Assembly: GCA_002269645.1 (NCBI GenBank)
Contig: NIVC01001236.1
Location: 15,494 to 79,493 of the forward strand
Reading direction: 5' to 3'
Source of the DNA: Macrostomum lignano
Lineage: Eukaryota
Length of the DNA stretch: 64,000 nucleotides
Positions 1 through 64,000 of the stretch are shown piece by piece. Numbering within the stretch: position 1 is the first letter of the stretch; each line of letters opens with the position of its first letter. Below the pieces are notes generated by a model. It saw only the letters and a list, made by a program, of their open reading frames with translations. It had not been told where the DNA came from and did not search any database. Both the position numbers and the translations under genes were made by a program.

Positions 1-1100
1 TTGAGCATGATGGTGCCCAGGGTGTTGTCCGCCCGCACGATCAACTGCGCCCGGCTGCCGCCCTCCGCCTCCGCCGGCTTGACGTGCACGCAGCCGACGC
101 CCTTCTCCTTCCACTGTTTGGCCTCGCCGGCGGCCATATAGAACAGCTTGCACTTCTGGCTGAACACGGCGCCGTCCTCGCGAATCTCCCGCGTCTCCGG
201 CTTCGGCGGCTCGTATTCTTCGTCTTCCTGCTCCTCCTGGGAGCTCGAGGCAGCCGCGGCGGAGGCGGCGGCGAAACCGCCAGGCCCGAACAGGGACAGG
301 CCACCAGGTGGCTGTTGCGGCAGCGCCGCCCCCGGCCCTGAGTTGAATTTGAATCCTGTGAACCCACTCGACGCTGTCGTCAAGCCAGTCGTTGACGTTG
401 CCGACGTCGCCGTCGTTGTCGTTGTTGAAGTCGACGAAGCCGTCGTTGACTTGGCTGACGCGCCAAAAAAGAATGTTGCCGTTGTGGCCGCACCGTCAGT
501 CGCCGGCTTCTGCGGCTGCTGCGAGTTGAAGCTAAACGTGGCAGGCATCGCAGGCGCCATCGTGGTGGCCGTGGTGGCAGCAGTCGTCGGTGCCGATGCC
601 GCGGTGGACGTAGTCGCGGCGGAGAAGTTGAACTTTGCCGGACTTGTCGACGCCTTCAAAGGCGCTGCCAGCGTTGTTGAAGTCGTCGTCGGAGTCGCCG
701 CCGCAGCGGCCGCCGTTCCAGTCGACGAATTTGCAGTTGCCGACGACTCCACGTACGGGTGCCGGCGCTCGATGTCGGCCAGGTGGCGCTCGTAGTCGCG
801 GAACACGGGCGTGAGAACGCAGTAGGGGCTGTCAGCCACGTGACTCTGAATCCAGCGCAGCACGGACTGGTTCAGCGCCTTCAGCTGGGCCAGGTGGGCG
901 GCATTCGGATCGGCGGCGGGCGTTGCCGATTTCGCCGTTGTTGTCGTCGACGAGGCCGCCAGCGAATCGGTGGTGGTGGCGGCGGTGGCGTTGGCCGAGA
1001 AGTTGAAAGCCAAAGAGGGGGCTGTCGTGGCCGACGCGGCCTGGGCACCGAAGCCGGTGAAGCCAGTGAACGACTTGAAGAGCCCGCCAGTGCCTTTGCC
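1..1100 (-). CDS. NUP50: Nucleoporin Nup50, coding exon 3 (runs off the window start)
   Basis: Phase-0 acceptor (ccggcag|GGC) at 1100. Open frame GKGTGGLFKSFTGFTGFG...LKALNQSVLRWIQSHVADSPYCVLTPVFRDYERHLADIE (Nup50 conserved helical block), Phe-rich low-complexity segments, then a Ran-binding domain EEYEPPKPETREIREDGAVFSQKCKLFY...WKEKGVG...QLIVRADNTLGTIML. This frame is absent from the ORF track. Confidence 0.93.
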
Positions 1101-1258
1101 CTGCCGGGTCAGAGAAGAGTTTTGCTGTATAACTGTGAGCATGGTTTGTCCGCAACATGGGCCGTTCAGACTCACCATATTAACTGCATATTCCCTGGGC
1201 ATTTGAATTTCAAGCTGTTTCTCGCTCTCATGGGCTTAAAACTAATATCCAACTATTC

Positions 1259-2012
1259 CAATCCCAGCCTTCACAGCCCCGATCTTTACAATCCTAATCT
1301 TCACAGTCCCAATCTTCACAGTCCCCAAGCTTCACAGTCCCCAATCTTCACAGTCCCCAATCTTCACAGTCCCCAAGCTTCACAATCCCAGCCTTCACAG
1401 TCCCGATCTTCACAATCCCCAATCTTCACAGTCCCGATCTTCACAGTCCCAATCTTCACAATCCCCAAGCTTCACAGTCCCTAATCTTCACAATCCTGAT
1501 CTTCACAATCCCCAATCTTCACAGTCCCGATCTTCACAGTCCCAATCTTCACAATCCCCAAGCTTCACAGTCCCCAATCTTCACAATCCCGATCTTCACA
1601 ATCCCCAATCTTCACAGTCCCGATCTTCACAGTCCCAATCTTCACAATCCTGATCTTCACTATCCCCAATCTTCACAGTCCCGATCTTCACAGTCCCAAT
1701 CTTCACAATCCCGATCTTCACAATCCCCAATCTTCACAGTCCCGATCTTCACAGTCCCAATCTTCACAATCCCCAAGCTTCACAGTCCCCAATCTTCACA
1801 ATCCCCAAGCTTCACAGTCCCCAATCTTCACAATCCCCAAGCTTCACATTCCCCAATCTTCACAATCCCCAATCTTCACAATCCCCAATCTTCACAATCC
1901 CGAACTTTCACAATTCCCAACCTTCACAATCCCCAACCTTCACAATCCCGAACTTTCACAATCCCCAACCTTCATAATTCTTAACCTTTACAATACCCAA
2001 ACTTCACAATTC
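1259..2012. repeat. ~14-16-bp minisatellite (AATCTTCACAGTCCC-like) in Nup50 intron 2
   Basis: Directly visible tandem array, degenerate at both ends. Confidence 0.95.
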
Positions 2013-2070
2013 CTTACCATAAATAATGTAGAAAAGAACAGACAAAATAATTGAGTCAAACAGCTCTCAC

Positions 2071-2154
2071 CTCACTATCGTGAGCTCGCCGCTTAGCAAC
2101 TCGAATTTCGCGACCCTTCAGCACATCCTGCGACGCGGTCTTGAAACGGCCAGC
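2071..2154 (-). CDS. NUP50: Nup50 coding exon 2
   Basis: 84 nt, ag|...|gtgaga, phase 0/0. Encodes AGRFKTASQDVLKGREIRVAKRRAHDSE, matching the Nup50 N-terminal importin-alpha-binding segment. Confidence 0.9.
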
Positions 2155-2269
2155 CTAGGTTAGTGAGAATTAGTTGGAAACAGTTGGAATATGTTTTCTT
2201 AGATAGACACAAGAATTGTAAATCTCATTAATAATGATAATTATCATATTCGCATATTCGCAGGAGCTT

Positions 2270-2755
2270 GAGGGAGAGTGGAGGGTGGTTGGAGAGAGGC
2301 AGAGAGGGAGAGTGGAGAGAGGCGGGGAGGGAGAGAGGGAGAGTGGAGAGGCAGGGAGGGAGTGGATAGGGGCAGAGAAGGAGAGAGGCAGAGGGAGTGA
2401 AAAGGGGCAGAGAGGGAGAGGGAGTGGATAGGGGCAGAAAGGCAGAGGGAGTGGATAGGGGCAGAGAGGGAGAGTGGAGAGAGGCAGAGGGAGTGGATAG
2501 GGGCAGAGAGGGAGAGTGGAGAGAGGCAGAGGGAGTGGATAGGGGCAGAGAGGGAGAGGGAGTGGATAGGGGCAGAGAGGGAGAGTGGAGAGAGGCAGAG
2601 GGAGTTGATAGGGGCAGAGAGGGAGAGGGAGTGGTTAGGGGCAGAGAGGGAGAGTGGAGAGAGGCAGAGGCAGAGTGGATAGGGGCAGAGAGGGAGAGTG
2701 GAGAGAGGCAGAGGCAGAGTGGATAGGGGCAGAGAGGGAGAGTGGAGAGAGGGTT
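2270..2755. repeat. Purine-rich GA minisatellite (~42-bp higher unit) in Nup50 intron 1
   Basis: Repeated GAGGGAGAGTGGAGAGAGGCAGAGGGAGTGGATAGGGGCAGA. Confidence 0.9.
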
Positions 2756-2899
2756 AGGCCCTCATGGGTGGCAACCCCGGCCAATCTCCGCGCACAAGCC
2801 CCAATGAATTCGGTCGCGCATGGAATCAAACCAAGGGTGGTGGCGCGAGAATCAAATGCGTTCACCGCTGAGCAGATCTGTCCCAATTAGCCAACTCAC

Positions 2900-2968
2900 A
2901 TCTTCCTTCTCGTCCTCCTGATCCCAGTTTTCGTGATTCAATTCCGATGTTGGGTTTCTCTTGGACAT
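2900..2968 (-). CDS. NUP50: Nup50 coding exon 1
   Basis: ATG at 2968, MSKRNPTSELNHENWDQEDEKED then a gtgagt donor. Matches the Nup50 N-terminus (MAKR..LT..NWDQE). Confidence 0.9.
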
Positions 2969-3604
2969 TGCGCGGGCAAGAGTGTACCAAGTCCAGGTGA
3001 TGAGAGCATGAAAGAGTCGAGAGATCAGGTCGAAATTGCAACTTCTTAGACCTCATCACTTAATGAGCCATAAATCAGCAATAGAATGACATAGAGAAGC
3101 TATTCAACATTCAACAGTAGCATTGGATATTGCTCTTAAAGTTGATTTCTAATTAGAGCAATTTCAATGTGGCAGTAAAAAGTTATATGTAAATGATTAT
3201 TATCCCAACAAATGGCCCTTGTATCATACCAGCTACCATTGGCCATGTACTAGAATGATAACAAAATAAATATTTAAATGGTTCTTTTATCATTAAAATA
3301 TCCCAGTCTGATCAATGCTTCTTAGATGATAAATACATGTATTTTTATCCATTATTCCAACTTTTAAACTAAGCATCTAAGGTAAGCTTGATTTTTTAAT
3401 ATACTTGTTCTTTCCATGCTAGTACATAGGTATTTAATATTTATTACCTTAGAAATAAAATAATTGTTATATTGACTTTCAATTAAAAAGCTTGAAACTT
3501 TTTATTCATACATGCCCAACCTCAAAATTTCACCTATCTGGTGCAACTTAGTTTTGTCCAGATTTGCAACTTAGTTTCTCCGGATTGCAACTTAATTTTC
3601 ATTT

Positions 3605-3725
3605 TGTATATGACTTTTCTTGCCTTTTTCTCTTTTCTTCTCTTCTCTTTCTCTCTCCTCTTTTTCTTCTCTCTCTTCTCCCTCTTTTCTTTTCCTTTTT
3701 TCTTCCTCTCCTTTCTTTCTTCTCC
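3605..3725. repeat. CT-rich low-complexity tract
   Basis: Near-pure pyrimidine run on the + strand. Confidence 0.85.
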
Positions 3726-5734
3726 CAATTTTTGTTTTTCACATTTTTGACTTTGCAACTTACCTTGTCCATTTTGGACAGGTCAAATGGGTGTTGGGCA
3801 TGTATATATTTATTATTGACTTTGTACACTAAATAGAACTTGGACTATTTATTGTTACATCAAATTAGATGGAATAATATTTAATTAATGCATTTTTGTT
3901 ATAATACTTTATAAAAGTTTTGCAATTTAATCATGTATACAAATTATATAATCTCCAAAGGTTTATAGCACTTAAACCTTGTATGAAGTTTATGGTAGCA
4001 TTAAAGACTTAAACATTCTTATGTCTTATTTATATACACTTGCATTGGTACCACAAGTTTTAGATGGAAAAAAAGCCTTTCTGATAGCCCATAGCCTAAG
4101 AAAGTCTCTGATAACAATGACCAAAGAACCAGTTGCAATTGCCATTGATCTACTTGACTTGACTTGATCTATTTTAGGATTTACAAATCACTATGGACAT
4201 TAGATGTGCTAGCAATTAATGTTGGCCTTGGATTGGTAATGGTCAATATAATTTTATAATCACCTAAGATAAGAAGCTTTGTGACCCTGAATATCCCACA
4301 TCCTAATAAACACTTACTTAGAAATAAAGTCTGGTCAATATGGTTTTGTTAGTTCAATTGATGTTAGGCCTTAGCTAAAGAGCCATCAGTGCCAATGTAA
4401 AGATATCACTAATGAAGACATTCTATCATTTTGATATCAAAATAGTGCAGCAATGCAATGGATTATAATTGATTATAAAAAGACAACAAATAGAAACATA
4501 AAATCTAAGTTACAATTTAAAACCTAATCTTTTTTCATTTCTTTATTCATTTTTTCATTTACTACATATAAGTTTTTTATATTTGAAAACAGAATATATA
4601 GTCATAGAAATAAAATGCAAGATAAATAGAATCTGAGCTAGTGTTTTTTCAACTCCTAAATATGCTAATAACCTATTGTGTCCAGGCCTAAAATGTAATG
4701 ATCATCTAATCCTGATAGACTGCTATACAACTTATCAACTCAATAGAAAGTAGTCCTACAAGTTACAACCTCAACCACCCAGACCCATCACAATACAATA
4801 TAATGAGTGGATAACAAAGTGGTAAGATGACAGTATCTAAGAACCCAATTAGGCATCATATTTTGATTTAAAGACATTAGAATAGTTACTCGTAAATCAA
4901 TGCATTTATTTCCTATAGATTATAGATTAATTTCCTAGGATATACGCTGGCAATGTTGCAGTTTGTTTAGTAGTAGTAGTAGTAGTAAATTTGGCTCAGG
5001 CTTAACGAGCCTGTTATATTGCCAGTATGATTCGATTTATTGTTTCGCGTAATTATTTTTACTTTTGAATACGCGCCAACATGTCACGGAGGCCATAGAG
5101 GCTTTTCATATTACCAATTCCAGAATCAGAATTCGGTTCGGATCTTCCAAGAAAAACAGCAGTATAACTAATTAATTCTGTTGAATGTTTGACTGCCTTA
5201 ACAACCTTACTTAGCACAATTTTTCACTTTCTTCTTGGCGATTGTCATTCAATAATAAAAACTTTATAGCACGTATCTCCCTCTAGTTATGGAGACAAAA
5301 AGTTATACTTCACAAATTGGTTCTTGTTCTGGAACCAGAACAAGCAATATGAAAAGGCCCATAGACACTTTCGGGCAAGTTTTAGTGAGGGGCGAAGGCC
5401 TAACTACCTAACTAGTAGGTCCACCATGTACAATCAGTAGCCAGCTACGTGACGTGATCATGATGTAGATCTAGTATATATCTATTATCTAGTGCTTCAT
5501 GTGCAGTGGGTAACAATCTGCAAGACCCTGGGGCTGATCCAAATATATTACAATAGACCTTATTAAATACTCGTACGTAAGCTAATACCAATAATCGCGT
5601 TCTAATTCACTTCGACCTATAATTGTAATAATTGATCACACGTGCCCCAATTGGGCCAGATGTGCAGCCGACAGCTCAGCCGCAGCTATTGCGCGGTGCA
5701 TCTGATAAAGCTGCGACGTACATGTACATGTAAG

Positions 5735-5943
5735 GCTGTTTAGTCCAAGGACTGGGGGGGTCACCACACACCCTCAATTTATACCCTAGCTAATGCTGGT
5801 ACCCATTTTACAGCTGGGTGAACTGAAGTAATAGAGTTAAGTGGTCTTGCTCAAGGACACAAATTGTTCCAGTGGGATCGGGAAATCGAACCCCCGACCT
5901 TCCAGTCGTGAGGCCGACGCTCTAACCACTAGGCTACAACCCC
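5735..5943 (-). mobile_element. tRNA-derived SINE (CORE-like body), copy 1
   Basis: Minus strand has an A-box (TAGCCTAGTGG) and B-box (GGTTCGATTTCC), then tgtgtccttgagcaagaccacttaac...cagctgtaaaatggg, resembling the MIR/CORE domain. Homologous copy at ~43510. Confidence 0.8.
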
Positions 5944-7706
5944 CTCTTCGACCCCTTCAACCAACCCCCTCAACCAACTTCGACCTAAACTTAACTAAAA
6001 TGATTAGGACTATTCTAACTAAATGAATCCTCCGTGCGATCCTTTTTTCAAACCAAAAAAAGCAAATTTCTTAAAATTCGTTAAAATAATAAAAAATAGT
6101 CAACGATTCGTGCTTTTGCAATTGATAAATTTCAAAGTATTTTACGAGCGAATTCTCGTATCTTATATTCTTAGATTTACAAACTACGTCGCTATATGAA
6201 TCTCTCGACATGACGCTCATATGTGAAGATTATTATGTGAGACTACAAAACTATACAGCATAATTTGATGTGAGTAAGAAAAATTGAGGTAAAGAAGATA
6301 ACATCACAGGCCGGGCGAGCTATATTAGTGGGTGAACTGAGCTTTATAATGGTCTTGACTCCCTGCTTAAAAAAGTCATTGTCTCGAGCTCAGAACTACG
6401 AAATCGGGGATGATGAAATCGGGACGATGAAAATGCTCATCTTGCTCGCGCATTCTAGCTTTTAAGCTAGTATAGCTGTAGCCATACGAGCTACATCAGT
6501 CAATGCTTTCATTTATTCTTGTCCTAAGTGCACAGCCACCACCAGCACTCGATGGACTCGATGGCCACCAGTACTCGAGGGCCACTCGTCGGTGCTCTTG
6601 AAGTCCCAAAGCTTTCCAGAGTGTTGCTCATGTAGACCAGTTCTAGCGTTGGAACATTGAGAACAACAGTGCGACAGATAAACTGGCGTAGCAGAGCGTT
6701 TTGATCCGCCTCTTCAATTGGCTTCAGCCCACTGGCACAGCGCCGCAACAATGCCATCATCGTTGTTAGGGAGAGCAAGTTCGCAAAGGATCCAACCAAA
6801 TACCTGAACGCACAGAAAAGTAACTGAAAAATTCATGCCAGGAGAGAATTTCTTGAATGAAACTGATAGACAAACCCGGTGGTTGACAGAGCATCTTCGT
6901 CTCGAACTACATCGCTTTAATGTCAGAAACAAGCTGCTCTGGTGCAAGAAGCATGATCATTAGGAACACATCACCGACGACCTTAGTCGAAGGCTATAAT
7001 CAAGATTAATTGAATGATGCCTGTTCGATGACCCAACAAAGACAATCTGAGCCACTGGGCCACGATGAGGATGAAACCCTGTTCTTCTCAGGGTGGAAAG
7101 CCTACACGGACTGCAACTGCTTGATGGAGATGAAATGTAACCAGCTGATATTTGTGTTGTGGCAAGTATTTACGACCGATTCCGAAATATAGTTAAAAAG
7201 TATTTGAAAGATACTGTGTGCAAGTAAGAACCACTCAAGTATTGATAGAATGATTGTCCTTCTACCTGAGTAGTCATTGTGTGCAAGTCACATACCCACA
7301 GAAAATTGAGGTTCTCAGGACCCTGGCTGGCTTTGCACCACCGCAGATTCCGCGCAGCTAGGGATTGAGAAAAGAAGACAAACTCATTCCTACCTTGTTG
7401 TGGCTATGTTAGAAATCTACCGTGTGGAATCGAAAATTTTTTAGGAACAACTGTCAACGCCAACTGAACTCAGCTTTACTAAACCAAGCGCGAGGAGTTG
7501 CAGAAGTTCAAGAAATAATTAAAGCAAGCAAGCAATATTGAGACTTAGCTTTTGCGCAGGAAAAGTGCTGCTGTATCTAAAAAGTGTGTATTTTAAGCGG
7601 GAAACTTTTCATTGTCTCTTGCTCAGTTTTTTCCTCCGGCAACTTGTCTATAAAAATTTGAAAAATAACAACTTTTTGCGGCATGTACCTGTATTTATGG
7701 CTTCGC

Positions 7707-7712
7707 TTTAAT
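7707..7712 (-). terminator. Candidate polyadenylation signal ATTAAA of the peptide gene
   Basis: ATTAAA ~180 nt downstream of the stop codon on the minus strand. Confidence 0.35.
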
Positions 7713-7890
7713 CGTTGTGTTTCCTAATTTCGCATACTATATAGTTTAACCTGTTATGTGTGCAGAAAAATTGAAATCTAACATTGTGCAACTTTTTTTC
7801 TTCGCATTTTTGTTTTGCAAAGTGCAACGGTGCGAAAATTGTTTGTCTTTCTTGTCCATAGAGAAGCGCTCAAAGCGCTCTGGCTCGCAC

Positions 7891-8024
7891 TCAGGCCGGA
7901 GCCGGTTTGGTGCACACGCAATAGCAGACGCTCGTCTTCGGATTGAAGTAGCCGATGCACTGGCGCTCCGGCCCGAAGTGCACCTTGCATCGGTAGCTGC
8001 AGAACGGCACGAAAGCTTGGTGCG
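7891..8024 (-). CDS. Secreted six-cysteine defensin-like prepro-peptide, exon 2
   Basis: Acceptor ttctgttccag|CG, phase 1. Encodes (T)HQAFVPFCSYRCKVHFGPERQCIGYFNPKTSVCYCVCTKPAPA-stop. Confidence 0.8.
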
Positions 8025-8103
8025 CTGGAACAGAAAGTGAACCGGGGATCAGAAAAAAGTTCTGCTGTTTTGTTCCTAAAAGCATTACGAGCTGTCAACT
8101 CAC

Positions 8104-8230
8104 TGTCCATGCGAATTCGCTTGACCTCCGTTCGGGACAGCTCCATCGGGCTGGGGCGCCGCAGCGCCTGGCCAGCGGAAATCAGCCAACCGAGCAGGAA
8201 GATGATCACAGCAGCTTTGCTAGCAGACAT
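8104..8230 (-). CDS. Secreted six-cysteine defensin-like prepro-peptide, exon 1 (signal peptide and pro-segment)
   Basis: ATG at 8230, MSASKAAVIIFLLGWLISAGQALRRPSPMELSRTEVKRIRMD, then A|gtgagt donor. The 79-nt intron joins in frame to exon 2, giving 86 aa. Confidence 0.8.
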
Positions 8231-8326
8231 GGCCAGAGCTTTTGGAGTTTTGGAAGCTTTTGTATCAACATGCAGAAGGGAGACTTGGGAGATTGCTGCT
8301 TCAAAACAGACGGCCCAATGTTTTCT

Positions 8327-8334
8327 CTTTTATA
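8327..8334 (-). promoter_or_regulatory. TATA box of the cysteine-rich peptide gene
   Basis: TATAAAAG on the minus strand ~100 nt upstream of the ATG. Confidence 0.55.
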
Positions 8335-9555
8335 CACAAGAACGCTTGTGTCTGTCGGTTGTCAGCCGATGCCAGCTTAGATCTATATCCATGCGCTGAG
8401 CAGCTGAGTCACGCGCGAGCTCGGGCGGGTGACACTAAGCATGTCGCTTCTCAGAATTCAGTGACAAGCCAGCAATCAGTGGCAAGTATTTTCAGCGAAG
8501 ATTAGAAACTTCTGGAAGCTTTGCAGCTGTATTCTCGGTCTTCTATTTGTGTCATTGTCACCGCGGGGATGACTGCGGATCGCGGATCGCTGTCAAAACT
8601 GTCATCGCAGGTTTTTCTCCGCGGATCGCGCCTGAACAGCCGTCAGAGAAGTTTATCGACAGATGTGCGGATATTTATTTGAAATTTTATCTTCTTTTGC
8701 GTTTGCATGATGTTCCCGCATCTACCTGAATTTCTGAGGTATCTGTTTCTTCCATTCGGTGATGTAGGACAGCCGATCCAGGGTACTGTTTGGCAACATT
8801 TTGTACTTAGCTCGCAAGTTACACATCCCCTTCATCACGAATTGAAAGTTTGAAATAAGTTATAGATAAAACTTTTAAGCATTTTATAAGCTGAATTTAG
8901 TGGTTAATGAACCACCGTGGTTAATCAAGCAGTAACAACAATCATGTATTTTATATAGGTCGATTAACTCGACAAAGCAGCATTTCAAATAATTGAAGCA
9001 CAGTGAATGCACAATGCCACAGTCGGATAAAGAAGCTTTGAAACACAAAATTTAATGCCTACTGGTCTATGCACGACACCTATATGTTTAATTTGTGTGG
9101 GCCATGTACAAGAATATAACAAAAGAGAAATTCTATGCGCAGAATACAGTCTGCAGTTCGTCCATACAACAAGTGAAATTCATAGCCAATATTTAAAGTG
9201 GTGTAAACAAAGATTTCGAATGCTATTAGCAACTTCGAATAAAATCTCGTGCGGATGCGCTTGAAAAAGCTCGACTGTGGACTTTTGTTAGCAGACCTTC
9301 GCGGGCCAAGCGTGCATCTCGCTAAAGCAATAATAACAACTGCATCGACAAAGAGAAATTAAGCAAGGTCCTCCAGGATTTTAAGTAATTTACAATCTAC
9401 TATTGCTGTGTAACAGAGATTCTGCAGCGAAATGGCACTCTGATCTCATTTACCAACTCCCCCTGGTGGCCGCGGAAAAGTGACAGCTTGGAAATCTACA
9501 AGTAGCCTCCGACTGCGAATCGTCACGAGTTCCCCAGAGCCTCACGTCTCTCAGT

Positions 9556-9656
9556 TCAGTGTCGCTTCGGCTGAGCAAAGAGCACTCCGTGGTACATGAG
9601 TCCATTGATCTCCATGGAGATCACTACGGAGGAGTCTGGCAGGCCCAGATGACCGC
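9556..9656 (-). CDS. ARID3: ARID3/dead ringer last coding exon (REKLES-beta)
   Basis: tttcag| acceptor, phase 1. GHLGLPDSSVVISMEINGLMYHGVLFAQPKRH-stop contains the ARID3 REKLES motif. Confidence 0.93.
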
Positions 9657-9944
9657 CTGAAAGCAAAATAAAAAAGTCAGGCATATAAATTTTGATTAAA
9701 ATTTTCCAAATGAAAATCTGGAAACAAACAATAAAAAATTTTGAACACAACTTTTTTGAAGCAGCGAAAGCCACGCCACGCTAAGCCAAGCTAAACCTCT
9801 GATCTCAAAGTCACAAAGTCCACCTCAGTCCACCATCGGACTGACCTTTTTCTTGAGAACTCCACACTGTAACGTGACAAATGAAACTCAACGAGCGTAA
9901 CAGTCAGACACGCACTGAGCAGCTCAGTAGTAACAGGTACTCAC

Positions 9945-10484
9945 CGTGGTGACCCGCGATTCGAATCCCACCGCCAGCGGAGGGCAGCGGCAGGCCCGGA
10001 AATGGCGGAAGTCCGGCCGGAAACGGGAACTGAACGCCACCGCCACCGCTAGCGCCGCCGCCACCACCACCACCACCGCCACCGCCGCTGTTTCCAACGC
10101 CAGCTGTAATCGGCGGAGGCGGACTGCGAGTGTCGCCGGCGGAGCTGCTGCCACTGCCGTTGGCAGTTGGTCGCTTCGGGGGCGGAGGCTGATGATCAGC
10201 CACGCCTCCGGGAACGAAGGACGCCACTCCGGCTGTGTCGCTTCCGCTGGATGACCGCTTCAGCGAGCCGCCACCGCCAGCGCCGTTTCCTGAATCTCCA
10301 TTGAAACCCTTGTTAGCTGCGGCAGCGACGGCCGCGGAGCTGAGATCTTTGGGAGATGCGTCGGACAGGTTCTGGGGATGGAGAGCGTGGTGATGATGAG
10401 GATGCGGCTGGTGATGCTGGTGATGCCGCTCGTCTCCAGGAGTGGCGCGAAGCACCGGCGGAGTGAGGCAGGCGAAGTCGCGGT
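9945..10484 (-). CDS. ARID3: ARID3/dead ringer coding exon 5 (His/Gly/Pro-rich)
   Basis: 540 nt, tttcag| acceptor and |gtgagt donor, phases 1/1 compatible with neighbouring exons. Confidence 0.85.
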
Positions 10485-10611
10485 CTGAAAGAGGGTGAAT
10501 TCAGAATTTATCAATGGTTAACCTTCAGAAATAAAATATGGTAAAATGATGAAAACTTGCTAACTACTCTACTCCCTAGTAGTAGGCCAAGAGAATTATT
10601 CTTAGCCTCAC

Positions 10612-10811
10612 CTGACATGGCCTTGCCGGTGAGCATTGAACTGTGATAGGTGAGCAGCGGCGGCAGGCCGCCTGGGTTCGGGCTGCACTCGAAGGCGGGG
10701 TAGTTCGGCCGCCTGCCCTCCCGCCTGTTGCCGTCGATGGCCGCTTGAAGCTCGCCCGGGCTGCTCAGCTTCAGCTTCTCGCACTCGTACGGGTACAGGT
10801 ATTTCATGTAC
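10612..10811 (-). CDS. ARID3: ARID3/dead ringer coding exon 4 (ARID C-terminus, extended ARID)
   Basis: YMKYLYPYECEKLKLSSPGELQAAIDGNRREGRR. 200 nt, phases 2/1. Confidence 0.95.
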
Positions 10812-10884
10812 CTGCGAGGAGATGGGCAACAGATGAGCTGGTTACGAATTTTCAACTGTTAGTGCCGTATCACCGTGCTACATT

Positions 10885-11271
10885 AAGATAGCATCATCAA
10901 GCTACTCTCAAGATAGCATCATCAAGCTACTCTCAAGATAGCATCATCAAGCTACTCTCAAGATAGCATCATCAAGCTACTCTCAAGATAGCATCATCAA
11001 GCTACTCTCAAGATAGCATCATCAAGCTACTCTCAAGATAGCATCATCAAGCTACTCTCAAGATAGCATCATCAAGCTACTCTCAAGATAGCATCATCAA
11101 GCTACTCTCAAGATAGCATCATCAAGCTACTCTCAAGATAGCATCATCACGCTACTCTCAAGATAGCATCATCAAGCTACTCTCAAGATAGCATCATCAA
11201 GCTACTCTCAAGATAGCATCATCAAGCTACTCTCAAGATAGCATCATCAAGCTACTCTCAAGATAGCATCA
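10885..11271. repeat. 25-bp minisatellite AAGATAGCATCATCAAGCTACTCTC (~15 copies) in ARID3 intron
   Basis: Near-perfect tandem array with one visible variant near 11150. Confidence 0.97.
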
Positions 11272-11300
11272 CAGCAACAAGAAAGCACTGATCAACTCAC

Positions 11301-11484
11301 TGAGTCCTCAGTGTGAAAGCGGCGCTGGTGATGGATGACGGCAGGTTGAGACCCTTGGTGATCTCTCGCCAGAGCTTCTTGTTAATGACTTCAACGAGGC
11401 CACCTTTGCTCACTACGAGACGGAAGAGCTCGTAAAGATCCAGGACCTGCTTAGCCATGATGGGGATTCTGTTCACCGGCGTGC
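11301..11484 (-). CDS. ARID3: ARID3/dead ringer coding exon 3 (ARID core)
   Basis: GTPVNRIPIMAKQVLDLYELFRLVVSKGGLVEVINKKLWREITKGLNLPSSITSAAFTLRTQ. 184 nt, canonical splice sites. Confidence 0.97.
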
Positions 11485-12580
11485 CTGCAGCGGGGGAGGA
11501 AAGAGGGAATTGAAGAAATGGGATTCGAAGAAAATGAATGATAGAGAGATAGCAAAAGAAACAAGCGATTAGAATCCCTACACCCTCTGCTTCATTCCTC
11601 GTTCCCGTCGCCACTCCGATCCCCAGTTCCCCGGGTCCTTGTCCCCATATGCGCTTGATGTTAATGAAGATTGATCTGGCATTTGTTGCAACAAGAAGAA
11701 AGGCTAAAAGAGAGCGGGGGCGAGGGGGGAATTAGTGGACAAGGACAGGCCTCGGCTCGTATGATTTGTTTAATTAAGCAAGATCCCCTCTCGTCCAGAT
11801 AACTGGGGATAAATGGGGATCGGGGATCGCCAGCCGGCCGCAACTGTTCAGCACTCGGTCGCACTTTGAAGAAGCTATTATAAAAAATGAGAGGCAACAG
11901 AGACGAAGAGGAAGAAATGCGGAAGGCGATCGTGCAATCGGGCCGCCCGGTCCTCAGGAGAGGTAATTAAAAGTGGCGCCCCATGACGCAGCTTAGAGAC
12001 CGGGCCGCGATCCCGAGCGAGGAATTGGGGAAATCTCGGCGGCGGGGGCAACAGTTGTCGGGAAAATCAAAATCGCCCCGATGCTCGCAGCCCCCCCCCC
12101 CCAACAATTCCGCAGCGGCTTGTCACGACGTCAAGAGGAGACGGCATTCCATCGCTGCCTTCTGATATCAAGAACTCCCCGCGGCATTTCCCCCATCGCT
12201 GGACATTGCAATCTCTCTCTTGTCTTCCATTTTTCCAACATTTCCTCCAAAGTCTTTTTCCCGCCCCTCCTGTTGCCAATTAAACCCGGGGGAATCCTTT
12301 CCCCTATAGCACAGGCAATTACATAAAGCGGACAAGACTACATGGCAACGGGAGCAAAACTGGGAGCAGCGACTACATGGAGCGGACAAAATTACATGGT
12401 GATAAAAATTGAAAATTTAATATTCAATCGAAAGATCACGGCTAGAAAAAAATTATAAAATATTTTTTAAGAAAGATGATCTAAAATTAATCTAATAAAT
12501 GAACTTTTTGCATTGTTTGTAGTACTACTTTTTATAGAACAGGCCTACTAACTTTCTTAGTAGTGAAGACGTACAGAATC

Positions 12581-12708
12581 GGACAGAATTACCTTGACTT
12601 TGCTCCCAATTAGGACAGAATTACCTTGACTTTGCTCCCAACTAGGACAGAATTACCTTGATTTTGCTCCCAACTAGGACAGAATTACCTTGATTTTGCT
12701 CCCAACTA
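12581..12708. repeat. 32-bp tandem repeat (4 copies), related to the 48-bp array
   Basis: GGACAGAATTACCTTGA(C/T)TTTGCTCCCAACTA units. Confidence 0.9.
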
Positions 12709-12729
12709 CATAGATAGACTGTAGAAAAT

Positions 12730-13390
12730 TAACCCGCAGTGAGCCGCACTAATCCAACGGTGACCATCACTGACCTAATCCAAGTATCGATCAGTGACCC
12801 GCTTAATGGCAAGTGTTCTTCACTGACCCGAACTGATCCAAGTGGCCTTCAGTGACAGGCATTAATCCAAGTGGCCTTCAGTGACAGGCATTAATCCAAG
12901 TGGCCTTCAGTGACAGGCATTAATCCAAGTGGCCTTCAGTGACCCGCACTAATCCAAGTGACCATCAGTGACCCGCACTAATCCAAGTGACCATCAGTGA
13001 CTAGCACTAATCCAAGTGACCATCAGTGACCCGCACTAATCTAACAGTGACAATCACTGACCCGCACTAATCCAAGTGACCATCAATGACCGGCACTAAT
13101 CCAACTGACCATCAGTGACCCGCACTAATCCAAGTGACCATCAGTGACCCGCACTAATCCAAGTGAACTTTAGTGACCCGCACTAATCCAAGTGACCATC
13201 AGTGACCCGCACTAATCCTACAGTGACAATCTCTGACCCGCACTAATCCAAGTGGCCTTCAGTGACCCAACTAATCCAAGTGACCATCAGTGACCCGCAC
13301 TAATCCAAGTGACCATCAGTGACCCGCACTAATCCAAGTGACCATCAGTGACCTGCATTAATCCAAGTGAACTTTAGTGAATCGCACTAA
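12730..13390. repeat. 29-bp minisatellite TAATCCAAGTGACCATCAGTGACCCGCAC, array 1
   Basis: ~22 moderately diverged copies. Confidence 0.93.
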
Positions 13391-13409
13391 TCTACGGGAC
13401 TCAGTTACT

Positions 13410-15218
13410 GGACACAATTACCTGATATCTGCTCCCCACTACACAGATCTGGAGGCCGGACAGAATTACCTGAAATTTGCTCCCCACTACACAAATTTGG
13501 AGGCCGGACGGAATTACCTGAAATTTGCTCCCCACTACACAAATTTGGAGGCCGGACGGAATTACCTGAAATTTGCTCCCCACTACACAAATTTGGAGGC
13601 CGGACGGAATTACCTGAAATTTGCTCCCCACTACACAAATTTGGAGGCCGGACGGAATTACCTGAAATTTGCTCCCCACTACACAAATCTGGAGGCCGGA
13701 CAGAATTACCTGAAATTTGCTCCCCACTACACAGATCTGGAGGCCGGACAGAATTACCTGAGATTTGCTCCCCACTACACAAATCTGGAGGCCGGACAGA
13801 ATTACCTGAAATTTGCTCCCCACTACACAAATCTGGAGGCCGGACAGAATTACCTGATATCTGCTCCCCACTACACAGATCTGGAGGCCGGACAGAATTA
13901 CCTGAAATTTGCTCCCCACTACACAAATCTGGAGGCCGGACAGAATTACCTGAAATCTGCTCCCCACTACACAGATCTGGAGGCCGGACAGAATTACCTG
14001 AAATTTGCTCCCCACTACACAGATCTGGAGGCCGGACAGAATTACCTGAAATTTGCTCCCCACTACACAAATCTGGAGGCCGGACGGAATTACCTGAAAT
14101 TTGCTCCCCACTACACAGATCTGGAGGCCGGACAGAATTACCTGAAATTTGCTCCCCACTACACAAATCTGGAGGCCGGACAGAATTACCTGAAATTTGC
14201 TCCCCACTACACAGATCTGGAGGCCGGACAGAATTACCTGAAATTTGCTCCCCACTACACAGATCTGGAGGCCGGACAGAATTACCTGAAATTTGCTCCC
14301 CACTACACAGATCTGGAGGCCGGACAGAATTACCTGAAATTTGCTCCCCACTACACAGATCTGGAGGCCGGACAGAATTACCTGAAATTTGCTCCCCACT
14401 ACACAAATCTGGAGGCCGGACAGAATTACCTGAAATTTGCTCCCCACTACACAGATCTGGAGGCCGGACAGAATTACCTGAAATTTGCTCCCCACTACAC
14501 AAATCTGGAGGCCGGACAGAATTACCTGAAATTTGCTCCCCACTACACAAATCTGGAGGCCGGACAGAATTACCTGAAATTTGCTCCCCACTACACAGAT
14601 CTGGAGGCCGGACAGAATTACCTGAAATTTGCTCCCCACTACACAAATCTGGAGGCCGGACAGAATTACCTGAAATTTGCTCCCCACTACACAGATCTGG
14701 AGGCCGGACAGAATTACCTGATATCTGCTCCCCACTACACAGATCTGGAGGCCGGACAGAATTACCTGAGATTTGCTCCCCACTACACAAATCTGGAGGC
14801 CGGACAGAATTACCTGAAATTTGCTCCCCACTACACAGATCTGGAGGCCGGACAGAATTACCTGAAATTTGCTCCCCACTACACAGATCTGGAGGCCGGA
14901 CAGAATTACCTGAAATTTGCTCCCCACTACACAGATCTGGAGGCCGGACAGAATTACCTGAAATTTGCTCCCCACTACACAGATCTGGAGGCCGGACAGA
15001 ATTACCTGAAATTTGCTCCCCACTACACAAATCTGGAGGCCGGACAGAATTACCTGAGATTTGCTCCCCACTACACAAATCTGGAGGCCGGACAGAATTA
15101 CCTGAAATTTGCTCCCCACTACACAGATCTGGAGGCCGGACAGAATTACCTGAAATTTGCTCCCCACTACACAGATCTGGAGGCCGGACAGAATTACCTG
15201 AGATTTGCTCCCCACTAC
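13410..15218. repeat. 48-bp minisatellite (~38 copies)
   Basis: GGAGGCCGGACAGAATTACCTGAAATTTGCTCCCCACTACACA(G/A)ATCT. It explains the 16-aa periodic ORFs on both strands. Confidence 0.97.
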
Positions 15219-15244
15219 AGAAATAGACTATAGAAAAGTATTCC

Positions 15245-15410
15245 ATGTGACCTTCAGTGACCCGCACTAATCCTAGTGACCATCAGTGACTATCACTAAT
15301 CCAAGCGACCATCAGTGACCCGCACTAATCTTAGTGACCATCAGTGAGCCGCACTAATCCAAGTGACCATTACTGACCCGCATTAATCCAAGTAGCCTTT
15401 AGTGACCCGC
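15245..15410. repeat. 29-bp minisatellite, array 2
   Basis: Same unit as 12730-13390, ~6 copies. Confidence 0.9.
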
Positions 15411-15546
15411 CATTCCTTCCCCGATACAGAGTTACATGAAGTACCGTTTTCTAGGTATCCAAACCATAAAGTTTGTTTTAAGCATTACGAGTAGAACTTT
15501 TGTATACGAATTAATACGATTAAGAATTATAGATGCCTAGCTAGGC

Positions 15547-18500
15547 CAGGCTGTCCTCACTGGCCTCTGTATATCTTAGCAGCCTTGGCTGTCCTATACT
15601 TAGAACAAAGAGCCAGGCCCAACTCAGCATTTTCACTCAAACACACAGAGCTCTTGGAGTCGCTATAATCTTCATCTAACTGACTCACCGGCCTCTGTAA
15701 ATCTCGGCAGCTTAGACCTCCTATACTTAGAACGGAGTAGGCTCTAAGTCTGTTTTTTCACTCAAACATAAAGGGAAAGTCTTGGGGCCGCTAAAACCTC
15801 TTCATCTAAGAGATTCACCCGCCTCAGTCAGTCAGTCAGTCAGTCAGTCAGTCAGAAAGAAGCGGAGAGAAGCTGGGATTATCAGAAAGAAGCGGAGAGA
15901 AGCTGGGATTATCAGAGGGAAGCGGAGAGAAGCTGGGATTATCAGAGGGAAGCGGAGAGAAGCTGGGATTATCAGAGAGAAGCGGAAAGAAGCTGGAATT
16001 ATCAGAAAGAAGCGGAGAGAAACTGGGATTATCAGAGGGAAGCGGAGAGAAGCTGGGATTATCAGAGGGAAGCGAAGAGAAGCTGGGATTATCAGAAAGA
16101 GGCGGAGAGAAGCTGCGATTATCAGAGGGAAGCGGAGAGAAGCTGGGATTATCAGAGGGAAGCGGAAAGAAGCTGAGATTATCAGAGAGAAGCGGAGAGA
16201 AGCTGGGATTTTCAGAGAGAAGCGGAGAGAAGCTGGGATATCAGAGGGAAGCGAAGAGAAGCTGGGATTATTAGAAAGAGGCGGAGAGAAGCTGGGATTA
16301 TCAGAGGGAAGCGGAGAGAAGCTGGGATTATCAGAGGGAAGCGGAGAGAAGCTGGGATATCAGAGGGAAGCGGAGAGAAGCTGGGATATCAGAGGGAAGC
16401 GAAGAGAAGCTGGGATTATCAGAGGGAAGCGGAGAGAAGCTGGGATTATCAGAGGGAAGCGGAGAGAAGCTGGGATTATCAGAGGGAAGCGGAGGGAAGC
16501 TGGGATTATCAGAGAGAAGCGGAGAGAAGCTGGGAAGCTGAGAAATCGATGCATACAAAATACGTTAGAAGGCAAAGGTGCGAAAGAACGAGAGGGGCGC
16601 AAGGCCGTAGCCAGCGTATTTTTATCAACACAGAATGAATGCAATTCTACACTAGCAAAGATAAAAGGTTTGGTTTGGTTTCAGCTAGGCGATGAAAAGT
16701 GTGAAAAGTTGCTTGAGCCGTGTGTATCTGCGAGTGAGGAGAAATCGATAATAAAATGAATATAGTTTTGTGGGAAAAGACAACAATTCACAGCGCAAGC
16801 TAGCTTTACCTCGCGACATGGAGTCCAGCATGGAATAACTCTGCATATTCGCTCAAACATAAAGGGAAAGTCTTGGGCCGCTATAACTCCTTCATCGAAC
16901 TGATTCAGCCGCCTCTGTAAATCTCGGCAGCTTGGACCTCCTATACTTAGAACAGACTAGGCTCTAAGTCTGCTTTTTCACTCAAACATAAAGGGAAAGT
17001 CTTGGGGCCGCTAAAACCAAGAGACTCACCCGCCTCGGCTTATCCCAGCAGCTAAGACTATCGATATATATATTTACGACAAAGAGTCTGGCATGGAATA
17101 ACTCTGCATATTCACTCAAGCACACAGGGATGGTCTTGGAGCCGGTATATTATCTTCACCTAAGAGACTCACCCGCCTCAGTCAGTCAGTCAGCCCCTAA
17201 CACGGGCTCAGCTCTCAGCTCACCCAGAATTTCAAATGCACTGCATGGCAACTCGAATCGCTCGAGTCGCTCCAGCATTCACAGCCACCTGGGCTGGCCG
17301 AGAGGTGACCGCAAACTGCGGTTTGGAAACCTCTTGGCAACGAAGACCTCTCTCCAGCTGCAGCCATGCTGTCTGTGGTCGGCCTCTCAGCTCCACAACC
17401 CTAGCCTTTGAGACAAACCATATGTCGAGCTTTCGAATCGGTTCGAAAACCCCACAGCTGGTTTGCGCAACCGCAACAAACACACCTGGGGCATCTCAAC
17501 TCGACTGATTCTAAAAATAGCACATACTCTGGTCTACAAACCGGGCAATGAAGACACGTCCTTGAGCCGCATGCAGAGACAGGAGCATCTACAGACTACA
17601 GGACCATTAGGCTTTGGCCATTTCTTCTAGAAGGTCCGCTTTTTGAGTTTGAAACCTCAATGCGACAATCAATGCCAGTGAGCAAAAATCGATGCAGAAG
17701 AGATTCATCAGAAAGACTGGTGGAGACGGGCGTAGAGAAGCTAGGATCAGCGAAGACAAGCTGGAATATCAGAGGGAAGCGGAGAGAAGCTGGGATTATC
17801 AGAGAGAAGCGGAGAGAAGCTGGGATTATCAGAAAGAGGCGGAGAGAAGCTGGGAATATCAGAGGGAAGCGGAGAGAAGCTGGGATTATCAGAGAGAAGC
17901 GGAGAGAAGCTGGGATATCAGAGGGAAGCGAAGAGAAGCTGGGATTATCAGAGGGAAGCGGAAAGAAGCTGGGATATCAGAGGGAAGCGGAGAGAAGCTG
18001 GGATTATTAGAAAGAGGCGGAGAGAAGCTGGGATTATTAGAAAGAGGCGGAGAGAAGCTGGGATTATCAGAAAGAGGCGGAGAGAAGCTGGGATTATTAG
18101 AAAGAGGCGGAAAGAATCTGGGATTATTAGAAAGAGGCGGAGAGAAGCTGGGATTATCAGAAAGAGGCGGAGAGAAGCTGGGATTATTAGAAAGAGGCGG
18201 AAAGAATCTGGGATTATTAGAAAGAGGCGGAGAGAAGCTGGGATTATCAGAAAGAGGCGGAGAGAAGCTGGGATTATTAGAAAGCAGCGGAAGGAAGCTG
18301 GGATTATCAGAGAGAAGCGAAAAGAAGCTGGGATTATCAGAAAGAGGCGGAGAGAAGCTGGGATTATCAGAGGGAAGCGGAGAGAAGCTGGGATTATCAG
18401 AGAGAAGCGGAAAGAAGCTGGGATTCTTAGAAAGAGGCGGAGAGAAGCTGGGATTATTAGAAAGAGGCGGAGAGAAGCTGGGATTATCAGAAAGAGGCGG

Positions 18501-21500
18501 AGAGAAGCTGGGATTATTAGAAAGAGGCGGAAAGAATCTGGGATTATTAGAAAGAGGCGGAGAGAAGCTGGGATTATCAGAAAGAGGCGGAGAGAAGCTG
18601 GGATTATTAGAAAGAGGCGGAAAGAAGCTGGGATTATCAGAGGGAAGCGGAGGGAAGCTGGGATTATCAGAGAGAAGCGGGGAGAAGCTGGGAAGCTGAG
18701 AAATCGATGCATACAAAATACGTTAGAAGGCAAAGGTGCGAAAGAACGAGAGGGGCGCAAGGCCGTAGCCAGCGTATTTTTATCAACACAGAATGGATGC
18801 AATTCTACACTAGCAAAGATAAAAGGTTTGGTTTGGTTTCAGCTAGGCGATGAAAAGTGTGAAAAGTTGCTTGAGCCGTGTGCATCTGCGATTGAGGAGA
18901 AATCGATAATAAAATGAATATAGTTTTGTGGGAAAAGACAACAATTCACAGCGCAAGCTAGCTTTACCTCGCGACATGGAGTCCAGCATGGAATAACTCT
19001 GCATATTCGCTCAAACATAAAGGGAAAGTCTTGGGGCCGCTATAACTCCTTCATCGAACTGATTCAGCCGCCTCTGTATATCTTAGCAGCCTTGGCTGTC
19101 CTATACTTAGAACAAAGAGCCAGACCCAACTCAGCATTTTCACTCAAACACACAGAGCTCTTGGAATCGCTATAATCTTCATCTAACTGACTCACTGGCC
19201 TCTGTATATCTTAGCAGCCTTGGCTGTCCTATACTTAGAACAAAGAGCCAGGCCTAGCTCTGCAATATCACTCAAACACACAGAGCTCTTGGAATCGCTA
19301 TAATCTTCATCTAACTGACTCACCGGCCTCTGTAAATCTCGGCAGCTTAGACCTCCTATACTTAGAACGGAGTAGGCTCTAAGTCTGTTTTTTCACTCAA
19401 ACATAAAGGGAAAGTCTTGGGGCCGCTAAAACCTCTTCATCTAAGAGATTCACCCGCCTCAGTCAGTCAGTCAGTCAGTCAGTCAAAAAGAAGCGGAGAG
19501 AAGCTGGGATATCAAAAAGAAGCGGAGAGAAGCTGGGATATCAAAAAGAAGCGGAGAGAAGCTGGGATTATCAGAGGGAAGCGGAGAAAAGCTGGGATTA
19601 TCAGAAAGAAGCGGAAAGAAGCTGGGATTATCAGAGAGAAGCGGAAAGAAGCTGGGATTATCAGAGAGAAGCGGAAAGAAGCTGGGATTATCAGAGAGAA
19701 GCGGAGAGAAGCTGGGATTATCAGAAAGAAGCGGAAAGAAGCTGGGATTATCAGAGAGAAGCGGAGAGAAACTGGGATTATCAGAAAGCAGCGGAAGGAA
19801 GCTGGGATTATCAGAAAGAGGCGGAGAGAAGCTGGGATTATCAGAGGGAAGCGGAGAGAAGCTGGGATTATCAGAGAGAAGCGGAAAGAAGCTGGGATTA
19901 TTAGAAAGAGGCGGAGAAAAGCTGGGATTATTAGAAAGAGGCGGAGAGAAGCTGGGATTATTAGAAAGAGGCGGAAAGAAGCTGGGATTATCAGAGGGAA
20001 GCGGAGGGAAGCTGGGATTATCAGAGAGAAGCGGGGAGAAGCTGGGAAGCTGAGAAATCGATGCATACAAAATACGTTAGAAGGCAAAGGTGCGAAAGAA
20101 CGAGAGGGGCGCAAGGCCGTAGCCAGCGTATTTTTATCAACACAGAATGGATGCAATTCTACACTAGCAAAGATAAAAGGTTTGGTTTGGTTTCAGCTAG
20201 GCGATGAAAAGTGTGAAAAGTTGCTTGAGCCGTGTGCATCTGCGATTGAGGAGAAATCGATAATAAAATGAATATAGTTTTGTGGGAAAAGACAACAATT
20301 CACAGCGCAAGCTAGCTTTACCTCGCGACATGGAGTCCAGCATGGAATAACTCTGCATATTCGCTCAAACATAAAGGGAAAGTCTTGGGGCCGCTATAAC
20401 TCCTTCATCGAACTGATTCAGCCGCCTCTGTATATCTTAGCAGCCTTGGCTGTCCTATACTTAGAACAAAGAGCCAGACCCAACTCAGCATTTTCACTCA
20501 AACACACAGAGCTCTTGGAATCGCTATAATCTTCATCTAACTGACTCACTGGCCTCTGTATATCTTAGCAGCCTTGGCTGTCCTATACTTAGAACAAAGA
20601 GCCAGGCCTAGCTCTGCAATATCACTCAAACACACAGAGCTCTTGGAATCGCTATAATCTTCATCTAACTGACTCACCGGCCTCTGTAAATCTCGGCAGC
20701 TTAGACCTCCTATACTTAGAACGGAGTAGGCTCTAAGTCTGTTTTTTCACTCAAACATAAAGGGAAAGTCTTGGGGCCGCTAAAACCTCTTCATCTAAGA
20801 GATTCACCCGCCTCAGTCAGTCAGTCAGTCAGTCAGTCAAAAAGAAGCGGAGAGAAGCTGGGATATCAAAAAGAAGCGGAGAGAAGCTGGGATATCAAAA
20901 AGAAGCGGAGAGAAGCTGGGATTATCAGAGGGAAGCGGAGAAAAGCTGGGATTATCAGAAAGAAGCGGAAAGAAGCTGGGATTATCAGAGAGAAGCGGAA
21001 AGAAGCTGGGATTATCAGAGAGAAGCGGAAAGAAGCTGGGATTATCAGAGAGAAGCGGAGAGAAGCTGGGATTATCAGAAAGAAGCGGAAAGAAGCTGGG
21101 ATTATCAGAGAGAAGCGGAGAGAAACTGGGATTATCAGAAAGCAGCGGAAGGAAGCTGGGATTATCAGAAAGAGGCGGAGAGAAGCTGGGATTATCAGAG
21201 GGAAGCGGAGAGAAGCTGGGATTATCAGAGAGAAGCGGAAAGAAGCTGGGATTATCAGAAAGAGGCGGAGAGAAGCTGGGATTATTAGAAAGAGGCGGAA
21301 AGAAGCTGGGATTATTAGAAAGAGGCGGAGAGAAGCTGAGATTATCAGAAAGAGGCGGAGAGAAGCTGGGATTATCAGAAAGAGGCGGAGAGAAGCTGGA
21401 TTATTAGTAAGAGGCGGAGAGATGCTGGATTATCAGAAAGAGGCGGAGAGAAGCTGGGATTATTAGAAAGAGGCGGAAAGAAGCTGGGATTATCAGAGAG

Positions 21501-24500
21501 AAGCGGAGAGAAGCTGGGAAGCTGAGAAATCGATGCATACAAAATACGTTAGAAGGCAAAGGTGCGAAAGAACGAGAGGGGCGCAAGGCCGTAGCCAGCG
21601 TATTTTTATCAACACAGAATGGATGCAATTCTACACTAGCAAAGATAAAAGGTTTGGTTTGGTTTCAGCTAGGCGATGAAAAGTGTGAAAAGTTGCTTGA
21701 ACCGTGTGTATCTGCGAGTGAGGAGAAATCGATAATAAAATGAATATAGTTTTGTGGGAAAAGACAACAATTCACAGCGCAAGCTAGCTTTACCTCGCGA
21801 CATGGAGTCCAGCATGGAATAACTCTGCATATTCGCTCAAGCATAAAGGGAAAGTCTTGGGGCCGCTATAACTCCTTCATCGAACTGATTCAGCCGCCTC
21901 TGTAAATCTCGGCAGCTTGGACCTCCTATACTTAGAACAGACTAGGCTCTAAGTCTGCTTTTTCACTCAAACATAAAGGGAAAGTCTTGGGGCCGCTAAA
22001 ACCAAGAGACTCACCCGCCTCGGCTTATCCCAGCAGCTAAGACTATCGATATATATATTTACGACAAAGAGTCTGGCATGGAATAACTCTGCATATTCAC
22101 TCAAGCACACAGGGATGGTCTTGGAGCCGGTATATTATCTTCACCTAAGAGACTCACCCGCCTCAGTCAGTCAGTCAGCCCCTAACACGGGCTCAGCTCT
22201 CAGCTCACCCAGAATTTCAAATGCACTGCATGGCAACTCGAATCGCTCGAGTCGCTCCAGCATTCACAGCCACCTGGGCTGGCCGAGAGGTGACCGCAAA
22301 CTGCGGTTTGGAAACCTCTTGGCAACGAAGACCTCTCTCCAGCTGCAGCCATGCTGTCTGTGGTCGGCCTCTCAGCTCCACAACCCTAGCCTTTGAGACA
22401 AACCATATGTCGAGCTTTCGAATCGGTTCGAAAACCCCACAGCTGGTTTGCGCAACCGCAACAAACACACCTGGGGCATCTCAACTCGACTGATTCTAAA
22501 AATAGCACATACTCTGGTCTACAAACCGGGCAATGAAGACACGTCCTTGAGCCGCATGCAGAGACAGGAGCATCTACAGACTACAGGACCATTAGGCTTT
22601 GGCCATTTCTTCTAGAAGGTCCGCTTTTTGAGTTTGAAACCTCAATGCGACAATCAATGCCAGTGAGCAAAAATCGATGCAGAAGAGATTCATCAGAAAG
22701 ACTGGTGGAGACGGGCGTAGAGAAGCTAGGATCAGCGAAGACAAGCTGGAATATCAGAGGGAAGCGGAGAGAAGCTGGGATTATCAGAGAGAAGCGGAGA
22801 GAAGCTGGGATTATCAGAAAGAGGCGGAGAGAAGCTGGGAATATCAGAGGGAAGCGGAGAGAAGCTGGGATTATCAGAGAGAAGCGGAGAGAAGCTGGGA
22901 TATCAGAGGGAAGCGAAGAGAAGCTGGGATTATCAGAGGGAAGCGGAAAGAAGCTGGGATATCAGAGGGAAGCGGAGAGAAGCTGGGATTATTAGAAAGA
23001 GGCGGAGAGAAGCTGGGATTATTAGAAAGAGGCGGAGAGAAGCTGGGATTATCAGAAAGAGGCGGAGAGAAGCTGGGATTATTAGAAAGAGGCGGAAAGA
23101 ATCTGGGATTATTAGAAAGAGGCGGAGAGAAGCTGGGATTATCAGAAAGAGGCGGAGAGAAGCTGGGATTATTAGAAAGAGGCGGAAAGAATCTGGGATT
23201 ATTAGAAAGAGGCGGAGAGAAGCTGGGATTATCAGAAAGAGGCGGAGAGAAGCTGGGATTATTAGAAAGCAGCGGAAGGAAGCTGGGATTATCAGAGAGA
23301 AGCGAAAAGAAGCTGGGATTATCAGAAAGAGGCGGAGAGAAGCTGGGATTATCAGAGGGAAGCGGAGAGAAGCTGGGATTATCAGAGAGAAGCGGAAAGA
23401 AGCTGGGATTCTTAGAAAGAGGCGGAGAGAAGCTGGGATTATTAGAAAGAGGCGGAGAGAAGCTGGGATTATCAGAAAGAGGCGGAGAGAAGCTGGGATT
23501 ATTAGAAAGAGGCGGAAAGAATCTGGGATTATTAGAAAGAGGCGGAGAGAAGCTGGGATTATCAGAAAGAGGCGGAGAGAAGCTGGGATTATTAGAAAGA
23601 GGCGGAAAGAAGCTGGGATTATCAGAGGGAAGCGGAGGGAAGCTGGGATTATCAGAGAGAAGCGGGGAGAAGCTGGGAAGCTGAGAAATCGATGCATACA
23701 AAATACGTTAGAAGGCAAAGGTGCGAAAGAACGAGAGGGGCGCAAGGCCGTAGCCAGCGTATTTTTATCAACACAGAATGGATGCAATTCTACACTAGCA
23801 AAGATAAAAGGTTTGGTTTGGTTTCAGCTAGGCGATGAAAAGTGTGAAAAGTTGCTTGAGCCGTGTGCATCTGCGATTGAGGAGAAATCGATAATAAAAT
23901 GAATATAGTTTTGTGGGAAAAGACAACAATTCACAGCGCAAGCTAGCTTTACCTCGCGACATGGAGTCCAGCATGGAATAACTCTGCATATTCGCTCAAA
24001 CATAAAGGGAAAGTCTTGGGGCCGCTATAACTCCTTCATCGAACTGATTCAGCCGCCTCTGTATATCTTAGCAGCCTTGGCTGTCCTATACTTAGAACAA
24101 AGAGCCAGACCCAACTCAGCATTTTCACTCAAACACACAGAGCTCTTGGAATCGCTATAATCTTCATCTAACTGACTCACTGGCCTCTGTATATCTTAGC
24201 AGCCTTGGCTGTCCTATACTTAGAACAAAGAGCCAGGCCTAGCTCTGCAATATCACTCAAACACACAGAGCTCTTGGAATCGCTATAATCTTCATCTAAC
24301 TGACTCACCGGCCTCTGTAAATCTCGGCAGCTTAGACCTCCTATACTTAGAACGGAGTAGGCTCTAAGTCTGTTTTTTCACTCAAACATAAAGGGAAAGT
24401 CTTGGGGCCGCTAAAACCTCTTCATCTAAGAGATTCACCCGCCTCAGTCAGTCAGTCAGTCAGTCAGTCAAAAAGAAGCGGAGAGAAGCTGGGATATCAA

Positions 24501-27500
24501 AAAGAAGCGGAGAGAAGCTGGGATATCAAAAAGAAGCGGAGAGAAGCTGGGATTATCAGAGGGAAGCGGAGAAAAGCTGGGATTATCAGAAAGAAGCGGA
24601 AAGAAGCTGGGATTATCAGAGAGAAGCGGAAAGAAGCTGGGATTATCAGAGAGAAGCGGAAAGAAGCTGGGATTATCAGAGAGAAGCGGAGAGAAGCTGG
24701 GATTATCAGAAAGAAGCGGAAAGAAGCTGGGATTATCAGAGAGAAGCGGAGAGAAACTGGGATTATCAGAAAGCAGCGGAAGGAAGCTGGGATTATCAGA
24801 AAGAGGCGGAGAGAAGCTGGGATTATCAGAGGGAAGCGGAGAGAAGCTGGGATTATCAGAGAGAAGCGGAAAGAAGCTGGGATTATTAGAAAGAGGCGGA
24901 GAAAAGCTGGGATTATTAGAAAGAGGCGGAGAGAAGCTGGGATTATTAGAAAGAGGCGGAAAGAAGCTGGGATTATCAGAGGGAAGCGGAGGGAAGCTGG
25001 GATTATCAGAGAGAAGCGGGGAGAAGCTGGGAAGCTGAGAAATCGATGCATACAAAATACGTTAGAAGGCAAAGGTGCGAAAGAACGAGAGGGGCGCAAG
25101 GCCGTAGCCAGCGTATTTTTATCAACACAGAATGGATGCAATTCTACACTAGCAAAGATAAAAGGTTTGGTTTGGTTTCAGCTAGGCGATGAAAAGTGTG
25201 AAAAGTTGCTTGAGCCGTGTGCATCTGCGATTGAGGAGAAATCGATAATAAAATGAATATAGTTTTGTGGGAAAAGACAACAATTCACAGCGCAAGCTAG
25301 CTTTACCTCGCGACATGGAGTCCAGCATGGAATAACTCTGCATATTCGCTCAAACATAAAGGGAAAGTCTTGGGGCCGCTATAACTCCTTCATCGAACTG
25401 ATTCAGCCGCCTCTGTATATCTTAGCAGCCTTGGCTGTCCTATACTTAGAACAAAGAGCCAGACCCAACTCAGCATTTTCACTCAAACACACAGAGCTCT
25501 TGGAATCGCTATAATCTTCATCTAACTGACTCACTGGCCTCTGTATATCTTAGCAGCCTTGGCTGTCCTATACTTAGAACAAAGAGCCAGGCCTAGCTCT
25601 GCAATATCACTCAAACACACAGAGCTCTTGGAATCGCTATAATCTTCATCTAACTGACTCACCGGCCTCTGTAAATCTCGGCAGCTTAGACCTCCTATAC
25701 TTAGAACGGAGTAGGCTCTAAGTCTGTTTTTTCACTCAAACATAAAGGGAAAGTCTTGGGGCCGCTAAAACCTCTTCATCTAAGAGATTCACCCGCCTCA
25801 GTCAGTCAGTCAGTCAGTCAGTCAAAAAGAAGCGGAGAGAAGCTGGGATATCAAAAAGAAGCGGAGAGAAGCTGGGATATCAAAAAGAAGCGGAGAGAAG
25901 CTGGGATTATCAGAGGGAAGCGGAGAAAAGCTGGGATTATCAGAAAGAAGCGGAAAGAAGCTGGGATTATCAGAGAGAAGCGGAAAGAAGCTGGGATTAT
26001 CAGAGAGAAGCGGAAAGAAGCTGGGATTATCAGAGAGAAGCGGAGAGAAGCTGGGATTATCAGAAAGAAGCGGAAAGAAGCTGGGATTATCAGAGAGAAG
26101 CGGAGAGAAACTGGGATTATCAGAAAGCAGCGGAAGGAAGCTGGGATTATCAGAAAGAGGCGGAGAGAAGCTGGGATTATCAGAGGGAAGCGGAGAGAAG
26201 CTGGGATTATCAGAGAGAAGCGGAAAGAAGCTGGGATTATTAGAAAGAGGCGGAGAAAAGCTGGGATTATTAGAAAGAGGCGGAGAGAAGCTGGGATTAT
26301 CAGAAAGAGGCGGAGAGAAGCTGGGATTATTAGAAAGAGGCGGAAAGAAGCTGGGATTATTAGAAAGAGGCGGAGAGAAGCTGAGATTATCAGAAAGAGG
26401 CGGAGAGAAGCTGGGATTATCAGAAAGAGGCGGAGAGAAGCTGGGATTATTAGTAAGAGGCGGAGAGATGCTGGGATTATCAGAAAGAGGCGGAGAGAAG
26501 CTGGGATTATTAGAAAGAGGCGGAAAGAAGCTGGGATTATCAGAGAGAAGCGGAGAGAAGCTGGGAAGCTGAGAAATCGATGCATACAAAATACGTTAGA
26601 AGGCAAAGGTGCGAAAGAACGAGAGGGGCGCAAGGCCGTAGCCAGCGTATTTTTATCAACACAGAATGGATGCAATTCTACACTAGCAAAGATAAAAGGT
26701 TTGGTTTGGTTTCAGCTAGGCGATGAAAAGTGTGAAAAGTTGCTTGAACCGTGTGTATCTGCGAGTGAGGAGAAATCGATAATAAAATGAATATAGTTTT
26801 GTGGGAAAAGACAACAATTCACAGCGCAAGCTAGCTTTACCTCGCGACATGGAGTCCAGCATGGAATAACTCTGCATATTCGCTCAAGCATAAAGGGAAA
26901 GTCTTGGGGCCGCTATAACTCCTTCATCGAACTGATTCAGCCGCCTCTGTATATCTTAGCAGCCTTGGCTGTCCTATACTTAGAACAAAGAGCCAGACCC
27001 AACTCAGCATTTTCACTCAAACACACAGAGCTCTTAGAATCGCTATAATCTTCATCTAACTGACTCACTGGCCTCTGTATATCTTAGCAGCCTTGGATGT
27101 CCTATACTTAGAACAAAGAGACAGACCCAACTCAGCATTTTCACTCAAACATAAAGGGAAAGTCTTGGGGCCGCTATAACTCCTTCATCGAACTGATTCA
27201 GCCGCCTCTGTATATCTTAGCAGCCTTGGCTGTCCTATACTTAGAACAAAGAGCCAGACCCAACTCAGCATTTTCACTCAAACACACAGAGCTCTTGGAA
27301 TCGCTATAATCTTCATCTAACTGACTCACTGGCCTCTGTATATCTTAGCAGCCTTGGCTGTCCTATACTTAGAACAAAGAGCCAGGCCTAGCTCTGCAAT
27401 ATCACTCAAACACACAGAGCTCTTGGAATCGCTATAATCTTCATCTAACTGACTCACCGGCCTCTGTAAATCTCGGCAGCTTAGACCTCCTATACTTAGA

Positions 27501-30500
27501 ACGGAGTAGGCTCTAAGTCTGTTTTTTCACTCAAACATAAAGGGAAAGTCTTGGGGCCGCTAAAACCTCTTCATCTAAGAGATTCACCCGCCTCAGTCAG
27601 TCAGTCAGTCAGTCAGTCAAAAAGAAGCGGAGAGAAGCTGGGATATCAAAAAGAAGCGGAGAGAAGCTGGGATATCAAAAAGAAGCGGAGAGAAGCTGGG
27701 ATTATCAGAGGGAAGCGGAGAAAAGCTGGGATTATCAGAAAGAAGCGGAAAGAAGCTGGGATTATCAGAGAGAAGCGGAAAGAAGCTGGGATTATCAGAG
27801 AGAAGCGGAAAGAAGCTGGGATTATCAGAGAGAAGCGGAGAGAAGCTGGGATTATCAGAAAGAAGCGGAAAGAAGCTGGGATTATCAGAGAGAAGCGGAG
27901 AGAAACTGGGATTATCAGAAAGCAGCGGAAGGAAGCTGGGATTATCAGAAAGAGGCGGAGAGAAGCTGGGATTATCAGAGGGAAGCGGAGAGAAGCTGGG
28001 ATTATCAGAGAGAAGCGGAAAGAAGCTGGGATTATTAGAAAGAGGCGGAGAAAAGCTGGGATTATTAGAAAGAGGCGGAGAGAAGCTGGGATTATTAGAA
28101 AGAGGCGGAAAGAAGCTGGGATTATCAGAGGGAAGCGGAGGGAAGCTGGGATTATCAGAGAGAAGCGGGGAGAAGCTGGGAAGCTGAGAAATCGATGCAT
28201 ACAAAATACGTTAGAAGGCAAAGGTGCGAAAGAACGAGAGGGGCGCAAGGCCGTAGCCAGCGTATTTTTATCAACACAGAATGGATGCAATTCTACACTA
28301 GCAAAGATAAAAGGTTTGGTTTGGTTTCAGCTAGGCGATGAAAAGTGTGAAAAGTTGCTTGAGCCGTGTGCATCTGCGATTGAGGAGAAATCGATAATAA
28401 AATGAATATAGTTTTGTGGGAAAAGACAACAATTCACAGCGCAAGCTAGCTTTACCTCGCGACATGGAGTCCAGCATGGAATAACTCTGCATATTCGCTC
28501 AAACATAAAGGGAAAGTCTTGGGGCCGCTATAACTCCTTCATCGAACTGATTCAGCCGCCTCTGTATATCTTAGCAGCCTTGGCTGTCCTATACTTAGAA
28601 CAAAGAGCCAGACCCAACTCAGCATTTTCACTCAAACACACAGAGCTCTTGGAATCGCTATAATCTTCATCTAACTGACTCACTGGCCTCTGTATATCTT
28701 AGCAGCCTTGGCTGTCCTATACTTAGAACAAAGAGCCAGGCCTAGCTCTGCAATATCACTCAAACACACAGAGCTCTTGGAATCGCTATAATCTTCATCT
28801 AACTGACTCACCGGCCTCTGTAAATCTCGGCAGCTTAGACCTCCTATACTTAGAACGGAGTAGGCTCTAAGTCTGTTTTTTCACTCAAACATAAAGGGAA
28901 AGTCTTGGGGCCGCTAAAACCTCTTCATCTAAGAGATTCACCCGCCTCAGTCAGTCAGTCAGTCAGTCAGTCAAAAAGAAGCGGAGAGAAGCTGGGATAT
29001 CAAAAAGAAGCGGAGAGAAGCTGGGATATCAAAAAGAAGCGGAGAGAAGCTGGGATTATCAGAGGGAAGCGGAGAAAAGCTGGGATTATCAGAAAGAAGC
29101 GGAAAGAAGCTGGGATTATCAGAGAGAAGCGGAAAGAAGCTGGGATTATCAGAGAGAAGCGGAAAGAAGCTGGGATTATCAGAGAGAAGCGGAGAGAAGC
29201 TGGGATTATCAGAAAGAAGCGGAAAGAAGCTGGGATTATCAGAGAGAAGCGGAGAGAAACTGGGATTATCAGAAAGCAGCGGAAGGAAGCTGGGATTATC
29301 AGAAAGAGGCGGAGAGAAGCTGGGATTATCAGAGGGAAGCGGAGAGAAGCTGGGATTATCAGAGAGAAGCGGAAAGAAGCTGGGATTATTAGAAAGAGGC
29401 GGAGAAAAGCTGGGATTATTAGAAAGAGGCGGAGAGAAGCTGGGATTATCAGAAAGAGGCGGAGAGAAGCTGGGATTATTAGAAAGAGGCGGAAAGAAGC
29501 TGGGATTATTAGAAAGAGGCGGAGAGAAGCTGAGATTATCAGAAAGAGGCGGAGAGAAGCTGGGATTATCAGAAAGAGGCGGAGAGAAGCTGGGATTATT
29601 AGAAAGAGGCGGAGAGAAGCTGGGATTATCAGAAAGAGGCGGAGAGAAGCTGGGATTATTAGAAAGAGGCGGAAAGAAGCTGGGATTATCAGAGAGAAGC
29701 GGAGAGAAGCTGGGAAGCTGAGAAATCGATGCATACAAAATACGTTAGAAGGCAAAGGTGCGAAAGAACGAGAGGGGCGCAAGGCCGTAGCCAGCGTATT
29801 TTTATCAACACAGAATGGATGCAATTCTACACTAGCAAAGATAAAAGGTTTGGTTTGGTTTCAGCTAGGCGATGAAAAGTGTGAAAAGTTGCTTGAACCG
29901 TGTGTATCTGCGAGTGAGGAGAAATCGATAATAAAATGAATATAGTTTTGTGGGAAAAGACAACAATTCACAGCGCAAGCTAGCTTTACCTCGCGACATG
30001 GAGTCCAGCATGGAATAACTCTGCATATTCGCTCAAGCATAAAGGGAAAGTCTTGGGGCCGCTATAACTCCTTCATCGAACTGATTCAGCCGCCTCTGTA
30101 TATCTTAGCAGCCTTGGCTGTCCTATACTTAGAACAAAGAGCCAGACCCAACTCAGCATTTTCACTCAAACACACAGAGCTCTTAGAATCGCTATAATCT
30201 TCATCTAACTGACTCACTGGCCTCTGTATATCTTAGCAGCCTTGGATGTCCTATACTTAGAACAAAGAGACAGACCCAACTCAGCATTTTCACTCAAACA
30301 TAAAGGGAAAGTCTTGGGGCCGCTATAACTCCTTCATCGAACTGATTCAGCCGCCTCTGTATATCTTAGCAGCCTTGGCTGTCCTATACTTAGAACAAAG
30401 AGCCAGACCCAACTCAGCATTTCACACAAACACACAGAGCTCTTGGAATCGCTATAATCTTCATCTAACTGACTCACTGGCCTCTGTATATCTTAGCAGC

Positions 30501-33500
30501 CTTGGCTGTCCTATACTTAGAACAAAGAGCCAGGCCTAGCTCTGCAATATCACTCAAACACACAGAGCTCTTGGAATCGCTATAATCTTCATCTAACTGA
30601 CTCACCGGCCTCTGTAAATCTCGGCAGCTTAGACCTCCTATACTTAGAACGGAGTAGGCTCTAAGTCTGTTTTTTCACTCAAACATAAAGGGAAAGTCTT
30701 GGGGCCGCTAAAACCTCTTCATCTAAGAGATTCACCCGCCTCAGTCAGTCAGTCAGTCAGTCAGTCAGTCAAAAAGAAGCGGAGAGAAGCTGGGATATCA
30801 AAAAGAAGCGGAGAGAAGCTGGGATATCAAAAAGAAGCGGAGAGAAGCTGGGATTATCAGAGGGAAGCGGAGAAAAGCTGGGATTATCAGAAAGAAGCGG
30901 AAAGAAGCTGGGATTATTAGAAAGAGGCGGAAAGAATCTGGGATTATCAGAGAGAAGCGGAAAGAAGCTGGGATTATCAGAGAGAAGCGGAGAGAAGCTG
31001 GGATTATCAGAAAGAAGCGGAAAGAAGCTGGGATTATCAGAGAGAAGCGGAGAGAAACTGGGATTATCAGAAAGCAGCGGAAGGAAGCTGGGATTATCAG
31101 AAAGAGGCGGAGAGAAGCTGGGATTATCAGAGGGAAGCGGAGAGAAGCTGGGATTATCAGAGAGAAGCGGAAAGAAGCTGGGATTATTAGAAAGAGGCGG
31201 AGAGAAGCTGGGATTATTAGAAAGAGGCGGAGAGAAGCTGGGATTATCAGAAAGAGGCGGAGAGAAGCTGGGATTATTAGAAAGAGGCGGAAAGAAGCTG
31301 GGATTATTAGAAAGAGGCGGAGAGAAGCTGGGATTATCAGAAAGAGGCGGAGAGAAGCTGGGATTATCAGAAAGAGGCGGAGAGAAGCTGGGATTATTAG
31401 AAAGAGGCGGAAAGAATCTGGGATTATCAGAAAGAGGCGGAGAGAAGCTGGGATTATTAGAAAGAGGCGGAAAGAAGCTGGGATTATCAGAGAGAAGCGG
31501 AGAGAAGCTGGGAAGCTGAGAAATCGATGCATACAAAATACGTTAGAAGGCAAAGGTGCGAAAGAACGAGAGGGGCGCAAGGCCGTAGCCAGCGTATTTT
31601 TATCAACACAGAATGGATGCAATTCTACACTAGCAAAGATAAAAGGTTTGGTTTGGTTTCAGCTAGGCGATGAAAAGTGTGAAAGTTGCTTGAACCGTGT
31701 GTATCTGCGAGTGAGGAGAAATCGATAATAAAATGAATATAGTTTTGTGGGAAAAGACAACAATTCACAGCGCAAGCTAGCTTTACCTCGCGACATGGAG
31801 TCCAGCATGGAATAACTCTGCATATTCGCTCAAGCATAAAGGGAAAGTCTTGGGGCCGCTATAACTCCTTCATCGAACTGATTCAGCCGCCTCTGTATAT
31901 CTTAGCAGCCTTGGCTGTCCTATACTTAGAACAAAGAGCCAGACCCAACTCAGCATTTTCACTCAAACACACAGAGCTCTTGGAATCGCTATAATCTTCA
32001 TCTAACTGACTCACTGGCCTCTGTATATCTTAGCAGCCTTGGCTGTCCTATACTTAGAACAAAGAGCCAGGCCTAGCTCTGCAATATCACTCAAACACAC
32101 AGAGCTCTTGGAATCGCTATAATCTTCATCTAACTGACTCACCGGCCTCTGTAAATCTCGGCAGCTTAGACCTCCTATACTTAGAACGGAGTAGGCTCTA
32201 AGTCTGTTTTTTCACTCAAACATAAAGGGAAAGTCTTGGGGCCGCTAAAACCTCTTCATCTAAGAGATTCACCCGCCTCAGTCAGTCAGTCAGTCAGTCA
32301 GTCAAAAAGAAGCGGAGAGAAGCTGGGATATCAAAAAGAAGCGGAGAGAAGCTGGGATATCAAAAAGAAGCGGAGAGAAGCTGGGATTATCAGAGGGAAG
32401 CGGAGAAAAGCTGGGATTATCAGAAAGAAGCGGAAAGAAGCTGGGATTATCAGAGAGAAGCGGAAAGAAGCTGGGATTATCAGAGAGAAGCGGAAAGAAG
32501 CTGGGATTATCAGAGAGAAGCGGAGAGAAGCTGGGATTATCAGAAAGAAGCGGAAAGAAGCTGGGATTATCAGAGAGAAGCGGAGAGAAACTGGGATTAT
32601 CAGAAAGCAGCGGAAGGAAGCTGGGATTATCAGAAAGAGGCGGAGAGAAGCTGGGATTATCAGAGGGAAGCGGAGAGAAGCTGGGATTATCAGAGAGAAG
32701 CGGAAAGAAGCTGGGATTATTAGAAAGAGGCGGAGAGAAGCTGGGATTATTAGTAAGAGGCGGAGAGAAGCTGGGATTATCAGAAAGAGGCGGAGAGAAG
32801 CTGGGATTATTAGAAAGAGGCGGAAAGAAGCTGGGATTATTAGAAAGAGGCGGAGAGAAGCTGGGATTATCAGAAAGAGGCGGAGAGAAGCTGGGATTAT
32901 CAGAAAGAGGCGGAGAGAAGCTGGGATTATTAGAAAGAGGCGGAAAGAATCTGGGATTATTAGAAAGAGGCGGAGAGAAGCTGGGATTATCAGAAAGAGG
33001 CGGAGAGAAGCTGGGATTATTAGAAAGAGGCGGAAAGAAGCTGGGATTATCAGAGAGAAGCGGAGAGAAGCTGGGAAGCTGAGAAATCGATGCATACAAA
33101 ATACGTTAGAAGGCAAAGGTGCGAAAGAACGAGAGGGGCGCAAGGCCGTAGCCAGCGTATTTTTATCAACACAGAATGGATGCAATTCTACACTAGCAAA
33201 GATAAAAGGTTTGGTTTGGTTTCAGCTAGGCGATGAAAAGTGTGAAAAGTTGCTTGAACCGTGTGTATCTGCGAGTGAGGAGAAATCGATAATAAAATGA
33301 ATATAGTTTTGTGGGAAAAGACAACAATTCACAGCGCAAGCTAGCTTTACCTCGCGACATGGAGTCCAGCATGGAATAACTCTGCATATTCGCTCAAGCA
33401 TAAAGGGAAAGTCTTGGGGCCGCTATAACTCCTTCATCGAACTGATTCAGCCGCCTCTGTATATCTTAGCAGCCTTGGCTGTCCTATACTTAGAACAAAG

Positions 33501-34233
33501 AGCCAGACCCAACTCAGCATTTTCACTCAAACACACAGAGCTCTTAGAATCGCTATAATCTTCATCTAACTGACTCACTGGCCTCTGTATATCTTAGCAG
33601 CCTTGGATGTCCTATACTTAGAACAAAGAGACAGACCCAACTCAGCATTTTCACTCAAACATAAAGGGAAAGTCTTGGGGCCGCTATAACTCCTTCATCG
33701 AACTGATTCAGCCGCCTCTGTATATCTTAGCAGCCTTGGCTGTCCTATACTTAGAACAAAGAGCCAGACCCAACTCAGCATTTCACACAAACACACAGAG
33801 CTCTTGGAATCGCTATAATCTTCATCTAACTGACTCACTGGCCTCTGTATATCTTAGCAGCCTTGGCTGTCCTATACTTAGAACAAAGAGCCAGGCCTAG
33901 CTCTGCAATATCACTCAAACACACAGAGCTCTTGGAATCGCTATAATCTTCATCTAACTGACTCACTGGCCTCTGTATATCTTAGCAGCCTTGGCTGTCC
34001 TATACTTAGAACAAAGAGCCAGACCCAACTCAGCATTTTCACTCAAACACACAGAGCTCTTGGAATCGCTATAATCTTCATCTAACTGACTCACTGGCCT
34101 CTGTATATCTTAGCAGCCTTGGCTGTCCTATACTTAGAACAAAGAGCCAGACCCAACTCAGCATTTTCACTCAAACACACAGAGCTCTTGGAATCGCTAT
34201 AATCTTCATCTAACTGACTCACCGGCCTCTGTA
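15547..34233. repeat. Higher-order composite satellite (~18.7 kb; 11 units of 1354-2159 bp)
   Basis: Each unit has 128-bp subrepeats, (GTCA)n, a 30-bp purine-rich array (AGAAAGAGGCGGAGAGAAGCTGGGATTATC) and a ~300-bp non-repetitive segment. That segment starts at 16541, 18699, 20053, 21525, 23684, 25038, 26572, 28187, 29721, 31519 and 33082. Confidence 0.96.
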
Positions 34234-35434
34234 GTAGCTCTGCAGTATCACCCAAACTCAAGGAGCAGAGACATTAAAAAGCGATTAAAAAGCGATGGGT
34301 GCTGAGCTTTTAGTGAAAGCAGTTTTCGTTTTGGCCTTTTTCTTCAGCAGTGAATGCTTCACGTGTGAAATGTGAGTCAGTTGTAACCGCTGCTACACCT
34401 GAAGTATGAGTATGAGTAATTTTCGATCTCGATCTTTTATTTTTCAGTTTTTTTATGTCTCTATATAATTTCTGTTTTGATTGTCTCGCAGCAGCATTCC
34501 TACTGCCGTAGGTAGGGAAATACTTCGATATTACTTACTCTTGGTTCCACTAGTAGCCTGGAGAGACAATTAATTCGAAATCCTCCAAGCTGTTAGAAAT
34601 CGGTTCGAGATTTTTTGTCCCTAATATAGGTAATTTTGTCCGCCAGGGCGACATGTAATTTCGTCCGTTCCCAAGTAATTGCCTTCTCCCAATGGCTGCT
34701 CTCTCCCCGCCTGTCTGTCCTGTCAGTCCAAGTGGGCTGCTACGGTGAGGCGGGTTTAGGGAAGTCGTGTTGCCGGCCGAGGGCCCCTCATCAGCCTCAA
34801 TGCAGCGCCTTGACTCCGGAGGCAGGGTAAACATTAAAAGTGACAATGCGTGAGGGCGGCACAGAGGAGGCCTCACTAATTACCCTCGCATCCTCCCAGA
34901 GCCTCGGTGCCATTGTACACCAAGGGATAACTTCCACTGGCCTCAGCGCTCCCAGCGCATTCCAATCGGCCTTCCTTCCCTCGATCTGTCTGCCTCTATC
35001 ACGTCTTAGCGTCTGGGGCTAAAAATGCTTTAATGAAGCGAATTTTTTATCCTTGCCCGAGAAATTCGCGCATCGAAGGCGGGCGGGACAAGCGCGCGTG
35101 GCTGCCTCAACAATTTTTCTTTACGCCGAAAAAAAATTGGAAAAACTTCGCCGCGCCGAAGTAGAAGGAAAGTCTGGTTCTCGCAGCGGGCTACAGGCAT
35201 CTGGCAGAATTTCTGCAACGGGACTGCCGACTGCCTACCGCCCGTTTTCAGATGCTGGGGATGCCTGTCCCATTCGAATGAAAACGGTCACGCCAAGGCC
35301 GCAAACATTGCCAATCCAGCTTGAGTTACGAGCCCAATAAGCCCGACTTATCGATTTATGAGCAGAGAGAAATTGCAAGTTGTCTCAAAATTCGCAAATC
35401 AAATACAAAGCCGTTCTGGGGGCTTCGGTCTCAC

Positions 35435-35507
35435 CTCTGCGCTGCATGAAGGCGAACAGGTCGTCCAAGAATTGCTTCCGCTTCGGCTCCTCGGACAGTT
35501 CGTAGAG
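35435..35507 (-). CDS. ARID3: ARID3/dead ringer coding exon 2 (ARID N-terminus)
   Basis: LYELSEEPKRKQFLDDLFAFMQRRG. 73 nt, ttattgcag| and |gtgaga, phases 0/1. Confidence 0.95.
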
Positions 35508-35669
35508 CTGCAATAAAACACGGGGGTTCCGCAATAAGCCGCGATGATTCCCGCTCTCAAGCACAGGTACGCTTGTAATCAATAGGCATCACAGGATCCG
35601 GAGAGATTTATTGCTTGGGAGCAGAATTAATCAAGCTTATTCAATAAATTCAAGGGCCCAGCGGGACGG

Positions 35670-36488
<819 letters not shown>

Positions 36489-38485
36489 AAAAACCAACTA
36501 AATATAGTTTTTCAAGTTTTTTAATATAAACTTTCGACTTTCGGGTTCATAAGCAAAGCAGAAGCTCCCATCAGTAACATTTTTCTAACCGTAAAAAATT
36601 TTATACCGAAACTCGTCCCCGGATGTAAGCAGCCCTCTTTCCGGTTTATTTTCTTTAATAATTAATGACCTAATTCGCGAGATGCCTCCTCTAGAAGCAG
36701 AAGTAGGCCAGCTGTTCCTGAAGCAAAACTCCTTTGACCCGTGAAAAGCAACTTTTGGCCCGCCGCTCAGGGTGTCAGTCAGCAATAATGGAATGAGGGA
36801 GATCAGTCAGTTCCCGCAGAAGCCAGCCAATTCCTTGGATGAAAGCCACCGGAAGTCAGCGGGTCGGGGAAAGCCGCCCGTAATTGAATGGCGCACATCC
36901 TGCACTCGATTGGGATTAAAAAATCTCCTGCTTTAAGATTGACATTCGAGCAAGAGAGTCGAAATCGCAACACCTGAGTCCTCTGCTCATTGTAGGAAGC
37001 ATCAAACCGTTCTCTTTGCCTTTGTGAGCCTCTTTACCTTTTCATCTGAAAATTACTGAGCGCATTACCGGAGAGGCGGATGCGTCGGGCAGAAGGCTTC
37101 GCAAAAATACCATTCCAACCCCCTTATTTCCTTCGATCCCTCTTTCATGCTGTTTATCTCGACTATCTCCTCGCTATCTCTTTGTGTGTCTTTGTCTCGC
37201 CCGCGCTAAGGGAGTCGCGGCTGCAATCAGTGCGGGAACTCCGGCCGCTCAGCAATGAAAGCTGTTGTCGCTCTTGTCCGCAAATATTTACGTATCAACC
37301 TCTGGGTCCATTGGTGACGAAGTGCTTCGATAGCCAGTGGGCGGAGGCGCTGACTTATCAAAATCCCCCCCTGTCCCCCGCCAGCCGCCGCGATCATCCC
37401 GGATGCGGCTGGCCGGGCCGGCACAAAGGGCTGGGGGCCGAAAGCTTTCGGAACTTCGGTTTTGAAGTCAGAGAGATTCGAGTTTTTGTCAAAGCCAGCG
37501 CGGGGCCATGAATGAAGACTGCGATATGCGCGTGTTCCGGATCGGGGGATTATAAATCTAGGGGAAGCCGGGGAGCGATTGCGAGAAAGAGAGGGGGAGG
37601 GGCAGATGTGCAGCGGCCGGCACTTCTGCTTCCCCATTCAGCGATGACAACCAGCTCCGTCAGCCAGCGCTCTGTTCCCCGGTAATCCTTCAGACTTCAG
37701 GGCTTCGGGCATTGGGAGTTTCTTCCTCAGCAAAGCAGTGCGAGAGCAGGCGGAGCGAGAGCAGAAATGCCAAAGAAATGCCTGCCTGTCTACGCCGGGG
37801 TGCTCAGTGCTGATTGGCTGCCGCCACCGGATTTGATTTCCTAGAATCCGCCTCTCCGCCCATCCCGGCGGATTATTTGATATCGCAGGGGGGGGGGGGT
37901 AGGGAGGAGAGGCTGGGGGTGGGACAGCCAGATGGAGAATGCAGGTCCGGGGGATGCAGCGGAATTTTTATTTGCCTCAGCAGCAGAAAACGGGCTGCTG
38001 GAGGCATCGCGTCAGAATTTATGCTTTGCGCTGTGGAGTATTGAGGATCGCGGGCAGCGGTTGCTAAGCGGCTCTGCTGCCCCCCCCCCCCCTGCCGGAT
38101 CAGAACAAATGCCGGGTCCCGCAGTCCTACAGGGCTTGATTGATAATCCCCTCCTCTGTGCGCCTGAAATTTTACTTAAGCTGTTGCCGAATGGCGGAAT
38201 GGAAAATGGGATTCGGCAAATTCGAATGCGGACTGGGAGAGCAAGTGAGAGGGAGGGGAGGGGACGAAATGCTGCCTCGGTTGCTAGCGGAGAGGGGGGC
38301 GATTTGCACTCCGGTTTGCGCCAATCTGCCTGTGCCAGTTGCTTTCTCATCCGGGCTGCATTTTACTGTTGCTGGATGAATGATAGCTTTGCGTCCGCCT
38401 GGGCTCCGCAGTGAAGGACAGAGCAGGGCGGGTGCTGGCAGGCTTGAATTGGCGAGGTTATGGCGGTATTTGCGGATGGATACCT

Positions 38486-39130
38486 TAGATAGGTAGGTAG
38501 GTAGATAGGTAGATAGGTAGATGGGTAGATAGGTAGGTAGGTAGGTAGGTAGGTAGGTAGGTAGGTAGGTAGGTAGGTAGATAGGTAGATAGGTAGATAG
38601 GTAGATAGGTAGGTAGGTAGATAGGTAGATAGGTAGGTAGGTAGGTAGGTAGGTAGGTAGGTAGGTAGATAGGTAGGTAGGTAGGTAGGTTGATAGGTAG
38701 ATAGGTAGATAGGTAGGTAGGTAGGTAGGTAGGTAGGCAGGTAGGTAGGTAGGTAGGTAGGTAGGTAGGTAGGTAGGTAGGTAGGTAGGTAGGTAGGTAG
38801 ATAGGTAGGTAGGTAGATAGGTAGGTAGATAGGTAGGTAGATAGGTAGGTAGGTAGGTAGGTAGGTAGGTAGGTAGGTAGGTAGATAGGTAGATAGGTAG
38901 GTAGGTAGGTAGGTAGGTAGGTAGGTAGGTAGTTAGGTAGATAGGTAGATAGGTCGGTAGGTAGGTAGGTAGGTAGATAGGTCGGTAGGTAGGTAGGTAG
39001 GTAGGTAAGTAGGTGATAGGTAGGTGGGTAGTTAGTTTATTAGCAGATAGACAGGTAGGTTGATGAGTAGAGCAGATACAATGGTAGACAAGTAGAAGAT
39101 AAGCAGGTAGATAAATAGATAGATAGGTAG
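38486..39130. repeat. (TAGG)n/(TAGA)n microsatellite
   Basis: Directly visible. Source of the PTYL-repeat ORF. Confidence 0.97.
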
Positions 39131-41378
39131 ACCAGCTAGTTGGCAGATACATATTGTTAGATTGATTACTTGCTAGCAGTAGGCAGTCGGTCTTTATCCG
39201 GCCCACTAAAATACAGATTTGACCGCTGTATATTTTACTCACTGTCTTTGTCTTGCGCCTTGGCTCTCAATGGGCTGCAAATCTGTGAAACTTCCGCCCA
39301 AGAGATTCGCAATTCCCCCCCCCCCGAGCCAATTTGCCCGTCTGTGAATGAAGGCACTTCCAGGCTCTTTGATGTTTCAGCCTGTGGAAGGGGAGCCATC
39401 ACTCGAAAAAATTGACTGGGACCAGGAAGGGCACCAACGAGTCTTATCGGCGGGACAGAGCACCAAGTCAGCGATTTGGAATCCACTTCAATTAACCTGA
39501 AATCGCTCTCACCTACCCTGCCTGCATTCCATTCTTCCCCACGGGTAGCGGATTGGCAGCGGGATATTGGTAGATAGGGTAGATAGATAGGCAGATATCG
39601 AGGCAATGAGTGAGAGGTGAAATAATGCGAGGCGTATTCGGGCCAATTTAGCCTGGCCTGGCGCAGGAACTTGTCATCCCTAAATTGGCTCCGCGCTCCG
39701 CCGGAATGCCGCGCGGGGCCTCAAGCTGGGCCGGCCGCCGTGTTGTGGAATTCTCTGGGAGCAGAGCGGCGCAGCGGGTGGCCGTGGGGTGGAGCGATGG
39801 GAGAAATTGGGAGATTTAAGCAATTGGGAAATCAATGAATGCGGGTCGCGCTTGGCCGATGCAGTGAGTGGGAGAATCTGATGGGAACGACAAATCTGTT
39901 TACCGGCAGAGGGGCGGAGATGCGAGAGGATCAGCAGAGGCTCTCTCATGCGTGGCTGCGGCCTGAATCCTGGGAGTTCATCCCTCCTCTCTCTCAACTC
40001 TCTTTTATTCCCCCAATTCTCCCATTTATTTAAAAAATTGCTGTTGTTGCAGAGGCCGGCAGCTTTTTGGGGGACGCCGGTGGAACAAGTGGTTGCCTGC
40101 GCTTGCTGTGAAAAAAAGAATTCCAGAACGAGATGAGGAGGGAGGGGAGGCTGAGCTGATCGCGAGGAATTCTGTCTCATTGTTGCAGATTATTTAGGCG
40201 GACCCCGGCAGGGATAACCCGGCTCGGGGTTCCACCACCTCACGCCTGGCTGATCTTACATGGCCTCACCGGCCCAGCTGACTCCCGCCTGCAACTGAGT
40301 GTCTATTGAGCAGAGACTCAGCAGATTGGGGGCGATGGTTGCAGAGAGGCGGCGGTAGGCGGAGGGACTGCCTGAAGTTCCGCATCGGTGCCCGCGCTGC
40401 GACTATCGCAATGGCGGGGGGGGGGGGGTCGAATGGAGCCACTTTCCCGGCAATTTAAGTCTGCGCTGTTGAGCCGGGATGCGAAGAGAGAGAGCTGGAT
40501 CTGCTTCCTACCTGGGCCAGGCGGTGCGTGGAGAATTCAGAGGTTTCTTTGCTAGCGACTGGAGATTCCCTGGGGCCCCGCAGCGATCCCGCCGGGTGAT
40601 GCAGATGGGGAGGTGAGGGGGTTCGAGCGAAAATCAGCCTCCGCGGCAACAAAGATTTATCATTTAGCGAGGCCATCAATGCTGCCAGAGATCCGAGTCT
40701 TGCTTTTTTCTGCTGACGTTTCTGGCTTCTTCTTTTTTGAAAAAAAAGAATCAGAGAAATATCAATGCTCGGATGGGGGAGGGCGGCGCCCCGGCGGCAG
40801 GGAGATAATTATCTTATTTATTTTCCATTCCCAACTGGGCCAAGGTGTGACGTGCGAATCCGGAGGGGGGCGGCCGGAGTGAAGGGGGGAGCATCTGTTC
40901 CCGCGGCACACTTTTGTTGGCTCAGTGATCAGTCAGGGGGGGGGGCTTGGAAGAAAGCCGGGCCCGCTAGAGGATTATTTACTGCGCGAATTATCCCAAT
41001 TACCGAGTCGTGTTATGCTGGAATAACACGCCCTTGTGGCCTTTCTTGCGGGGATTCTGATCCTCCAAGTTGCTGATTTCCCTGCCTGGCAGGCCCCGTC
41101 CCCCATTCAGGCTCGGTTATTCCTGGATCTCCCCTGGACGCGCCGACAGCCGGCCAGTGTTCGGGAAATTAGCATTCGAATTAGCCGCCCGCCCCCACCC
41201 CCTTGAATCCGCTGGCTGCGGCAAATTGGCAGCCATCGCGCCCGGGAACAAAGAAGTGAAATCGGGGGAGAATTGGCTGGTTCACCTTCCTTAATTACCG
41301 CTTCTGGTTATCTGTGAAAATTTTATGCTTTGTTTCTGTGCAGGAATTGATGCTCAACAATATTAACAAATCTGGCAC

Positions 41379-42197
41379 CTGTTTGAACTGCTCCTCAAAG
41401 GTCCAGTGGTGCCCGGCGTCGCTGTCGTCCGGCGAGCCGTCGTCGCCGAGGCCCAGGCCGACCTTCTCCGACGGCGGCGGCGTCAGGCTCTCCGGCGTGC
41501 CTCCCCGCTGCTCCTCCTCGCCGTCAGACCTGCCGAGCAACCCGGATGTCGGCGGCATCAGCGCGGACGACGAGGACGGCGGTGGCGGAGGCATCTGAGC
41601 AGACGGCAGCGGCGGCGGTGCCGGTGGACGCCCGAGGCCCAGCGGCAGCGGCAGGCCGCCCGGCCGGGCTTGAAGGAACGGCACGGAGGCTGCGACGGCG
41701 GCAGCGGCCTCCCTGGCCAGCAACTGCTGGTGATGGTGGGCGAAGAACTCCTGCTGGGCCAGCAGGAAGTCTCGCTGGGCAAGGAAATCCCGTGGCGGCA
41801 TCGGCAGCGACGTCGGTGGCATCGGCTGCGGAGGCCGCGAATGCGGCGGCATCGGCGGCGGGAGCAGCAACTGCCTCTGCTGCTGTGGCTGCTGCCGCTG
41901 CCGCTGCGGGGACGGCGACCCGGTCAAGGCCTCGCCGGTGCGGCGCAGCTTCGGCAGGCGAAGGTCGAGCTGCTCCTCGAGCTCGTCGTCAGCCTCGCCG
42001 CCGCAGTCATTCTCCGGACGGCGCTCTCTTTCGTCGGTTTCGTCAACCTCAGCCTCCGTCATCAACTCATCTTCGACAACTTCGTCAGCTTCAGCCGTCG
42101 TTGCTGGGCCGCCGCGCTCGTCGACATCGTCCAGGGCGGAGCGCCTCGGCGGGACCTCTGCGGACAGCGGCAGGCTGGTTGCTGGCGCTGCGGTCAT
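41379..42197 (-). CDS. ARID3: ARID3/dead ringer coding exon 1 (acidic and Pro/Gln-rich, ends HWTFEEQFKQ)
   Basis: 819-nt open frame ending in the conserved WTFEEQFKQ before a gt donor. The six exons sum to 1917 nt (638 aa). The true start may lie further upstream. Confidence 0.92.
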
Positions 42198-43509
42198 GAC
42201 TGCGAGGAGTTGGCAGCGGAGAGGGCAGTCAGTTATTATGCTGCGCTATGCAAACCGGAGGTTTTATGGGGCCGGGTCATCACCCCCTTAAAGAAATTTG
42301 GTCCCTAGACTTATTTTCGGTGCCAGGCGATGAGTCATCGAGGCGCCCGGAGACACGGAGAAGCTCGTATTTTTTTCTGTTCCACCAATTTTCACCTCCC
42401 GCCCTCCTTCGCTCAGCTGCAAATTCGAGGCAGTCCAAAAAATCTGTCTATAAAAAACAATATAATTCCCTCCGTATCGTCCCACCAGCCGGAATTATCC
42501 CCATGGGGAAACGGCAGGTCCAACCGCCGGTAGGAAGCGGGGCGGAGAATCAGACGGAGAGCCGGCAGAGCCATAATTAACTTCATCGCGAGAAATAACA
42601 GAAAGCCGGCAGCGTCCAAAAGAGGAAAGCTTTTCTACTCCACCGATGCGATGAAGAACTGCGCAACCGCGGGGATTTTACTATTGGGGAATAAAATTTA
42701 TCATCGCTTAATTGATGTCCCTCCCGAATGGAAGATTCCTGATTTCTCCTTACCTGTGCGTTTCTTGCAGATTGTCGGTGGGCGGTTCGAGTCTGGCTGT
42801 CCGGCTGCGGGATTCGCGAAGCTGGCTGTTCAGATGCGGCGTTCCCGGGGAGCAGATGAAGGGGGATATAAATTGAATGCGATGCGGCGGAGGCTGAGGC
42901 GGGCGGCCCGATGGAATGCGGCAATCGGCGATTGGGCCTGGGAGGCTGGGGAGGCGCTGAGTCGGGCTGAGGAGACTGGAATGGGATCTGGATGGATGAT
43001 GAGGCTGATAGCCGGCGCTGCTTTAACCGCCATTCCCCAGCCTCCGGCGGCCGGCCATTGGCGGGCAGGCCGGGCAGGAAGGGAAAGCTATCGAAGTGGA
43101 AAGGGAAGATTCTGCCGTGATCCTGTCGCGCCACATGTTGGGATTTGACAATTTAGCAATTTTTCTTTGTGAGGGAAGAGGGAAGAGAGAGGGGGAGATG
43201 GGGGCAGAGAGCGGCCCGCAGGGAATTGAACTTCAGTTTTCATTAACAGGGAAGGCTAATTGGCGGCCTGTACGCTCGCAGGCTGCGCACTGTTTTGCAG
43301 CAGCTCCCGCAGCCCTAGCGGAGTGAATTTTGGTTTTGGCCTCGCATCAGTCTTCGAATGTTGGCGGCGGCGATGCCAGTTATGAGCTTAGCAGACTGAT
43401 AAACACGGCTGCAGAGTCTACGCATTTCTCATACTATTGACAATGTCCTGCAATCCATTGCTTGGACTAGTCCTTTAGAAAATACAAATTACCCTGAAGT
43501 TAGTTCAAG

Positions 43510-43685
43510 CGGATTGTAGACTAGTGTCGGACTAACGACTTGAAGGTGCGGGGGTTCGATTCCCATCCCACTGGACCAATTGGTGTCCTTGAGCAAGAAG
43601 CTAAACTCCGCATTGCTTCAGTTCACCCAGCTGTAAAATTGGTGTCAGCATTAGCTGGGGTAATTGAGGGTGTCTGGGGAAACTT
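43510..43685 (+). mobile_element. tRNA-derived SINE (CORE-like body), copy 2
   Basis: ggggttcgattcccatcccactggaccaattggtgtccttgagcaag...gttcacccagctgtaaaatt...gcattagctgggg aligns with the reverse complement of 5735-5943. The A-box is partly deleted. Confidence 0.78.
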
Positions 43686-45989
43686 CTTTTCATCTTACTT
43701 GCTAAGCGAGCCAATTTACCTGATTATATGATGATTATATTATTAGTTCAAGTTCTGTAGTCTCTGCGAGGCTTCTTGCGCTTTAAAAGTCAACACAGCT
43801 TTCAGTGAGAGTCTCCTCGATGTTGACTCCGAACAATGCTCCCAAGAATACGAGCTGAGTATTCTCATGCCAGCACGTATCGCGAGTGCAGATTCAAAAT
43901 GCATCACTTCAGATTTGGACGGCAAAGCTGAACTGTCTCAGCCCGAGCCCGGCTGCCGCACTCCACCCGTCATTCCAACCCGGCATTGATCGGCCATCGA
44001 TCGGATTCAATAAAATCGGGGGGGGGCGTCTCTGCTTACTCAAAAATTCTCTCCTTCAGCTCTGTCTCCCGCCGTAAGCCCGCCGATCGAAATCCCAAAG
44101 CCTGTCCCCTCAATTCCTTAATGGACCGCGGAGGATGAGTTGGGAATGGGGCCAGCATCCACTTCTCTCCATCAGCTTTGAAGGTGGCGAATCCTGCCAG
44201 CCCCCCCCCCCACTTCCCGATTCCCACCGACAAGTGCCGCAATTGGATTTTGCCCACCGCACTGCCGCTACTCGCGCCCCGCACTCAAACTCAAAACACT
44301 TTGATATCCCATCTCGCACGCGCGGAATCCTCACCCCCAATATCCCACCGCGTTGAGTAGGGGCTTCAATAAAGAGGCCGGGGTGTCCAGGTGCCTAATC
44401 CCCAGGCTTCGGCGAGCGCAGTCTTCCGTGTCCATCATCTTCCCGCTCGCCCACTCCTCCGGCTCTGCGGTCCCCAGATTGGCAGGTGGCGCCCTCGAGC
44501 AGCCCAGAAATTCAGTCAGGACGCATTGGGTCAGGGCATTAAACACCTGAGCGAAACAGAATTTACAATTACTCCTCATTGGCATTTCAAACTTGATTTA
44601 TTGAGATTCGAGCCATGCGCGGCGCGTCATCTGCTGTCACAGCGAGGCCGTCAAAGTCTTCGATTGCACAGGCAGGCGCGACCCGCAGTTCCGCATGAGA
44701 CAGCTGGGAGGGGGAGATGTAGCACAGGAAAACTTCGAACAGGTGCTTTCGATTTCCCTGGCTAATCAATGAATCCCAACGCAGATTGAAGCAATGGGGC
44801 TGGGCACGGACTTTCAGTTTATATCCGGGATTCTGCCGCAATTGACAGCCGCTATCTCACCTGTCCATCAACTGAGTGCCAATTCGCAACTGTCGTTCCG
44901 GGAATCTGCAGGAACAGAGGAGAGGCCTGGCGGGGAGCGGCTTGGGTTCATAAATTTCACTGCAAAGCAGCCGCCCTACCTGGCAGCCGGGCCTGCAGGA
45001 ATCCAGATATTGCGACTGCGGAGAGGGGCGCCACGCCGCAGAGCAACCATGGCATAATTAGATCGTAGGATAAAATCTGCGAATGCCCGTCAAATCCCCG
45101 GTGTTTGCGCGAGCTTCCCTGGCGACGCTTCCCTGGATTCTGGTCTCTCCTCTCCCGTCCCTCCTGTCTCCTCTCTTTTCTCTCTGCTCTCTCCTCCCTC
45201 CTTTCTCCACACTCACCTCTCCTCTTCGATCTCTCTTTCTCACTACAGATTTATCCTCATTCTCATCTAGATCCCAAGCCCCAGGTGGGATCGAGCGGAT
45301 ATCAGGAAATCTTTCAGCCTCCTAATCGGATGAAGCCCGTCTTGTTGGGGGGGGGGGCTGCCTACCTGGCGATAATTGATTGGGGAATCGGGCGGAGACC
45401 GGAGCGCCAGGCCGAAATGGATTCGCCAATAAACTGAATTATTAATTCCAACCTATTCGCAAATTTGTCTTTTTTCTCTCTCTCTCTCTGCCTCATCCGC
45501 CGCTCCTTTCGATAATCCCACGAAGCCTGCCCTTCATCATTAGCCAGCCTCTTCAGGCGCTATCGCGAGCCATTTGTCATACGATGAGGCTTTGGCGGAG
45601 TCTGCATACGCGGCTGAAATCGCCTGAGCAGTGCTGCCTCCGAAATTCAAACAGTTGGAAAAGCTTGGAGCAGCAGCGGAGTCAATGCTTGTCACCGGAC
45701 TGAGGGGTCACGCGGGTCGGAAGGGAGCTGCAGTGGGAGCCAGACAGGCGGCCCGGACTGCTGAGTGGCCCCTTCAGGCTGTCCTCTCCAAGAGGCCCTC
45801 TTGACTCCGCCTGAATGTAATTGAGCACCTGCAGAGTTGGTTGAGCAGACAACTGAGGGCACAACAGGTCAGATTGAGAACCACTCTGCTGGTAAATCTA
45901 CAAGTAGCAAGTCAATGAAAGTAGCTGAGCAGAGCGAAATTAATAATGGGGATCCAGAATACTGCTTGAGATAGAGGGTGAGAGGTAAG

Positions 45990-48505
45990 GAATATAGGAG
46001 AGATGGGATGGGAGAGACGGGATGGGAGAGACGGGATGGGAGAGTTAAGATGGAAGAGATGAGATGGGAGAGACGGGATGGGAGAGACGGGATGGGAGAG
46101 ACGAGATGGAAGAGACGGGATGGGAGAGTTAAGATGGAAGAGATGAGATGGGAGAGACGGGATGGGAGAGACGGGATGAGAGAGTTAAGATGGAAGAGAT
46201 GAGATGAGAGAGACGGGATGGGAGAGACGGGATGGGACAGAAAGTATGGGAGAGACGGGATGGGAGAGACGGGATGGGAGAGACGAGATGGAAGAGACGG
46301 GATGAGAGAGATGGGATGGGAGAGGTGGGATGGGACAGAAAGTATGGGAGAGATGGGATGGGAGAGATGGGATGGAAGAAATGGGAAGAAAGAGACAGGA
46401 TAGAAGAAACAGGATGGGAGAAGAATGGAAGAGACAGGATGGGAGAGATGGGAGGGAAGAGACAGGAAGGAAGAGATAAGATAGGAGAGACGGGATGGGA
46501 GAGACGGGATGGAATAGACGGGATGGAAGAGACGGGATGGGAGAGACGGGATGGAATAGACGGGATGGAAGAGACGGGATGGAAGAGACGGGATGGAAGA
46601 GACGGGATGGAAGAGACGGGATGGAAGAGACGGGATGGAAGAGACGGGATGGAAGAGACGGGATGGAAGAGACGGGATGGAAGAGACGGGATGGAAGAGA
46701 CGGGATGGAAGAGACGGGATGGAAGAGACGGGATGGAAGAGACGGGATGGAAGAGACGGGATGGAAGAGACGGGATGGAAGAGACGGGATGGAAGAGACG
46801 GGATGGAAGAGACGGGATGGAAGAGACGGGATGGAAGAGATAAGATAGGAGAGACGGGATGGAAAAGACGGGATGGGAGAGACGGGATGGAAGAGACGGG
46901 ATGGAAGAGACGGGATGGAAGAGACGGGATGGAAGAGACGGGATGGAAGAGACGGGATGGAAGAGACGGGATGGGAGAGATGGGATGAGAGAGACGGGAG
47001 AGACAGGATGGGAGAGATGGGAGACACGGGATGGAAGAGACGGGATGGAAGAGACGGGATGGGAGAGACGGGATGGGAGAGATGGAAGAGACGGGATGGG
47101 AGAGATGGGATGGGAGAGACGGGATGGGAGAGATGGAATGAGAGAGACAGGATGGAAGAGACGGGATGGAAGAGACGGGATGGAAGAGACGGGATGGAAG
47201 AGACGGGATGGAAGAGACGGGATGGAAGAGACGGGATGAAGAGACGGGATGGAATAGACGGGATAGAAGAGACGGGATGGAATAGACGGGATGGAAGAGA
47301 CGGGATGGGAGAGACGGGATGGAAGAGACGGGATGGAATAGACGGGATGGAAAAGAGAGGGGATGGGAGAGACGGGATGGAATAGACGGGATGGAAGAGA
47401 CGGGATGGAAGAGACGGGATGGAATAGACGGGTTGGAAGAGACGGGATGGAAGAGACGGGATCGAAGACAGGATAGAAGAGACGGGATGGAATAGACGGG
47501 ATGGGAGACAGGATGGAAGAGACGGGATGGGAGAGACGGGATGGGAGAGACGGGATGGGAGAGACGGGATGGGAGAGACGGGATGGGAGAGATGGGATAG
47601 GAAAGACGGGATGGAAGAGACGGGATGGGAGAGATGGGATGGAAGAGACGGGATGGAAGAGACGGGATCGTAGACAGGATAGAAGAGACGGGATGGAAGA
47701 GACGGGATGGAAGAGATGGGATAGTAGAGACGGGATGGGAGAGATGGGATGGAAGAGACGGGATGGAAGAGACGGGATCGGAGACAGGATAGAAGAGACG
47801 GGATGGAAGAGACGGGATGGGAGAGACAGGATAGTAGAGACGGGATGGGAGAGATGGGATAAGAAAGACGGGATGGAAGAGACGGGATGGAAGAGACGGG
47901 ATGGAAGAGACGGGATGGAAGAGACGGGATGGAAGAGACGGGATGGAAGAGACGGGATGGAAGAGACGGGATGGAAGAGACGGGATAGTAGAGACGGGAT
48001 GGGAGAGATGGGATGGAAGAGACGGGATGGAAGAGACGGGATGGAAGAGACGGGATGGAATAGACGGGATGGAAGAGACGGGATGGGAGAGACGGGATGG
48101 GATACAGAATAGAAGAGACAGGATAGAAGAGACGGGATGGAAGAGACGGGATGGGAGAGACGGGATGGGAGAGACAGGATAGGAGAGACGGGATGGGAGA
48201 GACGGGATGGGAGAGACGGGATGGGAGAGACGGGATGGAAGAGACGGGATGGAAGAGACGGGATGGAATAGACGGGATGGAAGAGACGGGATGGGAGAGA
48301 CGGGATGGGATACAGAATAGAAGAGACAGGATAGAAGAGACGGGATGGAAGAGACGGGATAGAAGAGACGGGATGGAATAGACGGGATGGAAGAGACGGG
48401 ATGGGAGAGACGGGATGGAAGAGACGGGGTGGAAGAGACGGGATGGAAGAGACGTGATGGAAGAGACGGGATGGAAGAGACGGGATCGGAGACAGGATAG
48501 AAGAG
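45990..48505. repeat. 14-bp purine-rich minisatellite GGATGGAAGAGACG (~2.5 kb)
   Basis: Homogeneous core at ~46570-46830 with degenerate flanks. Confidence 0.96.
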
Positions 48506-49740
48506 ACATGACAGAAGATCTGACAGCAGCTGGGACTGCAGGATGGACAGGTAACGACAAGACCGGACAAAGTTTATTTAATGGCCGCGTGATGCATCAG
48601 GACAGCTGCGGAGCCAAGTCCCAGAATGCCGAGTCGAACTCCCCAGTGAATCGGCCGTGTTGCCAGCCCAGGCCCGGCCGTGATGCAACCATGGCTTACA
48701 ACTTGGCTGACAAAATCTGCATTTAGAATTTCAACCCAGGAATTGAATTGGGGATTGAGGTGGCGTCATCATCATCATTTTCCCTTTAGTGAGGGGAAGT
48801 CCGAGCCCTGTTGTTCCGCAATATCTGCAACGCGTCAGCTGCCGCGCCGCGGAACTGCGGAGGTCGGACAGTTGTGGAAGTTCGCAGATTCTGAAAGAGG
48901 CGTCTTTGATTTCCCGGGTTGCTGGGGCCTGAGGACGGCTGTTTAGTTTCCCAGCGTTGCAGAATTTCTCTGCTACTAAATATCCCCCATTTGCATAACC
49001 TGTTGACTGTAGAGGCGGATAAGTTGAAGACAGTATCTGAATGTGAAGCGATGGGTGCCACTTGGCGGGGGCATTGTATCATTTTTATCGCCGGCATTCA
49101 AGTGTCAAGGAGGCCAAAAACTGACCAATTTGGGCTGGGGACTAAAACGTTTTCTGTGTAAAGTGCGACCGGAGGCAGGGGTTCCTCGGGAGCGGCGCTG
49201 CGGGCGGCTCTTAAGTGGATTAATAAAAAAGAGTCGATGGGGTGGAGAGCCACCTTGCCGATTGGGGGGATCGAGCATCTGGCCAGAGACATCAAAATGC
49301 TTTTCTTACACCTGACCAGCCTCCAGGTGTGCCGCATTGCGCTGCTCAGCCGCATAAAGAATTCGTCATAAAGAATTTTGCTTGCGCGAAATGCAGATCG
49401 GCTTTTTGCACCAACAATAATTTTACACCTCTTTGAAATCCGTGACGGGAGGCAATGGCGGCCGGTTGAGGCGCAGAGAGGATTTCCTGGCATTGGCAAC
49501 TGCAGCAATGGGGAGGAAGGAAAGGGAGAAACAGAGGAAGCAGCAACCAGAAAGCCGATGGCTGCCATTGAGAGTGACGCTGGGTGTGACACTGAGAGTG
49601 ACACTGAGAATGATACCGAGTGTGCCATTCAGAGTGATACTGATAGTGACTCAAAGAGAGACACTGGTGGCAATGAGATCGCCATTAAGAGGGAATGTGC
49701 CATTATGAATTTTATTGAGATTCGTACCGACAATGCCAAT

Positions 49741-50448
49741 AGTGACAGTGACAGTGACAGTCACAGTGACAGTGACAGTGACAGTGACAGTGACAGTGAC
49801 AGTGACAGTGACAGTCACAGTGACAGTCACAGTGACAGTGACAGTGACAGTGACAGTGACAGTGACAGTGACAGTGACAGTGACAGTGACAGTGACAGTG
49901 ACAGTGACAGTGACAGTCACAGTTACAGGGACAGTGACAGTGACAGTAACAGTGACAGTAACAGTGACAGTGACAGTGACAGTGACAGTAACAGTAACAG
50001 TGACAGTGACAGTGACAGTGACAGTGACAGTGACAGTGACAGTGACAGTGACAGTGACAGTGACAGTGACAGTGACAGTGACAGTGACAGTGACAGTGAC
50101 AGTGACAGTGACAGTGACAGTGACAGTGACAGTGACAGTGACAGTGACAGTCACAGTTACAGGGACAGTGACAGTGACAGTGACAGTGACAGTGACAGTG
50201 ACAGTGACAGTGACAGTGACAGTGACAGTCACAGTTACAGGGACAGTGACAGTGACAGTAACAGTGACAGTAACAGTGACAGTGACAGTGACAGTGACAG
50301 TAACAGTAACAGTGACAGTGACAGTGACAGTGACAGTGACAGTGACAGTGACAGTGACAGTGACAGTGACAGTGACAGTGACAGTGACAGTGACAGTGAC
50401 AGTGACAGTGACAGTGACAGTGACAGTGACAGTGACAGTGACAGTGAC
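49741..50448. repeat. (AGTGAC)n hexanucleotide repeat (~118 units) with a degenerate 5' flank from ~49570
   Basis: Directly visible. Produces the SD/VT repeat ORFs. Confidence 0.98.
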
Positions 50449-51593
50449 TCTAGAAGAGCAATCGAAGCGAGCATCGTGAATTGACATTGCGAGCGCACAA
50501 CAAAGTTAGAGAGACGCAGAATTGAGGGGCCGGGCGATCTTCAAAAAAAGATATGGGGAAGAGAGGAGGCTCAGACCGAAGTCCCAGGGGTTGTTGGGGA
50601 GGGGGGCTGATCGCCAGGGGATATCGACCGTGAGCAGTGATTAATGACTGGGGCTTCACTCCGCTCAGTAATGAATAGCCAAACGGAGAGGCGGCCTCCC
50701 CATCCCAACAGGCCCAGCTTAATGGGATGTTTTAATTTTTTCTCTGCCTCTCCCCGTCATCTCACAACTCCTCAAGCTCACCGCATGATTTACCTTTTAC
50801 TGCCTTCGCCCGCCGCATCCGACTGATTCAAACGAATTAACAGACAGGCGCGCTGTAATCAGGATTGAGGATGCCACTGTATCATTATCCCCCGCCTTTC
50901 TCCCTTATTTATTCCCCCTTCTTGAGCTTCTCGAGTCACGCTCTGCCCCTCCCGCTCTCGCCCCGATCCCAGCTGATCCCCGGCAGCCATCCCCGTCCTC
51001 CACCTGACGGGGGCCGAGCTGCTCAATTGAGCGCAAATTACAGTTTAAACATTCCTAAGCCGATGTTTGCCTTTCGGCTTTCTTTTAGTAGGCCTGTACA
51101 GTTTTGCTAGATATCAGCATCCACAACTGCGGCTGGTTGGCACTGGCAATGGAAAAATAATCTTCTCTATGCGCTCCCATGGGGTCAATGAAAAAGTCAG
51201 GGCCGTTGTACACCCTGGGTGAGCGTTGTAACTACCTAGCAGAGATTGAAAATCAACGTTTTGCTGCCTCTTGAAGCAGAAACAACCTGGATGTGCAGCC
51301 CCAACCAAAAACGCTCTTTGAGACGCTGGAAATCATGGATTTGGCCGCTCGCCCCCAGCTCCTTCTTGTGCGCCAGTCTCTGAGCCTGAGGCTGATCTCT
51401 GCACTGCCTATTGTCTGCCTGCTCCATTGTCTGGCTTGAGTTGAGAGCTAGAGATGTACTCGCTCTCACTGTCAACCCCTCCGTTTCTGTCTCTCTCTCC
51501 CTCGTCACCTATAAGAACAATCACAATTAAAACAAATTAGCCGAAGGATTCGATGCTTTTTGAACGGAAACAAAAATCAAATCACAATTCCAG

Positions 51594-51681
51594 ATGGCAA
51601 AGTTGCGATCTCTCTTAGGCAGCTTTGCCGTCATCGTTGCCTTGGCAGCCTCATCACAGGGCGCAGCCAACTATTCGTTCG
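51594..51681 (+). CDS. Divergent ionotropic glutamate receptor-like gene, exon 1 (signal peptide)
   Basis: MAKLRSLLGSFAVIVALAASSQGAANYSF then G|gtgagc donor. The exon 1/2 junction is uncertain. Confidence 0.6.
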
Positions 51682-51725
51682 GTGAGCAGCTATGCAGAAA
51701 TTGTGACTGCTATTTTAAACTGGAG

Positions 51726-51929
51726 CAATTCACTTCCTGTACAGCACCACCGCCATGATTGCAGCCGTGTTCTGGACCCGGGCCGGGGTGGCAGCGGAGC
51801 TGAGCGGCCTGTACCGAGACCTGTTCGAGTCCACACTGCGCAGCTCGTGTCCCGCCGCCGCGCATGCGGCTCTGACATTTGAAGAATTCCCGCTGCCTAA
51901 GTGGCCGCCCCTGGAGCTGCTGGAGTCCT
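51726..51929 (+). CDS. iGluR-like exon 2 (ATD start)
   Basis: Open frame ...MIAAVFWTRAG...LELLES, T|gtgaga donor. The 5' boundary is uncertain (51726 needs a GAG acceptor; 51745 is an alternative). Confidence 0.6.
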
Positions 51930-52093
51930 GTGAGAGTCTCCCTGAGATTCTAAACTTTAGAGCTCAAATTCTCTGAAGTTGAATTAGTGTGAATCAATAT
52001 TTTTTGCACCTGTAAGACCATCAACTACTGCCTATGATCTGAGCTGGGCTTCAATTTTTCTGATTCTACTTTCTCTTCAAAAAATTCTGCCAA

Positions 52094-53085
52094 TCCAACG
52101 TCCTTGTCAGTTCAATGTCCTTGTCAGTCCAATGTCCTTGTCAGTCCAATGTCCTTGTCAGTCCAATGTCCTTGTCAGTCCAATGTCCTTGTCAGTCCAA
52201 TGTCCTTGTCAGTCCAATGTCCTTGTCAGTCCAACGTCCTTGTCAGTCCAACGTCCTTGTCAGTCCAATGTCCTTGTCAGTCCAATGTCCTTGTCAGTCC
52301 AATGTCCTTGTCAGTCCAATGTCCTTGTCAGTCCAATGTCCTTGTCAGTCCAATGTCCTTGTCAGTCCAATGTCCTTGTCAGTCCAATGTCCTTGTCAGT
52401 CCAATGTCCTTGTCAGTCCAATGTCCTTGTCAGTCCAATGTCCTTGTCAGTCCAATGTCCTTGTCAGTCCAATGTCCTTGTCAGTCCAATGTCCTTGTCA
52501 GTCCAATGTCCTTGTCAGTCCAATGTCCTTGTCAGTCCAATGTCCTTGTCAGTTTAATGTCCTTGTCAGTCCAATGTCCTTGTCAGTCCAATGTCCTTGT
52601 CAGTCCAATGTCCTTGTCAGTCCAATGTCCTTGTCAGTCCAATGTCCTTGTCAGTCCAATGTCCTTGTCAGTCCAATGTCCTTGTCAGTCCAATGTCCTT
52701 GTCAGTCCAACGTCCTTGTCAGTCCAATGTCCTTGTCAGTCCAATGTCCTTGTCAGTCCAATGTCCTTGTCAGTCCAATGTCCTTGTCAGTCCAATGTCC
52801 TTGTCAGTTTAATGTCCTTGTCAGTCCAATGTCCTTGTCAGTCCAATGTCCTTGTCAGTCCAATGTCCTTGTCAGTCCAATGTCCTTGTCAGTCCAATGT
52901 CCTTGTCAGTCCAATGTCCTTGTCAGTCCAATGTCCTTGTCAGTCCAATGTCCTTGTCAGTCCAATGTCCTTGTCAGTCCAATGTCCTTGTCAGTCCAAT
53001 GTCCTTGTCAGTCCAATGTCCTTGTCAGTCCAATGTCCTTGTCAGTCCAATGTCCTTGTCAGTCCAATGTCCTTGTCAGTCCAAT
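52094..53085. repeat. 17-bp minisatellite CTTGTCAGTCCAATGTC (~58 copies) in iGluR intron 2
   Basis: Near-perfect array. Confidence 0.98.
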
Positions 53086-53189
53086 ACTTTTGGGACTTAA
53101 GCGTCCTTGACACTATAAATGCTAGGAACTCAGAGCAAAAAGTCACCAAGGAACTCACAGACCTTCTCCAAACAACAAAAACTTTCCAG

Positions 53190-53680
53190 ACGCCCACCGG
53201 CTGTCGAGTTCGAACTTCCTCTTCGCTGTCGATGCAGAGGACAACACCGACAATATGGGCCGCAGTGCCTGGAGTCGGATGCTGCGATCGGCGGCGCCGC
53301 CTTCGCTCCGCTGGCACTCGTCAGTGGCTGCGCCGTCGCCGCCGATGCTGCAGCTGGCGCCCGGACTGGCGCTGGCAGCCGCGGCCACGCAGCTCGTCAC
53401 CTCGGCGTCGCTGATTGTCGGCGCGCCGTACCGGGTGCACGATCTGGCGCCGATCTTTCCCAACGGTGGCGGCGCCGGCAGCGGAGGCGGCGTCGACTGT
53501 CACCGACTGGACGTTGACGGAAGCAACGCCGCCGAGATTGTGAACCGCCTGCTGCACCCCTTCAGGCCAGACCGGCTGCTGCTGGTGGTGGCCGGGCGGC
53601 CGCTGCTGAACCGGCTGCTGCAGGCTGCTGCTGGCACCAGACTGCGGGAAACCCAGCAGCGATGGCTGCTGTTTGACACG
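53190..53680 (+). CDS. iGluR-like exon 3 (ATD)
   Basis: tttccag| phase 1 to ACG|gtagga phase 0. 491 nt open and GC-rich. Confidence 0.75.
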
Positions 53681-53721
53681 GTAGGATCAGCTCTGCTGCC
53701 ACCGCTAATGCAGTGACCGGC

Positions 53722-54010
53722 TTGATGAGTGAATGTAGTGATGAGTGAATGTAGTGATGAGTGAATGTAGTGATGAGTGAATGTAGTAATGAGTGAATGT
53801 AGTAATGAGTGAATGTAGTGATGACTGAACGCAGTGATGAGGGATGCGGTGATGAGTGAATGCAATGGTGAGTGAATGTAGGGATGAGCGAGCGCCTTGA
53901 TGAGTGAATGCAGTGATGAGTGAATGCAGTAATGAGTGAATGCAGCGATGAGTGAATATAGTGATATGTGAATGGAGTGATGAATGAATCAAGTGGATGA
54001 GTGAATTCAC
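53722..54010. repeat. 16-bp minisatellite GATGAGTGAATGTAGT in iGluR intron 3
   Basis: Perfect at the 5' end, decaying towards 3'. Confidence 0.9.
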
Positions 54011-55078
54011 TGATGACTGATGAAGAAGGACTGTCAGTGATCAGGGTGCTGCAATGAACTGACTGATACTCTGAATGAGGAGTTGGTGAGTTCCTAATCT
54101 CCGATTCCAAAATTACATTTAAATCAGTCAATAGTTCCCAAAAAGCAGCCGAGCCACAAAGAGCGCAGCTGGCTTGATGCGGCCGCGCAGTTGCCGACAG
54201 AAAGCCGGCCAAATGTTTTTCTTGCCACTGCAGCCCCAAGGAGGCGAAAATGACTCTCCAGCATCCACCTGTCAGGCCTCATCTGTCTTGGAGAGATTTG
54301 TTAGGGCAAAGTGTCATCAGATTTGAGGAGCCCGGCTGGCTGTTCAGGAGAGAAAAAAGCAGAAACAATTTTGTTTGTCTTCTTTTACTTAAAAAAAGAG
54401 GAAATCGAGGCTTTAATCAGCGCCGAGAAATCGGCTGTCATCCCCTGTCAGCCTGTTTACGATGAAGCTGGGAGACTGGATTGACGGACTCGCCGGCGTA
54501 GAAAAGCACAAAAAAATCGCAAAAAACGCGCAGGCAATGGAGGAGAGATTTTATCTGTTGGTAAATTTGTGCGTAAATAAAGTGTCTTCGCTTTCTGCTA
54601 TTCTGAAGAATCAAATTGCAGCGAGCGATTCAGGTTAGCTTTGGGGGACAACCGGGGCAGAAAGTGGCCAGAATTAACCATTCTTGGCATTTTGGGTTGA
54701 AGGCAGGCTTTTTCGAGATAAGAAACTTCAAGCTTTAACACTATCGTAATGATAGACAAAATGGTCGGCCTCTCAAGTTCCTACAATAAAATTAAGAAAG
54801 TGCGCGTTTTGTGAAAGTTCATTCACAGAATGATCGAGAAACAGCAAAATGCCGCTGAAGTCCGCACAAACTTTAGCATAGTGGGGGTTTTACCATAGAC
54901 AAAACTTGGTGCGGACAACCCCAACCCAGGCTCTTTCACAACCCTCAATTGTTGTTCAACAATACAAGTTCTGTCAGCGGAGGCATGACTTGCTATTTCA
55001 ATAAAATTTGCATTCGGGGTGCAGAAAAACTTGAAAGACTGTAGAGAAGTCTCATTGAACCACACACGAACCTCAAAG

Positions 55079-55279
55079 GGCTTAGCGGTGGGCAGCGAGC
55101 GGCGCAATGACACCGAGTCTTTGGTGTTTGCCAACGAGGCCGACAACGTTACTGCTATGGAGTTCGGACCTTTTACTGAGGAATTGGGCCGCAAACTGCC
55201 AACTACGGAGCACGTGATGCTGTACGACCTGCTCAGCGTGTGGATCGAGTTCGTCAGGCAGCTCGCCTGCGGCAATGGC
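55079..55279 (+). CDS. iGluR-like exon 4 (ATD)
   Basis: GLAVGSERR...HVMLYDLLSVWIEFVRQLACGNG|gtaaga. 201 nt, phase 0/0. Confidence 0.75.
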
Positions 55280-55344
55280 GTAAGACCATTTATTATCAAT
55301 TCAGCTGAGTCCGACAGTCTGGGAATGGAATTAAGATTAGAATT

Positions 55345-56715
55345 GGCTGGTCTGGAGAAAGGACGGAAGGAGAGGGGAGAGGGGCGAGAAGGAGGGAGAG
55401 AGGCGAGAAGAAGGGAGAGAGGCGAGAAGGAGGGAGAGAGGCGAGAAGAAGGGAGAGAGGTGAGAAGGAGAGAGAGAGGCGAGAAGGAGGGAGAGAGGCG
55501 AGAAGAAGGGAGAGGCGAAAAGGAGGGAGAGAGGCGAGAAGAAGGGAGAGGCGAGAAGAAGGGAGAGAGGCGAGAAGGAGGGAGAGAGGCGAGAATGAGG
55601 GAGAGAGGCGAGAAGGAGGGAGAGAGGCGAGAAGAGAGAGAGGCGAGAAGGAGAGAGAGAGGCGAGAAGAAGGGAGAGGCGAGAAGGAGGGAGAGAGGCG
55701 AGGAGGGAGAGGCGAGAAGGAGAGAGAGAGAGGCGAGAAGAAGGGAGAGGCGAGAAGGAGGGAGAGAGGCGAGGAGGGAGAGGCGAGAAGGAGAGAGAGA
55801 GGCGAGAAGGGAGAGAGGCGAGAAGGAGAGAGAGAGGCGAGAAGAAGGGAGAGAGGTGAGAAGGAGAGAGAGAGGCGAGAAGGAGGGAGAGAGGCGAGAA
55901 GAAGGGAGAGGCGAAAAGGAGGGAGAGAGGCGAGAAGAAGGGAGAGGCGAGAAGAAGGGAGAGAGGCGAGAAGGAGGGAGAGGCGAAAAGGAGGGAGAGA
56001 GGCGAGAAGAAGGGAGAGGCGAGAAGAAGGGAGAGAGGCGAGAAGGAGGGAGAGAGGCGAGAATGAGGGAGAGAGGCGAGAAGGAGGGAGAGAGGCGAGA
56101 AGAGAGAGAGAGGCGAGAAGGAGAGAGAGAGGCGAGAAGAAGGGAGAGGCGAGAAGGAGGGAGAGAGGCGAGGAGGGAGAGGCGAGAAGGAGAGAGAGAG
56201 GCGAGAAGAAGGGAGAGGCGAGAAGGAGGGAGAGAGGCGAGGAGGGAGAGGCGAGAAGGAGAGAGAGAGGCGAGAAGGGAGAGAGGCGAGAAGGAGAGAG
56301 AGAGGCGAGAAGAAGGGAGAGAGGTGAGAAGGAGAGAGAGAGGCGAGAAGGAGGGAGAGAGGCGAGAAGAAGGGAGAGGCGAAAAGGAGGGAGAGAGGCG
56401 AGAAGAAGGGAGAGGCGAGAAGGAGGGAGAGAGGCGAGGAGGGAGAGGCGAGAAGGAGAGAGAGAGGCGAGAAGAAGAGAGAGAGGCGAGAAGGAGGGAG
56501 AGAGGCGAGGAGGGAGAGGCGAGAAGGAGAGAGAGAGAGGCGAGAAGAAGGGAGAGGCGAGAAGGAGGGAGAGAGGCGAGGAGGGAGAGGCGAGAAGGAG
56601 AGAGAGAGGCGAGAAGAAGGGAGAGAGGTGAGAAGGAGAGAGAGAGGCGAGAAGGAGGGAGAGAGGCGAGAAGAAGGGAGAGGCGAGGAGGAGGGAGAGG
56701 CGAGAATGATGGGAA
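55345..56715. repeat. Purine-rich GAGGCGAGAAG-based minisatellite in iGluR intron 4
   Basis: Variable 17-23-bp units. Confidence 0.95.
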
Positions 56716-56877
56716 GAGAAAAAGCGAGGTCTGCGAGTACGTCTTTCCAAGAAAGCACAGCAATTCAGGCACGCATGTGCATTGGCTCATTTATTGTGAC
56801 TAAAGTGATTAAGGCAAGGTAGCCTGACTACTATTAGCAGTATGTGCATTTAAAGGCTCTATTAATGCCTTCCACAG

Positions 56878-57000
56878 ACGCTGCAGGAGAAAAATGTCAC
56901 CGGGCTGACGGGAACATTTCGCCTGCTCCCCGACGGTGCAGTCGTTCGTGACAACTGGCGCCTCGGCATCTACCGGAACTTGCCGCTGCGACCGGAGCTG
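56878..57000 (+). CDS. iGluR-like exon 5 (ATD end)
   Basis: TLQEKNVTGLTGTFRLLPDG..., carrying the GLTG motif of iGluR ATDs. ccacag| and |gtgagt. Confidence 0.85.
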
Positions 57001-57126
57001 GTGAGTCAGCTGCAACTAGGCGCTCTTTAGCAGCTCAAAGTGTACTAACAGTAGTAAAAGAAGCACATACAACTGCTTGATATATTGCTTTGTTCTGTCA
57101 TGAATTCTCTTTTGCCGCACGTACAG

Positions 57127-57246
57127 GTGGGTGAGTTTTCAACAGACGGTCGGTTCAGCCTGAGTCCGATGAGGCCGACCGACACTTCGCGAGAGGCCGT
57201 CCTGCAGCACTACAGACAGGCGCCGCTGAAAGTGCTTCTCGTGCTG
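57127..57246 (+). CDS. iGluR-like exon 6 (ATD-S1 linker), GC donor
   Basis: VGEFSTDG...APLKVLLVL|gcaagt. 120 nt, phase 0/0. Confidence 0.8.
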
Positions 57247-57274
57247 GCAAGTCTGGCTTAGAAGGGCAGGGGGG

Positions 57275-57460
57275 GCAAAAGGAGAGGAGAGGGCAGAGAG
57301 GCGAGGATTAGAGGGTGGAGAGAAGCGAGGAGAGGTCGGAGAGAAGCGAGGAGAGGATGGAGAACAGCGAGAAGGACAGGGTGGAAAGAAGCGAGAAGGA
57401 GAGGATGGAGAGAAGCGAGGAGAGGATGGGGAGAAGCGAGGATAGGATGGAGAGAAGCTG
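57275..57460. repeat. Purine-rich ~21-bp repeat in iGluR intron 6
   Basis: GGAGAGAAGCGAGGAGAGGAT-like units. Confidence 0.85.
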
Positions 57461-57648
57461 ATGGCGCAGCTCGAGATGTACACTGAAATAACATGAACTT
57501 CAACATGGCCATAGACAATTCGTTACCGGTAGTGCAAACAGTCAACACAGAAGTGAAAAGGAGAGAGCGGAGAGACTGCATCTCCTCATTGCACTACTTA
57601 TCGGAGTAATAAATTATTTTTTTTCTACATCTAACCAAAACACTACAG

Positions 57649-57768
57649 GACAACCCGTACGTCCGATTCAAGACGGGCATGGAAGACAAGACCGGTCAGG
57701 CGTTGGAGGATCGCCTGGAAGGATTTTCCTTCGAGTTGTGCATCCGGCTGCTCAGGCAGAACCTTGGG
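57649..57768 (+). CDS. iGluR-like exon 7 (S1)
   Basis: DNPYVRFK...LEGFSFELCIRLLRQNLG matches S1 (E.PYV...EGF..DL). |gtgagc donor. Confidence 0.88.
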
Positions 57769-57990
57769 GTGAGCGTTCCTATTTGGGGTGAATTTCCTCT
57801 AATAGCAGTTCATTGACGCCCCTGTCTATTGATGCCCACTAATGATGTCCTTTCCACTGACCTACCTGCTATCTAACACCTGTCAACTGAAACTTGTCAA
57901 AGGATTTCCAATATTTTAGAGGTCTTATTTACGTAATAGGTTCTCTAATTAGATTACATTCAGCCCGAAAAATTCCAATAAAACTGGCAG

Positions 57991-58395
57991 ATTACCAACT
58001 TGTCCTTGGAGCTGCTTCCCAACGCCACTGCAATCGACAATGACGCATGGGTGCGAGTTGCCGGCGCACTCGCCGACGGTCGCGCCGACATTGCCTGTTC
58101 AGCGATGACGCCGCCGTCGACGTCGCTTTCGCACCAGATGGCGAGCTGGCCGGCGACGTTAAGCCGCGCGTACATCCAGACAAACATGTCTGTGCTTTTC
58201 CGCGAGGTGCGCAGCGACCCCACCGAGTCCATGTTTCAGTTTGCCACTTCGATGCACCTGTACGTCTGGCTGGCAGGTCTCGGGAGCGCCGTTCTCCTCG
58301 CGCTGACCTTGACTGGTCTGTACCGGCGTCACAAGGACCGAAGCCGATTCCATGCTGTCTACACTGCCTATTCGGCTCTGGCGATGCTGTTCCAG
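57991..58395 (+). CDS. iGluR-like exon 8 (S1, M1, M2 pore loop)
   Basis: GRADIACSAM..., hydrophobic M1 VWLAGLGSAVLLALTLTGLY, pore loop YTAYSALAMLFQ. Confidence 0.88.
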
Positions 58396-58542
58396 GTTTG
58401 CTGGATGTTGTGAATGTGCATGCTCTATACTATTAATAAGATTAATCTTCTATGCTCTATGCTAATTATTAAGACCAATGCTCTATGCTCTATGTTATTA
58501 ATATTAATAAATGCATGCTCTGAATGAAGCAGAAGGATGAAA

Positions 58543-60567
58543 TCAGGAGCGCGAGGCAAAGGCGATCGGTCTGTCGATACCGTTGATTCGATGACTGATG
58601 ACAGCGCTTAAGCCGTATGGAGAAGCGTCGCACTCCAGCACTAGCGGCTGCCGCTCATCGAAATGTGCGAGCACTGGCACCCTGCTGAACAGCTCTTTGC
58701 ACTTACGGAAGGCAGCATCCCGGTTCAGTAGACGATGCAGTGGGGCCAGCTCGGTGGACAGGTTCGGCAGGAATTTGCCATAGTAGTTGACCAACCTCAG
58801 GAAGCTGCGGAGCTGAGTCTCGTCCTTGGGCGCTTGCGCATCCATGATGGCCCGCACCTTCTCTGACAGCGAAATGGGCGGCAACGCCTCCTCGCTATTT
58901 CCGGACGCACAAACACTCGAAACTGGAAACTCGCTGTTTCCGGAGCCCCCTGCAGCTAAGTCAAGTAAGTCAAGTTCTCTGACAGCGGGTGAAAGCTGGC
59001 AGCATCGATTCGATGTCCCAGATAGCTCACACTCTCTTGCATGAAGCTGCACTTGTTCAGTCCGCACTTCAGGCCACTCTGCTGCAGGCGCTGTAGAACC
59101 AACTCTAGTGAACGCAGGGGGCTCTCGTCGTCGCTCCCGGTGATGATGAGATCATCGATGAAACAGGTGACATGCGGAATGGCCTGCAGCAGGCTATCCA
59201 TGAGCCGCTGAAAAATTCCGACTGCAGGCGCCACGCCAAACGGAAGCCGGGTGTAGCGCAGCTGCCCTTTGGACGTGTTGATGGTGCAGATCTGTTGAGA
59301 GACCTCGTCCAGAGGCATCTGCAAATACGCCTGTGAGAGAGAGGTCGAGCTTCGTAAACTTCTGCCCTCCGGCCAGCTTAGCGAATCGCTCGTCAATCCG
59401 AGGCAGCGGATACTTTTCCGGTTCCACGTCGAGATTCACCGTCTGCTTGAAGTCGGCACAGATGCGAACGGATCCATCGGGCTTGAGCACCGGAACAATA
59501 AGCGATGCTTAGTCAGAGCTACTCACGGGCTTTAGCACACCTTGCTCAATCTCTTTGTCTAGCTGTGCCTCAACCTTGGCCTTCAGCGCGAAATGCACGT
59601 TGCGGGCCTTTAGAAAGCGAGGCCGGGCCCCGTCATTCAGTCGCAGCTACACTGGCCGCCCTGTATACTGGCCGAGTCCGGACTCGAACACACCGGAATA
59701 CTGCTTCAGCAGGTCGCGGATCATAGGATGCTCACCGCTCTGATGCGACTGCATCTGCTCGATCCCGCGCCAGTCCAGGGGCAGATCGGCCAGCCAGTCT
59801 CGCCCAATCAAATCTGAACCGGAGCCATCTACCACGAGCAGCGGCAGGACCTGTCTCCTCCATCTCCGACTCGACTTCGCGCACCGCCGCCTGGTTCTTG
59901 CGTCGACCACTGGATGCCTGGGACTTGCATGCAGCTGCCGTGTGCCCCTGCTTGGAGCAGTTGAAGCATTTCTTGCTCAAGAAGGGACACTTGGATACCA
60001 GATTCCGCTGTGAGAGACACCGGAAACAGCGTCTGGCAGTTGCCGACTGCTGAACGACGTGAACGGACTCTGGCTCGGTGCCCTTCATCACAAGTTGAGT
60101 GCCCTCGGCGGCCGTAGCAAGGGCCTGTGCTGTTGATGGTGCCTTTGCTAGCGTCAGTTCCTTTTCAGCAAGGAGTTTCCGCTGGATTCCGTCATCGTTG
60201 ATGCCCAGCACGAGCGTGTCCCTCAGCATTCCGTTCAGGTTGGTGAGATTGCAACCTTTGCCAAGCTGACGGCAATGGATTCACCAGACTGACGGTTTCG
60301 AGTGAAAAAGCGATGGCGCAGAACGATTTCTGGCGGCGTTGGGTCGAAGTGTTCCTTCAGTACTTTGCAGATGTCAGCATAAGACGTTCCAACTGAAGGC
60401 TGCAGAGCAACTGATATGTTTGTTTCCCACACATACTGAGCAACACTGCTCTCTTTTTCTCATCTGCAATGTCGTTGGCAACAAAAAAACTGTTCAATGC
60501 GCTCTTGGTATTGAATCCATGCCTCTGTCCCTTCTTTGAAGGGTCCGACAGAGCCAATTTGGTTCAT
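58543..60567 (-). mobile_element. Decayed Ty3/Gypsy LTR retrotransposon (Mag-like gag-pol remnant) in iGluR intron 8
   Basis: Gag from ATG 60567 (FFVAND..KKRAVLLS; RHRFFTRN; LRDTLVLGINDDGIQRKLL; CFRC and CFNCSKQGHTAAAC knuckle region). Protease tail LIGRDWL. RT ([26 protein letters not shown]). RNase H start (LECDASPYG, PIAFASRS). In-frame stops and frameshifts are present; no integrase or LTR pair recognised. Confidence 0.93.
58872..58974 (+). mobile_element. 103-bp insertion with 13-bp TSD, probable 5'-truncated non-LTR retroelement end
   Basis: TTCTCTGACAGCG repeated at 58859-58871 and 58975-58987. The insert ends in a TAAGTCAAGTAAGTCAAG simple-repeat tail. Confidence 0.7.
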
Positions 60568-60778
60568 TCCTCGACTCCCGAGTCGACTTAAGTCATTTAG
60601 CTAGCAGCCACAACACTGGATTTAAATATCATGTGACAAACATTGCTACGTGTTACTAACGTGTTACTTAAATGAATGGTACTAAAAACTAAAAACTTAA
60701 GCTATAGAATTCCTCTAACTCGAATGCAAAAGCTGGCTTTAAGTCACATTTATTCAATGCCGAATTAAACCTTATTAG

Positions 60779-61307
60779 GGCAGATGCCGGCAGCCGCAGC
60801 GACCCTCCGGCCGGTTTGCTGTGTCGGCCTTCCGCCTGACAGCGCTGCTGCTTCTTGTAGCCTTCGCGGCCAACTTAGCCGGCCAGCGATGCCTGAACAG
60901 AGTGCAGGTGCCCATCGGGGAACGCTGAGGAGCCTGCTGGACCAGACAACCCACAGGTTCGGCACTCTGGCCAATTCCAGCTATTCCGCCTATTTCAAAG
61001 AGTCGCCATTCCCTCAGTTGCGCATGGTCTATGAGCGAATGCAGCACCGCGGCGGCCTGTTCTCGAACGCCCAGATCGGCCGCGCCGCCATGGAGACCGG
61101 CGACTTTGCTCTGGTCTACGACGCCAAGCGGAACGCCTACTGGAGCCAGCTGACCTGCGACGCCCGGCTTGTTGTGTTCGATGGCATCCCAATCGAGCTG
61201 GGGCTGGCGCTGCCGACTGGATCTCGGCTGTTGCCGCTGATAAACGAGGAGCTGGCGGCTGCCATGGACAACAGAACTGACGACTGGCTAGACGAGTTGG
61301 AGCGTAG
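60779..61307 (+). CDS. iGluR-like exon 9 (M3, S2); 1-nt frameshift at 60917-60920
   Basis: Frame A: GRCRQPQRPSGRFAVSAFRLTALLLLVAFAANLAG (M3). Frame B: TLRSLLDQTTHRFGTLANSSYSAYFKES...FALVYDAKRNAYWSQLTCD...ELGLALPTGSRLLPLINEEL (S2). Confidence 0.85.
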
Positions 61308-62670
61308 GTGCGCTTGCTTTCACAAAAAAATTTTCTAACTAAAAATGTTAGTCAACTTTGAAGCATAGTCTAGCCGCAGAGTCGCATGCTTATACTAGAA
61401 CTCTTAACGCAGCCCCTGACCTGCATGACTAAGAAAAGTCAGTTTTGCGCATGTTTTACATTTTTCATCAACTCCGTTAAACTGCATGGGTAATTTAACC
61501 TACCTAATTTGGTGTGCTATTAATTTAGATGTTAATCTAACGAGTATACTCAGCAAAATTGAAATCCGTCCAACTCTCGCACACCGCTCCCCCCGCTTCA
61601 TTCCTCAACTCAAGTCTGCCGTGGCGTAGCTGAGTTAGCTAAGTCACTCGCAAAGATTGAGAGACTTTACCTGCCCTCTCAAAAGTGGTGATCATAGACG
61701 GAATCTTTTGTGATGGCGAATTTTCGATGTTGCTGAGTATATTTAATTAGGCAGTAACTGGGTAGTTCAATTGAAAAATATCTAGGTATCTGGTTAAACT
61801 GATTTAAAAGTATAAAAAGTAAAAAGTGTAAGAGTAAAATATCCCGAAATCTGAGTTCCCACACAGACCCCGCACTCTGCGATTATAGGCTCGTAGTCAG
61901 CAAAGCACAGCGGATGGTATCAGCAGCCGTCTATAGGCCAGAGAGTCACCTGCATCTTGTCTTGAGAACTAGAACAGTAGTGGCAATTGACCCCTATGTA
62001 GGAGTATATATAGCCTCGCTGGGTCCACAGATGATAATAAAACATTTGCAGAAGTGCTGTGAGTAGCATGACGCAACGCCTTCAGCGACATCGTCCCACA
62101 ACCAGCTCTGAGGCAATTCTGCTCATTCCTGAGCACAGACAAGCTCGCCAATGCTGTACGCAGGCACGCACTCACGCACACGCTCACACAGGGTGTACAG
62201 CGGTACTGACTTTCTAATCGTCAGACATGTACATTCTATGTACACACAGAATCGAACCAGAGGTCGTGGCACGAGAATTGGACGTGTTTAGCTCGTACCA
62301 CTGAGTAAATCAGCGAAAGGCCAAGGACCCAAGTTTTCAAACTCTGTCGGCATGGCAATGAGGCTTCTCCTTTGACATGATATGAAGAGTCTTTCATGCA
62401 AATATCCTTCCTAGGTTTTTTGCTACTACCCAAGTATTTATCAATAAATTAAATAACAAATATGACCAAAGCTACTTATTTACAAAAATTCTTGCCTGAT
62501 GAAGCAAGCATACATGTTTTGATTGTTTTAAAGCTATTGGGGTATTGTAGCTAGGTAAGCTTAGGGCAGGGTAATTTGGCATAGCAACAGGGTTAATCTA
62601 GGTTACCCAGCTCAAAATTTTACGAGCCGCTACGCCTCATTGCAAGGGACCACCATCGGGGCTCCCGCAG

Positions 62671-62920
62671 ATACTTTGAGGTGCCCGCCGGCGAGCGCCC
62701 GCTTTGCAGCGACGCCAGCAGCAGCAGCAGAATCGGCGCCTTCCTGTCCCACCTGGCGCCAGAGGAGCCGCCAAGCCTGGCGCCTCGGCCTGGCGCTCTG
62801 ACGCTACGCGACACTCTTGGGCTGTCGCTACTGAATCTGTTCAGCTGCGCGCTGGTGCTACTAGTGGCCGGGCTGGAGCACGGCTTCGACCGCTGCCGCA
62901 ACCGCTGGGCCGGAATCTAG
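62671..62920 (+). CDS. iGluR-like exon 10 (S2 end, M4, short C-tail)
   Basis: cccgcag|A phase 2. RPLC...LTLRDTLGLSLLNLFSCALVLLVAGLEHG...stop. Confidence 0.85.
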
Positions 62921-64000
62921 TTGACCGGGAGGACAGCGTCCGGGCAGCTCCGCCGACCGTAGGCGAAGCACCCTGGTGCTGATGCAGGTGGACGAAAGCA
63001 TATTATGAGATTCTTTGGTCCCTGCATCAGTGAATTTGTATTTTATATTATCGTTTGAAATAATACATTAAAAGTTCAGAAAAATTCACTCTGCAATTTA
63101 AGGCAATGCTTTTTGACATTATTGCGTCTTGATGACTCATCAAACAAATTTATAATTGAAGGATAGACATTCATAACAAAATAAAAACAGAAAATCGGTC
63201 ATTAACAATACAAAGCGATCAAAGAACTTGATTTATGCATAAATTTTTGTTTTAACAGTCGTCTTTGTCTCAGCATGGTCCTTTGATAGTATAATAATTG
63301 CATGAAGATAAAAATTATAATCTGTTAATCATTTTTTATAAATGTAGCCATACAAAAACACAAAACTCTTGACTGTTACAAAATATTTGTCATGTATGAG
63401 CAAAATTAAAGAATATCTGTAAAAGCAGCATAAATAAATAGATTAATTTAATAACCAATATGTATATATATAAGCAAATATATATTTATTTAAATATGAA
63501 TTAATTTTGAGAATCACGTATCAAACTATTATTTTCTTCGTGCTCGTTTAAACTGCAATATATGCAAACCTGGTGGTGCTTGTTTTGTAAAAAAAACCTC
63601 GACAATTATTACAAGTTAAAAGTACACGAGAGAAATTCCCTAAAAATTAGTACAAAATAAGATATTTAATACCAAATTCAAGAAGGTAGGCTTGTAAAAT
63701 TCACGAAAGCAGACTACCTCCGTTCCTTATTCTTTCCAACCACAGATACTAGAATAACTAGATGGGCCACCCAGGCATATATACTTAGAAAACAGCTCTC
63801 TACTTTCATTTCAGTAGCAAAGAAGAATACATAAGCTATTTTATAAAAATAAAGTCAGCTGAAATGACTTTCGATAAGTTTAGAATTACAAGCTTGCAGA
63901 CGTAACAACTTGCTAATTGGTTCAGCCATAATGTACATTAGCAGTCAATGTACATTAGCCAAATTAAATGAGCCTTGGCTTTAAAATACATTAAATGCTT

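Follow-up and report, generated by a model that had tools for sequence, protein, structure and literature searches.

The locus described here raises the question of whether two short open reading frames, lying on the minus strand of a 64-kb window (the whole stretch of DNA analysed, 64,000 nucleotides), form a real spliced gene, and whether the six-cysteine peptide that they would encode is related to the defensins and mytilins of other invertebrates. Our overall reading, which we prefer with some reserve, is of an intact, TATA-driven gene whose product is a secreted CS-alpha-beta-like peptide, most likely an antibacterial host-defence effector.

Gene architecture

The original prediction had placed a 79-nt GT-AG intron between two fragments that together make an 86-aa precursor, and on the minus strand this proved exact. 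In silico splicing of the reverse complement of 8420..7700 gives a coding sequence of 261 nt and the precursor MSASKAAVIIFLLGWLISAGQALRRPSPMELSRTEVKRIRMDTHQAFVPFCSYRCKVHFGPERQCIGYFNPKTSVCYCVCTKPAPA, with the features listed in Table 1. The cysteine spacing of C-x3-C-x9-C-x10-C-x-C-x-C, the basic character of the predicted mature peptide (6 K/R against 2 D/E), the dibasic KR (residues 37–38 of the precursor), the TATA motif and the ATTAAA could all be found in the sequence as described, and the six-Cys domain lies wholly within exon 2. The CDS has a GC content of 61% (GC3 78%), the intron one of 43% and the 3' flank one of 36%, a contrast in composition that supports coding.

The proposed layout of the precursor, in which a signal peptide precedes a KR-terminated pro-segment and a cationic six-Cys domain, is also supported. 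The putative signal peptide is hydrophobic in its core, and its -3/-1 positions carry small residues (G-Q-A, with G-L-A in the same column of the alignment to the homologue P0001 described below), and its cleavage after Ala22 was placed by the (-3,-1) rule. We consider it highly probable that the product is a secreted, processed, disulfide-rich peptide.

The unspliced 150-aa read-through ORF (7778..8230) was considered as a different product of the locus and rejected, as it leaves the Cys domain out of frame and has no homologue support. No paralogue was found elsewhere in the 64-kb window by tblastn and a Cys-pattern scan; a loose CS-alpha-beta Cys pattern occurs twice in the six frames of the window, one of the two occurrences being this gene.

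Table 1. Features of the peptide gene in window coordinates; processing sites and regulatory motifs are predicted
Feature	Position in window	Strand	Remarks
TATA box TATAAAAG	8327..8334	-	starts 104 nt 5' of the ATG; putative promoter element
Exon 1, coding	8104..8230, 127 nt	-	Met1–Asp42 and first base of the Thr43 codon; ATG at 8230; from in silico splicing
Intron, phase 1, GTGAGT...TTCTGTTCCAG	8025..8103, 79 nt	-	GTGAGT donor, pyrimidine tract, CAG acceptor
Exon 2, coding	7891..8024	-	last two bases of the Thr43 codon to Ala86, and TGA; stop 7893..7891
Signal peptide, residues 1–22 (MSASKAAVIIFLLGWLISAGQA)	8165..8230	-	predicted cleavage after A22
Pro-segment, residues 23–38 (LRRPSPMELSRTEVKR)	8117..8164	-	ends in dibasic KR; putative cleavage
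Predicted mature peptide, residues 39–86, 48 aa	7894..8116, interrupted by the intron	-	5.5 kDa, pI 8.9, net charge about +4 (ProtParam)
Candidate polyadenylation signal ATTAAA	7707..7712	-	179 nt 3' of the stop; motif only

A homologue in Macrostomum lignano

With the exon-2 translation as the query, an exhaustive HMMER search of 1.84 billion cluster representatives yielded a single convincing relative, the 96-aa protein P0001 (E 4.8e-11, 61% identity). P0001 is the Macrostomum lignano hypothetical protein PAA68142.1/PAA77746.1, and a third copy, PAA67319.1, is 98% identical; the loci are BOX15_Mlig020375g1/g2/g3 (UniProt A0A1I8H4X4, A0A267F2J5). UniProt has automatically named the protein 'INVERT_DEFENSINS domain-containing protein', which implies a match to the PROSITE profile PS51378. 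A word-index protein search returned nothing with the 86-aa product and only P0001 with the family alignment, and a metagenome scan with the family patterns returned no relative. Two further hits, P0002 and P0003, were not accepted as homologues, being propeller-like repeat proteins of 481–566 aa that match only the hairpin segment, with scores summed over the repeats.

The two precursors align over their full length with 57% identity, rising to 63% in the mature part. All six Cys are kept at identical spacing, so that the conservation looked for when the peptide was proposed is present in the M. lignano protein. The signal peptides are alike (MSA...LIS.G.A), that of the homologue being two residues longer; the pro-segment is poorly conserved and eight residues longer in the homologue (16 vs 24 aa), and the net charge there is +2.9 vs +3.9 for the window peptide. 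The KR and the next 12 residues are almost invariant, and the near-invariant block KRIRMDTHxAFVPFC spans the proposed splice junction.

The gene structure is shared as well. The intron of the M. lignano gene is 331/330 nt long, interrupts the same codon in phase 1 and likewise has GTGAGT as its donor; exon 1 in that species ends at the same 'GAC A' as exon 1 of the window gene, and a 19-nt stretch, ATTCGCATGGACAGTGAGT, across the boundary of exon 1 and intron is identical in the two. Upstream, TATATAAGAGAGAG is found ~75–80 nt 5' of the ATG in M. lignano, vs TATAAAAGAGAAAA in the window gene. The gene models of Mlig_3_7 were assembled from RNA-seq with the genome as guide (PMC5730564), and the homologous splice junction therefore rests on transcripts: of the splicing proposed for the window gene, it is the homologue's junction that is used in a transcript-based gene model.

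Compared with the M. lignano gene, dN/dS is 0.17 for the whole CDS (about 0.17–0.3) and 0.31–0.48 for the mature region, where 19 identical codons stand beside 11 with synonymous and 18 with non-synonymous differences; dS is ~0.9–2 and is saturated at about 2 for the whole CDS. The gene is under purifying selection, and we regard it as almost certain that it is a real spliced gene.

The homologue does not occupy the same locus. Its neighbour is a protein kinase, whereas the window gene lies between ARID3 and a RanBP1-domain gene, and a comparison of the window with 41 kb of DNA around the M. lignano homologue found no synteny, no 20-mers shared in the flanks and no shared repeat above 77% identity. 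From these differences in flanks and neighbours, together with the dS of ~0.9–2, we conclude that Mlig020375 is either the orthologue in another species or an old paralogue. The conservation of the signal peptide and of the splice junction suggests that the window gene, if not such a paralogue, comes from an animal closely related to the macrostomid flatworms, most probably from one of them.

Comparison with CS-alpha-beta peptides and invertebrate defensins

The cysteine-stabilised alpha-beta (CS-alpha-beta) framework reads Cys1...Cys2X3Cys3...Cys4...Cys5X1Cys6, and the determinants of the fold are the CxxxC and CxC motifs (PMC5234102). Both motifs are present in the window peptide, as C13-SYR-C17 and C38-Y-C40 (mature numbering), and both are kept in the M. 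lignano homologue. The framework as a whole is altered in both peptides in the same manner: the 12 residues before the first Cys contain no Cys, and the sixth Cys comes after the CxC instead, giving C-x-C-x-C. The missing N-terminal Cys and the CxCxC tail, which had been pointed out as unusual, are thus features of both sequences.

With the six-Cys invertebrate defensins (Pfam PF01097 Defensin_2, PROSITE PS51378; 1ICA, Anopheles 2NY8, BmKDfsin3 5XA6) the window peptide shares the C-x-C that is terminal in these defensins, a precursor of signal peptide, pro-segment and dibasic site, and three disulfides, which in the window peptide are predicted. Phormia defensin A (1ICA) has, in C16-x3-C20-x9-C30, the same C-x3-C-x9-C spacing. 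The window peptide differs from this group in having no pre-helix Cys, and so no canonical Cys1–Cys4 bond, in the extra Cys two residues past Cys6, and in a hairpin that is 5 residues longer. In molluscs and arthropods the mature defensin is typically encoded by a single undivided exon that follows a phase-1 intron (PMC6435467); the window gene likewise has its Cys domain entirely in exon 2, behind an intron that is in phase 1 both here and in M. lignano. Set against the invertebrate defensin pattern CX4-15CX2HCX6-9GX1CX4-9CX1C (PMC6435467), the window peptide lacks the first Cys, has R and not H before Cys3, has no G at -2 of Cys4, and has a Cys4–Cys5 gap of 10 vs X4-9.

The four-disulfide defensins MGD-1 (mussel, 1FJN) and Cg-Def (oyster, 2B68), with the connectivity C1-C5, C2-C6, C3-C7, C4-C8 (PMC7168163), resemble the window peptide in carrying a Cys after the CxC; theirs is an extra C-terminal Cys that bonds additionally to the hairpin region. 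Unlike the window peptide they keep the canonical N-terminal Cys, and their similarity to it is at the level of shuffled sequences (z -0.4 to 1.7).

Searches for an established defensin family were negative. Neither the window peptide nor P0001 gave a Pfam defensin match at E up to 10, PF01097 included, and no defensin was matched in PDB sequences by phmmer or by hmmsearch with the family profile; when eight PDB-verified defensins from insects, scorpions, fungi and molluscs were aligned and compared with it by hhalign, the probability was 0.7%. The sub-threshold Pfam matches to YacG and Sha_B_N and the PDB matches to L3MBTL3 and CopC were set aside as noise. Of the earlier description as defensin-like, the CxxxC and CxC motifs stand, but a Pfam, PDB, profile-profile or significant Foldseek match to defensins was not obtained.

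Comparison with mytilins

Among the known CS-alpha-beta scaffolds, the closest appears to be that of mytilin B (2EEM). Pairwise BLASTP aligned it with 35–42% identity at E 0.007 and 0.003, values for single comparisons that are uncorrected for database. In composition-preserving shuffles mytilin B was the best of seven CS-alpha-beta comparators (z 4.6–5.1, p 0.0005–0.002), and the next best was the Anopheles defensin (z 3.5 for the window peptide). In the alignment of the M. lignano homologue the six Cys are in register with mytilin C1, C2, C4, C5, C6 and C7; in the window peptide, too, the positions of mytilin C3 and C8 are not Cys and the six Cys fit the other six. The similarity is suggestive and lies below significance at the level of a database: a phmmer search of the PDB did not report mytilin B at E up to 10. 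The mytilin-like character remarked on in the original prediction nevertheless holds in that none of the other scaffolds compared matches as well as mytilin B, whose alignment has six Cys in register.

Mytilins have eight Cys in the array C-X3-C-X3-C-X4-C-X11-C-X-C-X-C-X2-C, joined by the four disulfides C1-C5, C2-C6, C3-C7 and C4-C8 (PMC7168163). They come from four-exon genes, carry a charge of +7 to +10, and are made as precursors in which the signal peptide and mature peptide are followed by an anionic C-terminal extension (PMC7168163). Mytilins (from Mytilus, Perna and Trichomya) and the window peptide share a helix followed by a two-stranded hairpin, which is predicted in the window peptide, a C-x3-C that comes first and a C-x-C-x-C that comes last, 10–11 residues after the preceding Cys. 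Both are also cationic, secreted (by prediction here) and lophotrochozoan. Unlike mytilins, the window peptide has a 12-residue N-terminal tail and no C-terminal extension. It has six Cys, an N-terminal pro-segment, an end 4 residues past the last Cys and a gene of two exons, and the charge is +3.9, or +2.9 in the homologue. An identity as a mytilin was therefore rejected, since the defining features of eight Cys, four exons, C-terminal extension and charge are all absent.

Predicted structure

AlphaFold2 was run on the exon-2 peptide with the homologues as the alignment, which held only two distinct sequences; on this basis the model has a mean pLDDT of 82, the five models ranging over 77–82. 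The predicted elements (exon-2 numbering) are a helix at 4–16 and strands at 22–27 and 32–37. The CxxxC (Cys8, Cys12) falls in the helix, Cys33, Cys35 and Cys37 fall on the last strand, and strand 1 begins with Cys22, which faces Cys37 in the register of the hairpin. The full-length model of the homologue (pLDDT 62) has the same helix and hairpin and adds a low-confidence strand from the KRIRMD region. The helix-plus-hairpin arrangement proposed as a check on the original prediction, with the CxxxC in the helix and the CxCxC on the last strand, is thus what AlphaFold predicts.

Foldseek against the PDB gave no significant match for either the exon-2 model or the homologue model. Four entries of brazzein, a CS-alpha-beta protein, appeared at non-significant E values of 0.7–3. 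Foldseek is weak on peptides of fewer than 50 residues, and its silence here accordingly carries little weight. The models support the fold at the level of secondary structure and of the placement of the motifs, and on that footing we think a CS-alpha-beta-like fold probable.

Proposed maturation and function

We propose the following course from gene to peptide. Transcription would start from the TATA promoter and the 79-nt intron would be spliced out; the prepropeptide would enter the ER, where signal peptidase would cut after Ala22, and a protease of the prohormone-convertase or furin type would then cut after Lys37-Arg38, releasing a peptide of 48 aa and 5.5 kDa with a charge of +4. In a CS-alpha-beta fold, Cys13 and Cys17 of the helix would be tied to Cys38 and Cys40 in the hairpin's second strand (bonds 13–38 and 17–40, mature numbering). 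The third disulfide probably clamps the hairpin, because the canonical N-terminal Cys is absent, and would join Cys27, where strand 1 begins, to Cys42, where strand 2 ends. The same pair is suggested by the mytilins: a mytilin without C3 and C8 would leave C7 and C4 orphaned and free to pair, and these correspond here to Cys42 and Cys27. The AlphaFold hairpin register, in which Cys42 stands opposite Cys27, fits this predicted bond. We infer the disulfide map, the cleavage sites and the activity from these comparisons.

By analogy with defensins and mytilins, the released peptide might act as a secreted antibacterial effector. We put forward this host-defence role tentatively, as an assignment that falls a little short of even likelihood.

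A real gene for a secreted, disulfide-rich peptide could also serve another purpose, as a toxin or ion-channel modulator, a mucus or rhabdite component, or a signalling or seminal-fluid peptide, and we consider this unlikely without setting it aside. The CS-alpha-beta scaffold is common to toxins, sweet proteins, protease inhibitors and defensins, and brazzein, at its non-significant scores, was the nearest Foldseek neighbour. Moreover, mytilin-type AMPs carry a higher net charge than the +3 to +4 of this peptide and its homologue (PMC7168163), and a loss of antimicrobial activity has been proposed for many atypical fungal defensin-like peptides (PMC5234102). The conserved 12-residue block IRMDTHxAFVPF has nothing corresponding to it in defensins and might serve in receptor binding. 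The gene organisation, the layout of the precursor and the mytilin-like Cys register point instead to a lineage of defence peptides, and Pfam gave no match to a toxin, hormone or seminal-fluid family, nor was positive evidence for such roles found.

More doubtful still is a secreted Cys-rich peptide of a different fold, in which the CxxxC and CxC would be convergent and the cysteines would pair in some other way, such as a knottin-like or hairpin-ladder arrangement. Foldseek and the sequence and profile comparisons with defensins were all negative, of which the Foldseek result weighs little against a CS-alpha-beta fold for a peptide of this length. The canonical Cys1 is missing, the C4–C5 gap is just beyond the range for invertebrate defensins (PMC6435467), and the alignment given to AlphaFold was very shallow; even so, the model places the CxxxC in the helix and the CxCxC on the last strand with a mean pLDDT of 82, the homologue has the same topology, and six of the eight Cys of mytilin B are in register.

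That the locus is non-functional, whether as two ORFs paired by chance or as a pseudogene in decay among repeats, is very improbable: tandem repeats do make up 47% of the window, and neither the product nor the unspliced ORFs have an exact copy in a collection of 15 billion proteins, but the ORF, start, stop and consensus splice sites are intact, all six Cys codons are retained, GC3 stands well above the GC content of the intron, and the full-length homologue, the conserved intron position and phase and a dN/dS below 0.5 together make chance or decay very unlikely.

Novelty and significance

Our preferred reading is of a secreted, CS-alpha-beta-like peptide of a variant kind, with a shifted sixth Cys, probably from a flatworm. 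No publication was found on the Mlig020375 family, which is present in databases only as a hypothetical protein with an automatic, PROSITE-derived name. The identifier 'Mlig020375' did not occur in the searchable full texts or in the available supplements of three M. lignano papers, and no site or time of expression was found there; in the accessible portion of the supplements of a helminth AMP survey, no sequence of the family was found. The claim of an undescribed family therefore holds for the literature, in which no paper mentioning the family was found, but not for GenBank and UniProt, where the homologue was already deposited under its INVERT_DEFENSINS name.

An HMM and BLAST survey of 33 flatworm species, with M. 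lignano as two assemblies, reported no CS-alpha-beta peptides, an absence that it called surprising (PMC10414684). This gap would be filled by a conserved flatworm family with the CS-alpha-beta motifs, a predicted helix and hairpin and a gene structure of the defensin type, and the shifted sixth Cys would explain why profile searches miss such a peptide. It is conceivable, though we would not yet call it likely, that this is the first CS-alpha-beta host-defence family of Platyhelminthes, related to mytilins and defensins, present in at least two macrostomid genomes and with the N-terminal Cys1–Cys4 bond replaced by a hairpin clamp. If this were true, the published conclusion that flatworms have no CS-alpha-beta peptides would be overturned, and mytilin-like scaffolds would predate the Mytilidae within Lophotrochozoa.

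The peptide would also offer a natural example of the re-wiring of disulfides, as predicted here, on a CS-alpha-beta scaffold, and a compact template of 48 residues for peptide work. M. lignano is transgenic and RNAi-tractable, which opens the homologue's function to direct testing. More generally, small two-exon peptide genes can be recovered from raw sequence even in repeat-rich regions.

Genomic surroundings

Upstream of the peptide gene and on the same strand are exons of an ARID3/dead-ringer gene, with the ARID domain at 11300–11731 and further exons to about 9904; the ARID domain is 94% identical to that of Capitella, a conservation too strong for it to indicate the source organism. Downstream, an ORF with FG repeats and a RanBP1 domain occupies 3–1235 and runs off the window. 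Of 13 ORFs of the window looked up in the protein collection, none had an exact copy there. Remnants of LTR retroelements are found at 58.9–60.3 kb of the window, whose composition and repeat richness resemble those of M. lignano.

Genomic neighbourhood of the peptide gene

The peptide gene lies immediately downstream of the exons of an ARID3/dead-ringer orthologue, and both are encoded on the minus strand. The ARID domain of this orthologue shares 94% identity with its counterpart in Capitella teleta. At the window's start, an open frame on the same strand has FG-type repeats and the beginning of a RanBP1 domain (Pfam E 2.6e-05) in its translation, and looks like a Nup50/RanBP-like gene.

Similarity to the homologue loci and to repeat proteins

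We compared the window with the two M. lignano loci, L001 and L002, that carry P0001, the homologue of the peptide. Apart from the peptide gene itself, the sole non-satellite DNA similarity is a 169-bp non-coding match (69% identity, E 3e-11) that is present in both loci, where it falls inside the span of their kinase genes. This match could represent either a repeat common to the window and the loci or a conserved element. Among the satellites, the purine-rich 19-bp-unit array is weakly similar (68–77%) to a purine-rich stretch at the end of L002.

P0002 and P0003, which were matched in the HMMER search with the exon-2 translation, are repeat proteins of 481–566 aa with at least 10 copies of the motif FAPxxxxC[VI]G[VT]F[ND]PxTxxFxC[VI]D and a weak SGL/propeller Pfam signal. 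The motif is similar to FGPERQCIGYFNPKTSVCYC, the segment of the peptide predicted to form a β-hairpin. We judged this likeness to be convergent β-hairpin similarity and rejected the two proteins as homologues of the peptide.

Tandem arrays and mobile-element remnants

The 30-bp unit of the 18-kb composite array is TCAGAAAGAAGCGGAGAGAAGCTGGGATTA, with 19–32 copies per block, and the array has a higher-order period of about 1.35, 3.1 or 5 kb. Its purine skew is strong (GC skew +0.16 to +0.36, AT skew +0.22 to +0.30), and it gives rise to many long ORFs on both strands, all judged spurious. No stretch of the 618-aa 'ORF' of the neighbouring satellite region passes in Pfam, and its matches (e.g. 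EZH2_N and VPS13_N) were rejected as spurious and repeat-driven. ARAGORN called no tRNA at the borderline Rfam match, which is possibly a tRNA-derived repeat or a pseudogene. Of the other long micro- and minisatellites, which lie at 35670–56718, the 14-bp-unit array has a GC skew of +0.78 in the 2-kb segment 46001–48000 inside it.

Features of the window outside the peptide gene (window positions unless a locus is named)
Feature	Position	Strand	Details
411-codon open frame	3–1235	−	GC3 0.76; truncated by window's start
Borderline tRNA match	5873–5943	−	Rfam 29.5 bits, gathering score 29; E 0.044
ARID3/dead-ringer exons	9904–11731	−	
25-bp satellite	10885–11271		15.5 copies, 99% identical; intronic, between two ARID exons
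Satellite region	12581–15410		48-bp satellite, 29-bp satellite on either side
29-bp satellite	12737–13392, 15242–15410		two blocks bordering 48-bp satellite
48-bp satellite	13410–15219		37.7 copies, 97% identical
Composite tandem array, 18 kb	15852–34233		alternating 30-bp-unit and 128-bp-unit blocks
(CTAA)x208	35670–36501		
(TAGGTAGG)x69	38486–39035		
14-bp unit x180	45999–48507		
(AGTGAC)x118	49741–50448		
17-bp unit x58	52094–53085		
19-bp unit	55371–56718		purine-rich; 468-bp higher order
LTR retrotransposon remnants	58546–60280	−	frame-shifted
LTR remnant, reverse transcriptase	58959–59435	−	RVT_1, E 1.6e-19
LTR remnant, gag zinc knuckle	59735–60280	−	
169-bp match	62081–62233		L001 19518–19672; L002 13134–13288
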